A DNA stretch of 64,000 nt from an uncultured Trueperaceae bacterium (GCA_963727505.1 CAVSGP010000004.1:992001-1056000); one strand, 5' to 3'. Counted from the first letter of the stretch, positions 1 through 64,000 are shown. Notes: generated by a model not told the origin, from the letters alone. Made by a program: numbers and translations.

Positions 1-148
1 CCTCGATCTGCGCCGGGCGGGCGTTGCTCCCCAGGGCGGCTGCGGCGGGATCGGCGGGGACGATGTGGGAGATGAAGAAGGCGGCGAACCCGACCCCCCA
101 GACGACGAAGATCAGGTAGCCCAGGCGCCTCAGCAGGAAGGCGAGCAC
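1..148 (-). CDS. Peptide/dipeptide ABC transporter permease (DppB/OppB-like), 5' part; runs off the window edge
   Basis: GTG at 148 with GGAGG RBS at 153-157. Translation VLAFLLRRLGYLIFVVWGVGFAAFFISHIVPADPAAAALG is a typical DppB N-terminus. It follows an SBP gene. Confidence 0.85.
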   Translation of the reverse strand, partial: MLAFLLRRLGYLIFVVWGVGFAAFFISHIVPADPAAAALGSNARPAQIE

Positions 149-173
149 GGCACCTCCGAGGGGATAGCGGGGG

Positions 174-202
174 CGTGGGAGGGGCCAGGGGCCCCTCCCA
201 CG
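174..202 (-). terminator. GC-rich 13-bp stem-loop after the SBP gene (mRNA-stabilising or attenuating hairpin)
   Basis: CGTGGGAGGGGCC-agg-GGCCCCTCCCACG is a perfect inverted repeat with no U-tract. Confidence 0.55.
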
Positions 203-227
203 TCGGTCTCACGAGGTCTCGCGGACC

Positions 228-1817
228 TCAAGGCTGCTTGCTGATGGCCGTGTAGTCGACGTCGCCCTGCGCGCTGCGATCGAAGCCGTCCACCTTGGCG
301 GTGGTCACGATGGGCACGTTCGGCTGGTAGAGGATGGCGAAGGGACCGTTCTGCGCCACGTACTTGGTGAGCTGGGCGTAGAGGTCCTTGCGCTGCGCGG
401 GATCGGTGCTGGTCGCGGCCTCGGTGGCCAGCTTGGTGCCGGTGGCGTCGTTCCACACGTTGCGCCAGGCCAGCGACTTGGCGTTGTAGTCCGCCAGCGG
501 GCTGGCGTTGCCGTTCGGGTCGGGATAGTCCGGGCTCCACGCGGCCAGCACGAGCTGGGCGGCCTGCTGCCGGTAGATGGTGTAGAGCTGGGCGCCGGTG
601 GTCTGCTTGATGTTGGCGGTGATGCCGATCTTCGCCAGGTCGGACTGGACCTTCGCCGCCAGGTCGGCGCAGGGTATGCCGCCGCCGCAGGCGCCGGTGG
701 AGATGAGGAACTCGACCGTCATGCCGCCGGACTTGCCGGCCTCGGCCATGAGCTGCTTGGCCTTCTCGATGTCGTGCGTGTAGTACTGGGTGGTGTCGGC
801 GCCCATCAGGCCGTAGGGGATGATGGTCTGCATCTTGCGGCCCAGGCCCGCCAGCAGGTCGTTGATGATGCCGTCCTGATCGATGGCGTAGCGCACGGCG
901 TCGCGCACGCGGTTGTCCTCGAAGGGCGCGCCGGGGCCGGAGTTCATCCCCAGGTAGGACATCTGGAAGGTATCGGTCTTGAGCGTCTTCAGGTTGGGAT
1001 CGCTCTCGGCCTGCTTGAAGGCGTCGGGCGTGAAGTTGTAGGCGACGTCGATCTCACCGGAGGTGATGGCGGAGCGCTGGGCGTTGGACTCCTGCATGTT
1101 GCGCAGGATCACGCGCTTGATCGAGCCGGGGTTCGGGTACTCGGGGTTGGCCGACAGCACCACCTGCGAGCTGCGGTCCCAGCGGTCCAGCATGTACGGC
1201 CCCGAGCCGGCCGAGTGGTCGTTGAGCCACTTCTGGCCGTAGTCGTTACCGTCGACGTGCTTCTGTACCTCGGTGGCGTCCATGACGCCGCCGATGTTGA
1301 AGGTGAGCATGTTGAGGATGATCTGCGGGTTGACGCCCTTGGGCAGCGTGAGCTGCACCGTCTTGTCGTCGAGCGCCTTGGTGGAGCCCACCTTCATGCC
1401 GGCCACGTCGGTGAACAGGAAGGCCGACGGGCCGTTGATCTGGATGACGCGGTCGAACGACCACACCACGTCCTGCGCCGTCACCGTACGCCCCGTGGAG
1501 AACTTGGCGTCCTTGAGGTGGAAGGTGATGGTGCTGCCGCCGTCGGCCGTGCTGGCGATGTCCCAGCTGGTGGCCAGGCCGGGCACCACCTTCGAGAGGT
1601 CGGTGCCGTTGAACTGCACCAGCCGCTCGTAGATGTTGTCGTCGATGGGGGTGGACGAGAACTCGTAGGCCACGCCGGGATCGAGCGTGATCAGGTCGCT
1701 CCAGTCGCCGCCGATGACGAGGGTCTGCTGCTGCGCGGACTGCGCCGAGCCGAACGTCAGCAGCAGCGCCGCCGCGAGCGTAGCCAGGACCATCCATGAG
1801 GTGCGGAGTCGTACCAT
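228..1817 (-). CDS. ABC transporter substrate-binding protein, family 5 (peptide/nickel)
   Basis: Signal peptide; LITLDPG, YERLV, PGLATSW, GSGPY and RVRDAVRYAID motifs. ATG at 1817 with AAGGAGGA RBS. Confidence 0.92.
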   Translation of the reverse strand: MVRLRTSWMVLATLAAALLLTFGSAQSAQQQTLVIGGDWSDLITLDPGVAYEFSSTPIDDNIYERLVQFNGTDLSKVVPGLATSWDIASTADGGSTITFHLKDAKFSTGRTVTAQDVVWSFDRVIQINGPSAFLFTDVAGMKVGSTKALDDKTVQLTLPKGVNPQIILNMLTFNIGGVMDATEVQKHVDGNDYGQKWLNDHSAGSGPYMLDRWDRSSQVVLSANPEYPNPGSIKRVILRNMQESNAQRSAITSGEIDVAYNFTPDAFKQAESDPNLKTLKTDTFQMSYLGMNSGPGAPFEDNRVRDAVRYAIDQDGIINDLLAGLGRKMQTIIPYGLMGADTTQYYTHDIEKAKQLMAEAGKSGGMTVEFLISTGACGGGIPCADLAAKVQSDLAKIGITANIKQTTGAQLYTIYRQQAAQLVLAAWSPDYPDPNGNASPLADYNAKSLAWRNVWNDATGTKLATEAATSTDPAQRKDLYAQLTKYVAQNGPFAILYQPNVPIVTTAKVDGFDRSAQGDVDYTAISKQP

Positions 1818-1929
1818 GGTTCCTCCTTCAAGGTGTTGGTCCCGCCATCTTATCCCCAACAGCGGCGGCAGGAGGGACCTCCCCGCCAGCGCGACGGTCC
1901 GGCGGCCGGCGCGCTGACGGGCGTCGCCA

Positions 1930-2964
1930 TCAGGTCCAGTCCAGAATGACCTTCCCCGACCGCCCCGAGCGCATGGTGTCGAAGGCCTGCTGGAAGTCGT
2001 CCACGGCGAAGCGGTGGGTGATCACGGGCGCCAGGTCGAGCCCCGCCTGCAGCATGGCGGACATCTTGTACCAGGTGTCGAACATCTCACGGCCGTAGAT
2101 GCCGCGGATCTCGAGCCCCTTGAAGATGATCCGGTTGAAGTCGACGCCGATGGGCGCTCCCGGGATCCCCAGCAGTGCGATCTTGCCGCCGTGGTTGATC
2201 GACGCCAGGATCTGCTCGAAGGCCCCCTGTGCCCCCGACATCTCCAGCACCACGTCGAAACCCTCCGTCATGCCGAGCTCCGCCATCACGTCCTTCAGGT
2301 CGGCATCGGGCCGGGACACGTCGACCGCGCGGTCGACCGCGCCCATGCGCTCCGCCATGGCGAGACGCTCGGCGTTGACGTCGGTGATGACGACGTAGCG
2401 GGCGCCCACGAAGCGGGCAACGGCCGCGGCCATCAGGCCGATCGGACCGGCGCCGGTCACCAGCACGTCCTCCCCGACCAGGGGGAACGCCAGCGCCGTG
2501 TGCACGGCGTTGCCGAAGGGGTCGAGGATGGCCGCCCAGTCGTCGGGGATTCCGTCCGGGACCTTGAAGGCGTTCCCTGCCGGCAGCACGAAGCGTTCGG
2601 CGAAAGCCCCGGGCCGGTCGACGCCGACGCCCTGGGTGTTGCGGCAGAGGTGGCGGCGGCCGGCGCGGCAGTTCCGGCAGTGGCCGCAGGTGATGTGCCC
2701 CTCGCCGGAGACGCGATCGCCGGGCGCGTAACCCTGCACCTCGGAGCCGACCGCCTCGACCACCCCGACGTACTCGTGGCCGGTGATCATGGGGATGGGA
2801 AGGGTGCGCTGGGCCCAGGCGTCCCAGTTGTAGATGTGCACGTCGGTACCGCAGATGGAGGTGTGGGTGATGCGCAGTTGCAGGTCGTTCGGCCCCATCT
2901 CCGGCTCGGGGGCGTCGATCCTCCACATGCCCTCGCGGGGGTGGAGTTTGGCGAGCGCCTTCAC
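1930..2964 (-). CDS. tdh: L-threonine 3-dehydrogenase
   Basis: [28 protein letters not shown] zinc motif, GAGPIG and [14 protein letters not shown]. Overlaps the kbl stop (GTGA). Confidence 0.96.
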
Positions 2965-4154
2965 GCGATCACTCCGAGGTCACGGCCGACGCGCGTGAAG
3001 GCGTCGACCGCGCGCTGGAGCTGCTCGCGGGTGTGGAGCGCCGACATCTGGGTGCGGATGCGGGCCTGCCCGTTGGGCACCACCGGGTAGGAGAACCCGA
3101 TGACGTAGATACCCTCCTCGGCGAGCAACTTCTCGGCCATGGCGGTGGCCAGCGCGGCGTCCCCGATCATGACGGGGATGATGGGGTGACCCTCGCCCGC
3201 AAGCGTGAAGCCCGCGCGCGTCATCGCCTCCCGGAAGAAGACGCTGTTCTCGCCCAGGCGCGTGCGCAGGTCGCCCGAGCGCTCGAGCAGCTCGAGGACC
3301 GCCAGCGACGCCGCCACCACGGCGGGCGCCACGGAATTGGAGAACAGGTAGGGCCGGCTGCGCTGCCGCAGCCACGCCACGATCTCCTTGCGCCCGCTGG
3401 TGTAGCCGCCGGACGCGCCCCCGAGGGCCTTGCCGAGCGTGCCGGTGAGGATGTCCACGCGTCCCATCACGCCGCGGAGCTCATGGGTGCCTCGACCCCG
3501 CTCCCCCAGGAAGCCGACGGCGTGGCTGTCGTCGACCATCACCATGGCGTCGTGGCGCTCTGCAAGGTCGCAGATCGCCTCCAGATCGGCGACCACGCCG
3601 TCCATCGAGAACACGCCGTCGGTGGCGATCAGCCGGTAGCGGGCGTCCGTCGCGGCCTCGAGCTGGCGCTCCAGGTCCGCCATGTCGTTGTTGGCGTAGC
3701 GGAAGCGCCGGGCCTTGCTGAGCCGCACCCCGTCGATGATGCTGGCGTGGTTGAGGGCGTCGCTGATGATGGCGTCTTCGGGACCCAGGAGGGCCTCGAA
3801 GAGCCCGCCGTTGGCGTCGAAGCATGAGGAGTAGAGGATGGTGTCCCCGGTGCCGAGGAAGCTGCTGATGCGCTCCTCGAGCTGCTTGTGGATGTCCTGC
3901 GTGCCGCAGATGAAGCGGACCGAGGCCATCCCGAAGCCACGCTCCTCGATGCCGCGCTGAGCCGCCTCCATCACCGCGGGGTGGTTGGCCAGCCCGAGGT
4001 AGTTGTTGGCACAGAAGTTGAGCACCTCCCCGCCGCCCTCGACCGTGATGGTCGCTTGCTGTTGGGAGGTGATGATGCGCTCGCCCTTGAAGAGCCCTCC
4101 GTCGCGTAGCTCGTCGAGCCGCTTCTCCAGGTCATCGAGGTAGTCGCGTCCCAT
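2961..4154 (-). CDS. kbl: 2-amino-3-ketobutyrate CoA ligase (glycine C-acetyltransferase)
   Basis: [29 protein letters not shown] lysine in GTLGKALGG, and [14 protein letters not shown] at 4154 after GGAGG. Confidence 0.96.
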
Positions 4155-4579
4155 GACTGCTCCTCCCGGCATGGGGCCAAGCGAGGCGCACGCCCCCGCT
4201 CTCGCGTAGGAGCCCCCGTCCACGCTACCGCGCCGCCCGGCGCCGTGCGCGAAGACGCACCGACCGTTGCGCCAGACGACCACGGAGCCATCGACCGTGG
4301 CCACCATCCGGACGCCTGCACGTCCCCCTGGTGTGACGCGAGAGAGGCCGTCAGGCACGTCCCATGCTACCGTCATGGTCAGCGATACGAAGCGCCGGAC
4401 CGGTCGGTCGCGCCCTCCTCGTTCCCGTTCCATCTTCAACGACCGAAGCAAGCACACGGCGTTCGATCGCGATTTCCGGTTCGTCGCCCGCGAGCCGCAG
4501 CGTGGCATAGCTGCACCCCGCCGCTGAACCCCGCCACGATGCCGCCCCCGGACCCGAACTCCGAAGCGAGGGGACGACC

Positions 4580-4777
4580 ATGAACTGGGATCAGATCCAA
4601 GGCAAGTGGAAGCAGTTCACCGGGGAAGTGCAATCCAACTGGGGCAAGCTCACGAACGACGACCTCCAGGAGGTCAAGGGCGACCGCACCAAGCTCTCCG
4701 GCAAGCTCCAGGAACGCTATGGCGTCACGAAGGAAGAAGCGGACCGTCAGATCGACCACTGGATGAAGAAGCACTGA
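4580..4777 (+). CDS. csbD: CsbD-family general stress protein
   Basis: [29 protein letters not shown]...GKLQERYG is the CsbD/YjbJ signature. Confidence 0.93.
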
Positions 4778-5089
4778 CGGCCGGTTGCGGCCCTGTGCCG
4801 TTGCGGGCGCCGGCACAGGCCGCCTCGCTGGGGGACGCACGCCGCACCCTCGGTGGGAGCCACGCCGCGCTTCCCACGTCACGTCGCGTCCGCGGCGCCG
4901 GTGCTAGCGTCGAAGCGTACCAGGACGGCCCATCCCGGGGCGCCCGGCTCCCGTTCCGGTCGCCGCCGGGTAACCGAACGGGCGACAGTGCGGGCCGGTG
5001 GACGGGGCTCCCGCCTCGCAACCGGAAGTGCACGGTCGCTCGGTCCCGAAGAGCAGCAACACCCGATCCCATAACAGGCAGGTGATCCC

Positions 5090-5407
5090 ATGGCACAGAC
5101 GAGCGATGTTCAACACGAGATCGACAGCCTCAAGGCCGATCTGAAGTCCCTGCGAGACGACCTCTCCGAGCTATCGAAGGCGGGTGGCAAGGCGGCCGGT
5201 GACAGCGTGCAGGCCGCTCGAGACTCCCTCCGCGAGGAGGCCGACAAGCTCATCGAGCGCTTGAAGAAGACCGCTTCCTCCGTGCAGGAGGAGGGTGAGC
5301 ACGTCGCCGGGCAGGTGCGCGACGAGGTCACAGAGAAGCCGCTCCCATCGCTCTTGACCGCTTTCGGGGTCGGCGCGTTGCTGGGGTGGCTCGTGTCGCG
5401 CAAGTAG
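5090..5407 (+). CDS. ElaB/YqjD/DUF883-family tail-anchored protein
   Basis: Coiled-coil N-terminus (LKADLKSLRDDLSEL) and a C-terminal TM tail, KPLPSLLTAFGVGALLGWLVSRK. Confidence 0.85.
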   Translation: MAQTSDVQHEIDSLKADLKSLRDDLSELSKAGGKAAGDSVQAARDSLREEADKLIERLKKTASSVQEEGEHVAGQVRDEVTEKPLPSLLTAFGVGALLGWLVSRK

Positions 5408-5686
5408 ATGCGCGCCGCCTTCGCCGACGTCCTCATCGCGGCGCTCGAGCTGCTGGAGGCCGAGGCGCGCAGCGCCCGCAAGGGTCTGACGCGCGCGGCC
5501 GGCGCCGTCGCGCTGCTGGCGGCCGCCGCGCTCCTCGCGCTCGGAGCCGCCGCCCTGCTCGCTTGGGCGCTGTTGACGGCACTCTATCCGGTGATGGCGC
5601 CACCCCTGGCGCGCCTGCTCACGGGGTTCGGCGTCCTCATCGCCTCGGGAGGTCTCTTGTGGGCCGCCAGCCGCATGAACCGCTGA
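5408..5686 (+). CDS. Small two-TM membrane protein, YqjE/phage-holin-like family
   Basis: Abuts the DUF883 gene (TAG-ATG). LELLEAE motif followed by two hydrophobic helices. Occupies the yqjE position of yqjD-yqjE-yqjK operons. Confidence 0.7.
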   Translation: MRAAFADVLIAALELLEAEARSARKGLTRAAGAVALLAAAALLALGAAALLAWALLTALYPVMAPPLARLLTGFGVLIASGGLLWAASRMNR

Positions 5687-5895
5687 GTATCGCCGACGCC
5701 AAGGCGCGTCTTCGCCGCGCGGCGGCTGCAGGGGCCTCCGGCCCCGGCGAGACCGCTGTGGGCGGCGTGCGCCTGTTCGCCCGCACCCGCCCCTGGGTCG
5801 CGCTGGGTGCGGCCCTAGCCGCGGGGGTCGTAGTGGGCGCATCGAAACGCGCCCGCGCAGAACTCCCCCGACTGCTGCTACGCCTCCTCGGCTGA
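5683..5895 (+). CDS. Small YqjK-like protein (start uncertain; possible CTG start)
   Basis: SIADAKARLRRAA...RTRPWVALGAALAAGVVVG...LLLRLLG. An in-frame CTG overlaps the upstream stop (CTGA). Confidence 0.55.
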   Translation: MSIADAKARLRRAAAAGASGPGETAVGGVRLFARTRPWVALGAALAAGVVVGASKRARAELPRLLLRLLG

Positions 5896-5905
5896 CCCGC
5901 CGGCG

Positions 5906-8335
5906 TCATTCACCGTACGGCACCCAGATGTTCTTCACGCGGGTGGCGCGGCGCAGGTACTCCGCGCCCTCACCCTGCTCGGCGTCGAACCAGTCGCGGC
6001 GCTTGCCGTAGTTGACCCAGGTGGCCTTGAGGTTGTCCGCGCTCTCACGCTCCACCGCCGTCGAGCCCTCGGCCGAGCCCACGTACCACATCGAGGCCAC
6101 GTCGGCGTGCCGCGCCAGCACCGCGGCGAGCTCGTCTCGGTCGCCGGTGACGATGTTGAGGGCCCCGGCAGGGAGATCGCTCGTGTCTATCACCTGATAG
6201 AAGTCGGTAGCGGCCAGCGGCCAGCGCGACGAAGGGACGGCCACGACGCGGTTGCCCATCGCCAGCGGCGGGGCCACGAGCGACACGAACGCCAGGAGCG
6301 GAGCCTCGTCGGGGCAAGCCACCGCCATCACGCCCCACGGCTCGGGCATGGCGAGCGTCACGTTGCGCAGCGGCGTTGCGTGCACGGCGCCGTCGAACTT
6401 GTCGGCGTGCGCCGCGTACAGGAACAGTCGCCGCACGCTCGCCGCGACCTCCCGTTCGGCGTCGGCCTTGCGCGCGCCGGTCATGGCGCGCAGCCGGGCG
6501 GCGAACTCGGCGGCGCGCGCATCCAGGTTCTCGGCCAGGAAGTAAAGCACTTGCGCCCGGTTGTGGGCCGTCGCCTTCGACCAGGCCACCCCCTTGCGCG
6601 CGGCCTCGACGGCGTTGCGCACGTCCTTGCGGTTGCCGAGCGGGGCCTCCCCCAGATGCGTTCCGTCGGCACCGAGCACCGGGTAGCTGTAGTTGCCGTC
6701 GGGGCGGGTCTGCTTGCCGCCCACGTAGAGCTTGGCCGTACGGTCGATGGCGCCGCCTTCCGGGGCTGGTGTGCCGGCACCCAGCGCCGCGCCACCGGCG
6801 GCGCCGCCGAGCTCTCCCTCGCCATAGGGCTCGAGCCGCGCCTCCCACGACGGCTTCAGGTACTCGAACATCCCCTCGCGTCCGCCCTCGCGCCCGAAGC
6901 CCGACTCGCGGTAGCCGCCGAAGCCACTGGCGGCGTCGAAGACGTTGGTGCAGTTCACCCACACCACACCTGCTTCCAGCTTGGGCGCGACGTCCAGCGC
7001 CAGGTTGACGTTCTCCGTCCATACGCTCGCCGCGAGCCCGTAACGGGTGTTGTTGGCCAGCTCGACGGCCTCGGCCGGCGTGCGGAAGGTCATGCTCACG
7101 ATGACGGGGCCGAAGATCTCCTCCTGCGCTGCGGCCGAGGAGGGCGCCACCTCGCTGAACAGCGTCGGCGGGAAGTACAGGCCACCGCTATCGGAGACCT
7201 CCGCCGCCCACGAGGGCTGATAGCAACGGCCGCCCTCGGCCTTGCACTGCTCCACCAGGCGCGTGATCTTCTCGAGCTGCACCGGCGCGACGATGGCACC
7301 GATATCCATGGCCTTGTCCAGCGAAGGCCCCTCGCGCAGCGTCTCCATGCGGGCCCGGAGCTTCTCCTCCATGCGTGCGGACACGCTCTCCTGCACGAGC
7401 AGGCGGCTGCCGGCGCAGCACACCTCGCCCTGGTTGAACCAGATGGCGTCCACCACACCCTCCACCGCGCTGTCCAGGTCGGCGTCGTCGAAGACGATGA
7501 AGGGGCTCTTGCCGCCCAGCTCGAGCGACAGCTTCACGCCCCGGCCCGCGGTGGCCTGCCGGATGATGCGCCCCACCTCGGTGGAGCCCGTGAACGCCAC
7601 CTTGGCGAGACCCTCGTGCGCCACCAGCGCGGCGCCGGTGCGTCCGTCGCCGGTCACCACGTTGAGCACGCCGGCCGGCAGACCCGCCTCGGCGGCGATC
7701 TCCGCGAAGGCCAGCGCCGTGAGCGGCGTGAACTCGGCCGGCTTCAGCACCACCGTGTTGCCCGCGGCCAGCGCCGGCGCCACCTTCCAGGCCAGCATCA
7801 GCAGCGGGAAGTTCCAGGGGATCACCTGGCCGCACACCCCGACCGGCTCGTAGCCGGCGAACGCGCTGTCCCGGAGCTGCGCCCAGCCCGCATGGTGGTA
7901 GAAGTGACGCGCCACCAGCGGAACGTCGATGTCACGCGTCTCGCGGATGGTCTTGCCGTTGTCGAGCGCCTCCAGCACCGCCAGCAGGCGCGCGTGCTTC
8001 TGCACGTGACGCGCCAGCGCGTAAAGGTGCCGCGAGCGCTCGAAGGGGGTCAGCGCCTGCCACGCCGGCAGCGCCTCCTTCGCGGCGCGCACGGCCGCGT
8101 CGACGTCGGCCTCGCCACCCTGCGCCACCTGCGCGAGCTCCGCACCGTCGCCCGGGTGCGTCGTCGCGAAGCGCTCCCCGTCGGCGGGGTCGATGAAGCG
8201 CCCGCCCACGAAGTGCCCGAAGCTGCGCTGGTGGCGCTCCAGCCAGGCCTGCGCGACCTCATCGCTCTCGGGCGCCGGGCCGTACTCCATGGTCTCGAAG
8301 ATCGCTTTCACGGTCGGTTCCGCGGTCCTGCTCAT
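5906..8335 (-). CDS. ALDH16-type aldehyde dehydrogenase (catalytic ALDH plus a C-terminal second, non-catalytic ALDH-like domain)
   Basis: 809 aa. The first unit has PWNFP, FTGSTEVG, LELGGKSP, EVCCAGSR and EEIFGP. The second unit (LYVGGKQTRPD...PEPWGV) lacks the catalytic Cys region. Co-operonic with deoC. Confidence 0.9.
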   Translation of the reverse strand: MSRTAEPTVKAIFETMEYGPAPESDEVAQAWLERHQRSFGHFVGGRFIDPADGERFATTHPGDGAELAQVAQGGEADVDAAVRAAKEALPAWQALTPFERSRHLYALARHVQKHARLLAVLEALDNGKTIRETRDIDVPLVARHFYHHAGWAQLRDSAFAGYEPVGVCGQVIPWNFPLLMLAWKVAPALAAGNTVVLKPAEFTPLTALAFAEIAAEAGLPAGVLNVVTGDGRTGAALVAHEGLAKVAFTGSTEVGRIIRQATAGRGVKLSLELGGKSPFIVFDDADLDSAVEGVVDAIWFNQGEVCCAGSRLLVQESVSARMEEKLRARMETLREGPSLDKAMDIGAIVAPVQLEKITRLVEQCKAEGGRCYQPSWAAEVSDSGGLYFPPTLFSEVAPSSAAAQEEIFGPVIVSMTFRTPAEAVELANNTRYGLAASVWTENVNLALDVAPKLEAGVVWVNCTNVFDAASGFGGYRESGFGREGGREGMFEYLKPSWEARLEPYGEGELGGAAGGAALGAGTPAPEGGAIDRTAKLYVGGKQTRPDGNYSYPVLGADGTHLGEAPLGNRKDVRNAVEAARKGVAWSKATAHNRAQVLYFLAENLDARAAEFAARLRAMTGARKADAEREVAASVRRLFLYAAHADKFDGAVHATPLRNVTLAMPEPWGVMAVACPDEAPLLAFVSLVAPPLAMGNRVVAVPSSRWPLAATDFYQVIDTSDLPAGALNIVTGDRDELAAVLARHADVASMWYVGSAEGSTAVERESADNLKATWVNYGKRRDWFDAEQGEGAEYLRRATRVKNIWVPYGE

Positions 8336-8889
8336 GCGCTACGCTCCTGACGCTGCCATTCGCTGCGCAGCAGGCCGAACACCTCCAGATCGGCGGGTTC
8401 GCCCCCGCCGACCGGATGCACCGCTCGCAGCGTGCCCTCGTGTCGGAATCCGAGCCGCTCGGCGACGCGACGGCTGGGGATGTTGTCCGGCTGGCACCGG
8501 ATCTCCACCCGGTTGAGGCCGTACTCCTCGAACATGACCCGCGTCAGTCCGGCCACCGCGCGCGTGACGACGCCGCGGCCGGACGCGCGCCGCGCGATCC
8601 AGTAGCCGAACTCGGTGCGGCCCACCACCCGGTCGAGATAGTGCACGCCCAGCATGCCGACCAGCTCATCATCGAGCCACATCCCCGTCTCGAACCCGTT
8701 GCCGCGCGCGAACTTCTCCAGCGCGCCCCGCAAGAAGGCCTGCACCGCCGCCTCGTCGGTGGACAGCGCCCACGGCAGGAACCGGCCCAGGTGCTCGCGG
8801 TTCTCCCCGACCAGGGACGCCAGCAGGGGTGCATGACGCTCCTCGAGAAGCACCAGGGAGAGGGAGTCGTCGAGCGGCAGACGGAACAT
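8332..8889 (-). CDS. GNAT N-acetyltransferase, RimJ/RimL family
   Basis: ENREHLGRFLPW, EFGYWI, GRGVVTRAV, RVEIRC and NIPSRRVAERLGFRHEG. Overlaps both neighbours (TGATG, ATGA). Confidence 0.9.
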   Translation of the reverse strand: MFRLPLDDSLSLVLLEERHAPLLASLVGENREHLGRFLPWALSTDEAAVQAFLRGALEKFARGNGFETGMWLDDELVGMLGVHYLDRVVGRTEFGYWIARRASGRGVVTRAVAGLTRVMFEEYGLNRVEIRCQPDNIPSRRVAERLGFRHEGTLRAVHPVGGGEPADLEVFGLLRSEWQRQERSA

Positions 8890-9881
8890 CAGCCCACCGG
8901 GTGCCGGAAGCCGGCGGAGTAGCGGCCCGTGAGGCCGTGCTCGAGCTGGCGCTCGATGTCGGCGAGCAGCGAGCTCGCCCCGATGCGGAAGAGGTCGGGC
9001 TCGAGCCACCGGCGCCCCAGCTCCTCGCGCATCAGCGCCAGCCAGACCAGGGCGTCCTTGGCCGTGCGCAGGCCGCCCGCGGGCTTGAAGCCCACGGCAA
9101 CGCCGGTACGCTCGTAGTACGCGCGGATGGCCCGCATCATCACCAGCCCGACCGGTAGCGTCGCGTTCACGCTCTCCTTGCCGGTCGAGGTCTTCACGAA
9201 GTCGGCGCCCGCCATCATCGCCACCAGGCTGGCCCGGTAGACGTTGCGTAGCGTGCCCAGCTCGCCGGTGGCCAGGATGGTCTTGAGGTGCGACTCGCCG
9301 GCCGCGTCGCGGAAAGCGCGCACCTCGTCGTAGAGCGCCTGCCAGTCGCCGGTGAGCACGTGACGGCGCGAGATCACGATGTCGATCTCGGCGGCGCCCG
9401 CACGCACGCTGCGGTCGATCTCCTCGAGGCGCGTCTCGAACGGCGAGAGCCCCGCCGGGAAGCCTGCGGAGACAGCGGCCACCGGTACGCCGGTGCCGCG
9501 CAGGGCCTCCACCGCCACCGGCACCATGTCGTGGTAGACGCAGACGGCTGCCGTGGTGAGGCCGGCGTCCGCCATGTCCATCGCCTCCAGCAGATCGCGC
9601 CGCACGGGATGCAACGCCTTGGCGCACAGCCGCCGCACCCGTCCGGGCGTGTCGTCGCCCGACAGCGTGGTGAGATCGATCAGGCGGATCGCGCGCAGCA
9701 GCCAGGCCAGCTGCCACTGCTTCTTCACGCTCCGGCGGGCGGGCAGCGTCGCGGCCCGGCGCTCGACGGCGCTGCGATTGACATGCGCGTCGCGGACCCA
9801 GTCGAGCGTCAGGGCCATGCCGGGGTTGCGCTTTTCGACCCCGTGCAGCGCCCGCTCTGCGGTGTCGCTCCCGATGTTCAT
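8889..9881 (-). CDS. deoC: Deoxyribose-phosphate aldolase (long, DERA-like type)
   Basis: IDLTTLSGDDT, AAVCVY, GFPAG, EIDIVI, KTILATGEL, FVKTSTGK, GFKPAGG and FRIGASSLL. Confidence 0.95.
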   Translation of the reverse strand: MNIGSDTAERALHGVEKRNPGMALTLDWVRDAHVNRSAVERRAATLPARRSVKKQWQLAWLLRAIRLIDLTTLSGDDTPGRVRRLCAKALHPVRRDLLEAMDMADAGLTTAAVCVYHDMVPVAVEALRGTGVPVAAVSAGFPAGLSPFETRLEEIDRSVRAGAAEIDIVISRRHVLTGDWQALYDEVRAFRDAAGESHLKTILATGELGTLRNVYRASLVAMMAGADFVKTSTGKESVNATLPVGLVMMRAIRAYYERTGVAVGFKPAGGLRTAKDALVWLALMREELGRRWLEPDLFRIGASSLLADIERQLEHGLTGRYSAGFRHPVG

Positions 9882-10033
9882 AGCTTCGCTCCCCACCCGT
9901 GCTGTCGCAGCGACGGGCACGTCCCAGCATACATGTCGTGGTCGCTCGAACCGGCCCTGGACCACGATATGATGCGATCCTTGGCACGCGTGGCTGCACG
10001 CAGGCAGCTGCCGTTCACCCGGAGGGAGTCTCC

Positions 10034-11032
10034 ATGCACCTGGCGCGGTTCCCGCGACGCCGCTACACCCCCCACACCACCCCGATCGAGCCGCTGGAGC
10101 GGCTCAGCGCGCACCTGGGTGGCCCCAACCTCTACATCAAGCGCGACGACCTGCTCGGCCTGACGGCCGGCGGCAACAAGACGCGCAAGCTCGAGTTCCT
10201 CGTTGCCGACGCGCTCTCCCAGGGCGCGGACACCCTCATCACCACCGGCGCCGTGCAGTCGAACCACTGCCGGCTGACCCTGGCTGCCGCCGTGCACGAG
10301 GGGCTCCATTGCCGCCTGGTCCTCGAGCAACGGGTGCCGGGCAGCTACGATCCGGGCGCCAGCGGGAACAACTTCCTCTACCGCCTGCTCGGTGTCGAGT
10401 CGATCACCGTCGTCGAGGGCGGAACCGACCTGATGGCGGCGATGCAGCGGGAGGCCGAGGCGCTCGAGGCCGAGGGACGCCGGGCCTACGTCATCCCCGG
10501 AGGGGGCTCCACCCCGCTCGGCGCGCTGGGCTACGTGGCATGCGCCGAGGAGCTGCTGGCGCAGACCTTCGAGACGGGGCTGAAGCTCGACCACATCGTG
10601 AGCGCCAGTGGCAGCGGCGGAACCCACGCCGGCCTGGTGGCGGGGACCTGGGGAACGAGTGCCAACGTCCCCATCACCGGCATCAGCGTGCGGGCGAAGA
10701 AGGCGGCGCAGGAGGAGCGCATCCTGGGGCTAGCGCGCCTGACCGCGGAGCTGGCCGGCGTGAAGGCCGAGCTGCCGCCCGAGGCCGTGAGCGTGCTCGA
10801 CGACTACGTGGGGCCCGGCTACTCGCTGCCCACCGACGCCATGATCGAGGCCGTGAAGCTGTTCGCCTCGCTCGAGGGCATCCTGCTCGACCCGGTCTAC
10901 ACCGGCAAGGCGGCCGCCGGGCTGATCGATCTGGTGCGGCGCGGGCGTTTCGAGCGCGACGAGAACGTGCTGTTCCTGCACACCGGCGGCTCCCCCGCTC
11001 TCTACGCCTACCAGGACGTGTTGCTGGGATGA
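10034..11032 (+). CDS. dcyD: D-cysteine desulfhydrase / D-cysteate sulfo-lyase (CuyA-like) PLP enzyme
   Basis: IKRDD...GGNKTRKLEF, QSNH, GGS...GALGY, SGSGGTHAG, LLDPVYTGK and LHTGG. ATG after GGAG. Confidence 0.88.
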   Translation: MHLARFPRRRYTPHTTPIEPLERLSAHLGGPNLYIKRDDLLGLTAGGNKTRKLEFLVADALSQGADTLITTGAVQSNHCRLTLAAAVHEGLHCRLVLEQRVPGSYDPGASGNNFLYRLLGVESITVVEGGTDLMAAMQREAEALEAEGRRAYVIPGGGSTPLGALGYVACAEELLAQTFETGLKLDHIVSASGSGGTHAGLVAGTWGTSANVPITGISVRAKKAAQEERILGLARLTAELAGVKAELPPEAVSVLDDYVGPGYSLPTDAMIEAVKLFASLEGILLDPVYTGKAAAGLIDLVRRGRFERDENVLFLHTGGSPALYAYQDVLLG

Positions 11033-11787
11033 ACGGCGCCACCAGCCATGGGCCGCGCCGGACGGTGGGCGTGCTCGGTGGGCTCGGCCCCGAGGCCACC
11101 CTCGACTTCTTCGCCAAGGTGCTGCGGCGCACCCCCGCCGAACACGACCAGGACCATCTGCACCTGATCATCGACAACGATCCGGGCGTCCCCGATCGCA
11201 ACGACGCGGTCGCGGGACGCGGACCGTCGCCCGCGCCCCGGCTCGGGGCCATGGCGCGGCGTCTGGAGGGGGCGGGGGCAGACTTCCTGGTGATGGTGTG
11301 CAACGCTGCCCACGCCTTCCAGGGTGCGGTCGTTCAAGCCGTCGCCATCCCCTTCGTCAGCATCATCGACGAGACGGTCGACGCGACGCTGGCGCGCGCG
11401 CCGGAGGCTCGTTGTGTCGGCGTGCTGGCGGCCGAGGGCGCGCTCGACGCAGGGCTCTACCAGCGGGCCTTCCAGGCTCGGGGGGTGACGGCGCTGGTCC
11501 CGGAGGGGGACGACCGCGCGCGCTTCATGGACCTGATGTACGCGATCAAGGGCGGAGACAAGGGGGACGAGGTAGCGCAGGGCATGCTCCGCCTGGCCCG
11601 CGCGCTCCGTGAAGCCGGCGCCGAAGCGCTGGTGGCCGGCTGCACCGAGGTCCCGCTGGTGCTGACGCAAGACGCGTTGGACGGCGCCGAACTGGAGCTG
11701 CCGCTCGTGGCCTCGACCGACGCGCTGGTCGAGGCCACGGTGGCGATCGCCCTGGGCGAGCGCCCGCTGCCCGCGCCCCCCGCGTGA
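11029..11787 (+). CDS. Aspartate/glutamate racemase family protein (cysteate racemase CuyB-like)
   Basis: GVLGGLGPEAT, DQDH and VPDR, with both catalytic cysteines present (VCNAAH, AGCTE). ATGA overlap with the upstream gene. Confidence 0.88.
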   Translation: MNGATSHGPRRTVGVLGGLGPEATLDFFAKVLRRTPAEHDQDHLHLIIDNDPGVPDRNDAVAGRGPSPAPRLGAMARRLEGAGADFLVMVCNAAHAFQGAVVQAVAIPFVSIIDETVDATLARAPEARCVGVLAAEGALDAGLYQRAFQARGVTALVPEGDDRARFMDLMYAIKGGDKGDEVAQGMLRLARALREAGAEALVAGCTEVPLVLTQDALDGAELELPLVASTDALVEATVAIALGERPLPAPPA

Positions 11788-12737
11788 GCCGCATCGTCGT
11801 GGCGGAGTACCTGCCGGAGGCGGCCCTGGACCTGCTGCGTGACGCCGGCGAGGTCGTCGGCGGGCCGGATCTGCACGCCCGGCGCCCCGACTTGAAGGAG
11901 CTCCTTCGCGACGCCGAGGCGCTGGTGGTCCGCAACCAGACGCGCGTCGACGCGGAGCTGATCGAAGCCGCGCCGCGCCTGCGGGTCGTCGGAAGGGTCG
12001 GCGTCGGTCTCGACAACTTCGATCTCGGTGCTCTGCGCGAGCGCCGCGTGACCCTCACCTTCTCCCCGGGCGCCAACGCCGCGAGCGTGGCGGAGTACGT
12101 GTTGGGTGCGATGCTGACCGTCTACCGGCGCTTCGGCGCAGTGGCCGACGCGGTCGCTGCCGGAGGGTGGGACCGCGAGGCGGCCACCGGCCGCGAAGCG
12201 TTCGGCGGGGTGATGGGCATCGTCGGGCTGGGCGACATCGGGGCGCGCGTGGCCAGCCGGGCCCGCGCCTTCGGGATGACGGTGCTCGCCACCGACCCCT
12301 ACCTGCACGACGCCAGCCTCCCCGTGCAGGAGAACGGCGTGACGCTCGTCGGGCTCGACGAGTTGCTGCAACGCTCGGACGTGGTGACACTGCATCCGCC
12401 ACTGACGCCGGCGACGCGCCACCTGCTCGGAGCGGCGCAGCTCGAGCACATGAAGGCGGGCTCGGTGCTCGTCAACACCGGCCGCGGGGCTCTGGTGGAC
12501 GAACGGGCGCTGGCGCAGGCCCTACGCCGCGGCCGGCCTGCCGCGGCCGTGCTGGACGTGCGCGATCCAGAACCACCGGGCGAAGACGACCCCCTCCGGG
12601 GCGCACCCAACCTGCTGGTGACGCCCCACGTGGCGGGTGTCACCGCCCAGGCGCTGGAACGCGGCGCCAGCCACGTGGCGCGCGACGTTGCCCGCGTGCT
12701 GGCAGGCGACCCCGCGGTGAGCGCCGTCCAGCTGTAG
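11784..12737 (+). CDS. D-isomer 2-hydroxyacid dehydrogenase, resembling (S)-sulfolactate dehydrogenase SlcC
   Basis: LVVRNQTRVD, GRVGVGLDN, NAASVAEYV, GLGDIG, NTGRG, LDV..PEP and TPHVAGVT. No ACT domain, so it is not a full SerA. Confidence 0.85.
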   Translation: MSRIVVAEYLPEAALDLLRDAGEVVGGPDLHARRPDLKELLRDAEALVVRNQTRVDAELIEAAPRLRVVGRVGVGLDNFDLGALRERRVTLTFSPGANAASVAEYVLGAMLTVYRRFGAVADAVAAGGWDREAATGREAFGGVMGIVGLGDIGARVASRARAFGMTVLATDPYLHDASLPVQENGVTLVGLDELLQRSDVVTLHPPLTPATRHLLGAAQLEHMKAGSVLVNTGRGALVDERALAQALRRGRPAAAVLDVRDPEPPGEDDPLRGAPNLLVTPHVAGVTAQALERGASHVARDVARVLAGDPAVSAVQL

Positions 12738-12888
12738 CGGCCGCGCCCACACCACGCCCGGCAGCCGCCTCCCCTCTGGGTCCGGCACGCTGCGCGCGCG
12801 GATCGACGCCGGTTCCCGCTTACGGCCGGCGGCCCGGGTCACCCCCGTCCCACACTTCTCAGTGAGCTCGCGCCTCGGTCGCGCCGTC

Positions 12889-12941
12889 ATGGACGCATTG
12901 CGTCCATTTCGTTGACTTGCATGACGCATTTCTCCTATGAT
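12889..12941 (+). promoter_or_regulatory. Sigma70-type promoter with an upstream perfect palindrome (candidate operator) for the Lrp-ABC operon
   Basis: ATGGACGCA-T-TGCGTCCAT at 12889-12907; TTGACT at 12912-12917; 18-nt spacer; TATGAT at 12936-12941. Confidence 0.7.
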
Positions 12942-13006
12942 GGGCGTTGCCTGAAAAGTCATGCGCACGGGAGGATGGACCCTCGCCCAGGCAGGTCCAG
13001 TCTTGG

Positions 13007-13525
13007 ATGAGAATCGGTACCTATCACCAGCTCGACCGCATCGACCAGCAGATCGTCGACCTGCTGCGCACCGACGGGCGCATGCCTTACCGCGAGATCG
13101 CCCGTCGCCTGGCGGTCTCGGAGTCGATGGTGCGCAAGCGCGCCGGCAAGCTCCTCGAGTCCGGCTGGATGCGGATCCTCGCCATCAGCGACCCCCTCAA
13201 ACTGGGGGTCCCCATCGTCGCCACCACCTACGCGAGCGTCAGTCCGAACGTGCTGGAGGAGGTGACCGACGCGCTCGCCCGGAACGAGGCGGTCCGCTAC
13301 CTGGCCATCGGCGTGGGCAGCCGCAACCTCGTGGTCGAGTCGCTCCACGCCTCGGTCGAGGACGTGCACGCCTTCATCCAGAAGGAACTGGGAAGGGAGG
13401 GGGTCTACGAGAGCGAGACCATCCACGTGGTGAAGATCAAGAAGAGCGTCTGGGACTGGCCCTTGCCGACCGAGTCCGACGACAGCACCATGGCACCGAG
13501 CCCGAAACGGAGAGACGAACCATGA
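13007..13525 (+). CDS. Lrp/AsnC-family transcriptional regulator
   Basis: LDRIDQQIVDLLRTDGRMPYREIARRLAVSESMVRKR helix-turn-helix, then DPLKLG. Confidence 0.9.
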   Translation: MRIGTYHQLDRIDQQIVDLLRTDGRMPYREIARRLAVSESMVRKRAGKLLESGWMRILAISDPLKLGVPIVATTYASVSPNVLEEVTDALARNEAVRYLAIGVGSRNLVVESLHASVEDVHAFIQKELGREGVYESETIHVVKIKKSVWDWPLPTESDDSTMAPSPKRRDEP

Positions 13526-15027
13526 AACGCTTGACCCTGACCCTCGGCCTTCTCGCGATGCTGGCCGCCGCCAGCCTGGGTTTCGCCCAGAAGAGCGGCG
13601 GCACCCTGATCGCGGCGTGGGCCCAAGACCCGGTGAGCCTGGACCCCCAGGTCACCAGCGCCTACTCGAGCTTCCAGGTCCTGGAGAACGTGCTCGACAC
13701 CCTGGTCGCCCTCGACCAGCAGGACAAGATCGTGCCGTCGCTGGCCAGCAGCTGGGAGTCCTCCGCAGACGGGCTCACCTGGACCTTCCACCTGCGCCAC
13801 GACGTCAAGTTCAGCAACGGACGACCGATGACCGCGCAGGACGTGGTCTACACCTACGACCGCATGCTCGATCCCAAGACCGGGTCCGGCAACGCCTACC
13901 TGCTGGCCGGCGTCAAGAAGGTCAGCGCGCCGGACGACTACACCGTGCAGTTCCAGCTCGAGGCACCCAACGTCGCGCTGCTCGGCCACCTGGCGGTCAA
14001 CAAGTCCGTCGGCATCATCGCCAAGGAGTCGGTCGAGAACGGCACCATCAAGACGCAGCCGATCGGCACCGGCCCGTTCATGATCAGCGATTTCCAGCCC
14101 GGTCAGAAGGTCGTGCTGAAGAAGAACCCCTACTACTGGAAGCAGGGCCTTCCCTACCTCGACGAGGTCGACATCCGCATCCTCACCGACGAATCGGTGC
14201 GCCAGACGGCGCTGCTCTCGGGCGACATCGACTGGGCCATCAGCGTGCCGCCGCAGAGCCTGGACCAGCTCCAGAACGCGCAGGGCGTGGTGGTGGACAA
14301 GACCACGGCGGGCGCCTACTGGTACATCGGCATCAACCTCAACAACCAGTACCTCAAGAACCCCAAGGTGCGTGAGGCCATCAACTACGCCATCAACCGC
14401 AAGGACATCACCACCGCGATGACCTTCGGCACCGGCGAGCCGACGCAGGATCCGATCCCGTCGTCGAGCGCCTGGGCGTACAACTACGCGCCCTACAGCT
14501 ACGACCCCGGCAAGGCCAAGCAACTCCTGGCCGACGCCGGCTACCCCGACGGCTTCCGCATGATGATCATGCCCACCACCCAGTACCCGGAGTCGGTGCG
14601 CGGCGCCCAGGTGATCCAGCAGGAGCTGGGCCAGATCGGCGTCAAGGTGACCATCAAGACGCTGGAGTGGGCGCAGTGGCTGCAGGAAGAGGGCAAGGGC
14701 AACTACGACACCTACGTGTGCTCGTGGAACGGCCTCGTCGACCCCGACGACTACTTCTACGCCCAACAGAAGACGGGTGAGGTCTTCAACTTCACCGGCT
14801 ACAGCAACAGCAAGGTCGACCAGCTGCTGAGCGAGGGCCGCAAGACGCAGGGCTTCGACCAGCGCAAGACGATCTACCAGCAGGTCAACAAGATGGTGGT
14901 GGACGACGCGCCGTACATCTACATGTACAACCCCGCCAACATCAACGCCTACCGCGACTACGTCAAGGGCTACTCGGCCCGGCCCGATCAGGCCGTGAAC
15001 TTCAGCCAGACCTGGCTCAACAACTGA
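13522..15027 (+). CDS. ABC transporter substrate-binding protein, family 5
   Basis: Signal peptide; GGTL, SLDP, PSLASSW, WTFHLR, PIGTGPF and KVREAINYAINR. ATGA overlap with the Lrp gene. Confidence 0.93.
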   Translation: MKRLTLTLGLLAMLAAASLGFAQKSGGTLIAAWAQDPVSLDPQVTSAYSSFQVLENVLDTLVALDQQDKIVPSLASSWESSADGLTWTFHLRHDVKFSNGRPMTAQDVVYTYDRMLDPKTGSGNAYLLAGVKKVSAPDDYTVQFQLEAPNVALLGHLAVNKSVGIIAKESVENGTIKTQPIGTGPFMISDFQPGQKVVLKKNPYYWKQGLPYLDEVDIRILTDESVRQTALLSGDIDWAISVPPQSLDQLQNAQGVVVDKTTAGAYWYIGINLNNQYLKNPKVREAINYAINRKDITTAMTFGTGEPTQDPIPSSSAWAYNYAPYSYDPGKAKQLLADAGYPDGFRMMIMPTTQYPESVRGAQVIQQELGQIGVKVTIKTLEWAQWLQEEGKGNYDTYVCSWNGLVDPDDYFYAQQKTGEVFNFTGYSNSKVDQLLSEGRKTQGFDQRKTIYQQVNKMVVDDAPYIYMYNPANINAYRDYVKGYSARPDQAVNFSQTWLNN

Positions 15028-15044
15028 GCCTCGTTCCTTGAGCC

Positions 15045-15076
15045 GCGTGGGAGGCGGGTGGACCCGCCTCCCACGC
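15045..15076 (+). terminator. 15-bp stem-loop after the SBP gene
   Basis: GCGTGGGAGGCGGGT-GG-ACCCGCCTCCCACGC. Confidence 0.55.
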
Positions 15077-15112
15077 TCGTCCGTTTCCGCTATCTTGTCT
15101 ACAGAGGTACCC

Positions 15113-16063
15113 GTGAGCCTTCGCTATCTTCTGCAACGGCTGGGCACGCTGCTGCTGGTCCTGTTCGGGGTATCGATCCTGACCTTCTCGATCATCCCGC
15201 TGGTGCCGGGCAGCCCGGCTCGCGTCACGCTCGGCGTGCAAGCGACCGACGCGTCGGTCGCCGCGCTCGAGCACCAGATGGGCCTCGACCGCCCCCTCAC
15301 CACCCAGTACTGGACGTGGGTGACGGGCATCGTCCTGCACGGAGATTTCGGCAAGAGTCTGATCAGCGGCAAGCCCATCACCGAGCAGGTCCGGCACCGC
15401 CTGCCCGCCACCCTGATCCTGGCCTTCGTCGCCCTCCTCATCGGATTGATCATCGCCATCCCCAGCGGCATCCTCTCGGCGCTGCGCCCCGGCAGCGCGC
15501 GCGACCTGGGCGTGTCGCTGATGAGCCAGATCGGGGTGTCGATCCCGGACTTCTGGCTCGGCATCCTGCTCATCCTGGTCTTCGCCCAGTACCTGCACTG
15601 GCTGCCCTCCAGCGGCTACGCTCCCCTCTCCGAGGGGCTGGGCGCCTATCTCAGGCACATCCTGCTTCCCGCCGCCACCGCCGGCGTCATCAGCGGCTCG
15701 ATCATGGCGCGCTTCGTGCGCTCGGCCATGATGGAGGTGCTCAGCAACGACTACGTGCGCACGGCGCGAGCCAAGGGGCTCAACCCGCGCCGCGTCATCG
15801 GCAAGCACGTGCTCCGCAACGCCGCCATCACCATCGTCACGATCATCGGTTTGCAGATGGCGACACTGCTTTCGTCGGTGGTCGTGGTCGAGATCATCTT
15901 CGCCTGGCCGGGGCTGGGCTCGATGGCCCTCAACGCCACTCTGCAGCGCGACTATCCGGTGTTGCAGGCGTCGGTGCTGCTGTTCGCCACCTCCTTCGCC
16001 GTCATCAACCTGCTGACCGACCTCTCCTATGTCTTGCTCGACCCGAGCGTGGAGTACGCATGA
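15113..16063 (+). CDS. Peptide ABC transporter permease (DppB-like)
   Basis: YLLQRL, GLDRPL..QY, GDFGKS, RLPATL and YVRTARAKG (EAA-like loop). Confidence 0.92.
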   Translation: MSLRYLLQRLGTLLLVLFGVSILTFSIIPLVPGSPARVTLGVQATDASVAALEHQMGLDRPLTTQYWTWVTGIVLHGDFGKSLISGKPITEQVRHRLPATLILAFVALLIGLIIAIPSGILSALRPGSARDLGVSLMSQIGVSIPDFWLGILLILVFAQYLHWLPSSGYAPLSEGLGAYLRHILLPAATAGVISGSIMARFVRSAMMEVLSNDYVRTARAKGLNPRRVIGKHVLRNAAITIVTIIGLQMATLLSSVVVVEIIFAWPGLGSMALNATLQRDYPVLQASVLLFATSFAVINLLTDLSYVLLDPSVEYA

Positions 16064-16950
16064 GCGACGCCTCCATCGCCACGGCACCCGGTGCGGCCGG
16101 CGAGAAGGAGACGGCGGGGCGCCGCTCGCTGCTACGGCGCGCGCTGCGCCACCCGCTCGTGGTCACCGGCAGCGTCGTGGTCCTCGCTCTCGCCGTCGTC
16201 GCCGTCTTCGGGCGCTGGCTGGCGCCCTTCGATCCGACCAGCATGGACTTCGGTGCCCGTTTCGCGCCACCCTCCTGGACCCATCCCTTCGGCACCGACG
16301 ACTTCGGGCGCGACGTCTTCTCGCGCGTGCTCTACGGCGCCGCGGTGTCGTTCAAGGTGGCCTTCATCGCCGTCGGCCTCTCCGGCACCATAGGCGTCCT
16401 GCTGGGGCTGCTGGCCGGCTTCCGAGGCGGCTGGCTCGACGAGCTCGTCATGCGCGTGATGGACATCCTGTTCGCGTTCCCGGCGGTGCTGCTCGCCATC
16501 ACGGTGATGGCCATCCTGGGACGTGGCGTCGGCAATGCCATGATCGCCATCGCCATCGTCTACATCCCGATCTTCGCGCGCGTCACGCGCGGCGCGGTGA
16601 TCAGCGTGCGGGGCCGGGAGTTCGTGACCGCCGCGCGCGCCATGGGCCAGGGGCAGTGGCGCATCATGCTGCGCCACGTCCTCCCCAACTCGCTGGGGCC
16701 GATCATCGTGCAGACCTCCCTCAGCCTGGCCTTCGCGATCCTGGCGGAGGCGGCGCTGTCGTTCTTCGGTCTGGGCACCCAGCCTCCCGAGCCGAGCTGG
16801 GGGCGCATGCTCTCCGAGGGGCGCTCGTTCCTCCACCAGGCCCCCTGGATGGGCATCTTCCCGGGCCTGGCGATCATGGTCACGGTTCTCGGCTTCAATC
16901 TCCTCGGCGACGGCCTGCGCGACGTGCTCGACCCGCGCTCGTCCCGTTGA
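16060..16950 (+). CDS. Peptide ABC transporter permease (DppC-like)
   Basis: HPFGTDDFGRDVFSR, EFVTAARAMG, RHVLPN, EAALSFFGLG and FNLLGDGLRDVLDP. Confidence 0.93.
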   Translation: MSDASIATAPGAAGEKETAGRRSLLRRALRHPLVVTGSVVVLALAVVAVFGRWLAPFDPTSMDFGARFAPPSWTHPFGTDDFGRDVFSRVLYGAAVSFKVAFIAVGLSGTIGVLLGLLAGFRGGWLDELVMRVMDILFAFPAVLLAITVMAILGRGVGNAMIAIAIVYIPIFARVTRGAVISVRGREFVTAARAMGQGQWRIMLRHVLPNSLGPIIVQTSLSLAFAILAEAALSFFGLGTQPPEPSWGRMLSEGRSFLHQAPWMGIFPGLAIMVTVLGFNLLGDGLRDVLDPRSSR

Positions 16951-16968
16951 GCCCGGCGCGGTGAGGCC

Positions 16969-19290
16969 TTGACCGCGGCCGATGCGCGCGAGCCGGGCGA
17001 ACCGGCGGCCTCGGGCCGTCTGGTACGTGTGCGCGCCTCCGTCTCCCTGCTGGCCGGCGCCGGCCTGCTGCTGGAGATCGCGCTCACGCGCGTGCTGTCG
17101 CTGCTCTACTTCAGCCCCTTCGTGTACGTGCTGCTGGCCGTCGCGGTGCTGGGGGCCGGCCTGGGCGCGGCCGCGGCCACCCTGCTGCCAACGACCCGCA
17201 CCCGGGCCGGCGCCGCGATCGCCGCCGCTGCCGGCGCGCTCGCCACCCCCCTGGTGGTGGTCCTGCTCCTGAGGGTGGCGACGGCGCCCCTGCAGGGTGT
17301 CGCCCTGGCGCTGTGCACGCTCCCGTTCGCGTTCCTGGGGCATGCCCTGGCCACGCTCTTCGCCCTGCACAGCGCCCGCGCCCCTCGGCTCTACCTCCAC
17401 GACCTGGCCGGCGCCGGGATCGGCGCCCTGGCGTCCGTCGCGGCGCTCGACCTCCTCGGCGCGCTCGGTGCGGTGCTGCTGGCGGGCCTGGTGCTCGCGC
17501 TCGCCGCCCTCTTGCTCGCGCCGCGTGCCTACCGGCCGTCCGCAGCGATCGTGGTCGTCGTCGGCGCCGCGCTGCTGACCGGGCACGCGGCGACCGGCTG
17601 GCCGCAGCCGCCGATGGCCCGGCTCGCCGCCGCCAAGCCCCTGAGTCGCGAGCTGCGAAGCGGCGCCAGCGAAGTAGCCCACGCCTGGGACGCCCTGGGG
17701 CGCAGCGACCTGGTGCGGCGGCCCGACGGAAGCCTCTATCTCTACCTCGACGGCGGCGCCGGCTCGCTGGTACCCGACACCGCGCGGCCCACCACCTACC
17801 TGCACGACGTGGGCGCCTACGCGTACGCCGTCCAGAGTCCGCAGAGCGTGTTCATCATCGGTCCCGGCGGCGGTCTGGACGTGGCCCTGGCCCATGCCTT
17901 CGACGTGCCCGACGTCACCGCTGTGGAGCTGAACGGCGCCGGCGTGCGGCTGGCGCGCCGGGCGTCGGCCGACGGCCTGATCGCGGGCGCCCCCGCGTAC
18001 GACGGCACCACGCTTCGCATCGACGAGGGCCGCAGCACCCTGCGGCGCACGCAGCAGCGCTTCGACCTGATCCTGCTCTCGCAGGTGGTCACGGACGCCG
18101 CCGAGGCACGCTCGTACGCGCTGGTCGAGAACGCGGTGTACACGGTGGAGGCCTTCCGGGAGGATCTCGATCACCTCGCTCCGGGCGGCGCCATCGCCCT
18201 GAAGCTCTACGACGAGGTCACCCTCACGCGCGCCCTCACCACCGCGGTGACCGCCCTGTCGGAACACGGCATGAGCGAGGCCGACGCCCTGCACCACACC
18301 CTGGCGGTGCTCGACGCGCGGGGCGGGCGCCCCATCCCGTTGCTCATGGTGTTCGACCATGCGCTCGGCCGCGACGAGGCGCTGGCCTACGGCCGCCTGG
18401 CGCGCTCGGCCGGACTGCAGGTCCTCTACCTCCCGGGGCTGGTGGAGAATCCGCCGCTCGATGCCCTGAGCGCGGGAAGCACCGACCTGCGGCGCATCGA
18501 GGCCGCCAGTGGAGGCGTGGACATCCGGCCCACGCACGACCGCCGGCCCTTCTTCTTCCAGTTCGAACCGGGCCTGCCGCGGCCCCTGCTGTCGCTGCTC
18601 GTGGGGCTGGCCGTACTGACGGCCGCGGCAGCCGTCCTCTTGGCCCTCCGGCAACGTCGCCGGCGCGGGCCCGCGCGGCTGGCGCCGCTGCTCTTCGGCG
18701 CACTCGGCGCCGGCTTCATGTTGTTCGAGGTCGGTGCGCTTCAACGGCTGCGCCTCTACCTGGGGCACCCCACGTTGACGCTGGCGGTGGGGCTGGCCGC
18801 GCTGCTGGTGGGGGCCGGGCTGGGCGCCGGGCTGGCGGGCGGCGCCGCTCGCCGGGTTGGCAACGCAGCTCGAGGCGAGCTCCGGGTGGCCGCCTTGGCG
18901 GCACTGCTGGTGGCGGCGGCCGGCCTCGTCTGGAGCCTGCTGTTCCCGGCGTGGTCGGGGGCCACCCTGGCCTGGCCAACGGCCGCAAGGGCCGCGCTGG
19001 CCGCGGCGACGCTGCTGGTGGTGGCGCTGCCGATGGGGATGCCGTTCCCGCTGGCGCTGCGGGCCGTAGGACGGACGGGCCCCTCGGAGGTGGCGCTGGG
19101 CTGGGCGGTCAACGGTGTTGCGGCGGTCCTGGGCAGCAGCGCCGCCACCGCCGTGGCCTTGACCTGGGGCTTCCCCTACGTGCACCTGGCCGCCGCCGCC
19201 GCTTACCTGCTGGCTGCGGGCACGGCCCCCCTGATGGCGCGCAGCGACGCGTTCACGCCGGCGGGCGCACCACCGACGACCCTTCCCTGA
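16969..19290 (+). CDS. Multi-pass membrane protein with a central spermidine-synthase-like class I SAM-binding domain
   Basis: N-terminal TM block (LLLEIALTR...LYLHDLAGAG); central IIGPGGGLDV / VELN / DEGRS / YTVEAF; C-terminal TM block (GFMLFEV, LYLGHP, MGMPFP, WAVNG). TTG start is uncertain. Confidence 0.8.
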   Translation: MTAADAREPGEPAASGRLVRVRASVSLLAGAGLLLEIALTRVLSLLYFSPFVYVLLAVAVLGAGLGAAAATLLPTTRTRAGAAIAAAAGALATPLVVVLLLRVATAPLQGVALALCTLPFAFLGHALATLFALHSARAPRLYLHDLAGAGIGALASVAALDLLGALGAVLLAGLVLALAALLLAPRAYRPSAAIVVVVGAALLTGHAATGWPQPPMARLAAAKPLSRELRSGASEVAHAWDALGRSDLVRRPDGSLYLYLDGGAGSLVPDTARPTTYLHDVGAYAYAVQSPQSVFIIGPGGGLDVALAHAFDVPDVTAVELNGAGVRLARRASADGLIAGAPAYDGTTLRIDEGRSTLRRTQQRFDLILLSQVVTDAAEARSYALVENAVYTVEAFREDLDHLAPGGAIALKLYDEVTLTRALTTAVTALSEHGMSEADALHHTLAVLDARGGRPIPLLMVFDHALGRDEALAYGRLARSAGLQVLYLPGLVENPPLDALSAGSTDLRRIEAASGGVDIRPTHDRRPFFFQFEPGLPRPLLSLLVGLAVLTAAAAVLLALRQRRRRGPARLAPLLFGALGAGFMLFEVGALQRLRLYLGHPTLTLAVGLAALLVGAGLGAGLAGGAARRVGNAARGELRVAALAALLVAAAGLVWSLLFPAWSGATLAWPTAARAALAAATLLVVALPMGMPFPLALRAVGRTGPSEVALGWAVNGVAAVLGSSAATAVALTWGFPYVHLAAAAAYLLAAGTAPLMARSDAFTPAGAPPTTLP

Positions 19291-20278
19291 GCGAGCGCTC
19301 CACGGCCACGCACAGCGCCACCGCCACACGTCCGTCGTGACCGTCGGCCGGAACCGGCGTCCCCTCGGTGACGGCACGCAAGAACGCCGTCGTCTGCCGC
19401 GGCAGGTCGAAGGCGTGGCCCGTGCGTTGCGGCACCGGCACCGTGCGGATACCATCGTCGTCCTGCGTCCACAGCGACACGGTCGGGTCCTCGTCGGTGT
19501 CCTGCCGCCCGTCCCAGCGCGCCCGCAGGGCGCCGTCCTCGGCGTTGAGGTCGCAGCGCACGTGGTGCTCGAAGCCCGCGACGGTGCGCGTGACCATGGC
19601 GCGAGCTCCGCCCGCGAACGAGAGTCTCACGTCGAGGTTCTCGTGCGCCCCCTCACGGCCGGCGCGGCTCACCGACCAGGCCTGCACCTCCGTGACCTCG
19701 CCGAGGAGCCAGCGCGCCAGGTCGAAATAGTGGATCGGCTCCTCGAGGATGCTGCTGCCGAGCCTGGCGGGATCCTGCTTCCAGCCCGACGCACCCGCGC
19801 GGTAGGGGCGACGGAACAGGCGCAGGTCGAGGTGATCGGGCCGGCCCAGCTTCCCGGCCTCCGCGCGCACCGCCTCGAACAGGCGGAACACGCGCATCTC
19901 GTGGCCGACCGCCAGCACCCGGTCCGCGCGGCGCGCCGCCTCGAGGATGCGGTCGCAGTCCTCGATCCCGATCGCCATCGGCTTCTCCACCAGCACGTGC
20001 TTGCCCGCCTCGAGCGCGGCCACGGCGTGCTCGGCGTGCAGGTCGTTGGGGCTCGCCACGATGACAGCGTCGAGCTCGGAGGCGAGGAACGCCTCCAGGT
20101 CCGTGGTCACCGGCACCTGCCAGGCGCCCTGCAAGCGGTGCGCGCTCACCTCGCTGCGTACCAGCACAGCCGCAAGCGGCGCGCCGACGCTCTCCAGCGC
20201 GGCGCGGTGCATGGCGGCCCAGCGGCCGCCGCCGATGATACCCACACGTACCGGAAGGCGCCCGCTGCCACCGCTCAT
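19253..20278 (-). CDS. Gfo/Idh/MocA-family NAD(P)-dependent oxidoreductase
   Basis: VGIIGGG, SPNDLH, GKHVLVEKPM, VGHEMR and ILEEPIHYFD. ATGA overlap with the upstream gene. Confidence 0.9.
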   Translation of the reverse strand: MSGGSGRLPVRVGIIGGGRWAAMHRAALESVGAPLAAVLVRSEVSAHRLQGAWQVPVTTDLEAFLASELDAVIVASPNDLHAEHAVAALEAGKHVLVEKPMAIGIEDCDRILEAARRADRVLAVGHEMRVFRLFEAVRAEAGKLGRPDHLDLRLFRRPYRAGASGWKQDPARLGSSILEEPIHYFDLARWLLGEVTEVQAWSVSRAGREGAHENLDVRLSFAGGARAMVTRTVAGFEHHVRCDLNAEDGALRARWDGRQDTDEDPTVSLWTQDDDGIRTVPVPQRTGHAFDLPRQTTAFLRAVTEGTPVPADGHDGRVAVALCVAVERSLREGSSVVRPPA

Positions 20279-21333
20279 GCCGCCTCCCCCGCGAGCGGCG
20301 GGAGGTCGCCCTGCACCTCGGCCGGGACGACTTCGCGGTCTTCGGCGATCGAGGTCAGCACGGCGAGCGAGGTGCGCAGGGCGCGCACGCCGTCGTCCAT
20401 GGTTGCCAGGGGCCGGTGCTCGAGCCCGTGCAGCTCCCGGTGGAACGCCCGGATCTCCTCCCGCCAGGGGTCGGAGGCCGGGGGCTCCCAACGCAGCGTC
20501 CCCTCCGAGGTCAGCAGCTCGACCCGGTCGGGCCACTCCGCCGTGATCAGCCCGTCGGGCCCCATGTAGGTGTGACGTTCGGTGGCGGCGATGCCCGCGG
20601 GCAGCCCCCAGGACACCTGGATCTGCCCCACGCCCCCGCCCGGATAGCGCAGCGTGATGTGCGCGCTGTCCAGCGCCTTGTGCCGGATGCTCGCCAGTGC
20701 CGGCTTGCCGTCGCCGAACGTGTAGCCGTAGGCGCGCACCCCACTCGGACGTTCACCGTAGAACGCCTCCCACTGGTCGAAGATGTGGCAGCACATGTCG
20801 ATGATGGGGCCCCCGTTGGCCGCCGCGTCGTGCATGAGCAGCTTGGGTCGGATGCCCGCGGCGATGGTGGCCTGCGCCAGCACCGGCCCGCCGATCCTCG
20901 CGCCGAAGGCGAGCATCTGGTGGCTGGCGGGGTCGAAGCGGCGCATGAAGCCGATGCGCAGGAGCTTGCCGCTCTCCTCCGCGGCCTGGCTCATGGCCTC
21001 GGCCTCGGCCAGGCGCAAAGCGGCCGGCTTCTCGCACAGCACGTGCTTTCCCGCCCGCAACGCCGCCACGGTGTAGCGAGCATGCAGATAGGTCGGCGTG
21101 CAGACCGAAGCCGCGCCGACGTCGGCGCGCTCCAGCGCGGTGCCGAGGTCGTCGAGCGCGAGGGCGCCGAAGCCAGCAGCTACGCGCTCGCCCCGGCTCC
21201 GATCGGGGTCGACCACCGCCACCACGCGGGCGCCGGCCTCCGCCCACCAACGTGCGTGACGGGCGCCCATGTCGCCTGCGCCGACGACCACGACGCCGAG
21301 CGGATCCTGGGACCCTTGCTTCGGGATGCTCAT
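20275..21333 (-). CDS. Gfo/Idh/MocA-family NAD(P)-dependent oxidoreductase
   Basis: VVVGAGDMG, TPTYLH, GKHVLCEKP, GFMRRFDP and GGPIIDMCCH. Confidence 0.9.
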   Translation of the reverse strand: MSIPKQGSQDPLGVVVVGAGDMGARHARWWAEAGARVVAVVDPDRSRGERVAAGFGALALDDLGTALERADVGAASVCTPTYLHARYTVAALRAGKHVLCEKPAALRLAEAEAMSQAAEESGKLLRIGFMRRFDPASHQMLAFGARIGGPVLAQATIAAGIRPKLLMHDAAANGGPIIDMCCHIFDQWEAFYGERPSGVRAYGYTFGDGKPALASIRHKALDSAHITLRYPGGGVGQIQVSWGLPAGIAATERHTYMGPDGLITAEWPDRVELLTSEGTLRWEPPASDPWREEIRAFHRELHGLEHRPLATMDDGVRALRTSLAVLTSIAEDREVVPAEVQGDLPPLAGEAA

Positions 21334-22397
21334 GGCAGGTACCTCCGGTGCCAGCCCTCCCCGGCGCCCTCCATCGCAGGCGCGCCGCCATAGCGGCGGT
21401 GGTCGTGCCACGGCAGCGCGCCGTCGGCGCGAGCGGAGATGGCACGAAGGTAGGGTAGCGCTCGCGACCGCAGCTGCTCTTCGACCGCCGCCGCGTCGGG
21501 GTAGGCCTCGAGGGCCTCCAGCCACACCGCGCGGCCCGCCAGGAAGCCGCTCGCACCGGCATCGAAGGCGAGCTCGAGATCGATCTCGAACTCGGCCGGC
21601 CCGACGCCCGCGCTCAGCAGCACCCAGGGTGCGGGGCAGGCATCGTCGAGCTCCGCCAGGAAGCCGCGTACCTCGTCCAAGGAGAAGAGGGCGGGGCGCT
21701 CGCGACCGTCGAAAGCGCCGCCGTGATAGCCACGGCAGTGCTTGAGGTCGGCGGGGAACTCGAGCTTGAAGACGTCTACCCCGAAGCGCGGCTCGGCGAA
21801 GCGCCGCACGGACGCGAGGACGCGCTCGGGACGACGCGCCTGGTACTCCGGCGAGGCGGGGTCCTCGCCCGGTTTCGGGTAGACCAGCAGCTCCAAGATG
21901 AACGGGATGTCGCTCACCCGGCAGGCCTCGCCCACCTCGGCCACCAGCCGTTCCTGGTGCGCGCGCGTCGCTTCCGAGGTGTCGGGGCGATACCAGGCCA
22001 GCAGCTTGACGCCGGACGCCCCTGCGCGTTTGATGGCCCCGACGCTCCATCCCTCGATGAGCCTGGAGCGACGCTCCCCGTCGATGACCTCGAAGCCGTA
22101 GTCCTCGAGCGTGCCGATCAGCGCGGTGCTGCCGGGAACGGCCGACAGGGCGGTGGCGTGCGTCCAGACCGGATCGATGAGGATCGCGCCCGCCTCCGGG
22201 GCCAGCACCCGGGTGAGGAGCGCCTTGGCTTCGGCCACCTCATCGAAGCTCAGGCTCTGCGGGTCCCGGTTGCCGGCGCGCGCCAGCGCCTGGAACAGGG
22301 GCGGACGTTGATCGACCGCCACCATGCGGAACACGCCGTCGTCGTCGGCGAGCGTCATCATCGCGCGCAACTTGCCGGCACTCAGGGTCTTACTCAT
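21330..22397 (-). CDS. Class I aldolase, LacD/YihT family (tagatose-bisphosphate or sulfofructose-phosphate aldolase)
   Basis: AVDQR, VKLLAWYRPD, DVFKLEFP (Schiff-base Lys), PWVLLSAGV and GASGFLAGRAVW. An alternative GTG start lies at 22403. Confidence 0.88.
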   Translation of the reverse strand: MSKTLSAGKLRAMMTLADDDGVFRMVAVDQRPPLFQALARAGNRDPQSLSFDEVAEAKALLTRVLAPEAGAILIDPVWTHATALSAVPGSTALIGTLEDYGFEVIDGERRSRLIEGWSVGAIKRAGASGVKLLAWYRPDTSEATRAHQERLVAEVGEACRVSDIPFILELLVYPKPGEDPASPEYQARRPERVLASVRRFAEPRFGVDVFKLEFPADLKHCRGYHGGAFDGRERPALFSLDEVRGFLAELDDACPAPWVLLSAGVGPAEFEIDLELAFDAGASGFLAGRAVWLEALEAYPDAAAVEEQLRSRALPYLRAISARADGALPWHDHRRYGGAPAMEGAGEGWHRRYLP

Positions 22398-22553
22398 GCT
22401 CACACCTCCACCGTCATCGTCACGGAGTCCATCTCGATTCATCGGTCGGGACCATGGTTCGGGACCATGGGTCGCGTGCGTCTGCCGCGGACGTGCTGCG
22501 GGTTCCGGGGCTGGTTCCTGCTGCGGCATCCGGAGCCGTGGCGCTGGCCGCCA

Positions 22554-23489
22554 TCAGCGCGGGGGCGTCCCGGCGTCCGGGCGCGCATCCCCCGGCCCGG
22601 TGGCAGTGCGGAAGGCGACCACGTCGTCGTGGCTGGGCAGTCCGGCGCGCGCACCGAAGGCGCGGCACGCCATCGCCGCCGCCGTAGCCGCGTAACGGGC
22701 GGCCTCCTCGGCGGATGCGCGCCGCGCGATAGCGGCGGCGTACGCGCCGTGAAACACATCGCCCGCGCCGGTGGTGTCCACCGCCTCGACGCGCGGGGCG
22801 GACACGTGCAGGGTGTGCTGACCCTCCAGCAGCAGCACCCCCTCCGCACCCAGGGTGATCCCCACCACCTGATCGGGGCGCCGCCGCAGGCGCGGCAACG
22901 CCGCCTCGGGGTCGTCCCGGCCGATCAGCTCCTGCGCGCACTCGCGCGCCACCAGCAGATGATCGGCCAGGCCGGCATCCTCCCAGTGGCGGAGGTTGCC
23001 GTAGTCGGCAACGACGGGGACGTTGCCGGCGCGGGCGGCCTCGGCGGCGGCGCGGCACAGGCGAGGATGCCTCAGGTCAACGAGCACCGCCCCGGTCCCT
23101 TCGAGGAAACCGGCCGGCAGGTGGGAGGGGTCGTCCTCGAGCCCGCTCCCGCGGTAGGGGAAGATCCACCGTTCCCCGTCGGGCGCCACCAGCACGGCGC
23201 TGACGAACGTGCGCGCGCCGGGCAGCCGGTGCACGCCGGAGACGTCCACCCCATGCGCCTCGAGATCGACGAGGGCGGTGCTGCCGGCAGCGTCGTCGCC
23301 GTGGAGCGCCACCAACGCGGCGGCCACCCCGAGGTGCGCGGCCGCCGCGGCGGCCGTGGCGGCCGGCCCACCTCCCTGCGTCCGGTAGGCAGTGGCGTCG
23401 GTGCGCGAGTGGACCGGCGGGAAGCGCTCGACCCGCCACACGTGATCCAGACACGACAAACCGACACACACCACACGCGGCCCACTCAC
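22554..23489 (-). CDS. PfkB-family sugar kinase, YihV (sulfofructose kinase)-like
   Basis: RVVCVG, GGGPAATAA, GDD..G, DGER, DLR and VDTTGAGDVFHGA. GTGA overlap with the isomerase stop. Confidence 0.88.
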   Translation of the reverse strand: MSGPRVVCVGLSCLDHVWRVERFPPVHSRTDATAYRTQGGGPAATAAAAAAHLGVAAALVALHGDDAAGSTALVDLEAHGVDVSGVHRLPGARTFVSAVLVAPDGERWIFPYRGSGLEDDPSHLPAGFLEGTGAVLVDLRHPRLCRAAAEAARAGNVPVVADYGNLRHWEDAGLADHLLVARECAQELIGRDDPEAALPRLRRRPDQVVGITLGAEGVLLLEGQHTLHVSAPRVEAVDTTGAGDVFHGAYAAAIARRASAEEAARYAATAAAMACRAFGARAGLPSHDDVVAFRTATGPGDARPDAGTPPR

Positions 23490-24889
23490 GAGCGCAGATA
23501 GGACGCCGGGGGCAGCGCCGGCAGGACGTCCGCACCGAGGTAGGCGCAAAGCTCGTAGAGCGCTTCCACCCGGTCGCCGCGACCGAAGGCGAGGTGGTGC
23601 GGCAACCGCCTGTCGAGCAAGTTGGCGACGAAGGCGCGCACATCGACGGGGCTCTCACCCCAGCGTAGTCCTCCGATCCAACCGCGGACGCCGTCGTAGC
23701 CCACCTTCTCCTCGCGGCGTACCTCGCCGCCGACGATGACGGCGCGCCCCCCGGAGCTCAGCAGCCGGAAACCGGTCACGGGACCGGCCCGCAGGCGCAT
23801 GTCGCGCACGACGCCGGTGCCGTCGCGGTTGAAGTGCGTGGTGAGACGGGTGTCGGGACCCCCCGAAGGTCCCGGCGCCGCCCACGCCACGGGCGCGTTG
23901 CCGCAGTGCCAGACCTGGAGGCTGTCGTCGGCCTCGTCCACGTCGGAGAGGTCCATGAGGATGGCGGGGTCGCCGCTGACGCCCTGCAGCGCGAGCATCG
24001 ACAGCGCTCCCATCACGTCCCCCTCGCAGGCGGCGGGCACCTCGCGGCCGCTGGAGTCCCCCATCGCGGCGCATGCCATCGAATCGCAGGTGTCCGGCAC
24101 CTCCGGCCAGCACCGCACGGCCAGTGCCGTTGCTCCCGTCTCCTCGGCCAGCCTCTCGAGGGCGGCGTCGATCCGCGCGCCTCGGACGAGCTGCTCGAAC
24201 GATACGTCCGCGCGCTCGCGCTCCTGCCAGCCGCGAGCCCGCGCCTCGGCCTCGGCTTCCGGCACCGCCGCCACGCGCTCGAACAGCGCCGCCAGGTCGC
24301 GCGCGACGACCTCGACCCCCTCGAAGGCGGGCGCCTCCTGGAGTCCGTAGAAGCCCGGCGCGGTGCCACCGATCGCCAGGATGCGGGCGCTGTGCACCGC
24401 AGCCAGACCGCGAAGGGCACCTATCGTGGCCGCGAACCGTCGCCCGAACTCCGGGTCGTCGGGCAGGCCGTAGAACCACTTGACGGGCTCGGACTTGGCG
24501 ACCTGGGGCGCGTCCAGCAGCGAGAGCGTCATGTTCAGGCCGCACAGCGAGTTGAGCGGCAAGGGCCCCTCGCGCCAACCGCCCGCCCGCTCCGGCACGC
24601 CCCACAGGCCGACCCGCTCGGCGGCCGCGAGCAGGGGCGCGACCACGTCGCCGGTCGCGAACGTGGTGAGCTGCACCAGCAGGTAATCGAGGCCCTCTTC
24701 GGCGAGCACGCGGGCCGCTCGCGCGGCCTCGGGCGCGTCCCGCACCGCCTGCACAGGCGCGACCAGCTCGAAGCCGAGCCGCTCCGCCAGCCTCTCCATA
24801 CCTTCGAGGCTGCGGCGCGCAGCCGCTGCGCTGTCCCCCTTGAAGGCGGGCCGCGTCACCGAGACGAACCCGATACGGGGTCGGATCAT
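23486..24889 (-). CDS. L-fucose/L-arabinose isomerase-family protein, SqvD/SftI (sulfoquinovose isomerase)-like
   Basis: TTFA, LPLNSLCG, APGF, AVRCWPE, CEGD, LMDL, WHCG, HFNR and PHH motifs. Confidence 0.82.
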   Translation of the reverse strand: MIRPRIGFVSVTRPAFKGDSAAAARRSLEGMERLAERLGFELVAPVQAVRDAPEAARAARVLAEEGLDYLLVQLTTFATGDVVAPLLAAAERVGLWGVPERAGGWREGPLPLNSLCGLNMTLSLLDAPQVAKSEPVKWFYGLPDDPEFGRRFAATIGALRGLAAVHSARILAIGGTAPGFYGLQEAPAFEGVEVVARDLAALFERVAAVPEAEAEARARGWQERERADVSFEQLVRGARIDAALERLAEETGATALAVRCWPEVPDTCDSMACAAMGDSSGREVPAACEGDVMGALSMLALQGVSGDPAILMDLSDVDEADDSLQVWHCGNAPVAWAAPGPSGGPDTRLTTHFNRDGTGVVRDMRLRAGPVTGFRLLSSGGRAVIVGGEVRREEKVGYDGVRGWIGGLRWGESPVDVRAFVANLLDRRLPHHLAFGRGDRVEALYELCAYLGADVLPALPPASYLRS

Positions 24890-24896
24890 CGCTGGA

Positions 24897-25829
24897 TCAT
24901 CCTTTGACTCCTCCGGCGGTGAGACCGCTGATGATGCGCTGCTGGAAGAACAGGATGAGCAGCACGAGGGGGACGATCCCCAGGGTGACGGCGGCCGAGA
25001 TCACCGCCCAGGGGAAGGCGAACTCGCCCTGGTAGAGGGTGATGCCGACGGGAATGGTTCGCATGGTGGTGGCGGTGTTGAACGTCAGCGCCAGCAGGAA
25101 CTCGTTCCAGGAGTTGACGAACGCGATGATGCCCGCCGTCACGATACCGGGCGCCGACAACGGGGCCACGATGCGGACGAGCGCGCCCAGCCGGCTGGCG
25201 CCGTCCACCGTGGCCGCCGACTCCAGGTCCTCCGGGATGAGCTGGAAGAAGCTCGTCAGGATCAGGGTGGTGATCGGCAGGCTCAGGGCGACGTAGGGGA
25301 TGATCAGTGCCCAGTAGGTGTTGAGCAGGTTCGGCGTCATGACGGTGGTCGGGAGGAAGCTCCACCCCATGGCGTGCAGGTACGCCACGACCTGACTGAG
25401 GCCGGGGACCTCGACGCCTACGAACAGGCGGTAGAGCGGGACCAGCATGACGAGCGCCGGGAACATGCTCGTCATCACGATGGCCGTGAGCAGGGCGCGG
25501 CGGCCGCGCAACCTCAGCCGTGCAAGGGCATACCCTGCCAGGGACGCAAAGAGCACACAGATGAGCGTGGCGACGATGGATACCACCGCCGAGTTCAACA
25601 GGAACCGGCCGAACGGATTCTGGGTGAACACGTCGACGTAGTTGTGCAGGATCGGATGCTGCGGCAGATAGGTGATCGGGATGCGGGTGAGCTCGTTCTC
25701 CGACTTGAACGACGTCAGCACCAGCCACACCGCCGGGAACAAACCGTTGAGGAGCATCAACAGCAGACCGAGGCGCACGAAGACGTAGCCGATCCGCTGC
25801 TGGGAAGTCCGTCGCGCTGCCCCGTTCAT
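24897..25829 (-). CDS. Carbohydrate ABC transporter permease (MalG-like)
   Basis: LTSFK, NS.VVS, AGYALAR, IPEDLESAATVDGA, WNEFL and FQQRIISGLTAGGVKG. Confidence 0.92.
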   Translation of the reverse strand: MNGAARRTSQQRIGYVFVRLGLLLMLLNGLFPAVWLVLTSFKSENELTRIPITYLPQHPILHNYVDVFTQNPFGRFLLNSAVVSIVATLICVLFASLAGYALARLRLRGRRALLTAIVMTSMFPALVMLVPLYRLFVGVEVPGLSQVVAYLHAMGWSFLPTTVMTPNLLNTYWALIIPYVALSLPITTLILTSFFQLIPEDLESAATVDGASRLGALVRIVAPLSAPGIVTAGIIAFVNSWNEFLLALTFNTATTMRTIPVGITLYQGEFAFPWAVISAAVTLGIVPLVLLILFFQQRIISGLTAGGVKG

Positions 25830-26947
25830 TCGGTGTAGATCCATCGCAGGTAGATGAGGGTAACGGTCAGGCTGATCACGAACAACACCACCGACAGCGC
25901 CGCCGCATAACCGATGTTGAGGGCCAGCGTGCTGTTGTAGATGTACACGCCTAGCGTCTCCAGACTACGACCCGGGCCGCCGCGCGTCATCGCGAACGGG
26001 ATGTCGAAGGTCTGGATGGCCGTGAGCGTCCGGAAGATCAGGGCGACGGCGATCGAGGGCCGCAGAAGCGGCAACGTGATGCGCCAGAACCGCTGCCATG
26101 CGTTGGCGCCGTCGACCACGGCGGCCTCGTAGAGGCTGGCATCGATCGACTGAAGGCCGGCCAGGAGGATGAGGCCGACGAAGGAGGACGTCTTCCAGAC
26201 GATGGTGAGGTTCACGGCCGCGATCGCGGGTGCCACGCGCGCCAGCCACAGCGGGCCTTGGATGCCGAGATGCCTGAGCACGTCGTTGATGACGCCGTAC
26301 TGGTTCTGGAACAACCACGCAAAGGTGAGTCCGGCGAACACCCGCGGCATCGCCCAGGGGAGCAGCAAGGAGACGCGGCCGAGCCAACGGAGTCGCGACT
26401 CGACGTTGGCGAGCAGGGCCAGCGGCAGGCCGACCACGAACGAGCCGATCACGCTCGCGACGAGGATCACCATCGTGATCGAGAAGGAGTCCCAGAAGCG
26501 GCTGTCCGTCCAGCGGCCGTCGGGACCGGGATGGAAGCCGAGCACATAGATCGAGAGCATGGCCAGGACCAGACCGAGGACCGCACCGGTCAACGGCGAG
26601 AGCCAGCGCCGGCGCACGACCCAGATCAGCGGCGCCAGCAGAGCGACTCCGACCAACCGTAGCCACAGCAGGTGCGAGAGGTTCCACGTCAGCCCCTCCC
26701 CCCAAAGCATCCGCCGGAAGTTCTCGAACCCGATGAAGGGCGTGCCGCGGAAGGGCTGGTTGAGCCGGTTGAAATGCAGCGACTGCCACACCACCGAGAT
26801 CATGGGGTAGAGCATCACCGCGGCCAGGGTCAGCAATGCGGGCAGGAGGAAGAGGATGCCCAACTGGGCGTCCGACAGGTTGCCGGTCCGCAGCCTCCGC
26901 CAGAAGCCGGGCTTGCGATAGGGGGTGGTGGAACGGGGTTCGATCAT
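25826..26947 (-). CDS. Carbohydrate ABC transporter permease (MalF-like)
   Basis: FIGFENF, LLLPWAMP, GVIN, LAGLQSI, LYEAAVVDGANAWQRFWRITLPLL and MTRGGPG. Confidence 0.92.
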   Translation of the reverse strand: MIEPRSTTPYRKPGFWRRLRTGNLSDAQLGILFLLPALLTLAAVMLYPMISVVWQSLHFNRLNQPFRGTPFIGFENFRRMLWGEGLTWNLSHLLWLRLVGVALLAPLIWVVRRRWLSPLTGAVLGLVLAMLSIYVLGFHPGPDGRWTDSRFWDSFSITMVILVASVIGSFVVGLPLALLANVESRLRWLGRVSLLLPWAMPRVFAGLTFAWLFQNQYGVINDVLRHLGIQGPLWLARVAPAIAAVNLTIVWKTSSFVGLILLAGLQSIDASLYEAAVVDGANAWQRFWRITLPLLRPSIAVALIFRTLTAIQTFDIPFAMTRGGPGRSLETLGVYIYNSTLALNIGYAAALSVVLFVISLTVTLIYLRWIYTE

Positions 26948-26973
26948 GAGTAGATACAGGGTGTCAGATCGGT

Positions 26974-27000
26974 GGGGTGGGGCGACGGGCGCCCCACCCC
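26974..27000 (-). terminator. 11-bp stem-loop after the sugar SBP gene
   Basis: GGGGTGGGGCG-acggg-CGCCCCACCCC. Confidence 0.5.
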
Positions 27001-27026
27001 CGAGATTCGATCGGGGAACGGATCCC

Positions 27027-28292
27027 CTACTGGGACAGGATGTCCTGCAGTCCTGTCTGCATCTTCTTGAGCGTCTGATCGACGGTCAGCGACCGAGCGA
27101 AGAAGGCGTTCATGGTGGTCCGGATCAGGTTGCTGACGTCGGGATAGAGCGGCGTCACCGGCCTGGGCCGAGCGTTGATGATGACGTCGTAGAACTGCGA
27201 GAACTGCGGGGCCGCCTCGAGCACCGCCGGATCCTTGTAGAGGGACTTCCGCGCCGGGATGTTGCTGGCCTTCACCGCCAGCGTGCGCTGGCTGTCCTCG
27301 CTCGCCAGGAAGCGCATCAGCTTGAAGGCGTCCTGCTTGTGCGCGCTGTAGGGGTTCATCGCCCACTGCCAGCCCCCGACGCACGTCGCAGAAGAATTGC
27401 CCTGGAAGGCGGGCAGCGGCGCCACGCCGACCTTGCCCTTGACGGCGCTGTCCTTGTCGGCCTGGAAGTGCGCCCACGCGTAGCCCCAGTTCAGCATGAA
27501 CACCACGTCGCCGGACTGGAACATCTTACGGGAGTCGTCGGTCCCGACCGAAGCGATGTCAGGGATGGTGATGCCCGACGAGAGCGTCTCGTTGTACCAG
27601 TCGAGCGCCTGCTTGCCGGCCGCCGTGTCGACGGTGATGTTGCCGTTGGCGTCGCGCCAGTTGCCGCCTGCCGTCCACAGCGCCTCGAGGAAGGTGCAGT
27701 TGGTGCCCTCGATGGCGGCGCCCTGGTAGTTGAAGCCCTGGAGCCTGGGGTTGTTCTCCCCCTTCATGATGGTGAGCGCTTCGCTCTTCAGCTCTTCCCA
27801 GGTCTTGGGCGGCTTGAGACCGTACTTGTCGAGCAGGTCCTTGCGGTAGTAGAGGAACTGCGCGTCGGTGAAGGCGGGGACGGCGTACAGCTTGCCGTTC
27901 ACCGTATCGGCGTTGACCGGGCCGGGCAGGAACGACGCGAGGTAGGTCTTCTCCGCGTCGGGGCTCGCGAAGTAGCTGTTGAGCGGCTCGGCCCAGCCCG
28001 AGGCTGCGTACTGCGCGGGCCGCACGACGTCGATGAGCATCACGTCGATCGCCGACGACTTGCTGGTGAGCACGGTGCTCAGGTACTGCTGCTGTACATC
28101 ACTGGTCGCACCGCCCACCTCGAAGGTGGCGTGCATGTCGGGGTTCTCGGCGTTGAACTTGTCGAGCAGGGGCCCGATCACGTCGGGTCGCTGCTGACCG
28201 CCGATGAAGACCTTGAGATTCACCTGGGCGGCGCCGGTCGCGAGCAGCGCGGCGAACGCCAGGGCGAGCAGGATGCGGGTGAGTCGGTTCAT
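27027..28292 (-). CDS. Sugar ABC transporter substrate-binding protein (family 1), SmoF-like (sulfoquinovose-binding) candidate
   Basis: Signal peptide; GGATS..Q.QYL.TV, DVVRPAQ, PAF.D..FLYYRKDLLDKYG, QG.AIEG..CTFL, TDD.RK.FQ, TC.GGW and RPVTP. These match my recollection of SmoF. ATG after GGAGG. Confidence 0.9.
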   Translation of the reverse strand: MNRLTRILLALAFAALLATGAAQVNLKVFIGGQQRPDVIGPLLDKFNAENPDMHATFEVGGATSDVQQQYLSTVLTSKSSAIDVMLIDVVRPAQYAASGWAEPLNSYFASPDAEKTYLASFLPGPVNADTVNGKLYAVPAFTDAQFLYYRKDLLDKYGLKPPKTWEELKSEALTIMKGENNPRLQGFNYQGAAIEGTNCTFLEALWTAGGNWRDANGNITVDTAAGKQALDWYNETLSSGITIPDIASVGTDDSRKMFQSGDVVFMLNWGYAWAHFQADKDSAVKGKVGVAPLPAFQGNSSATCVGGWQWAMNPYSAHKQDAFKLMRFLASEDSQRTLAVKASNIPARKSLYKDPAVLEAAPQFSQFYDVIINARPRPVTPLYPDVSNLIRTTMNAFFARSLTVDQTLKKMQTGLQDILSQ

Positions 28293-28339
28293 GATTACCT
28301 CCGGAATCGTCTTGGGTCGTTGGCGAACGGACGGGTCGT

Positions 28340-29374
28340 CTACGCAGGCGGCACCTCCATCGTGGCGGGGGGACCCGTGCTGTCTCGGACGATGAGCTGG
28401 GTCGCCAGCCGGACCGACTGGACGGACCCGCCGGCCATCAGGGTGAGAAGCGCGTCGAAGGCCATCTCGCCAAGGCGGCGTGTCGCCTGCCGGACCGAGG
28501 TGAGGGCGGGGCGGGCCACGGCGGCGAGCGGCGTGTCGTCGAAGCCGACCACCGAGACGTCGCCGGGTACGCAACGGCCCGCCGCCGCAAGGGCGCGCAA
28601 CGCCCCCAGAGCGACCAGGTCGTTGTTCGCGAGCACGGCCTCGAAGCGCGTTCCGCCGGCGATCAGGCGCGCGCAGGCCTCGGCGCCGCCCGTGCGACTG
28701 TCGTCGGTGGGCACCAGCAGCGAGCGGTCGGCCACCAGCCCGAAGGTCTCGACTCCGGTCCGGTAGGCACGGATGCGCCGTTCGGCGTAGCGCGAGCCGC
28801 GGGGCCCGCTCAGGAACGCCACCCGTCGTAGACCGAGCTGCTCGAGGTGCGCCAGCGCCTGCCACACCCCGGCGCGCTCGTTGCTGCCGATGCTCACCGC
28901 GTCGAGGCTTCGCGGGCCGGCATGGATGGCGACCACCGGATAACGAGCGGTGATCAGGCGATTGAGGCCGTCGACGTCGTCGTCGGTCACGCTGGATCCG
29001 AGCACGAGCAGGCCGTCGACACGACCCTCGCGCAGCCACAGCGTGAAGTCGGGACGGGGCGCCGTTGAGAGGAGCAGCGGGAAGCCTGCCTCCTCGGCCC
29101 GGCTGGTGACGCCGAGCAGGAGCTCGCTGAAGTAGGGGTTGGCGAAGACGAGTTCGGAGCTCCGGGGAAGCATCAATCCGACGGCCTGCGCCCTGCGGCG
29201 GGTCAGCGCCCGGGCTGCGGCGTCGGGACGGTAGCCAAGCGTGTCGGCGAGCTCCCGGACGCGCGTACGGGTGGCCGCGGCGATCTGGGGGTCGTCCCGC
29301 AACGCACGCGACACCGTGGAACGGGCCAACCCCAGCCGCTCGGAGAGGTCCTTCAGAGTGAGCTTGCGCCTCAC
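28340..29374 (-). CDS. LacI-family transcriptional regulator
   Basis: TLKDLSERLGLARSTVSRAL, LGYRPDAAARAL, NPYF, NDLVALG, VPGDVSVVGFDD and LTSVRQ. Confidence 0.93.
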   Translation of the reverse strand: MRRKLTLKDLSERLGLARSTVSRALRDDPQIAAATRTRVRELADTLGYRPDAAARALTRRRAQAVGLMLPRSSELVFANPYFSELLLGVTSRAEEAGFPLLLSTAPRPDFTLWLREGRVDGLLVLGSSVTDDDVDGLNRLITARYPVVAIHAGPRSLDAVSIGSNERAGVWQALAHLEQLGLRRVAFLSGPRGSRYAERRIRAYRTGVETFGLVADRSLLVPTDDSRTGGAEACARLIAGGTRFEAVLANNDLVALGALRALAAAGRCVPGDVSVVGFDDTPLAAVARPALTSVRQATRRLGEMAFDALLTLMAGGSVQSVRLATQLIVRDSTGPPATMEVPPA

Positions 29375-29445
29375 ACTCGACCGCCCGTCTCCCCGCCCCG
29401 ATCGGCCCACGACGCGCGGCCCTCAGGGACGATGCGGAAGCTACT

Positions 29446-29492
29446 TCGCAACCGGTTGCGACAACGGTAGCACAGCCCCCAGGGCCCCGCAA
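29446..29492 (-). promoter_or_regulatory. LacI-type operator and sigma70 promoter of the sugar operon
   Basis: Perfect 16-bp palindrome TCGCAACCGGTTGCGA at 29446-29461. It lies just downstream of a minus-strand extended -10 (TGTGC-TACCGT, 29464-29474) and a -35 (TTGCGG, 29487-29492), with a 17-nt spacer. Confidence 0.8.
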
Positions 29493-29518
29493 GAGCGCCG
29501 AAGCGCGGCTCGCCCGGG

Positions 29519-32500
29519 TTACAGCGCGCCCTGTGCCTGAAGCCGGCGCGCCACCTCGTCGGGGGCGAGCGGAGGAGCGAAGAGGTAGCCCTGGCCGTAG
29601 TCGCAGCCCAGCTCGAGGAGCGTCTCGAGCTCCTCTTCGCGCTCGATACCCTCGGCCACCGCGTCGATTCCGAGGCTCCGGGCGAGCCCGACGATGGTGC
29701 TCACCACGTCCCTGTTAGCCGCGTCGGCGTCGATCCCTCGCACGAAGGAGCCGTCGATCTTGAGCGAGTCGATGGGGAGACGCTGGAGGTACTTCAGCGA
29801 GGAGAAGCCGGTGCCGAAGTCGTCCACCTGGACCCGCACGCCCATCCGATGAAGGCTCGTGAGCGCCTCGGCAGCGGCCTCCGGATAGCTCATCAGGGCG
29901 CCTTCGCTGATCTCGAGCTTGAGACTGGAAGCCGGCGCGCCCGCCTCCTCCAGAGCAGCTCGCAGCATCGTGTCCATGTCCTGCAGCGCGAGGTGCCGGG
30001 CCGACACGTTGACACTGACCACGGGGGGCGGCACGCTCCCGTCCAGCTCGCGTGCCCAGGTCGCGAGCTGACGCGTCGCCTGGCCGAGCACCCAGCGATC
30101 GATCGCGACGATCTGGCCCGACTCCTCGGCCAGCGGCACGAACTCCGACGGAGGGACGAGCCCGCGCTCCGGGTGCTGCCAGCGCACCAGCGCCTCGACG
30201 CCCACCAGGCGGCGTTCTCGCAACTGGTAGACGGGCTGGTACTCGAGGAACAGCTCGTTGCGATCGGGCGCACGGTGGAGGCTGGTCTCCAGCTGCATCT
30301 GCCCGAGCGCGCGGGCGTGCATGCCCTTGTCGAAGATCGCGAAGCGCGCCTTGCCCGACGCCTTGGCGCGGTACATGGCGATGTCGGCGTCGCGCAGCAG
30401 TTCCTGAGGATCGCGGTAGTGGGGCGCGGAGAAGGCGATCCCGATCGAAGCACTCGTGAAGATGTCGTGACCGTGCAACGTGAACGGCTCGGCGAGAGCG
30501 CTCTGGATGCGCGTGGCGGTCGCGGTCGCGTGGTCGGGGCCGTCGACGTCCTCGATGAGCACGCAGAACTCGTCTCCTCCCAGCCGGGCCACTGTGTCGG
30601 AACCGCGCACGCAGGTCTTGAGGCGCACGGCCAGGGCCTTGAGCAACTCGTCGCCGGCGTTGTGGCCGAGGCTGTCGTTGACGACCTTGAAGCGGTCGAG
30701 ATCCAGGAAGAGCAGCGCGAAGTGCCAGGACTCGTTGCGGGCGGCGCGCGACAGGGCCTGGCGCAGGCGGTCGAGCAGGAGCACGCGGTTGGCCAGGCTG
30801 GTCAGCTCGTCGAACAGCGCACCCTGCACCAGGCGTTCCTCGATGCGTTTGCGCTCGGTGATGTCGCGCGACGACGTCACGAAGTTGACCACCTCTCCCC
30901 GCTCATCACGCACACTCTGGGCGACGGTCTCGAGCCACACGTAGCGACCGTCGGCGCGCCGGAAACGGTACCCGACCTGGACCGACTCCTGTCCCTCCAA
31001 CAGGCGCTGCCGTCCACCCTTGCGCACCCGGTCGCGGTCCTCCTCGTGGATCAGCGTGAAGGGGTCGATCCCCACGAGCGCGTCCGGGGCGTAACCGAGA
31101 ACGGTGGTCGCCGATGGGCTGACGTAGACGCAGCGCCCCGCAGGGTCGTGCAGACAGACCAGGTCCTGCATATGCTCGGCGAGCAGGCGGAAACGCTGCT
31201 CGCTCTGTCGGACGACCCCGTAGAGGCGGCCGCGTTCCGCCGCCACCCCGAGCTGTTCGCCCAGGGCCCGCAGCATCCGGAGGTCCTCGTCGGCCGAGCC
31301 GGCGGCGCGGCCCTCCGCCACAAGCACGCCCACCACACCGTCGCCCGCCACGAGCGGGACCGCTGCCTGCCACGGAGCCGCGACCGGCGCCCCGCCGACA
31401 CCGGTCGCTTCGTCGTTTGCGCCGCCTCCGATGAGGAGCGGCTCACCAGTCTCGGCCACGCGGGAGGCGACTTGCGTCACCTCACCGAGCGCGTTTCGCG
31501 CCGACGCGCTCTCGTAGCCGAGCTGATGCTGCAACACCAGCTCGCCCCCGACCCATGCGAACAGACCCACCCTGCGGTACCCCAGCACCTCCACTGTTGC
31601 CGATGCCGCAGCGGCGAACACCGCCTGCAGGTCGAGCTCGCTGGCGACCGCGCCACGGACCCGATCGAGCAGCGTCAATTCGGCCGCCTGGCGCTTCGCG
31701 GCCTCGAACAACGATCGGTACTCGGCGGCCTGGCCACGGCTCTGTTCCACCAGAGCCAGCCGGTCGAGCGCGTTGCCGCAGGCCAGCGCGATGGCCTCGA
31801 GGAAGCCCGTGTCCTCGCGCTCGAAGCTGCGGCTCCCCGCCTGGGCCAGCGCGCTCACGACGCCGACGATCTCGCCCTCGCCGTTGCGCAGGGGCGTGCC
31901 CAGGAAGGCCACCGGCCGCGGGGCCCCGGACGGGACCGGCACATCGGTCAGGCCGGCGGCGTCGCGCACGCCGACCGTCCGGCCCTCGTCGACCACTTGC
32001 CAGGCAAGCCCGCCCTCGCCCCGCGTCACCGGGTGCCCGCCCACCGGGTAGGCGTCCCGACCGCCGTCCGCCCGGCTCCCGACCCGCCGCAACACGTCGG
32101 CCTCCACGTCGATGAGGTAGAGGTCGCACACGTCGGCACGTGTCATCTCCAGCACGGCCTTGAGGGCACGCATGACGACATCGCGACGGCGCGTGGCCCC
32201 ACGCAGCGCCTCGCTGGCGCTCACCACGGCCTCGAGCTTGGCGAGCTGCCACTCGCGCTGCTCGGCGTCGTGCTGGCGCACCAGCGCGAGCTCGATGCTG
32301 TTGGAGAGCTGTGCGAGCGTGTCCCGGACGTGGCCGTCGAAGGTACGCGGCTCGTAAGCGCAGAACACGATCATCCCCCACGGCTGCCCCCGCAGCATCA
32401 GGGGTTGAGCCGCGTAGGCGGCCACCGGACCGTCGTCGTGCTCGCGGAAGCGCGGCCGAGGGTCGGTCTCGAGCGACGCCAGCGGGCCCCGTGTCCCGGC

Positions 32501-34783
32501 GACCCAGCCCGCCTCGATCAGCGCTGTCTCGAGATCCTCGTCATGAACGCCCGCGGGATCGAAGACGTCGAGCGCCACGTCGTTGGCCTCGAGGTGCAAC
32601 ACCGCCATGCGCTCGAAATCCAGGCCCGGGACCTCCAGCGCCAGGCGCGCCAGCACCGGGAAGAAGTCGCTCAGGTCGCCGCCCACCAGGAGCAGGCGCT
32701 CGATATCGGCCAGCAGGGCGTTCAATCGTGCAGCCCGGTCACGCCGCTCCTCCAGCCGGAGGCGCTGGAGCAGTGCGGCGACCTGCAGCCCGTACGCCTC
32801 CGCCATGCCGATCGCCTCGGGAGGGAAGCCGTCCTCCGCGTCCAGATTGTCGAGCCGTAGGGAGGCCTCCACGCGCCCGTTCAGCTCCACCGGCACCGCG
32901 AGCGACACGGCCGGCCCGGGCCCCGCCCGCATCTCGCGTGCCGCGCGCGAGCGCGCCCCGTCGACCCCCCGGTCGAGCGCGTCACCCCGGACCAGTCGGG
33001 GCCCGGGCCGGCCCGGGCCCTCGTGACCGAGGTCGCGCTCGTCGAACCGTGCCCGGGCCAGCGTGGCGGCCTCCGCGCCGGTTGCCGCGGCGAGCGTGAA
33101 CCCGCCGTCCGACCCGCGCACCAGGACACAGCCCCCCTGTGCGCCGGGGATCACGCCGACGGCGCGCTCTAGCAGGGCCTGGTAGAACGCGGGGGTGACC
33201 TCCTGGGCCAGGAGCTCTCTCGTCACATCCAGGAGCGAGGCCTGGTACCTGCGGTAACGCTCGCTCGCCAGCTCGCCGCTGCGCCGGCGGACCGCCGCCT
33301 CGAGTGCAGCGGGGGCCGCACGGAGCGTGTCGACCACCAGGGGCAACCAGCGCGGATGCGGGGCCGGCCACTCGAAGGCCAGCACCCGGGACACGCCGTC
33401 CCCCGCGGATACCGGCAACAGGGCCACGTATCCCACGCCGATGGCCTGCAAGACGTCGCGGTCGCGGGCCGGTACCTCGTCCATGTCTCCCGCGAAACCC
33501 GGTCGCGTGACGGCCCAATCGAGCAACCGGGACCCGTAGGGTGGGTGCCCGTCGGCCCAGGCGGCAGCTTGCAGGTTCTCCCAGCGACGCGTGCGGGGGA
33601 CTCCCGGCGGTTGGCCTCCCGGCCAGCCGCCGGGTGCGGCGTCGAACTCCAGCAGCGCCACCCGGCTGGCGCCGCTGGCGAATCCCAGGCGGGCGAGCAT
33701 GCCGTCGACGGCGACCGCCCAGTCCGGCTCCTCCAGGAACTCGCGGGCGGCGGCCTCGGCCGCGGCGAGCACCTCCGCGCGCCGGCCCAACGCATCGGCC
33801 GCGGCGCGCCTCGCCGTCACGTCCCGGATGATGAGGAGCCTCCCTGAATTGGGCAACGGGTGGCTCCTCGCTTCGTAGACCGGGCCAGCGTCGACCGGCG
33901 GCAGCTCCACCGACTCGCGCCCCATGACCGCGAAGTCCCGCCGGATCGACGACAACGGCCGCCCCAACGCGAGCGGGGCGGTCACGCCCAACGCCCGCTC
34001 GGCGGCCGGGTTCACGTCCAGCACGACACCATGCTCGTCTACCAGGATGAGCCCGTCGCCGAGGCCGGCGAACACGTCGCGATACTCGACCGGACCGCGC
34101 AGCTCGGCCCAGCGCCGCTCCATGCCCCAGGCCAGCAGCACCGCGCTCACCCCCAGGCCGACCGGCGTCAGGTCGATCGCGGACAGGGTCCCCAGCGAGA
34201 GGAACCCGTAAGCGGCCACCGCCAGAGACGGCAACGGCGCCAGCGCGAGCAACGCCGCGCCGGCCCGCTCCCTGGGCCGCCCCCGGGGCGTGCCCAGGGC
34301 AAACACCAGCGAGATGGCGATCCCCAGGGCGAATCCCGCCCCGACCCACCAGACCCAGAAGGCGGGTCCGGGGAGGACACCCAAGGAGCTCAGGCCGACG
34401 ACCTCGACCGGCACCAGTGCTCGCCACACCCAGGGGGTGACGGCGGGCGTCCACACCAGGGCGCCGGCACCCACCGCGGGCACCAGCAGGAGGCTGACGA
34501 TCGAGGCCTTGCGGCCCACCAGCCGCAGCGCCGCGATCAGCGCCAGCACAGGCGTGACAGCGGCGGCGCTGAGCGCCAGTCGCACGGTGAGCTCGAGTTG
34601 GGCGTCGGGTGCCCGGGCCCACGAGAGGAGTACCGCGAGCGACCAGGCCACCACGGCGACGGCAAGCGCCCCGAACGCCCGACGGCCGGGCTCCCGCCGC
34701 CGCGCCAGCGACCACCCGATCGCCGGGAAGGCGATCATGGCCGTCAGCAACGGCAACGCCAGCAGCATCAGCTCCAGTTTCAT
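29519..34783 (-). CDS. Diguanylate cyclase/phosphodiesterase: 7TM (HisKA_7TM-like)-PAS-multi-GAF-PAS/PAC-GGDEF-EAL
   Basis: About 1750 aa. Hydrophobic N-terminus; DELTSLANR, DLDRFKVVNDSLGH, RGSD-TVARL-GGDEF, VEAL, DDFGTG, VAEGIE and QGYLF. Confidence 0.92.
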   Translation of the reverse strand: MKLELMLLALPLLTAMIAFPAIGWSLARRREPGRRAFGALAVAVVAWSLAVLLSWARAPDAQLELTVRLALSAAAVTPVLALIAALRLVGRKASIVSLLLVPAVGAGALVWTPAVTPWVWRALVPVEVVGLSSLGVLPGPAFWVWWVGAGFALGIAISLVFALGTPRGRPRERAGAALLALAPLPSLAVAAYGFLSLGTLSAIDLTPVGLGVSAVLLAWGMERRWAELRGPVEYRDVFAGLGDGLILVDEHGVVLDVNPAAERALGVTAPLALGRPLSSIRRDFAVMGRESVELPPVDAGPVYEARSHPLPNSGRLLIIRDVTARRAAADALGRRAEVLAAAEAAAREFLEEPDWAVAVDGMLARLGFASGASRVALLEFDAAPGGWPGGQPPGVPRTRRWENLQAAAWADGHPPYGSRLLDWAVTRPGFAGDMDEVPARDRDVLQAIGVGYVALLPVSAGDGVSRVLAFEWPAPHPRWLPLVVDTLRAAPAALEAAVRRRSGELASERYRRYQASLLDVTRELLAQEVTPAFYQALLERAVGVIPGAQGGCVLVRGSDGGFTLAAATGAEAATLARARFDERDLGHEGPGRPGPRLVRGDALDRGVDGARSRAAREMRAGPGPAVSLAVPVELNGRVEASLRLDNLDAEDGFPPEAIGMAEAYGLQVAALLQRLRLEERRDRAARLNALLADIERLLLVGGDLSDFFPVLARLALEVPGLDFERMAVLHLEANDVALDVFDPAGVHDEDLETALIEAGWVAGTRGPLASLETDPRPRFREHDDGPVAAYAAQPLMLRGQPWGMIVFCAYEPRTFDGHVRDTLAQLSNSIELALVRQHDAEQREWQLAKLEAVVSASEALRGATRRRDVVMRALKAVLEMTRADVCDLYLIDVEADVLRRVGSRADGGRDAYPVGGHPVTRGEGGLAWQVVDEGRTVGVRDAAGLTDVPVPSGAPRPVAFLGTPLRNGEGEIVGVVSALAQAGSRSFEREDTGFLEAIALACGNALDRLALVEQSRGQAAEYRSLFEAAKRQAAELTLLDRVRGAVASELDLQAVFAAAASATVEVLGYRRVGLFAWVGGELVLQHQLGYESASARNALGEVTQVASRVAETGEPLLIGGGANDEATGVGGAPVAAPWQAAVPLVAGDGVVGVLVAEGRAAGSADEDLRMLRALGEQLGVAAERGRLYGVVRQSEQRFRLLAEHMQDLVCLHDPAGRCVYVSPSATTVLGYAPDALVGIDPFTLIHEEDRDRVRKGGRQRLLEGQESVQVGYRFRRADGRYVWLETVAQSVRDERGEVVNFVTSSRDITERKRIEERLVQGALFDELTSLANRVLLLDRLRQALSRAARNESWHFALLFLDLDRFKVVNDSLGHNAGDELLKALAVRLKTCVRGSDTVARLGGDEFCVLIEDVDGPDHATATATRIQSALAEPFTLHGHDIFTSASIGIAFSAPHYRDPQELLRDADIAMYRAKASGKARFAIFDKGMHARALGQMQLETSLHRAPDRNELFLEYQPVYQLRERRLVGVEALVRWQHPERGLVPPSEFVPLAEESGQIVAIDRWVLGQATRQLATWARELDGSVPPPVVSVNVSARHLALQDMDTMLRAALEEAGAPASSLKLEISEGALMSYPEAAAEALTSLHRMGVRVQVDDFGTGFSSLKYLQRLPIDSLKIDGSFVRGIDADAANRDVVSTIVGLARSLGIDAVAEGIEREEELETLLELGCDYGQGYLFAPPLAPDEVARRLQAQGAL

Positions 34784-35040
34784 CGTCCTGCCCCCCGACG
34801 CAGCGGGGTCCCCCACGTGTGCGGCCTCGGACCGCTCCCGTCGGGACCCGACCGCCAGCGCCCCCCGCACGCGGGGTCCCGGCAGCGTTGGCCCTCCATT
34901 GTCCCCACGCCTCGCTCCCGATCCCGTGAAATCGCGTACCTGGCCGCACGCACTTCCGCTCGCCGACCCTCCGTGCGGTAGGCTGGACGTCCCCGCCCCC
35001 GCGAGGGGGCCAAAGCCATGCACGGAGGAGAGCCCAAGCG

Positions 35041-35475
35041 ATGAGCAGCTACACAGGCGAACAACGCGCCCTCCTGCTTGACGCCGCCGCGGAGGTCCTG
35101 GTCGCCGCCGTTGCGGCCGAACGGACCGGGCCGATCGGATACTTCCGTGAGATCATGGCTGCCGGACGTTACCTCTACGACGCCCGCCGCCGCTACAAGG
35201 ACAACGCCCTCGTACAGGACCTCTTCAGCCATGCCGAGGAGCGCAGCGTCGATCTCGACGACGTGACCCGCGAGAAGCTCCTGACGCGCATCGAGGTGGT
35301 CGGTTCCGTCGTCCACGACGATGAAGAAGGAGCGGAGTTCAAGCGCTTCCTGCTGGAGCTCGCCGAGCGCGTGGCCGACGCGTCGCGCAGCGGGCTCTTC
35401 GGGCGACGCCTGTCGACCAACGAGGCCGCCTTCCTGAGTGAGCTGAAGGAACACCTCCGCCTCCCGGACGCCTAG
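35041..35475 (+). CDS. Hypothetical helical protein (possibly TerB-like fold)
   Basis: GGAGGAG RBS and typical codon usage; EFKRFLLELAERVADAS...NEAAFLSEL. Confidence 0.7.
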   Translation: MSSYTGEQRALLLDAAAEVLVAAVAAERTGPIGYFREIMAAGRYLYDARRRYKDNALVQDLFSHAEERSVDLDDVTREKLLTRIEVVGSVVHDDEEGAEFKRFLLELAERVADASRSGLFGRRLSTNEAAFLSELKEHLRLPDA

Positions 35476-35490
35476 CGCCACCGGCGGCGG

Positions 35491-36039
35491 TCACCGGCCC
35501 GGGCCGGGATCGAAGCCTTTCTCCCTGTTGAAGCGGGCCGTCTCCCCCTTGGGGATCGACAGCGTTCGCCAGCGCTCACCGCGCGCATGCTTGGCGAGCA
35601 GCACGATCTGGCCCACGTGCTGCGCTGTGTGCGTGAGCTGCCGCAGGAGCGCGCCCGGAACGGTGTGCGGCTCGCCCCGAATCCGGATCTCGCCCGAGAG
35701 GTCTTCCGCGGTGAGGGCGTCGAGTTCGCTCAGGGCTACCGACCAGGCCTCCTCCCACCAGCGCACGACCTCGGCCACGGTCACCGCCTCGACCTCGAAC
35801 TCGCTGTCGCGGTCGCGTTCGGGCTTCTCTCCGTCGCTTCGAAGGAAGTCCGTCCAGCGTGACAGCATGTTCCCCCGCAGGTGTTTGACGATGACCGCGA
35901 TGCTGTTGCCGCCGGGGTCCGGCCGCAGGGTCACGTCGGCGTCCTCGAGCTGCCCCAACGCGCCGTCGCCCAGCACCTTCTGCGAGCGGAACGAGGCCTT
36001 CGTTTCGTCGAGACACACCGTCAGCAGGGACTGCTCCAT
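35491..36039 (-). CDS. DUF1572/DinB-family protein
   Basis: NSIAVIVKHLRGNMLSRWTDFL.SDGEKPERDRDSEF, H...HVGQIV and W.TLSIPKG. Strong AGGAGGAGG RBS. Confidence 0.9.
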   Translation of the reverse strand: MEQSLLTVCLDETKASFRSQKVLGDGALGQLEDADVTLRPDPGGNSIAVIVKHLRGNMLSRWTDFLRSDGEKPERDRDSEFEVEAVTVAEVVRWWEEAWSVALSELDALTAEDLSGEIRIRGEPHTVPGALLRQLTHTAQHVGQIVLLAKHARGERWRTLSIPKGETARFNREKGFDPGPGR

Positions 36040-36081
36040 TCTCGTCCTCCTCCTGCGTTCCTGGAGTCGCTTCCCCTCAGC

Positions 36082-37260
36082 CTACCGAACGCCAGATCCG
36101 GCGCCCCGATCGTCGGCGACCTGCAACGGCTTGCGCAAGCTGCGCCACAGCAACGCCACCACGCCGCAGAGCGTCAGCACGAGCGACCCGAGCGCCAGCG
36201 GCACGCTCGCCGTGCCGGCGAACGCGACCGCCCACCCGATGGCGGGCGCCGTGAGGACAGGGCCCAGATTGGCGACCGCGATCACCAGCGGGGCGATCTG
36301 CTCGGCCCGCTGCGGGAACACCTCCTGCAACCACGCCAGCGCGGTCGGGAAGACGGGCGCGAAAGCGAAGCCCACCAGCGCGTAGGCGAGTGGCGCCAGC
36401 ACCCCCACGGTCGCCGTCCACGCCGCGACGAGCGCCAGAAGCACGGCGCCGAACACCATGTCCGACGGACGCAGCCGGTCGGACAGCGCGGCCGCCACGA
36501 AGCGACCGATCGTGAGCGCCCCCCAGTAGAGCCCGGTGAAGAACGCGGCGCGCACATCGCCGAACAGCGGGGCAAGGTAGGTCGGCTCCCAACTCGCCAC
36601 GCCGACCTCGGAAGCGACGTAGAGGAAGTACAGCAGCATGAATCCCACCATCGGGCCCCGGGGCGCCCGCAGCACCCCGGCGGGGACCACCAGCGGCCTC
36701 GGCATCGGAGCCCGGAGGGCGAACAGGGCCGAGACGACGGTGAGGGCGGCAACCAGCAGGAAGGCCGGGGCAACGCGGGGCGCCAGCAGCCCTATCAGCA
36801 CCGGTCCCGCCACCGCGCCAAGGCCGAAGGCGGCATTGAGGAGGTTCAGCGCGCCGGTCGCACGCGCGCCGTACCAGCGCGCGAACAGCAGGTTGGTGGC
36901 CACGTCGAGCAACCCGAAGCCGAGGCCGCCCAGCAATGCGGAAGCCAGCGTGAAGGTCCAGAGCGGGCTGAGCGCCACGCCGGCGGCCCCCAGGGAGAGC
37001 AGGAGCGCTCCGCCAAGCAGGAGTCGGCGGTAGCCGAAGCGCGCGAGCAGCATCCCGCTGGCCGCGATGGTGACGAACGATCCGAGGAAGTGGGCGCTCA
37101 CCACCGCGCCCACCTGGCCCACTCCGACGCCGAAGCGCGCCAGGAAGGCCGGGAACGAGGGGCCGTACATCGCCTGCACGGCCCCGATCGCGAGGAACGT
37201 CAAGGTCCCCGCAACGAAGAGCACCCGCCGCTCCGGAGTGTCGACCAGGCCTCGCAGCAT
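36082..37260 (-). CDS. MFS transporter (FucP/TsgA-like)
   Basis: About 12 hydrophobic segments; RFGYRR, GLGFG.LD, FGLGAVAGP, LYVASE and APVFPT. Probable leaderless start at 37260 (TACCAT 7 nt upstream). Confidence 0.85.
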   Translation of the reverse strand: MLRGLVDTPERRVLFVAGTLTFLAIGAVQAMYGPSFPAFLARFGVGVGQVGAVVSAHFLGSFVTIAASGMLLARFGYRRLLLGGALLLSLGAAGVALSPLWTFTLASALLGGLGFGLLDVATNLLFARWYGARATGALNLLNAAFGLGAVAGPVLIGLLAPRVAPAFLLVAALTVVSALFALRAPMPRPLVVPAGVLRAPRGPMVGFMLLYFLYVASEVGVASWEPTYLAPLFGDVRAAFFTGLYWGALTIGRFVAAALSDRLRPSDMVFGAVLLALVAAWTATVGVLAPLAYALVGFAFAPVFPTALAWLQEVFPQRAEQIAPLVIAVANLGPVLTAPAIGWAVAFAGTASVPLALGSLVLTLCGVVALLWRSLRKPLQVADDRGAGSGVR

Positions 37261-37344
37261 GCCCCCCATGGTACGCCGAGGGACCGGGCCCGGGACGGGC
37301 CGTCGGCGTGCCGGCGCCGACCGGGAGAGCGCCTCCGGGCCGGG

Positions 37345-37373
37345 TATAATGCTGCCTCAGTGCGAGCGGGAGG
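37345..37373 (+). promoter_or_regulatory. -10 box and RBS of alaS
   Basis: TATAAT at 37345-37350 and GGGAGG at 37368-37373. The leader is short. Confidence 0.6.
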
Positions 37374-37380
37374 CACCAAC

Positions 37381-40071
<2,691 letters not shown>

Positions 40072-40078
40072 TCCGACG

Positions 40079-40942
40079 GTGGCGTCCGCCCTGCGCACCG
40101 GAGCGTTGCCGCGCTTGGTCGCGCTCGATCTCGACGGCACGCTCCTGACCAGCGACAAGCGCGTGACGCCACGAGCCCGTGCCGCCATCGGCCAGCTGGC
40201 GGCACGGGGCGTGCGCGTGGTGGTGTGCACCGGGCGGCCGCCCCGCAGCGCGCTGGGCTACGTGGCCGAGCTCGGCCTCGGCCACCGTTTCGTATGCTTC
40301 AACGGTGCCGCCATGGCCGATCCGTCGGGCGGGGCGCTCCACGTCCGTCACCATCTCGACCCGGCAGCGGCGCGCGCGGCCTTGGGGCGCCTGCGTGAGG
40401 CCTTCCCGGAGCTGATGGCGGGGCTGGAGACCGAACACGGCTGGTTCCTCGACCCCGCGCTCTACCGTCTGAGGTCGTCCGAGGCCCGACTCGGGCCAGA
40501 GGAACCGACCGGCGTCGGACCGGTGGAGGACTTCCTGGACGGCGGAGCCATCAAGCTCTTCGTGCGCCGCGAAGGAACGGACGCCGCCGCCCTTGCCGGC
40601 GTCGTCGACGGCCTTCCGCTCTACCGCACCTGGAGCTCGCCCACCATGCTCGAGCTGCTCGACCCGCACGTGGACAAGCGCGGCGCCCTGCAGGAACTCT
40701 GCTCCGGCCTCGGCATCGACCGGAGCGAGGTGGCAGCCTTCGGCGACCAGCGCAACGACGTCGAGATGATCCGCTGGGCGGGGATCGGCGTCGCCGTGGC
40801 CAACGCCGCTCCCGCTGCCCGGGAGGCTGCCGACCTGATCGTCGCGAGCAACGACGCAGACGCCGTGGCGCAGACGCTCGAGGAGTGGCTGACGGCCGCA
40901 GGGCCCCTGGGCCCACACGAAGCGCCCACGACGGGACGGTAG
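40079..40942 (+). CDS. Cof-type HAD-IIB hydrolase
   Basis: ALDLDGTLL, CTGR, FNGA, VDK, AFGDQRNDVEM and VANA. Confidence 0.9.
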   Translation: MASALRTGALPRLVALDLDGTLLTSDKRVTPRARAAIGQLAARGVRVVVCTGRPPRSALGYVAELGLGHRFVCFNGAAMADPSGGALHVRHHLDPAAARAALGRLREAFPELMAGLETEHGWFLDPALYRLRSSEARLGPEEPTGVGPVEDFLDGGAIKLFVRREGTDAAALAGVVDGLPLYRTWSSPTMLELLDPHVDKRGALQELCSGLGIDRSEVAAFGDQRNDVEMIRWAGIGVAVANAAPAAREAADLIVASNDADAVAQTLEEWLTAAGPLGPHEAPTTGR

Positions 40943-40943
40943 C

Positions 40944-41447
40944 GTGGGCTTCGTGGTCCTCGGACTCGACGTCGGACGCGCTCGCATCGGCGTGGCGCGC
41001 GCCGAGAGCGGCACCGGCCTGGCGTTCGGGCGCGGGGCCATCGGTCGTCGCGGCACCGTCGCCGACGTCGAGGCGGTACGCGCCCTGGCGGACGCGGAGG
41101 GCGCGACCCTCATCGTCGTGGGCCTGCCCCGCCCCACGCGGGGCCAGGAGTCGTCGCAGACGCGGCTGGTCCGGGCGTTCGCGGCGGCCCTGAGCCGGGC
41201 CGGTATGGACGTGGTCTTCGAAGACGAACGCTTCACCACCGCCCTCTCGGAACGCCAGCTCCGCGAGGCAGCCCTCCCGCGAGCCAAGCGGCGCGCCAAG
41301 GGTGCGGTCGACGAGGCGTCGGCGATCCTGATCCTGGAGAGCTACCTGGCGCGCGCGGACGCCGCACCGGAGGGCGACGGCCCGTCCGAGCGCAACGACG
41401 GGTCGAGCGATCCCGACGCCGATTCCGGCGACGCGCGGGAGCGCTGA
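40944..41447 (+). CDS. ruvX: YqgF/RuvX family pre-16S rRNA nuclease (Holliday junction resolvase-like)
   Basis: LGLDVGRARIGVA, IVVGLP, DERFTT and VDEASAILILESYL; alaS-ruvX-mltG synteny. Confidence 0.93.
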   Translation: MGFVVLGLDVGRARIGVARAESGTGLAFGRGAIGRRGTVADVEAVRALADAEGATLIVVGLPRPTRGQESSQTRLVRAFAAALSRAGMDVVFEDERFTTALSERQLREAALPRAKRRAKGAVDEASAILILESYLARADAAPEGDGPSERNDGSSDPDADSGDARER

Positions 41448-41451
41448 CGCA

Positions 41452-42612
41452 ATGCCCGACGAACCGCGCCCAGAGCCGCAGCACGACGGTGTCCCGCACG
41501 GCACGGCGGAGCCCGCCCAGGACGCGGCCGCTCCGGTCGACGACCGTGACGCGGGCGGATCGGGCATCCCACCGCGATGGCGTCGCGCCCGGCCCTGGGT
41601 CCTGAGCGCGCTCGGCGCGCTGATGGTGCTGGTGGCCGCGGCGCTGGTGGTCGCCTACGAGCTCACGCCGCCGAGCGCCACCCCCTCGGCGGTGACCTTC
41701 GACGTGAAGCCTGGCTGGGGCGGCAAGGAGGTGGCGGCCGTGCTGCAACGCGAAGGGTTGGTGCGCAACGGCCGCATCTTCGAGCTCTACTTGCGCGCTC
41801 GCGGGCTCGACCGGAGCATCGGCGAGGGCCTCTACGACCTGAGCCCCGCGATGAACGCGGCGCAGATCGCGGCCGCCCTCGAGAAGGGCGGGCGGCCCCG
41901 CACCGTTCACGTCGTCATCCCCGAGGGGTGGCGGGCGAGCCGCATCGCCCAGGCGTTGCACGACGCGGGGCTCGGGACCGCAGACGCCTTCCTGGCGCTG
42001 GTCCGGACTCCGGGCGACCTGCGCCCCGGCTTCGTACCTTCAGCTGACGGGCTCGAGGGCTACCTCTTCCCCGCCGCCTACGACATCCCGGTCGAGAGCT
42101 CGCCGAGGGACATCCTGGAGCTCATGCTGCAGCGCTTCCGGCAGGAACTCGACGGGTCCACCGAAGAACAGCTCCGGGCTCGCGGGATGTCGGTCCACGC
42201 CTGGGTCACGCTCGCCAGCATGGTCCAGGCGGAGGCCGCCAACCCCGGCGAGATGCCGATCATCGCCGGCATCTTCCTGAATCGCCTCGATCTCGGCATG
42301 CCGCTGCAGTCGGATCCGACAGTGGCCTACGGTATGAACAAGCCCCTGCCCCAGCTCGAGGCCAAGGATCTGCAGCAGGACAACCCCTGGAACACCTACA
42401 CCCGCGCCGGCCTCCCCAGGGGCCCCATCGACAGCCCCGGCCACGCCGCCCTACGCTCGGTGCTCGACCCCGTGCGGACCAACGACCGCGGCGAGCGCTA
42501 CCTCTACTTCCTGCACGCCGAATCCAACGGCAAGACCGTGTTCCGGCCCAACACGACCCTGCAGGCGCACAACGAGGACGTCCGGCGCTTCCTCCAAGGC
42601 AGCGCTCCCTGA
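41452..42612 (+). CDS. mltG: Endolytic transglycosylase MltG
   Basis: N-terminal TM anchor; IPEG, LEGYLFP, LASMVQAE, NRL..GMPLQSDPTV, NTY...GLP.GPI and YLYF. Confidence 0.93.
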   Translation: MPDEPRPEPQHDGVPHGTAEPAQDAAAPVDDRDAGGSGIPPRWRRARPWVLSALGALMVLVAAALVVAYELTPPSATPSAVTFDVKPGWGGKEVAAVLQREGLVRNGRIFELYLRARGLDRSIGEGLYDLSPAMNAAQIAAALEKGGRPRTVHVVIPEGWRASRIAQALHDAGLGTADAFLALVRTPGDLRPGFVPSADGLEGYLFPAAYDIPVESSPRDILELMLQRFRQELDGSTEEQLRARGMSVHAWVTLASMVQAEAANPGEMPIIAGIFLNRLDLGMPLQSDPTVAYGMNKPLPQLEAKDLQQDNPWNTYTRAGLPRGPIDSPGHAALRSVLDPVRTNDRGERYLYFLHAESNGKTVFRPNTTLQAHNEDVRRFLQGSAP

Positions 42613-42699
42613 CGAGATCGGTGTCCCCGGCGGCCCCGCGGAAGCTCCCTACACCCTCGCCGGAGCGCAGGCGCGCTGTGTCCCTCATCCCGACGCGCG

Positions 42700-42729
42700 T
42701 TGACGCTCCGTGGACAATGCGAATACCAT
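42700..42729 (+). promoter_or_regulatory. Candidate sigma70 promoter for dctQM
   Basis: TTGACG at 42700-42705, 18-nt spacer, TACCAT at 42724-42729. Confidence 0.5.
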
Positions 42730-42777
42730 GCTGTCAATCGACCACCCGACAATCGGGTCCTTCGAAGGAGCGCGACC

Positions 42778-43386
42778 TTGAAGTTCTTCCTTGCGGTGGC
42801 CAGAGGCATCGACGCGTTCACAACGGTGATCGGCAAGATCATGTGGTGGCTGACGCTGTTCATGGTTCTGGTGGGCGTCTACAACGTCTTGACACGCTAC
42901 GGCTACGGCGTGGTGGCCGCGATCTTCGGTGACAGCATCGCGGAGAAGGCCAGCGGCAACACCTACCTGGAGCTCCAGACATACGCCTACGACATGGTGT
43001 TCCTGCTGGGAGCGGCCTACGTCTTCCGGACCGACGGCCACGTGCGGGTCGACGTGGTGTTCTCGACCCTGAGGGCGCGCGTCAAGGCCTGGATCGACAT
43101 CGTCGCGACCGTACTGTTCCTGGTGCCCTTCAGCATGATGGGCATCTTCTTCAGCCACCGCTATGTGGCGTCGAGCTGGCGCGCCCACGAGATGAGTCCC
43201 AATCCCGGCGGCCTGGCCCGCTACCCCATCAAGACCGTCATCATCATCGCCTTCGCCTTGCTGATCGCGCAGGGCATCAGCGAGATCATCAAGAACATCG
43301 CCTACCTGTCGGGCCGGAAGGGGTCGGGCAGCATGTACGCCATGGACGAAGAGGACGTGCAAGAAGAGAGTGCGGTGCGCGCCTGA
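42778..43386 (+). CDS. dctQ: TRAP transporter small permease
   Basis: Four TM helices; FLLGAAY, DGHVRVDV, NPGGL and QGISEIIK. TTG start after AAGGAG. Confidence 0.9.
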   Translation: MKFFLAVARGIDAFTTVIGKIMWWLTLFMVLVGVYNVLTRYGYGVVAAIFGDSIAEKASGNTYLELQTYAYDMVFLLGAAYVFRTDGHVRVDVVFSTLRARVKAWIDIVATVLFLVPFSMMGIFFSHRYVASSWRAHEMSPNPGGLARYPIKTVIIIAFALLIAQGISEIIKNIAYLSGRKGSGSMYAMDEEDVQEESAVRA

Positions 43387-44756
43387 TGCTCGGCCTATGG
43401 ATGTTCGCCGGCGCCGTCGTCCTGCTGCTCATCGGCTACCCGGTTGCGTTCAGCCTGGGCGGCACGGCGGTCCTGTTCACCTTCATCGGGAGCGACTTCA
43501 CCGAGAAGTTCCTGGGCTTCAGCCTTCCCTGGCACCCCATCTTCAATGTGGCCCGCCTCAACATCCTGCCGCAGCGCATCTTCGGCAACATCATGGACAA
43601 CTACACCCTGGTGGCGGTGCCGTTCTTCGTGTTCATGGGCGTCATGCTGGAGAAGTCTGGCCTGGCCGAGGAGCTGCTCGAAACGATGGGAATCCTTTTC
43701 GGGAGCCTTCGCGGCGGCCTGGCCATCTCGGTGGTCGCCGTCGGCGCCCTGCTGGCGGCCTCGACCGGGGTCGTCGGCGCCTCGGTCGTGACGATGGGCG
43801 TGCTGGCGCTGCCGGTGATGCTCAAGTACAACTACAGCAAGCCGCTGGCGACAGGGGTCGTCGCCGCGTCGGGAACGCTCGGCCAGATCATCCCTCCCAG
43901 CATCGTGCTGGTGATCCTGGGCGACCAGCTCGGGGTATCGGTGGGCGACCTCTTCCTCGGCTCGTTCATCCCGGGGCTCGTGCTGGCCGGCCTGTACATG
44001 GTGTGGGTGGCCCTCGTGGCCATCCTCCGGCCCAAGGAAGCACCCGCTCTGCCCAAGGAAGCGCGGAACATCTCCGGCGGGGAGCTCGCGTTCAAGGTCA
44101 TCAAGAACCTCATCCCGCCGCTGTTCCTGATCCTGCTGGTGCTGGGCACCATCTTCTTCGGCATCGCCACGCCCACCGAGGCGGGCGCCATGGGCGCGGT
44201 CGGCGCCATGCTGCTGGCCATCGCCAACCGGCGGCTCACCCTCCGCAACCTCATCAACACCATGGATCAGACGCTGAAGCTCACCAGCATGGTGTTCATG
44301 ATCCTGGTGGGCGCCACCGCCTTCTCCATGGTGTTCCGGGCTTTGCACGGCGACGTGGCCGTCGACAATTTCCTGACCAACCTGCCATGGGGCAGCTTCG
44401 GCTTCGTGCTCTTCACGATGCTGGCGATCTTCCTGCTCGGGTTCTTCATCGACTTCATCGAGATCACCTTCATCGTGGTGCCGCTCATCGCCCCCATCGC
44501 CTTGCGCATGTTCGGTCCGGACATGATGGTGTGGTTCGGCGTGGTCATCGCCATGAACCTCCAGGCGTCGTTCCTGACCCCGCCGTTCGGCTTCGCGCTG
44601 TTCTACCTCAAGGGGGTCGCCCCTCCCGAAGTGCGCACCGTCGACATCTACCGGGGCATCATCCCGTTCGTGGTGATCCAGGTGATCGCGGTGGTGATCA
44701 TCGCCCTGGCGCCGGGCATCGTGCAGCTGCTTCCGGCGCTGGCCGCCGGACACTGA
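43386..44756 (+). CDS. dctM: TRAP transporter large permease
   Basis: GYPVAFSL, LVAVPFFVFMG, GTLGQIIPPS, ATPTEA and FLTPPFGFALFYLKG. Confidence 0.95.
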   Translation: MLGLWMFAGAVVLLLIGYPVAFSLGGTAVLFTFIGSDFTEKFLGFSLPWHPIFNVARLNILPQRIFGNIMDNYTLVAVPFFVFMGVMLEKSGLAEELLETMGILFGSLRGGLAISVVAVGALLAASTGVVGASVVTMGVLALPVMLKYNYSKPLATGVVAASGTLGQIIPPSIVLVILGDQLGVSVGDLFLGSFIPGLVLAGLYMVWVALVAILRPKEAPALPKEARNISGGELAFKVIKNLIPPLFLILLVLGTIFFGIATPTEAGAMGAVGAMLLAIANRRLTLRNLINTMDQTLKLTSMVFMILVGATAFSMVFRALHGDVAVDNFLTNLPWGSFGFVLFTMLAIFLLGFFIDFIEITFIVVPLIAPIALRMFGPDMMVWFGVVIAMNLQASFLTPPFGFALFYLKGVAPPEVRTVDIYRGIIPFVVIQVIAVVIIALAPGIVQLLPALAAGH

Positions 44757-44788
44757 CCAGCCGGCGTTACCGCTCCCACCTGCCAACG

Positions 44789-44820
44789 CGACGGCGCGCC
44801 CCAGTCGGGGCGCGCCGTCG
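44789..44820. terminator. Bidirectional hairpin between the convergent dctM and dctP genes
   Basis: CGACGGCGCGCCCC-agtc-GGGGCGCGCCGTCG (14-bp stem). Confidence 0.65.
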
Positions 44821-44846
44821 GCTTGGCTCGCTGCGGTCGGTATCGC

Positions 44847-45929
44847 TCAGGTGTTGTTGTAGATGAAGTTCAGGTAGGCGTACTGGTTGATCTTGTCGAA
44901 GCCACGCACTTGCGCCATGAAGGGCGTCATGGAGTCGGAGATCTTCTTGTACATGGCGTTGCTGCCCCGCAGGTCGTCGTTGACCTTGACCCAGTTGTCG
45001 TACAGGACCTTCAGCACCGGCTCGGGGAACACCTTCGGCTGCGTGCCGCCGGCGACCAGTCGCTGGAAGGCGGCGGGATCCTTGTCGGTGTAGTCCGACA
45101 GCATCTGGATGTTGGTGGCCTGGGCGGCATTGGAGACGATCGCCTGGACATCGGCGGGCATGCCCTTCCAGGTATCGAGGTTGAGGTAGAGGCAGAACGC
45201 CGCCCCCGGCTCCTGCCAACCCGGGCTGTAGTAGTACTTGGCTGCCTTGTTGAGGCCCAGGATCTCGTCGTCGTGGGGGCCCACCCATTCCGCCGCGTCG
45301 AGCACGCCACGTTGCAACGCCAGGAAGATCTCGCCGCCGCCAAGGGTCTGGACGTTGACGCCAGCAGACGAGTACACCTTGGCGCCGAGCCCGGCCGTAC
45401 GGAAGGACAAGCCCTGCAGGTCCGCCGGAGTCTTGATCTCCTTGTTGAACCAGCCCGCCATCTGCTGGCCGGTGTTGCCGGCGAGCAGCGGCTTGAGGTT
45501 GCTGTTGCCGCTGAGCTCGTCCCACAGTTCCTGCCCGCCGCCAGACTCGATCCAGGAGTTGATCTGCTTCGGCGTCAGGCCGAACGGGACGGTGGTGAAG
45601 AAGGCGTGCGACGGGTCCTTACCGACGTAGTAGTAGGAGGCCGTGTGACCCATCTCGAAAGCGCCGCTCGACACCGCGTCGAACACCTCGAGAGCACCGA
45701 CCTGGGCGCCGGCTTCGTACACCTGGATGGTGACGTCGCCGTTGGTCGCCGCCTTCACCCGATCCGCGATGCTCTGGGCTCCGCCGAACAGGATGTCGAG
45801 CGACCGCGGCCACGACGTCACCATGGTCCACTGCATCTTGGACCGTTGGGCGTTGGCGAACATGAGGGGCGACAGGCTCGCACCGGCCGCTACAACGCCT
45901 GCCTTCTTGAGGAAATCACGGCGCTTCAT
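44847..45929 (-). CDS. dctP: TRAP substrate-binding protein, TakP-like (2-oxo/monocarboxylate), Tat-exported
   Basis: Twin-arginine signal MKRRDFLKK; MVTSWP, VFDAVSSG, YYYVGK, GNTG.QM.GWF, EWVGP.DD and YYSPGWQEP. Confidence 0.92.
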   Translation of the reverse strand: MKRRDFLKKAGVVAAGASLSPLMFANAQRSKMQWTMVTSWPRSLDILFGGAQSIADRVKAATNGDVTIQVYEAGAQVGALEVFDAVSSGAFEMGHTASYYYVGKDPSHAFFTTVPFGLTPKQINSWIESGGGQELWDELSGNSNLKPLLAGNTGQQMAGWFNKEIKTPADLQGLSFRTAGLGAKVYSSAGVNVQTLGGGEIFLALQRGVLDAAEWVGPHDDEILGLNKAAKYYYSPGWQEPGAAFCLYLNLDTWKGMPADVQAIVSNAAQATNIQMLSDYTDKDPAAFQRLVAGGTQPKVFPEPVLKVLYDNWVKVNDDLRGSNAMYKKISDSMTPFMAQVRGFDKINQYAYLNFIYNNT

Positions 45930-46196
45930 AGAACCTCCTGATGCTGGTCTCTTCTTCGCTTTTCGAGCCACGCTCAGTATAAGGATTCAGCACCGGTACC
46001 GTGCAGAGCGCGCTTGTGTACGGCACACAGGAACTCGTCGCCATGGCGGCCGCGGGAACCCGCGCGCGGGCGAGGCCCGCATGAGGGTGCGGGCCTACCC
46101 CACGGTCACCCTCACCGGGCCACGACGCCGGGGTGGTAGGTTTGTGCGGGCTGCTCACCGCGGCCTCACAATCCAGCCACCCCAAGGAGGGTCCTG

Positions 46197-47090
46197 ATGT
46201 TGAAGCTTCTCGGCCGTGCCCTGGCCACCGTCTTGCTCGTCGGCGTCATCGGAACGGCTGCCGCCCAGCAGCCGCTGACCGTGCGCATCGGATTCAACCC
46301 CACCCAGAACTCGGACCAGCTCACCGCCGCGGCCAACGCAATCGCCACCTACCTCGAGAAGCAGTTCGGTGGCGCGGTCGAAGTGAAGGTCTACACGCCC
46401 ACGGACTACCGGGGCCTGATCGAGGCCATGGGCTCGGGCAACCTGGACTTCGCCTTCTTCCCGCCCGACGGCTTCGTGGTGGCCAACCAGCAGGTGGGCG
46501 CGCAGGTGCTGCTGAAGTCGGTGCGCTTCGGCAACCCCTACTACTGGTCGGCCATCGTGGTGCGCAAGGACAGCGGCATCACCAACCTCGCAGACCTCGA
46601 AGGCAAGTCGATCGCCTGGGTGGACCCGAACTCGGCGGCCGGCTACACCTTCCCCCGGGCCGCGCTGATCGAAGCGGGCATCAATCCCGACGACTTCTTC
46701 TCCAAGCAGACCTTCGCCGGCGGCCACGACGCCGCCGTGCTGGCGGTCTACAACGGCTCGGTGGACTCGGCTGCGGTGTTCGCGAACGACGACCAGAACA
46801 AGTCGGGCGCCTGGACTCAGTTCCTCAGCGCGGACCAGGCCAAGGCCCTGACGGCCATCTTCTACACGCGGCCCATCCCCGGCGATACCTTCAGCGTCTC
46901 CAAGCAGTTCGCGTCCGACCACCCGGCCCTGACCTACCAGATCGCGGCCGCCATCGCCGCCATCAAGGCGCCCGACAACAAGCTTCTGTACAACCTCTAC
47001 CAGATCGATTACATGGTCCCCGCCGACAGCCAGGACTACGCCGTGGTTCGCGACACGCGGCGGATCCTCGGGCTGGACAAGAAGCAGTAG
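46197..47090 (+). CDS. phnD: Phosphate/phosphite/phosphonate ABC substrate-binding protein
   Basis: Signal peptide; TDY..LIEAM, Y.SAIVVRKDS, DPNSAAGY.FP, GGHDA and PIPGD. Confidence 0.9.
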   Translation: MLKLLGRALATVLLVGVIGTAAAQQPLTVRIGFNPTQNSDQLTAAANAIATYLEKQFGGAVEVKVYTPTDYRGLIEAMGSGNLDFAFFPPDGFVVANQQVGAQVLLKSVRFGNPYYWSAIVVRKDSGITNLADLEGKSIAWVDPNSAAGYTFPRAALIEAGINPDDFFSKQTFAGGHDAAVLAVYNGSVDSAAVFANDDQNKSGAWTQFLSADQAKALTAIFYTRPIPGDTFSVSKQFASDHPALTYQIAAAIAAIKAPDNKLLYNLYQIDYMVPADSQDYAVVRDTRRILGLDKKQ

Positions 47091-47097
47091 CGCCCCG

Positions 47098-47132
47098 TCG
47101 AGGGGTCGGGCGCGTGCCGCCCGGCCCCTCGA
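47098..47132 (+). terminator. Stem-loop after phnD
   Basis: TCGAGGGGTCGGGCG-cgtgc-CGCCCGGCCCCTCGA (one G:U pair). Confidence 0.5.
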
Positions 47133-47143
47133 ACCATCGCCCC

Positions 47144-47893
47144 ATGATCGAGGTCACCAACCTCCGCAAGGTCTTCCCGGACGGCACGGAGGCGCTCCGC
47201 GACGTGAGCGTGTCCATCCCCGACGGCGATTTCGTCGCTGTCATCGGTCTCTCCGGCGCGGGCAAGTCGACCTTCCTGCGCTGCCTGAATCGCCTGGTCG
47301 ACCCCACCGGCGGCACCATCGCCGTGGGTGGCCGCGACGTCGCCGGCTTGCGCGGTCGCGCGCTCCAGCGCTACCGCCGCACCGTGGGCTTTATCTTCCA
47401 GCAGTTCAATCTCGTAACGCGTCTCTCGGTGCTCGACAACGTGCTCTCCGGGCGGCTCGGATACCACCCCACCTGGCGCGGCATGCTGGCGCTGTACAAC
47501 GAGCGTGATTACGAGCTCGCCCAGGCGGCGATCCGCGAGGTCGGGCTGGCCGGCCGCGAGGACACCCGCGTCGACCAGCTCTCGGGCGGGCAGCAGCAAC
47601 GAGTGGCCATCGCGCGCGCCATGACCCAGGAGCCCGAGCTGATCCTGGCTGACGAACCGATGGCGAGCCTCGACCCCCGCCTCTCCGATGTCATCCTCGG
47701 GCTCCTCAAGAACTACAACGAGACGCGTGGCGTTACGGTCCTGGTCAACATCCACGTGATCGAGCTGGCGAAGCGTTATGCCCGCCGCGTGATCGCGTTC
47801 AACCAGGGTCGCATCGTCTTCGACGGTCCGGTCTCCCAACTCGACACCGAACTGGAATCCACCATCTACGCAGGCTCGCTGGAGGCACTCTGA
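47144..47893 (+). CDS. phnC: Phosphonate ABC transporter ATP-binding protein
   Basis: [38 protein letters not shown] and [11 protein letters not shown]. Confidence 0.93.
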
Positions 47894-49524
47894 TGTGGCT
47901 CGCGTTCGCCCTTGGAGCGCTCGCCTCCGTGCTGATGGGGCTGGCCAACGGCTCCATGCGCCGCCTCGTGATCGGGGGCGGCGTCGGCCTGACCGTGGCC
48001 TACTTCGCCTTCCCCCTGCTCGCGGCCGACGGCTTCGTCAGCCGCGACACGGTGAGCCCCACCCTGTTCGGCTTGACCCCGATCCATCCCGCCCTGGCGC
48101 TGGTGCTGGTCGCGGCCCTGCTCGGCGTCGCGGCCGCACGCCTGCCGCGGCGCATCGGCGGATCGCTCGCCGCGGGCGGCGCGCTGATCGCGGCCGGCTT
48201 GGTGTGGAGCGCGCAGGCGCAGCCCCCGCAGCTCGTCCACCTGCGAGCGCTGCCCGGCCTGATGGAGGCCCTGACCGGCCTCGCAATCACCGCCTCCCTG
48301 ACGCTGCTGGGCTGGGGCTCGCGTCGCCTGCGCGTCCCCATCCTGGTGATCGGCATCGCCGCGGGCGCGCTGGCCTTCGGCTTCCTGGTCTCGCCGGCGG
48401 GACATCGCCTGTTCCCCAACGCCAACGGCTACTACCGGTTGGCCCTGCCCGTCGACGGCGCGACGCAGAAGGACATCGTCGCCGAGTACAACGCCAACCT
48501 GGACACCATCAACGCGCAGCGGCAGCGCATCGGGCTCCATGCGTTGCCACCCATCGACTCGGCGGCCAGCCTCGGCACGGAGCGGCTTCCGGAGGCGGCG
48601 TCCAAACGGGGTTACCGCATGGTGCGGCCGGCCGAGAGCCATTACGGCGTGTGGGTGGCCATGCTGCTCGCCGGCATCCTGCTGGGGAGCGGCGCCATGC
48701 TCGCCTGGCGCCCGCGTCTGCATGAGACGGGGGACGTGGCGGGGGGCATCCTCTACGCCGCGGTGGTGCTGTCGCTGGCCCCTGCGTTCGCGTCGACCGA
48801 GTTCAGCTTCGGCAAGCTGGCCGAGGGATGGCCGTTCCTGATGAAGTTCCTCGATCGTGCCTGGCCGCCGCTGTGGGCCGACCCCAGCTACGGGCAGTTC
48901 GGCATCTTCCCGCTCCAGGAGGTCGCGAGCCAGATGCTCATCACGCTCGAGATCGCGCTGGTGGGCACCTTCCTGGGGGCCATCTTCGCCGTGCCGCTCA
49001 GCTTCCTGGCCGCCCGCAACCTGACGCAGGGCAACACCCTGATGCGGCTGGTGTTCGCGCTCACGCGAGGCTTCTTCAACCTCGACCGCGGCGTCGACAC
49101 CCTCATCCTGGCGCTGATCTTCGTCGCCGCGGTCGGTCTCGGCCCCTTCGCCGGCGTGCTGGCCATGGCCATCCACTCGATCGCCGACCTCGGCAAGCTC
49201 TACTCCGAGTCGATCGAGAACGTCGATCGAGGTCCGATCGAAGCCTTGGAGGCGGTGGGGGCGTCAGGGAGCAACGTCGTGCGCTGGTCGATCCTGCCAC
49301 AGGTATCCCCGCTGTTCCTGGGCTGGACCCTGTACCGTTTCGAGATCAACTTCCGTGTCTCCATCGTGCTCGGGCTGGTCGGCGCAGGGGGGATCGGTTT
49401 CTTCATCCAGGACAAGATGTCTTCGGGCCGCTACGACCAGATGATCATCGCCATCCTCGCCATCGTCATCGTCGTGAACATCATCGACTTCGCATCCTCG
49501 TGGCTGCGCTCGAGGCTGGTATGA
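47893..49524 (+). CDS. phnE: Phosphonate ABC permease PhnE with a long N-terminal membrane extension
   Basis: C-terminal TL.IAL.GT, AARN, GLGPFAGVLA, LGKLYSE.IE, YRFEIN and LGLVGAGGIG. About 280 extra N-terminal residues. Confidence 0.88.
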   Translation: MWLAFALGALASVLMGLANGSMRRLVIGGGVGLTVAYFAFPLLAADGFVSRDTVSPTLFGLTPIHPALALVLVAALLGVAAARLPRRIGGSLAAGGALIAAGLVWSAQAQPPQLVHLRALPGLMEALTGLAITASLTLLGWGSRRLRVPILVIGIAAGALAFGFLVSPAGHRLFPNANGYYRLALPVDGATQKDIVAEYNANLDTINAQRQRIGLHALPPIDSAASLGTERLPEAASKRGYRMVRPAESHYGVWVAMLLAGILLGSGAMLAWRPRLHETGDVAGGILYAAVVLSLAPAFASTEFSFGKLAEGWPFLMKFLDRAWPPLWADPSYGQFGIFPLQEVASQMLITLEIALVGTFLGAIFAVPLSFLAARNLTQGNTLMRLVFALTRGFFNLDRGVDTLILALIFVAAVGLGPFAGVLAMAIHSIADLGKLYSESIENVDRGPIEALEAVGASGSNVVRWSILPQVSPLFLGWTLYRFEINFRVSIVLGLVGAGGIGFFIQDKMSSGRYDQMIIAILAIVIVVNIIDFASSWLRSRLV

Positions 49525-49580
49525 GCCCCTCTTGGCCGGCTTCTCACGGAGCTGCTGCGCGCCCCGCTACAATGACCGGC

Positions 49581-50069
49581 ATGAAACGTTCCCTGAGAAC
49601 CCGCGTCCTCTTGGCACTGGTCACTGCTGCGCTGGTCTCCGGAATCTCGAGCGCCAGCGCTCAGGGCAACTGGTTCGGCGTCCGGACCGGCTACCCGCTC
49701 GGCGTCACCATCCACTACGGCATCGCCAATGCGCTGTCCAACGGCTTCGACCTGCGCATCAGCGGGCACGTCGTCGCACACGGCGGCCAGGCCCGCGTCG
49801 GCATCGGCCTCGACGCCATGCACACCATCGCTGCGGCGTCGCCGTTCTCCGTGTACCTGGGTGCCGGGCCCGCCATCGAGTTCGGCGCGGGCAATGCCTG
49901 GCTCGACCTGCACGCCCTGCTCGGCGGCGAGTTCCGCTTCGTCGACCTTGGGCTTCCCCAGCTCGGGATCTTCGCGGAGGCCACGCTCGGCGGCGCCATC
50001 GGGCTCTCCGACGGCTCGGCCGAGGTCCCCACGTTCGGCGCCGGGCTCGGCGTCAACTACCACTTCTGA
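49581..50069 (+). CDS. Small outer-membrane beta-barrel protein
   Basis: Signal peptide; alternating hydrophobic strands (YLGAGP, LGGEFRF, IFAEA); C-terminal GAGLGVNYHF. Leaderless (TACAAT 7 nt upstream). Confidence 0.75.
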   Translation: MKRSLRTRVLLALVTAALVSGISSASAQGNWFGVRTGYPLGVTIHYGIANALSNGFDLRISGHVVAHGGQARVGIGLDAMHTIAAASPFSVYLGAGPAIEFGAGNAWLDLHALLGGEFRFVDLGLPQLGIFAEATLGGAIGLSDGSAEVPTFGAGLGVNYHF

Positions 50070-50070
50070 G

Positions 50071-50649
50071 TCAACGACGACTTCTGAACTCCCCTCCTTC
50101 GGGGCCCCGGCCGCGCTCCACGAGCGCCACCAGGGCCTCGGGGTCGCGGGGCGCCAGGAGCAGGGGTGGCCCCTCGTCGAAGTGGAGGAGCACGCCGTCG
50201 CCCCGCGGAGCGGCCACGATCACGCGCGACGACCGCGGGCCGCGTAGCCGCCAGCGACCGACGTAGTAACCGGGAAGCTGGCTCTGGACGGGTCCCAGGC
50301 GCGCGCCGGGCAGGACCAGCAGGTCGTAGCGTAGGACCTCGGCGTGGCGCACGCTCTTCAGCGGGATCCTGATCCTTGCGAGCAGCGTGGTGATCTCCAG
50401 CGACCGCCCGCGAAGCCGGTAGTCGAGCCGGCGCGGTGCGCGGCTCAACGACCAGGTACCGATCCCCAACGCAATGAGTTCCACGACCGCGACGAGCGTC
50501 ACGAGTCCCGGTGCCGGTCGTTGCTGGGCCGGGACCCCCGGCTCGATCGCGACCCACAGGAGAACGACGGGAACGGCAAGTCCGACGACGAGCAGCGCCA
50601 CGACCGGCCAGCTCCGGGGGCGCTCGCGCCGGGGGGCGATCTCACGCAT
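50071..50649 (-). CDS. Two-TM protein with a bacterial PH-like domain
   Basis: Two TM helices, then Y.L....L.I, IPL..V, LPGYYVGRW and LLAPRDPEALV, the pattern of bPH_5-type proteins. Confidence 0.7.
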   Translation of the reverse strand: MREIAPRRERPRSWPVVALLVVGLAVPVVLLWVAIEPGVPAQQRPAPGLVTLVAVVELIALGIGTWSLSRAPRRLDYRLRGRSLEITTLLARIRIPLKSVRHAEVLRYDLLVLPGARLGPVQSQLPGYYVGRWRLRGPRSSRVIVAAPRGDGVLLHFDEGPPLLLAPRDPEALVALVERGRGPEGGEFRSRR

Positions 50650-50845
50650 TGCCGGACCCCTCCTCGTCCCGGGACGCTTCCGCGTCACGCGACGCCTCTC
50701 GCACCCGCCCCGCACGCGCGAGCGCTTCCTTGAGCAGGAACTCGATCTGCGCGTTCACGCTGCGCAGGTCGTCGGCCGCCCACTTCTCCAGCGCACGGTG
50801 GACGTCGGGATCGATCCTGAGGAGGAAACGCTTCTTCTCGGCCAT
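50642..50845 (-). CDS. Arc/ribbon-helix-helix DNA-binding protein
   Basis: MAEKKRFLLRIDPDVHRALEKWAADDLRSVNAQIEFLLKEAL, the small RHH protein typically encoded with SPFH genes. Confidence 0.85.
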   Translation of the reverse strand: MAEKKRFLLRIDPDVHRALEKWAADDLRSVNAQIEFLLKEALARAGRVREASRDAEASRDEEGSGNA

Positions 50846-50886
50846 GGTCTCGCGGTCCGGTCCCGGGATCTCCGCGCGCTCGCCGG

Positions 50887-52587
50887 TCAGGGCGCGGCGA
50901 GGAGGGCTCCCGCCAGGTAGGCGTGCAGGGCATCGAGGAGCGTCGTGGACAGGAGCGTCCCCGGTCCGGGCACGGCGTGATCGGCGGCGGCTCCCTCGGC
51001 TTCGTAGAGATCGTGCTCGAGATCGGGGAGCACGAGGTACGTCGCATGGGGCGCGGCGCGGTGCAGGGCGTCCCCGTTCGCAGGCAGGACCTGGATGTCC
51101 TTGCCCCCCTGGACGATGCCCATGGGCGCGCTCACCTTCGCGGCCAGCTGCGCCGGGTCGACGTCGATCTCGCTGCGCAGCAGCCCGGCGGCGTGCGCGA
51201 AGACCGCCGCGATCGGGTTGTCCGCTAGATCGCCGGTCAGCGCCAGACGCGTTCCCGTGCTGGCCCGGATGGCGTCCATCGCCTGGTTGGCCTGCGCCTG
51301 AGTGGTGGCGATCTCGGCCGCCGACGCGCCGTTGCGGCGCGCCTGGCGGACCAGTTGGTCCACGACCACCTGCCCCAGCGGCAGCCCCGGCGAGGCCAGC
51401 AGCACCACGGCGGTCGGGTCGACGTAGCCGTTGGCCGTGGAATAGAGCGCCACCAACCCGCCCTCGGAGTGCCCGATGAGCCCGACCCGGCGAGGGTCGA
51501 TGTCGGGCCGGGAGCGTAGCAGCGCCACCCAGGCCGCCGTGTTCTTCCCATACGTCGCCAGCGTCACGGCGTTCCCGTCCCCCGTGCTCGCCCCGATGCC
51601 GAGCTTGTCGATGCGCAACACGGCGTACCCTGCGCACCCCAGGTCGTACGCCAGCTGACGGTACATGCCGTTGGTGATCAGGGGGGGCGCGTTGCCGTTC
51701 CGGTCGACCGCCCCGCTCCCCGGGATGAGGAGCAACGCCGGCGCCCCGCTGTCCGGGCGTGCGCGCGGCATGGTGAGCGTGCCGGCGAGCGACGCGCCCG
51801 TGCTCTGGACCTGGACCTGCTGCTCGGTGAAGCACGAGCGCTGCGCGGAGAGGTGCTTCTCGAGGGCCGCGCGCACCGCGTCCGCTTCGGTCCGCTGCCG
51901 ATCCGCAGCCGCGCGCGAAGACGCGGTCTCCAAGGTGTAACGCAGGCCGATGACGGGTTGCGCGAACGCCACGATGGTGCCGCCGTCATCGAGCCACAGC
52001 GTCAGGCCGACCTTCTGCCCGGCCACGGCGAGGGTGGCGTCGAACCGCTCCGCCGTCACCGACGACCCGCCCACCTCGACGGTCTCCGGGCCCTTCGCCG
52101 TGAACGCTACGGTCCCGGTTTGCGCCGCCTGAGGGACGAGCACGTCGAAGCGCTGCGGTTGCGTGGCGCTCGGGTCGAGCCGGGACGCGACGAGCTGCCA
52201 GCCGTCCAGCATGCTGTTGTCGAGCACCACGACGGGCCCGGGGAGCGGCACCTGCACCGTCTGCCGGTTGCCGCCCTGTTCGATGACGAACGACGCCTGC
52301 CCGTGTTGGAAGGTGACGTCCATCGACAGCGCGGCGCCGCGCGCCGTTCCTTCCAGGTGGTAGCTCTGGGCGGCGCCGTCGGCGTTCACGACCAGGCGGT
52401 CGGTCAGATCGGCCAGCCCCGTGAGGTGGAGGCCGGAGGTGCTCACGGTGCCGGCCGCCGTGGAGGCGAGCCGCAGCTCGAAGGACCCCAGGTCGGACCC
52501 GGCCTGACGGATGGCGTAGCTCTGAGCACCCGCGCTCCCGACGCTCAGGAGAGCGACGAGCCCGAGCGAGACGAGGATCTTGCGCAC
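50887..52587 (-). CDS. Secreted alpha/beta hydrolase with an N-terminal beta-rich domain
   Basis: Signal peptide; LAGTLT.P, GSG..DRNG, R.DK.G.G.S, GHSEGG nucleophile, KDIQV and LEH. Confidence 0.85.
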   Translation of the reverse strand: MRKILVSLGLVALLSVGSAGAQSYAIRQAGSDLGSFELRLASTAAGTVSTSGLHLTGLADLTDRLVVNADGAAQSYHLEGTARGAALSMDVTFQHGQASFVIEQGGNRQTVQVPLPGPVVVLDNSMLDGWQLVASRLDPSATQPQRFDVLVPQAAQTGTVAFTAKGPETVEVGGSSVTAERFDATLAVAGQKVGLTLWLDDGGTIVAFAQPVIGLRYTLETASSRAAADRQRTEADAVRAALEKHLSAQRSCFTEQQVQVQSTGASLAGTLTMPRARPDSGAPALLLIPGSGAVDRNGNAPPLITNGMYRQLAYDLGCAGYAVLRIDKLGIGASTGDGNAVTLATYGKNTAAWVALLRSRPDIDPRRVGLIGHSEGGLVALYSTANGYVDPTAVVLLASPGLPLGQVVVDQLVRQARRNGASAAEIATTQAQANQAMDAIRASTGTRLALTGDLADNPIAAVFAHAAGLLRSEIDVDPAQLAAKVSAPMGIVQGGKDIQVLPANGDALHRAAPHATYLVLPDLEHDLYEAEGAAADHAVPGPGTLLSTTLLDALHAYLAGALLAAP

Positions 52588-52606
52588 GAGGAACGTCCTT
52601 CCGGGA

Positions 52607-53473
52607 TCAGCCGGCGTAGAGCGTGCCGGTGTTGACGACGGGCGTACTGGCCTGTTCGCTGGTCAGCGCCACCATGAGGTTGTTCGCCATGGCGGCGCGC
52701 TTGTCCTGATCGAGCTCGACCACGCCACGCGAGGCCAGGCCGTCCAGCGCGTCCTCCACCATGCCGACAGCTGCTTCCACGATGAGTCGGCGCGCGGCCA
52801 CCACGGCCTGGGCCTGCTGGCGGCGCAGCATCGCCTGGGCGATCTCAGGGGCGTAGGCGAGGTGCGTCAGACGGGCCTCGATGACGTCCACGCCGGCCAC
52901 CTCGAGCCGGGCGTCGAGTTCCTCCTTCAGGGCGTGCGCCAGCTCCTCGGGGTTCTCCCGAAGGCTCTGCCGGTCCTGGCCGCTCGCATCGTACGGGTAG
53001 CGGGTGGCGAGGCTGCGAATGGCCGTCTCCGCCTGGATGTCGACGAACTCCTCGTAGTCGTCGACGTCGAATACGGCCTTGGCCGATTCCACCACGCGCC
53101 ACACCACGACCGCCGCGATCTCGACCGGGCTCCCGTCGGCATCGTTCACCTTGAGTTTGTCGCTGTTGAAGTTCCGCACCCGAAGGCTCACCCTGCGCTT
53201 GCTGGTGAGCGGGTTGGTCCACCAGAACCCCGGCAGGCGCACGCTACCGACGTAGCTACCGAAGAACACCAAGACCCGGGCCTCGTTGGGCTGCACGGTG
53301 AAGAAACCCGGGGCGAGCACGACCACCCCGACGATCATGACGATCCGCAGCAGGAGCCCCGGCAGATGACCGTACGCCGCGCCGACCACCAGGTAGCCGA
53401 CCAGGGCGAGCTCGATCGCGAGCACGGGGAAGCCGTTGATGCCGAACGCGCGCTTCTCTTGGACGCGAATCAT
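52607..53473 (-). CDS. SPFH (band 7) domain protein
   Basis: [30 protein letters not shown] and [32 protein letters not shown]. Confidence 0.93.
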
Positions 53474-53495
53474 GGCGCCTCCTTTGGCGTCAATA

Positions 53496-53521
53496 TGATA
53501 TCACGTCGATACCAGATACCA
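53496..53521 (-). promoter_or_regulatory. Candidate RHH operator upstream of the SPFH operon
   Basis: Palindrome TGATATCA at 53496-53503, plus GATACCA twice (53508-53514, 53515-53521). AT-rich within a very GC-rich background. Confidence 0.55.
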
Positions 53522-53547
53522 GGGACGTCCGTCCCGCCCTCGCGTGC

Positions 53548-54315
53548 TCAGGTGCGCTCGGCCAGCAGCCGCAACCCCCGCAGGGTCAGCAGCGGATCGG
53601 TGACGTCGATCCTCCTGGCATGCGGCTTCACCACGTCCGCGAAACCCCCGGTCGCGATGACGAAGGGAGGGCCGTGCTCGTCTACGATCTCGGCGGCGAG
53701 CCGCTCCACCATGCCGTCCACCATGGCGGCGTACCCGAACACCAGCCCCGACTGCAGCGCGCTCACCGTGTTGCGGCCGATGGCGTGCTCGGGCGCCACC
53801 AGATCCACCCGGGGGAGCATGGCCGCGCGGGCGAAGAGCGCCTCCGCCGCGACCCCGGGGCCCGGCGCCAGGGCGACCCCCAACAGCCGGTTGGGCCGCA
53901 CGACCACGTCGAAGTTGGTCGCGGTCCCGAAGTCGACCACGATGAAGGCGTCGGCCTCGTACTGCAGCGCCGCCACGGCGTTGACCATGCGGTCGGCGCC
54001 GACCTCGCGCGGATTGTCGGTGGCGACATCGAGAAGGGGGGCCACCAGCTCCGGGGTGACGCGCCGGACCGACACCCCCCAGTAGCGCTTGAGCGCGTCC
54101 GACAGCTCGGGCGCCACAGGCGGCACCACCGACGACACGATGGCCCGGTCGGGAGGCTCGAGCCCCTCGAGCTCGAACAACCGGCTCAGCAGCACCGCGT
54201 ACTCGTCCGCCATGCGCATGCGGTCGGTCGCAACGCGCCAGGAGGCGACCAGGTCCTCATCGCGGTACAGGCCCAGAACGGTAGTGGTGTTGCCGACATC
54301 GACAGCCAGAAGCAC
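53548..54315 (-). CDS. coaX: Type III pantothenate kinase
   Basis: [46 protein letters not shown] and LTLRGL. Confidence 0.95.
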
Positions 54316-54320
54316 GGCGT

Positions 54321-54372
54321 GAGTCTACCACCGCGCCCCTTCGCGCCCCGAGGCCGGGGCGCTGGTAGACTC
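54321..54372. promoter_or_regulatory. Back-to-back leaderless -10 elements for coaX and dcd, forming an inverted repeat
   Basis: GAGTCTACCA (54321-54330) and TGGTAGACTC (54363-54372). TAGACT lies 6 nt before the coaX GTG and 7 nt before the dcd ATG. Confidence 0.7.
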
Positions 54373-54378
54373 TCCCCC

Positions 54379-54927
54379 ATGAGCGTCAAACCGGATTGGT
54401 GGATCCGCGAGCGTGCCGCTGCCGGCATGATCGAACCCTTCGAGGACGGGCTGGTGCGCGAGGGCGTCATCAGCTACGGCCTCAGCAGCTTCGGCTACGA
54501 CCTGCGCGCGGCACCGGAGTGGCGCATCTTCGTCAACGCCTTCAACTCGGTCGTGGACCCCAAGCACTTCGACACCCGCAGCCTGGTGGAGTTCGAGGGG
54601 GACGAGTGCATCATCCCGCCGAACAGCTTCGTGCTCACGCGCTCGGTGGAATACCTGCGCGTCCCCGAGGACGTGATGGTGCTGGCGCTCGGGAAATCGA
54701 GCTACGCCCGCTGCGGCATCGTCGCCAACGTCACGCCGCTCGAGCCGGGCTGGGAGGGGCACGTGACCCTGGAGTTGTCCAACACCACCCCTCTCCCCGC
54801 CAAGGTGTACGCCAACGAGGGGATCGTGCAGCTCGTCTTCTTCCAGGGCGACCGGCCCAAGCAGACCTACGCGGAACGCAAGGGCAAGTACCAGGGGCAA
54901 CGCGGCGTCACCCTTCCGCGTCTGTAG
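54379..54927 (+). CDS. dcd: dCTP deaminase
   Basis: [41 protein letters not shown] and [12 protein letters not shown]. Confidence 0.96.
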
Positions 54928-54960
54928 GCACCGAAGCGTCGGCGCCCGCCCCGCCCGGCG

Positions 54961-56316
54961 TCAGGCTTCGCTCTCGTCGCCCAGCTCGACGCCGGGCAGC
55001 CGGATGGTGAAGCGGGTGCGGCCCGGCTCGCTCTCGACGTCGATCGAGCCGCCGTGGTGCCGCGCGATCTGCTCGGCGATGGCGAGACCGAGGCCCGCAC
55101 CCCCGCCCGCCCCCTTGTAGAACTTCTCGAAGATGTGCGGTAGCACCTCCTGCGCGATCCCCGGCCCGTCGTCGGTCACGCCCAGCACGACGTTGCCGTC
55201 GTTCAGGCGCAACGACACCTCCACGCCCTCGCCACCGCCGCTGGCGCGCACCGCGTTGGCCACGAGGTTGCGCACGAGCTGCCGCAGTCGCTCCGGATCG
55301 CCCAGCACCAGCCCTCCCGAGGCGCACCGCAGGCGCACCCCGGGGAACTCCTCGGCGACCGGTTGGAGAACGTCCTCGGCGGGATCCACCAGGTGGGTGG
55401 AGACGTCCTCGGGCACCAACTCGCCGCGCGAGAGCTGCAACAGGTCCTCGACCAGCCTGTTCATGGTGCCGCTGACGCGCAGCGCATCCTCCAGATCGCG
55501 GCGGGCGCGCTCGTCGCTGTGGCGCTTGGCGCGTTCCAGGAAACCCTGCAGGCTGGTGAGCGGAGTCCGGAGCTCGTGGCTGGTCTCGGCCAGGAAGGCT
55601 CGTTGCGCGTCCATGGCTTCCTGAAGCCGGTGCAGCAGCCCGTTGAGACTGAACGTAAGCCTCCCCACCTCGTCGCCCGGGCCCTCGTAGGGGATGGGCT
55701 CCAGCCGCTCCGGCCCCAGCGCCGCGGCCAACCGCGCCAGGCGCGCGATCGGCTGGATCGCCGCCGCCGCCACGAGGTAGCCCACCACGGCGCTCAGCAG
55801 CACCAGTGCCAGCCCCGTGAACAGGAGCGCTCGCGACAGCCCGGCGAGCGCCAGGCCGATGTAGTTCGGGTCTGCCAGTACCGCCACCTCACCTACGTCG
55901 AAGGGGGCCAGCGCCGCCTCCATGCGCTTGCCGGCCAGGCGCCCGCTCCACAGCAGGCTGCCGGAGCGCGCCGAGGCCACGTCGGACGGCGGGATCGCAG
56001 CCTGCGCCTGCTCGAACTCCGGCTTCGAGGCCACCAGCAGCATGCCTTTGGGGTCGTACACCTGCACGACCACGCCGCCGGTGGGGCCGGTGACGCGCGT
56101 GCGCGCGCTGCCCTGACCGCCTTCACGGTAGAGCGTGGCCACCGCGGCGGCGTCCTGCCGCAGAGCGTGGCGCAGGTCGGCGTAGAGGCTGGAGCGCACC
56201 ACGAAGTAGGCGGCCACGATCCCCACCACCGTCAGCACGGCGATGGCGAGTCCGGCCAGCACGGCCACGCGCCAGGTCAGCGGCAACCCGCCCGTGCGCA
56301 GGGGCCGGGGCCTCAT
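54961..56316 (-). CDS. HAMP-domain sensor histidine kinase
   Basis: Two TM helices; DEVGRL, SHELRTPLT, LRQLVRNLVANA, DDGPGI, IFEKF and GLGLAI. Confidence 0.92.
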   Translation of the reverse strand: MRPRPLRTGGLPLTWRVAVLAGLAIAVLTVVGIVAAYFVVRSSLYADLRHALRQDAAAVATLYREGGQGSARTRVTGPTGGVVVQVYDPKGMLLVASKPEFEQAQAAIPPSDVASARSGSLLWSGRLAGKRMEAALAPFDVGEVAVLADPNYIGLALAGLSRALLFTGLALVLLSAVVGYLVAAAAIQPIARLARLAAALGPERLEPIPYEGPGDEVGRLTFSLNGLLHRLQEAMDAQRAFLAETSHELRTPLTSLQGFLERAKRHSDERARRDLEDALRVSGTMNRLVEDLLQLSRGELVPEDVSTHLVDPAEDVLQPVAEEFPGVRLRCASGGLVLGDPERLRQLVRNLVANAVRASGGGEGVEVSLRLNDGNVVLGVTDDGPGIAQEVLPHIFEKFYKGAGGGAGLGLAIAEQIARHHGGSIDVESEPGRTRFTIRLPGVELGDESEA

Positions 56317-56422
56317 CGGGCCGGTATCCCGGGCCTCCGCGGGCCCCGATGGCCCGCTTGCGTCCCCAAGCGTGCGCGCCGGGTCGGCGTCGCGACGGCA
56401 TCCCGGCCGCGTCCGGCCACCG

Positions 56423-57091
56423 TCAGGACTTCAGCGCGTAGCCGATGCCCCGCACCGTCCGGATCACCCCGTAGCCGCCGGCGTCGCGCAACTTCCCGCG
56501 GATGTTGGCGATGTGCACGTCCACGACGTTGCTGGAGGGCGGAAGGTTCTCGCCCCACACGTTGGTCTCGATCTCCTTGCGACTGTACACGCGTCCCGGC
56601 TGACTGGCGAGGTAGGCCAGCAGGTCGTACTCGCGCGGGCTGAGGCGCACCTCGTCGTCCCCCCAGAAGACCTGCCTCCGGACAGGATCGATGGTCATGT
56701 CACCGACCTTGCGCGTGGACCCCAGGCTGCGCTTCCGGAGCTGCACGTTGATGCGGGCGACCAGCTCCTCGACGTGGAACGGCTTGGCCAGGTAGTCGTC
56801 GGCGCCGGCATTGAGCATGTCGACCTTGGTGTTCAGTTCGTCGGCGGCGGTCAGGATGACGATCGGCGTGTCACCGGTACGGCGCACCCGCCGCGCGATC
56901 TCCTGGCCGCTCAGGTCCGGCAGGCCCAGGTCGAGGACCACCAGGTCCGGCTCCACCTCGCGGATGGCCGAGAGTCCGCGGATGCCGCTCTCGAAGGCCA
57001 GGACCTCATAGCCCGCATCCTGCAGCTCCAAGGTGAGCAGCCGCAGGATGTCGACGTCGTCTTCTACGATGAGGATGCGCTTCTTCGACAC
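56423..57091 (-). CDS. OmpR-family response regulator (DrRRA/DrtR-like)
   Basis: ILIVEDD, LDLGLP, GADDY.AKPF, LSPREYDLL, QPGRVYSR, SNVVDVH and IRTVRGIGY. Confidence 0.94.
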   Translation of the reverse strand: MSKKRILIVEDDVDILRLLTLELQDAGYEVLAFESGIRGLSAIREVEPDLVVLDLGLPDLSGQEIARRVRRTGDTPIVILTAADELNTKVDMLNAGADDYLAKPFHVEELVARINVQLRKRSLGSTRKVGDMTIDPVRRQVFWGDDEVRLSPREYDLLAYLASQPGRVYSRKEIETNVWGENLPPSSNVVDVHIANIRGKLRDAGGYGVIRTVRGIGYALKS

Positions 57092-57469
57092 CTAGTCCCC
57101 CTTCCCAGGAGCGATGGCAAGGGTGATGTCGCGCTGCTCGAGCACCGCCCGAAGCGACACCGGCTGGTCGCTCTCGGGGAACTGCAGCAAGATGTCCTTC
57201 CCGTCCACGCTGATCCTGCCGCTGATGGCGCGGGCGCCGCTCAACGCCGCCGCGCGCTCGGCCTGGGTAGCGTCGGGGGGGAAGAACAGCAGGCGCAACT
57301 CGGTTCCGGGCGCGGGCGCGGTAGGGAAGGTGAGCCGCGCATCCTGGATCCGAGCGCTGGCATAGACCGTCAGCAGGTCCGGAGACACCAGGCGCACCTC
57401 GGTGCCCGCCGGCAGGGCAGGAAGAACGAGCACGCTCTGCGCCACGAGCATGATGATGCCCGCGTTCAC
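57092..57469 (-). CDS. Hypothetical protein, first gene of the two-component operon (start uncertain)
   Basis: Its TAG abuts the regulator start. The globular-looking sequence VNAGIIMLVAQSVLVLPALP...RDITL has no family I recognise. Confidence 0.6.
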   Translation of the reverse strand: MNAGIIMLVAQSVLVLPALPAGTEVRLVSPDLLTVYASARIQDARLTFPTAPAPGTELRLLFFPPDATQAERAAALSGARAISGRISVDGKDILLQFPESDQPVSLRAVLEQRDITLAIAPGKGD

Positions 57470-57831
57470 GGCCGTTGCCCCGGATTCCAACCCCGATCCA
57501 TGACCCCATGCTACCAGCGCGCCATGAATGCGCTGCTGGAGCGGCTTAAGGGAACCTTCATGGGTCCCGACCGATGCCCGGCACGCCGCACGGCTCCGCC
57601 GGGACAGGGCCGGCAGTCCAGTGCAGCCTGCGGCAGTCCGAGAAATGCGCTCGGGGAGGCACCAGAGTGAATGACCTAACCCCGCGGGCCCGCCCCGTCG
57701 GTCATCATGGACGCGGTGTGAAAGCGCGCGGGAGAGGGGCGCAGCAGACGGCCGCCGCCGCGGAGGCGGCGGGCAGGCACGTGGACGCCGAGCCGGACGC
57801 CTCCCCGACCTACCGCATGAAGGGGTCTCGC

Positions 57832-59532
57832 ATGAGCCATCCACCGGTCCCGAGCTGGGCCGCGCACGCCGTCGCCCTGTCGCCCGTCGGTCCCATCGCC
57901 GCGAAGCCGCGCCCGTCGCGGTTGCTGGGCACCGCCCTGCTGGCCGTGGCGCTGCTCCTCGGCCATGGCATCGGCCACGCGCAGAGCTTCGACGCCAACC
58001 GCTACTACCAGCAGTGCCTTCGCTTCGAGGCCGGCGGCGATCTCGAGACTGCGCGCCAGAGCTGCCTCAACGCGCTACAGATCAACCCCGGCATGGTGGA
58101 CGCGACGCTGGCGCTCGCCCGCATCGAGCTCGAGCTCGGGATGACCGGCTCGGCCGAGCAACGCCTCCTACAGATCCGCGACCAGACCTCCAGCGCCGAG
58201 CCGCTGGTGCTGCTCGCACAGGCCACCGTGCAGCTCGACCGCTACGCCGAAGCCGACGCCTTCCTGCAGGAAGCGCAGACCCGGCTCTCCAAGCAACCCA
58301 ATCGGCAACTCTCGGCCAGGGTCGCCTTCCTCCAAGGCGAGGTCGAGCAGCACGGCGGGCTCTACAACGCGGCGCTCGCCGCCTACGGCTCCGCCGTGGA
58401 GCAGGACAGCCTCAACGTCGACTACCGCCTGGCCGAGGCCCGGCTGCGCTTCGACCTCGGCGACCCGTCGAGCGCACGCGATCAGCTCGAGGCTTACATG
58501 AAGCTCTCGGGTGACACCAAGAATCCCGACGTCCACGCTCTCATCGGTACCGCGCTGTGGTCGATGGGGAACCTGACCGCCGCCGCCGGCGAGCTCGAGA
58601 CGGCGCTGGCGCTGCGGAACTCGCGCGACACCACCGCGCAGGCCGGTGACCTCCGCAAGCTCGCGCTGGTCTACTACGCCCAGGGTGAGGTGCAGTCGGG
58701 AGGCTTGGCGTTGCGCGAGGCCACCCGACGCGGGAACCTGCAGACCCTGCTCGTCAGCAACGGGCTGCTGTGGCTGCTGCTCCTGCTGTTCCTGGTGGCC
58801 GTCCACCTGATGGGTGAGAGCCGCATCGCCAACACCACCACGCTCGAGGTGGTGGAGGGTCCGCAGGAGTGGAGCGTCGGGCAGGCCTACGGCGTGCTCG
58901 TGGCGAGCCTGCTGCTGGCGGCACTGGCGGCGCTCGTCTACAGCCTGGCGGTGTACAACAACGCCCTTGCCTTCCTCACCCCACTCCAGGAGACCAACGT
59001 TCGAGCGGTGTTCCTGATCGCACTGTCGCTGCTGCTGGTCGGGCTCACCTGGCGCCGTGCCAGCATGAACGGCTGGGACCCCGTCGAGCGGCTGCTGGGC
59101 AGCGGCGAGCAGGCCATGGCCGGCATCGGGCTGGGCATCGTGCTGCTCGCCGCCGTGCTGGCGTACCTCGCCTACGTCCCACGTGGGGGGCTGCTGGGGC
59201 CCTTCTACCTGAACCTCACCCATCTGACGCCGCTGGTGATCGCGGCGCTGGTGCTGCTTCCGCTCACGGAGCTCTTCTTCCGCGGTTTTCTCATCCCGCC
59301 GTTGCGGCGGCGCTACGACGCCACCATCGCAACGATCGCGTCGGCCGCGCTCTACGGCCTGGTGCTGGTCACGCCGGTCGCCCTGCTGTTCGCGTTCGGG
59401 CTGACGCTCGCGGAAGTGTTCCGCCGCCGTTCCAACGGCATCACCCCGCTGCTGGCGCAGCTCGTGCTGAACGTGGGGTTGGTGCTGGCCGTCGTCCTGA
59501 GCCCCTGGGCACGTAGTCTGTTCCTGCCCTGA
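57832..59532 (+). CDS. TPR-repeat protein fused to a CPBP/CAAX-protease (Abi)-like membrane domain with degenerate active site
   Basis: Signal peptide; TPR-like helices (ALQINP...ALARIEL, AVEQDS); C-terminal TM bundle containing TELFFRGF. Confidence 0.8.
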   Translation: MSHPPVPSWAAHAVALSPVGPIAAKPRPSRLLGTALLAVALLLGHGIGHAQSFDANRYYQQCLRFEAGGDLETARQSCLNALQINPGMVDATLALARIELELGMTGSAEQRLLQIRDQTSSAEPLVLLAQATVQLDRYAEADAFLQEAQTRLSKQPNRQLSARVAFLQGEVEQHGGLYNAALAAYGSAVEQDSLNVDYRLAEARLRFDLGDPSSARDQLEAYMKLSGDTKNPDVHALIGTALWSMGNLTAAAGELETALALRNSRDTTAQAGDLRKLALVYYAQGEVQSGGLALREATRRGNLQTLLVSNGLLWLLLLLFLVAVHLMGESRIANTTTLEVVEGPQEWSVGQAYGVLVASLLLAALAALVYSLAVYNNALAFLTPLQETNVRAVFLIALSLLLVGLTWRRASMNGWDPVERLLGSGEQAMAGIGLGIVLLAAVLAYLAYVPRGGLLGPFYLNLTHLTPLVIAALVLLPLTELFFRGFLIPPLRRRYDATIATIASAALYGLVLVTPVALLFAFGLTLAEVFRRRSNGITPLLAQLVLNVGLVLAVVLSPWARSLFLP

Positions 59533-59564
59533 GCCCATCTCCGGCCGCGTAGGCTGGAAGCGGC

Positions 59565-59915
59565 ATGGTCGAGGATCTGTCGATCGACCTCTTCTATCTG
59601 GCGCTGGGCCCCGTCGACCGCTCCGGCGTCGTCGTGCTGGAGGGGCGTCAGGGCAGATGGCTGCCCGTCTTCTCGAGCCGGGAGGCCGCGCAGCGGCTGC
59701 GCGACCGTGCGCCGGCCGGCGTGCGCGTGGCTTCGGCGCCGGCGAACGATCCGCGCGCCCGCGAGGAGTTCCTGCTCGCCAGCCTGCAGGCCGGAGCCGA
59801 GGTGGTGGCGCTCGACCCAGACCCGGAAGACGGCGGCATCACCCACCCAACGACGTCGGTGCGCTCGGCGCTGGCCTACGTGCAGTCGTTGCGCAACGGC
59901 ACGGCCTGCCTGTGA
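59565..59915 (+). CDS. Hypothetical protein
   Basis: Compact ORF between two genes; WLPVFSSREAA (weakly SseB-like). Confidence 0.65.
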   Translation: MVEDLSIDLFYLALGPVDRSGVVVLEGRQGRWLPVFSSREAAQRLRDRAPAGVRVASAPANDPRAREEFLLASLQAGAEVVALDPDPEDGGITHPTTSVRSALAYVQSLRNGTACL

Positions 59916-59940
59916 GCGACCGGCGGCTGACGCCGCGGCG

Positions 59941-62751
59941 TCAGAACGGCAGCCCCAGACCGAACGCGAGCCACCAGCCTTCGGCGTAGCCGCCTCGCAC
60001 GCCCACGCGCACCACCCCGTCGTAGTCCAGCACGGTGTCGGCCCACAGTCCGACGTCGCCTCCCACCCCGACGCGCGATGCCCAGGCGCCCCCCGCCCCG
60101 GTCGCCGGGCCGGTCCCCCCCCACAGCCGGACGGCGGGTTGGACGTCGATGCGCTCCAGGGCCGCGAGCCCGTCGGCCAGACGCCAGCGCACGGGCACCG
60201 ACAGGCGCGCTCCCAGCGAGGCGATGACGGCGAGCTCGGGCAGCGCCACCGGCACCGGCGGGAGCGGTCGGTAGCCCGCGGTCAAGGCCAGCTGGGGGTG
60301 CACCATCGGTGCCACGGACGGCCACCACTGCGCCTCCCCCCAGGCGCCCGCGGACGGGCCGGCGGCGCCGTAGCTCCAGCGCGCGCGCACGGCGAACGAC
60401 TCCCCTCCCGACACCGCGCCGAAGGCATCGACCGAGCGGGCGTCGGCGAACGCGTCGATGCCAATCTCGGGTCGCCAGCCGGCCAGCGAGGGTGCGCCGA
60501 TGAAGCTCCCGGAAACCTCCAGGGAACCTGCGAAGCGGTCCACCGGCGCGCGCAGCAACGCCTCCGCCTGAACGCCGTAGGCGGTCTCGTCGACCGGCCC
60601 CAGGTAGGCACCGTGCGGCCAGGCGCCGAGGCGCACCGCCACCCCCAGCGGAGGCGGCGGACCGGGCGCGGCGACCGGGTTGGGCATGTTCCAGGCGTAG
60701 CGAACCGAGCCGTAGCCGCCCGCGAGCGGTCCCCGTAGGGCCGAGTCGTAGCCCACGGTGAGATCGAGCGCGTGCCGCGCACTGTCGTCCAGGCCCAGCG
60801 CAGTGATCTCCAGTCCGGCGCCGAGGGGCCGCAGCGACACCCGGGCGGCGCTGGGCCACCAGCCGTAGGGCAGCAGGCTCGGCCAGGGGCTGTAGGGCGT
60901 ATCAGGGTAGGGGGCGGCTGCCGCGGTCCCCGGGCCGCCGCCGGAGACCTGGGTTCCGGCGAACGTTCGGGGGGCGGCGTCCCGGGGGGCGACGGACGTT
61001 CGGGTGCGGGGGAGCTCCGCGCCGCGCGGTAGCGGCGCGGCCGCAGCGGCGCCGGGCCCCGACGAGCCCCCGTCCGCAGCGACCGCACCGCTAGCCTGCA
61101 GCGGCTCGAACGCCAAGGCGTAGCCATCCCCCCGGACCGTCCGGAACAAGGCTCCGCCGGGCACCGCCACCGGCTCCTCCGCCCCACCCAGCGCATGCGT
61201 CAGGGGCGGTCCGCCGGCCGTGACCCCGCCCCCGACGAGCGCGCGGTAGAGCTGGAACAGTCCGCTCGCGTCGCTCGAGTACAGCAGCGTGCCCTCCCCC
61301 ACCCAGCGGGGCGCCAGCTCGCTCGCACCGTCCGAGGTCAAAAACGTGAGGCCGTCCGCCCCAAGCAGAGCGAGGTCCACGCCGCCCGGGCGGTACAGGC
61401 TCAGCGCCACCCGGCCGCCGGCACTCACCGCCAGCCCGACGACATGCGTGCCCGCGGGCGCGTCCCAGACCGTGCGCTCCGAGCTGCCGGCGCACCAGCG
61501 GCGCAACGACGCGCCCCCGGGCACCGCGTCGCGCACGTAGAGCAGACAACCCGCACCGTCGGCGCGGGGCAGGTGCGCGTGCGCGCCATGCGTGAGGCGA
61601 CGGACCGCGCCGCTGCGGACGTCCAGCGCGAACAGGTCGCTGTCGTAGCGCCCGGCCGCGCGGCCCACCGCCGCCATCACCACCGTGTGATCATCGAGCC
61701 AGGTGAGGCCCGTGGCGGCGGGCCTGGTGTGGAGGGTGTGGGCGCCGGCCAGCGCACCCCCCTGCCACGTCGCCAACCGCACGCCGCCGGCGACCGGCCA
61801 GGCGAGGGTGCGGCCGTCGCCGGCCAGGGCGGGGGCACCGAGCGTCGAGGCCGCCGGCTCGAGCCCGCCGGGCACGCTCAGGCTCCCCTGCTCGCGCGCC
61901 TGCGCTGCCAACCCGTTCGACCAGGACGTCCACTCCGCCTCCAGATCGGTGCCGACCGCGCGTTTCCAGGCCGCGTCGAACGGTAGCAGGTAAGCGCCGG
62001 ACTGGAAGACGTGGAGCGCGCGCACCAGCGCGTCGAAACCGTGGGCCTTCACCAGGTGGTCGATGAAGGAGGCGCCCAGCAGGTAGCGGGCGCGCCCGCC
62101 CGGCCAGCGCTGGTAGCTGATGAGACTCACGTCGGCGAGCGTCGGGAAGCTACCCTGCGCCGCCAGGGTCCACAGCAGGGCGCGGGTGCGGGCGTCGTCG
62201 AGCCGCCCGCCCAGCCCGCCGGTCGACTCCACCCAGGTGGCGATCCCCTCGAGCAGCCACGCCGGCGGGAGCACGGCCGTGCCCTGCCCCACCAGCCCGA
62301 CGTGCGGCAGCGTGGCGCTGCCCGGCGGCACACGGGTATCGGTGAGCTGCACCAGGTGCGTGATCTCATGGCGCAGCACCAGCTCGGTCAGGTCGGGGCC
62401 GTGGAAGCCGACCGTCCCGTCCAGCGGGAACAACGGTCGGAAGGTCACGTGCGGCCGCGGCAGCGGCAGCGCGAAGGCGTTGAAGACGTCGTCGCCGCCC
62501 TGCAGCCGGATGCGGATGGGGAACGGTGTCCGTCCGAACAGTGCGGCGACGCGCAGCAGCTCGCTCTCGGCCGCCGCCGCCACCTGCTGGGCGTAGGGCG
62601 CGAGCGCAGGATCCTCGTACAGAACGTCGACGTGCGGGGCGTGGACGACGCGGGCGGCGACTGCGTGGGCGCCGGGTCCGACCACAAGCAGGAGCGCGGC
62701 CAGAAGCCTCAGCAGGCGTTGCCGCGCGCGACCTTCGACCGAGTCGGGCAT
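59941..62751 (-). CDS. Exported zinc-metallopeptidase (gluzincin) + beta-propeller + C-terminal beta-barrel protein
   Basis: Signal peptide; HEITH plus WLLEGIAT; TolB/WD40-like repeats; Ala/Pro linker; beta-strand C-terminus ending WWLAFGLGLPF. Leaderless ATG at 62751. Confidence 0.78.
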   Translation of the reverse strand: MPDSVEGRARQRLLRLLAALLLVVGPGAHAVAARVVHAPHVDVLYEDPALAPYAQQVAAAAESELLRVAALFGRTPFPIRIRLQGGDDVFNAFALPLPRPHVTFRPLFPLDGTVGFHGPDLTELVLRHEITHLVQLTDTRVPPGSATLPHVGLVGQGTAVLPPAWLLEGIATWVESTGGLGGRLDDARTRALLWTLAAQGSFPTLADVSLISYQRWPGGRARYLLGASFIDHLVKAHGFDALVRALHVFQSGAYLLPFDAAWKRAVGTDLEAEWTSWSNGLAAQAREQGSLSVPGGLEPAASTLGAPALAGDGRTLAWPVAGGVRLATWQGGALAGAHTLHTRPAATGLTWLDDHTVVMAAVGRAAGRYDSDLFALDVRSGAVRRLTHGAHAHLPRADGAGCLLYVRDAVPGGASLRRWCAGSSERTVWDAPAGTHVVGLAVSAGGRVALSLYRPGGVDLALLGADGLTFLTSDGASELAPRWVGEGTLLYSSDASGLFQLYRALVGGGVTAGGPPLTHALGGAEEPVAVPGGALFRTVRGDGYALAFEPLQASGAVAADGGSSGPGAAAAAPLPRGAELPRTRTSVAPRDAAPRTFAGTQVSGGGPGTAAAAPYPDTPYSPWPSLLPYGWWPSAARVSLRPLGAGLEITALGLDDSARHALDLTVGYDSALRGPLAGGYGSVRYAWNMPNPVAAPGPPPPLGVAVRLGAWPHGAYLGPVDETAYGVQAEALLRAPVDRFAGSLEVSGSFIGAPSLAGWRPEIGIDAFADARSVDAFGAVSGGESFAVRARWSYGAAGPSAGAWGEAQWWPSVAPMVHPQLALTAGYRPLPPVPVALPELAVIASLGARLSVPVRWRLADGLAALERIDVQPAVRLWGGTGPATGAGGAWASRVGVGGDVGLWADTVLDYDGVVRVGVRGGYAEGWWLAFGLGLPF

Positions 62752-62759
62752 GGCGCAGT

Positions 62760-62799
62760 ATAGGTGGGCACAGAATAGGCGGGCACAGAATAGGCGGGC
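62760..62799. repeat. 15-bp tandem repeat (about 2.7 copies) in a promoter region
   Basis: ATAGGTGGGCACAGA / ATAGGCGGGCACAGA / ATAGGCGGGC. Confidence 0.85.
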
Positions 62800-62873
62800 G
62801 CGCGCCGCCAGCTCGGCGGGCTCCGCCACGTGCGGCGCCTGGCGCCGGTCCTCCTTCCCGCGGCCCGGGCCGG

Positions 62874-64000
62874 TCAGCGTCGTCGGCCGCGGCGCAACTC
62901 GTCGAGGGCGTAGCGCGTGCCTCGCCACTCGATCTGACCGCGGTGCAGCGCCTTGGCCGCCGATGCCACGGCGGCGTAGGCCAGCAACGCCGCGCCCACG
63001 GGGTGGAGCAGGAACAGCCAGGGGCTGTGCCGCTGTCGCGGGGCGTCGAAGGCGTAAACGAATGCGACGGTGGCCACCACCAGCGCGTAGACGCCGCGTG
63101 TGGCGCCGCCCACGAGCGGCAGCGCCAGGAAGGGCAGCACGTTGGTCACCAGCAGTGCGAGCACCACGACACTCAGCCGCAACGTCGAGTACCCCAGGCC
63201 GGCGAAGGCGTTCTTGTTCAGGCCGCGCAGCGCACTCCCGAGATCCGGGTACCACTCCACGGTCACGTCCTCTGCCCCGAACACCGCCTCCTGCCGCAGG
63301 CCCGCCCCCTTGACGAGCCGTCCCAGCTCGACGTCGTCGTCGGGGCGAAGGCGGATGGCAGCGTGCCCGCCCGCCCAACGGTAGGCGTCGGCGCGCAAGA
63401 GCGCGAACGCACCGATGCCGATGGAGGCCCGGCTGCGTGGATCGCGGGCACGCCAGGGGCGGGTGTAGACGGAGAACAGCAGCCCGAACGCGACGACGAA
63501 CGAGGCGAGCAGGGCGCCGCGGGCCTCCAGCCGGGGGAGCACCACCAGGTGGTCGAGCGCCCGGTCGAGGGCGTAGGCGAGCGAACGCCGCAGCGCGCCC
63601 GGCGCGAAGCGCACGTCGGCGTCGGTGAACAGCAGCCAGTCGCCCGCCGCTGCCTCGGCGCCACGCTGGAGGGCGTGCGTCTTGCCCAGCCAACCGCTCG
63701 GCAGCTCACGAACCGTGACCACGCGCACGCGCTCGTCGTGCCGCGCCACGTTCGCCGCGACGGCGCCGGTCCCATCGGTCGAGCGGTCGTCGACCACCAC
63801 GACCTCGAGTCCGGGCAGGTCTTGCGCCAGCAGCGTGCGCAGCGTCGCCCCCAGGGTTCCGGCCTCGTCGCGTGCCGGGATCACGACCGAGAGGGACGGC
63901 CAGGCGCCCGGCAGCGGTGCCCGCGCCCGCCGCAGGCTCGCCATGCTGCGCACGCCCAGCGCCCAGTCGAGCGTGAGCCCCCACCACAACAGCACAGTGG
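62874..64000 (-). CDS. Family 2 glycosyltransferase (CrtQ/CruC/HpnB-like); the 5' end is probably beyond the window
   Basis: SVVIPARDE, VVDDRSTDGT, LPSGWLGK..AL, LLFTDAD, DDVELG and WRGTRY, with C-terminal TM helices. Confidence 0.88.
   Translation of the reverse strand, partial: TVLLWWGLTLDWALGVRSMASLRRARAPLPGAWPSLSVVIPARDEAGTLGATLRTLLAQDLPGLEVVVVDDRSTDGTGAVAANVARHDERVRVVTVRELPSGWLGKTHALQRGAEAAAGDWLLFTDADVRFAPGALRRSLAYALDRALDHLVVLPRLEARGALLASFVVAFGLLFSVYTRPWRARDPRSRASIGIGAFALLRADAYRWAGGHAAIRLRPDDDVELGRLVKGAGLRQEAVFGAEDVTVEWYPDLGSALRGLNKNAFAGLGYSTLRLSVVVLALLVTNVLPFLALPLVGGATRGVYALVVATVAFVYAFDAPRQRHSPWLFLLHPVGAALLAYAAVASAAKALHRGQIEWRGTRYALDELRRGRRR

Follow-up and report, generated by a model that had tools for sequence, protein, structure and literature searches.

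A probable sulfoquinovose catabolic operon with its own mix of sulfo-EMP-like isozymes in a Trueperaceae bacterium

The sulfo-EMP pathway of E. coli (YihS-YihV-YihT-YihU, with YihQ, YihR, YihO/P and CsqR) takes sulfoquinovose (SQ, 6-deoxy-6-sulfoglucose) through sulfofructose and sulfofructose-1-phosphate (SFP) to DHAP and sulfolactaldehyde. Clusters with mixed sulfo-EMP1/EMP2 isozymes are documented as well (PMC9594981, PMC10665668, PMC13372026), and in the portions of these sources that were consulted the sulfo-EMP2 and hybrid clusters (Bacillus urumqiensis; the Yersiniaceae, Hafnia and Vibrio hybrids) pair an SqvD/SftI-family isomerase with sulfo-EMP-type lower steps; the hybrids are reported there from Proteobacteria, Actinobacteria and Firmicutes, not from Deinococcota (PMC10665668). 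The modified sulfo-EMP clusters of Arthrobacter, which at first also had no recognisable sulfoquinovosidase, are linked to an ABC transporter, lack a GH31 sulfoquinovosidase and contain SqgA (GH188), an enzyme of the Gfo/Idh/MocA fold. Agrobacterium has SmoF, the SQ-glycerol binding protein of its sulfo-SMO pathway, whose ligand pocket is kept in no more than a few homologues from Rhizobiales according to the consulted part of its description (PMC8940949). Modules for desulfonation by SuyAB or CuyAB are described, in the sources as far as consulted, mainly in secondary degraders that use exported C3 sulfonates.

The locus described here lies in a 64,000-nucleotide stretch of DNA (the window) from an uncultured Trueperaceae bacterium and shares features with each of these systems. 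The intermediates that we propose are those of the E. coli pathway, the kinase is a YihV homologue, and the aldolase belongs to the same PF01791 superfamily as YihT with the same Schiff-base lysine. It differs from the E. coli system in that its isomerase has the AraA/FucI fold and is not of YihS type, its aldolase is of LacD type, a LacI-family regulator stands in place of the DeoR-type CsqR and an ABC transporter in place of YihO, and the operon has no YihQ, YihR or YihU. Sulfo-EMP2 has the PfkA-type kinase SqiK and the class II aldolase SqiA in the consulted descriptions, whereas the enzymes here are a PfkB-type kinase and a class I aldolase; neither a Gfo/Idh/MocA pair nor a fused SuyAB/CuyAB module is described there for the published sulfo-EMP2 and hybrid clusters. 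Like the Arthrobacter clusters, the locus combines an ABC transporter with Gfo/Idh/MocA-fold enzymes and no GH31 sulfoquinovosidase, but Arthrobacter has YihS, YihT and a GabD-type dehydrogenase.

Table 1. Features of the operon and of the nearby desulfonation module, in window coordinates.
Feature	Coordinates	Strand	Basis
D-cysteate sulfo-lyase CuyA	9899..11032	+	NF052482 equivalog, 528.6 bits, cut-off 450
Cysteate racemase CuyB	11029..11787	+	NF052483 equivalog, 264.7 bits, cut-off 190
PGDH-like D-2-hydroxyacid dehydrogenase, proposed (S)-sulfolactate to sulfopyruvate	11784..12737	+	2-Hacid_dh
Gfo/Idh/MocA oxidoreductase 2 (Gfo2)	19253..20278	-	Pfam; AF2 pLDDT 91.9
Gfo/Idh/MocA oxidoreductase 1 (Gfo1)	20275..21333	-	Pfam; generic PDB matches
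Class I (Schiff-base) aldolase, DeoC/LacD family, LacD/PRK12858 type	21330..22397	-	NF009498; proposed SFP to DHAP + sulfolactaldehyde
YihV-like PfkB kinase, proposed sulfofructose 1-kinase	22554..23489	-	PDB best match YihV 7ag6
AraA/FucI-fold aldose-ketose isomerase, distant SftI/SqvD relative	23486..24889	-	NCBIfam NF048012, AF2, Foldseek
ABC permease 2, MalG/GlcU-like	24897..25844	-	BPD_transp_1
ABC permease 1, UgpA/MalF-like	25826..26947	-	BPD_transp_1
SmoF-like solute-binding protein, CUT1 type, SBP_bac_1	27027..28292	-	PDB best match SmoF 7nbz
LacI-family repressor, operon gene 1	28340..29374	-	Pfam LacI + Peripla_BP_3
Probable LacI operator	29446..29461	.	perfect 16-bp palindrome TCGCAACCGGTTGCGA, 5' of lacI

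Nine co-directional genes on the minus strand (19253-29374) lie downstream of a perfect palindrome, and ORF calls, Pfam and NCBIfam bear out the gene content and order of the original prediction (Table 1). The two permease genes overlap by 19 bp and overlaps of 4 bp join isomerase to kinase, aldolase to Gfo1 and Gfo1 to Gfo2, the GTG start of the kinase gene overlapping the isomerase stop; the remaining gaps are 47, 79, 7 and 156 bp, and ribosome-binding sites of GGAGG type precede the genes for the solute-binding protein (SBP), the aldolase, Gfo1 and Gfo2. The perfect LacI operator that had been claimed is present. As a pattern alone the palindrome is weak (at least one match in 33 of 100 shuffles with up to three mismatches allowed); however, of 12 related loci where LacI gave a match, 8 have its 12-bp core exactly preserved 45-90 bp 5' of lacI, and the core was found at no other place among 36 loci. 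The repressor itself reached none of the NCBIfam equivalog cut-offs. The closest loci come from Trueperaceae MAGs, and the earlier guess of a Deinococcota origin was right.

Judging from sequence comparisons, the region is probably a LacI-controlled operon for the catabolism of SQ, and probably also of SQ-glycerol, by a sulfo-EMP-like route with its own mix of isozymes. The SBP and two permeases would import SQ or SQ-glycerol with an ATPase encoded elsewhere, after which the isomerase would convert SQ to sulfofructose, the kinase would form sulfofructose-1-phosphate and the aldolase would cleave this to DHAP and (S)-sulfolactaldehyde. This sequence of steps had been predicted originally and is supported by the SBP contacts, the charges of the kinase pocket and the context of desulfonation genes. 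Sulfolactaldehyde would then be oxidised to (S)-sulfolactate, a step that might fall to one of the Gfo enzymes or to the aldehyde dehydrogenase at 5906-8335; the D-2-hydroxyacid dehydrogenase would yield sulfopyruvate, a transaminase encoded elsewhere would produce L-cysteate, and racemisation by CuyB would allow CuyA to release pyruvate, ammonium and sulfite. The operon is not a complete sulfo-EMP gene cluster, as Pfam and NCBIfam recognised in it no sulfoquinovosidase (the genome's single GH31 enzyme is MalA-like), no sulfolactaldehyde dehydrogenase or reductase and no product exporter; these gaps count against the SQ reading.

The SBP has SmoF as its best solved relative (7nbz, E 1.7e-111, 376 bits; the runner-up scores 252 bits), and the seven motifs by which it had been likened to SmoF all occur in the HMMER alignment to 7nbz. 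In the consulted part of the SmoF description (PMC8940949), the sulfonate pocket is formed by Gln12, Ser43, Gly166 and Thr220, the sugar hydroxyls are contacted by Asp67, Asp113, Trp276 and Arg345, and His13 contacts free SQ. Eight of these nine listed sites are identical in the window protein: the whole sulfonate pocket (Q33, S64, G196, T251) and all four hydroxyl contacts (D88, D143, W308, R377); the sole change is Gln at the position of His13. Among 12 Trueperaceae orthologues six contact sites are invariant or nearly so and the pocket Ser, Gly and Thr are kept (one Ser to Thr), with Gln, Arg or Thr, often Arg, at the position of Gln12; in 21 orthologues from Thermaceae and the group f2, eight or nine sites carry the same residues as the window protein. 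We propose on this basis that the SBP may bind SQ or SQ-glycerol, in the service of a sulfoglycolytic rather than a monooxygenase route. Because the pocket has been published, in the part of the source consulted, only for a few Rhizobiales homologues, a Deinococcota orthologue that carries it is new information.

The kinase finds YihV (7ag6) as its top PDB match at 142.5 bits, followed by an uncharacterised sugar kinase at 127.9 and ribokinases at 97.6 or less. It is 36% identical to E. coli YihV, and the features on which the predicted resemblance rested (GGGPAATAA, DLR versus DVR, and DTTGAGDVFHGA) are all present in the alignment. The sulfonate pocket of YihV consists of Lys27, Asn109 and Arg138 (PMC8006165), where the window kinase has Arg29, Pro111 and Arg140, so that two of the three positions stay basic. 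Both arginines are invariant in 40 sequences (the window kinase, 19 from Trueperaceae and 20 from other Deinococcales), whereas E. coli ribokinase RbsK has Glu at both positions. The Asn109 position is Pro throughout the Trueperaceae kinases, which counts against SQ as the substrate. These alignments support the view that the charges of the sulfonate pocket in YihV have been retained by the window kinase, a pattern absent from ribokinase.

For the isomerase and the aldolase the original prediction stood in part. The isomerase had been assigned to the SqvD/SftI type, and its only NCBIfam match is indeed the SftI profile NF048012 over its full length (E 6e-36), but at 124.1 bits against a curated cut-off of 700 it is a distant homologue and not a member of the equivalog; the SqvD/SftI motif pattern that had been named for it draws its support from this profile match. 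Its AF2 model (pLDDT 81.5) has as top Foldseek matches L-arabinose isomerases (AraA; E 1e-23, TM 0.77), with FucI at E 1e-17, which confirms a FucI/AraA-type fold for the modelled protein. The clade is restricted to Deinococcota, which counts against the SQ reading, and SQ as the isomerase substrate is therefore suggested by context alone. The aldolase had been compared to YihT and LacD; an alignment with YihT of E. coli does contain AVDQR and GASGFLAGRAVW, but the protein is much closer to LacD/PRK12858. It passes NF009498, the PRK12858 tagatose-bisphosphate aldolase subfamily, with 308 bits against a cut-off of 184, and its PDB matches are 8tnf (a 'DUF2090' structure, 244 bits), LacD (about 141) and YihT (76-77). 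In YihT, Lys193 forms the Schiff base and Arg253 bridges phosphate and sulfonate; all 16 sequences aligned, 15 of them orthologues, have equivalents of these two residues, a criterion that possibly does not discriminate, as LacD may share both. The greater nearness to tagatose-bisphosphate aldolases and to the uncharacterised DUF2090 structure counts against the SQ reading, as does the absence of the aldolase from five Trueperaceae loci whose flanks were on hand.

The Gfo pair, to which the original prediction had given no role, is an integral, clade-specific addition to the operon; of 31 loci, 23 have both Gfo genes conserved along with those for isomerase and kinase. The families that the pair matches best are those of inositol dehydrogenase and of 1,5-anhydrofructose reductase (AFR), which counts against the SQ reading, and the structural neighbours of Gfo2 are tied (AFR at Z 38.5, SqgA at Z 37.0, with many other Gfo enzymes alike). 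Gfo1 has R162-P163-K164 ahead of its DxxxH motif, invariant in 24 orthologues, and the invariant basic loop of Gfo2 (R156, R157, P158, R160 ... W166, K167) aligns with the sulfonate loop of SqgA. The catalytic and sulfonate-binding residues of SqgA are Lys107, Tyr136, Arg166, Lys172, Glu189, His193 and His321 (PMC10755693). Aligned to 8qc2, Gfo2 keeps the Lys, Arg166, Glu189 and His193 as K99, R156, E179 and H183, while Tyr136 and Lys172 are replaced by Met128 and Gly162 and His321 falls beyond the aligned range. With Tyr136 and Lys172 gone, Gfo2 does not qualify as a GH188 NAD-dependent sulfoquinovosidase, and at 37-61 bits to SqgA neither protein is its orthologue. Our best guess, a tentative one, is that the pair processes the SQ ring or glycoside in an NAD-dependent manner and so replaces the missing sulfoquinovosidase; redox chemistry on C3 sulfonates is a similarly tentative alternative, only slightly less likely.

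A module of CuyA, CuyB and the D-2-hydroxyacid dehydrogenase, missed in the earlier work, sits 7-9 kb from the operon. CuyA and CuyB pass their equivalog cut-offs; since the CuyA profile aligns only from residue 46 onwards, translation of this protein probably starts downstream of the first codon of the ORF. The dehydrogenase falls below every NCBIfam cut-off. In the fetched operon flanks of 31 related Trueperaceae loci, orthologues of the dehydrogenase occur in seven and CuyA and/or CuyB in four. CuyAB could instead serve a separate cysteate/cysteinolate route by way of an adjacent SBP_bac_5 transporter. A comparison of gene neighbourhoods in Deinococcota had been proposed as a check; in the related loci compared, cysteate desulfonation genes adjoin the core in Trueperaceae, and in Thermaceae the core shares a single string with genes for sulfolactate desulfonation. 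There, 17 of 20 Meiothermus/Calidithermus loci form one co-directional string of SuyA-like, SuyB-like, 2-hydroxyacid dehydrogenase, Ldh_2, SBP, two permeases, isomerase and kinase, with the aldolase next in 13 of the 17; the other three loci end at the SBP. The SuyAB-like genes have the SuyAB architecture of a split enzyme (SAF + GD_AH), the best match of the Ldh_2 enzyme is L-sulfolactate dehydrogenase, and the dehydrogenase copies inside the sulfolactate string of loci L044 and L045 are 48-50% identical to that of the window. In an f2 genome the core adjoins a GabD/SSADH-like aldehyde dehydrogenase, a GH31 enzyme and an AEC-family transporter. Three Deinococcales families have the core linked to lyase genes for cysteate or sulfolactate. 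Here a single organism carries desulfonation genes adjacent to its sulfoglycolytic genes or in one string with them, unlike the modules described mainly in secondary degraders. SQ yields the S (D-configured) form of sulfolactate and SuyAB requires the R form (PMC13436972, in the part consulted), which would explain why a D-2-hydroxyacid dehydrogenase is paired with an enzyme like L-sulfolactate dehydrogenase. None of the 2-hydroxyacid dehydrogenase, SuyAB-like and Ldh_2 genes reached a curated cut-off, which counts against the SQ reading.

The placement of the aldolase within the tagatose-1,6-bisphosphate aldolase subfamily, the distance of the isomerase from true SftI and the conservation of two ring-type Gfo dehydrogenases alongside isomerase and kinase would also suit another substrate, a hexose or glycoside that is 6-sulfonated or otherwise anionic (sulfofucose or sulforhamnose, for example), degraded by a tagatose-like route in which oxidation and reduction by the Gfo pair would epimerise the ring ahead of the isomerase step. 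A natural pathway of sulfofucose catabolism does exist, as the consulted part of its report describes (PMC12421959). We consider this explanation unlikely, as the SBP keeps the residues with which SmoF, as far as its description was consulted, recognises the gluco configuration of the SQ hydroxyls at C2-C4, and the clusters of Thermaceae do without a Gfo gene altogether.

Inositol catabolism includes DUF2090-type aldolases and PfkB kinases, and in NCBIfam the kinase matches ribokinase best, the aldolase tagatose-bisphosphate aldolase and both Gfo proteins IolG; one related locus (L014) also has an extra xylose-isomerase-like TIM-barrel gene. The substrate might on these grounds be an ordinary non-sulfonated sugar or cyclitol (tagatose/galactitol or inositol-like), with the sulfonate genes nearby by coincidence. 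This seems very improbable, given the SmoF-type sulfonate pocket of the SBP, the two substrate sites of the kinase whose charge is opposite to that in ribokinase, the recurrent linkage to lyase genes and the lack of IolD, IolB and IolA-type genes in the operon by Pfam and NCBIfam. SQ catabolism remains our preferred reading.

The original prediction held that neither the mosaic nor the lineage had been described. Mosaicism of a sulfo-EMP cluster is in itself not new, but SQ catabolism in Deinococcota was not found in the literature as far as consulted, and what is new is the variant in this phylum. If the reading is true, a relative of Deinococcus imports the plant sulfo-sugar SQ and splits it in the manner of glycolysis with desulfonation genes nearby, and this part of the sulfur cycle would extend to a new bacterial phylum, including culturable thermophiles.

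The gene neighbourhood is the key finding of this analysis: a survey across Deinococcota placed cysteate or SuyAB-like desulfonation genes near the isomerase core. The operon itself, predicted from sequence as a candidate for sulfoquinovose (SQ) breakdown, was borne out as nine co-directional minus-strand genes with a perfect palindrome upstream of lacI. The GC content of the window is about 70%, because of which it holds many spurious open reading frames, and the operon genes were picked from these by the evidence listed for LacI in the table; in related loci of about 50% GC the longest open reading frame was taken as the gene.

Features of the operon and of the converging desulfonation region (window coordinates)
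Feature	Position	Strand	Evidence or placement
LacI	28340-29374	minus	codon-position GC, ribosome-binding sites, family matches (all nine genes)
SBP_bac_1 binding protein	27027-28292	minus	
Permease 1	25826-26947	minus	
Permease 2	24897-25844	minus	
Isomerase-like protein, 467 aa	23486-24889	minus	
PfkB kinase	22554-23489	minus	
DeoC/LacD-family aldolase	21330-22397	minus	
Gfo/Idh/MocA 1 (Gfo1)	20275-21333	minus	
Gfo/Idh/MocA 2 (Gfo2)	19253-20278	minus	
Perfect 16-bp palindrome TCGCAACCGGTTGCGA	29446-29461		upstream of lacI
CuyA, D-cysteate sulfo-lyase	9899-11032	plus	528.6 bits, cut-off 450
CuyB, cysteate racemase	~11029-11787	plus	264.7 bits, cut-off 190
PGDH-like D-2-hydroxyacid dehydrogenase	11784-12737	plus	
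SBP_bac_5 ABC transporter genes and 773-aa membrane protein	12961-19290	plus	after cuyA, cuyB and the dehydrogenase
deoC and aldehyde dehydrogenase pair	5906-9965	minus	

Four of the operon junctions are overlaps, three of them by 4 bp, and the intergenic gaps measure 7 to 156 bp. Taken alone the palindrome could well be chance, with a match at three or fewer mismatches in 33 of 100 shuffles. Yet eight of the 12 related loci with a LacI match carry an exact copy of its 12-bp core, in every case a short way upstream of lacI, and some of them have a LacI of no more than 45-46% identity. The gene immediately preceding the operon, on the minus strand at 29519-35023, encodes a 1834-aa signalling protein (7TM, PAS, three GAF, PAS, GGDEF, EAL), which is syntenic in four related loci (L002, L003, L004 and L006).

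The best solved relative of the binding protein is SmoF, the SQ-glycerol binding protein of Agrobacterium (PDB 7nbz; E 1.7e-111, 376 bits, the second match reaching 252 bits), and all seven SmoF motifs named in the original prediction are present in this alignment. The SQ contacts of SmoF, as given in the accessible part of PMC8940949, are Gln12, His13, Ser43, Asp67, Asp113, Gly166, Thr220, Trp276 and Arg345. When these were mapped onto the 7nbz alignment by hand and then by script, the sulfonate pocket held up, with eight of the nine contacts identical in the binding protein and His13 replaced by Gln. Twelve Trueperaceae orthologues keep the contact Ser (Thr in one), both Asp, Gly, Thr and Arg; the contact Trp is found in 10, with Phe in the other two, and the Gln12 position is occupied by Gln (four), Arg (six) or Thr (two). 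The pocket is also retained in Thermaceae, the Meiothermus/Calidithermus family, and in a locus of a third family (L046), as are the kinase arginines described below. The accessible text of PMC8940949 otherwise places this pocket solely in a few Rhizobiales homologues.

The kinase was likened to the sulfofructose kinase YihV, which is indeed its top solved relative (142.5 bits, with ribokinases at 97.6 bits or less); identity to E. coli YihV (from NC_000913) is 36%. At the positions of the YihV sulfonate triad, Lys27-Asn109-Arg138 in the accessible part of PMC8006165, the window kinase has Arg, Pro and Arg, and both arginines recur without exception in a further 19 kinases of Trueperaceae and in 20 of other Deinococcales. 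At these two positions E. coli ribokinase has Glu and Glu in one alignment, and Thr and Glu in a MAFFT alignment with more sequences. The proposed kinship of the isomerase with SqvD/SftI stood in part: the SQ isomerase SftI is its sole NCBIfam match, over the full length (E 6e-36), but its 124 bits fall far short of the 700-bit cut-off. No sequence relative was found in the PDB; structurally, the AlphaFold model (pLDDT 81.5) resembles L-arabinose isomerases (E 1e-23, TM 0.77) and, with E 1e-17, L-fucose isomerases. The closest relatives are all from Trueperaceae or Deinococcota, and outside Deinococcota two loci carry relatives at 23-28% identity. AVDQR, the Schiff-base Lys and GASGFLAGRAVW are common to the aldolase and YihT, much as the original prediction had it. 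Despite these shared motifs the aldolase is nearer to LacD (about 141 bits) and to 8tnf (244 bits), an uncharacterised 'DUF2090' structure that is its nearest solved match, than to YihT (76-77 bits), and it lies above the cut-off of the PRK12858 tagatose-bisphosphate aldolase subfamily. Our literature search found no paper describing 8tnf.

Of 364 Deinococcota genomes, 102 carry isomerase homologues at E <= 1e-30, a tally that takes in one genome marked unpublished (G325); by family they are found in 62/127 genomes of the operon's own family, 34/68 of the second, 4/125 of the third and 1/19 of the fourth. Among 31 related Trueperaceae loci the kinase stands beside the isomerase in 28, the other three ending at a contig edge, while both Gfo genes are present in 23, the aldolase in 21 and the binding protein in 12; lacI directly precedes the isomerase in seven loci. 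The aldolase is missing from five loci with available flanks (L009, L013, L015, L016 and L025). Two of these, L009 and L013, have just the isomerase-kinase pair, with no transporter, aldolase or Gfo gene, between cytochrome oxidase assembly and peptidase genes; a 250-aa gene beside the isomerase-kinase pairs of L009 and L015 gave no family match.

CuyA, CuyB and the 2-hydroxyacid dehydrogenase of the window lie 7-9 kb from the operon and converge on it. The dehydrogenase recurs on the opposite strand in the fetched operon flanks of seven loci, starting 0.1-0.9 kb past gfo2 in five (L008, L014, L016, L024, L028) with the distance rising to about 4 kb in L007 and L030, and it is followed by CuyB and/or CuyA in L007, L008, L014 and L016. 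Next in the window comes the stretch with the SBP_bac_5 binding protein and a permease (15038-16063), in which an open reading frame at 16029-16964 and the 773-aa membrane protein gave no family match; the end of the latter gene overlaps that of gfo2 by 38 bp, convergently. Cysteate or cysteinolate would be a purely speculative substrate for this transporter. The deoC gene passes TIGR00126 (149 bits, cut-off 117), and with its aldehyde dehydrogenase partner it is divergent from cuyA in the window and adjoins cuyA in L014 and L016. The aldehyde dehydrogenase reading frame (5906-8335), separated from cuyA by the deoC gene, encodes 809 aa, of which the Aldedh domain covers residues 49-495 only; a 300-aa C-terminal extension gave no family match. 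Elsewhere in the window are TRAP genes (DctQ, DctM, DctP) and a phosphonate-type binding protein with a permease (42613-49524), and, on the minus strand at 1930-4508, L-threonine 3-dehydrogenase (553 bits) in tandem with glycine C-acetyltransferase Kbl (664 bits), the Kbl reading frame having about 120 additional N-terminal residues. L007 holds a phosphonate-type ABC set between gfo2 and the 2-hydroxyacid dehydrogenase.

The second isomerase-bearing family is Thermaceae. Type strains with the cluster include Meiothermus taiwanensis DSM 14542, M. hypogaeus DSM 23238, Calidithermus chliarophilus DSM 9957 and C. roseus NBRC 110900, and M. cerbereus is represented as well. Of 20 loci, 17 have the genes in a single co-directional string with a divergent GntR gene, the remaining three loci being cut at the binding protein. 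The string starts with a SAF-domain small protein and a GD_AH large protein, the SuyAB architecture, continues with a 2-hydroxyacid dehydrogenase (48-50% identical to that of the window in L044 and L045) and an Ldh_2 enzyme whose best match is L-sulfolactate dehydrogenase (199 bits, cut-off 500), and ends with binding protein, two permeases, isomerase, kinase and aldolase, the last seen in 13 of the 17. L046 has the same core together with a GabD/SSADH-like aldehyde dehydrogenase (594 bits, SSADH subfamily), to which the aldehyde dehydrogenase beside cuyA is just 35% identical, an AEC-family transporter and a GH31 gene directly after the aldolase (L046:12450-14669; alpha-xylosidase-like, 482 bits). 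This GH31 was rejected as a YihQ-type sulfoquinovosidase, since the YihQ R301/W304 loop is missing and Phe replaces Y508. A sulfoquinovosidase of another kind, for instance the SqgH type that PMC12780224 mentions, is one possibility, and an unrelated enzyme is another.

Searches of the window's genome with PF01055 and E. coli YihQ found no sulfoquinovosidase; its single GH31 (contig 9) is MalA-like and was ruled out as a classical one. Also missing from the operon are an exporter and any known dehydrogenase or reductase for sulfolactaldehyde. The TauE family proved uninformative as exporter evidence, being present in 13 of 14 control genomes.

Gfo1 and Gfo2 are clade-specific: their relatives outside Trueperaceae are generic family members at 24-42% identity. 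At family level Gfo1 and Gfo2 themselves match inositol dehydrogenase and 1,5-anhydrofructose reductase (AFR). The Gfo2 model (pLDDT 91.9) is structurally tied with the whole family (Z 38.5 against AFR; Z 37.0 against SqgA, 333 residues aligned), and with generic sequence scores as well the pair was ruled out as SqgA orthologues. An alignment of Gfo2 with SqgA was visible solely through fragment searches, and the catalytic and sulfonate residues were taken from PMC10755693. Aligned to the NAD-dependent sulfoquinovosidase PDB 8qc2, Gfo2 keeps the EKP Lys, the equivalents of Arg166 (R156, invariant) and of Glu189/His193 (E179/H183), while catalytic Tyr136 is Met and Lys172 is Gly. In Gfo1 and Gfo2 alike, the loop preceding the (D/E)xxxH motif contains invariant basic positions, which would suit an anionic substrate but are no proof of one. 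The same genome holds a second sulfonate-type cluster about 42 kb from the operon, outside the window (L145; G000:C4:960001-979900), with a GntR gene, a 2-hydroxyacid dehydrogenase that shares 36% identity with the one in the window, a reading frame of 121 aa without family match at the SuyA position, a SuyB-like protein 60% identical to that of Thermaceae, unannotated membrane reading frames and a divergent taurine/Ssu-like ABC transporter. A C3-sulfonate role for the Gfo pair stays in play because a third Gfo/Idh/MocA gene, 32% identical to Gfo2, adjoins this SuyAB-like cluster. One Trueperaceae locus (L014:5743-6600) has a xylose-isomerase-like TIM-barrel gene between lacI and the binding protein, a fold that accompanies Gfo dehydrogenases in 3-keto-glycoside pathways.

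What can be read from the DNA itself is gene families, residues and linkage, and on these grounds we consider it probable that the operon is sulfoglycolytic. SQ or SQ-glycerol would be imported, SQ isomerised to sulfofructose and phosphorylated at the 1-position, and the sulfofructose-1-phosphate (SFP) cleaved by the aldolase to DHAP and sulfolactaldehyde, which would be oxidised to sulfolactate. In Thermaceae the D-2-hydroxyacid dehydrogenase would then give sulfopyruvate for the L-sulfolactate-dehydrogenase-like reductase and finally SuyAB; in Trueperaceae the same dehydrogenase may be followed by a transaminase from outside the locus, CuyB and CuyA, yielding pyruvate, ammonium and sulfite. 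Both Cuy enzymes are reportedly the subject of PMC11193023. SQ is D-gluco-configured, which makes its C4-C6 fragment D-configured, S by CIP rules. The accessible part of PMC13436972 states that sulfoglycolysis yields S-sulfolactate and that SuyAB requires the R form, and since the one would be made and the other required, the Thermaceae route through dehydrogenase, reductase and SuyAB would be coherent. A wider reading we put forward as speculative and rather unlikely: that Deinococcales mineralise SQ self-contained in one organism, through a third, LacD-type SFP aldolase and a private isomerase clade, with the core wired to SuyAB (Meiothermus/Calidithermus) or CuyAB (Trueperaceae) and the Trueperaceae Gfo pair acting as a new NAD-dependent SQ-glycoside cleaving or remodelling system in place of known sulfoquinovosidases.

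The sulfo-EMP2 pathway is said to originate with Liu et al. 2021 (ACS Catalysis). In the literature searched, which took in SQ papers and reviews, no SQ pathway turned up for Deinococcota, Trueperaceae or Thermaceae; neither did an SFP aldolase of the LacD type, nor a sulfoglycolytic core that shares a gene string with SuyAB or neighbours CuyAB. Supplements or that study might list such clusters. The original prediction had taken both the mosaic and the lineage to be new: the lineage part stands within this scope, but mosaic clusters were already known, hybrid sulfo-EMP1/EMP2 clusters being reported for Proteobacteria, Actinobacteria and Firmicutes in the accessible parts of PMC9594981, PMC10665668 and PMC13372026. 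The sulfofucose pathway (PMC12421959) was set aside as a comparator, being an ED-type route. A literature search for Meiothermus and sulfoquinovose returned one unrelated lipid paper.

About ten billion tonnes of SQ are produced a year. Its turnover is usually two-tiered, primary degraders excreting C3 sulfonates that other bacteria desulfonate, according to the accessible parts of reviews including PMC13436972. If our reading is true, a whole Deinococcota order would join the SQ degraders, including culturable thermophiles of hot-spring mats and halotolerant Trueperaceae, and with the glycolytic and desulfonating halves side by side one organism could do both tiers. It would also add non-orthologous isozymes, which current marker-gene surveys would miss because they rely on YihQ, SqgA, YihT/SqiA and SftI cut-offs, and the two conserved oxidoreductases may supply whichever step is otherwise lacking, that of the sulfoquinovosidase or that on sulfolactaldehyde. 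Since named type strains carry the cluster, the SQ prediction is directly testable.
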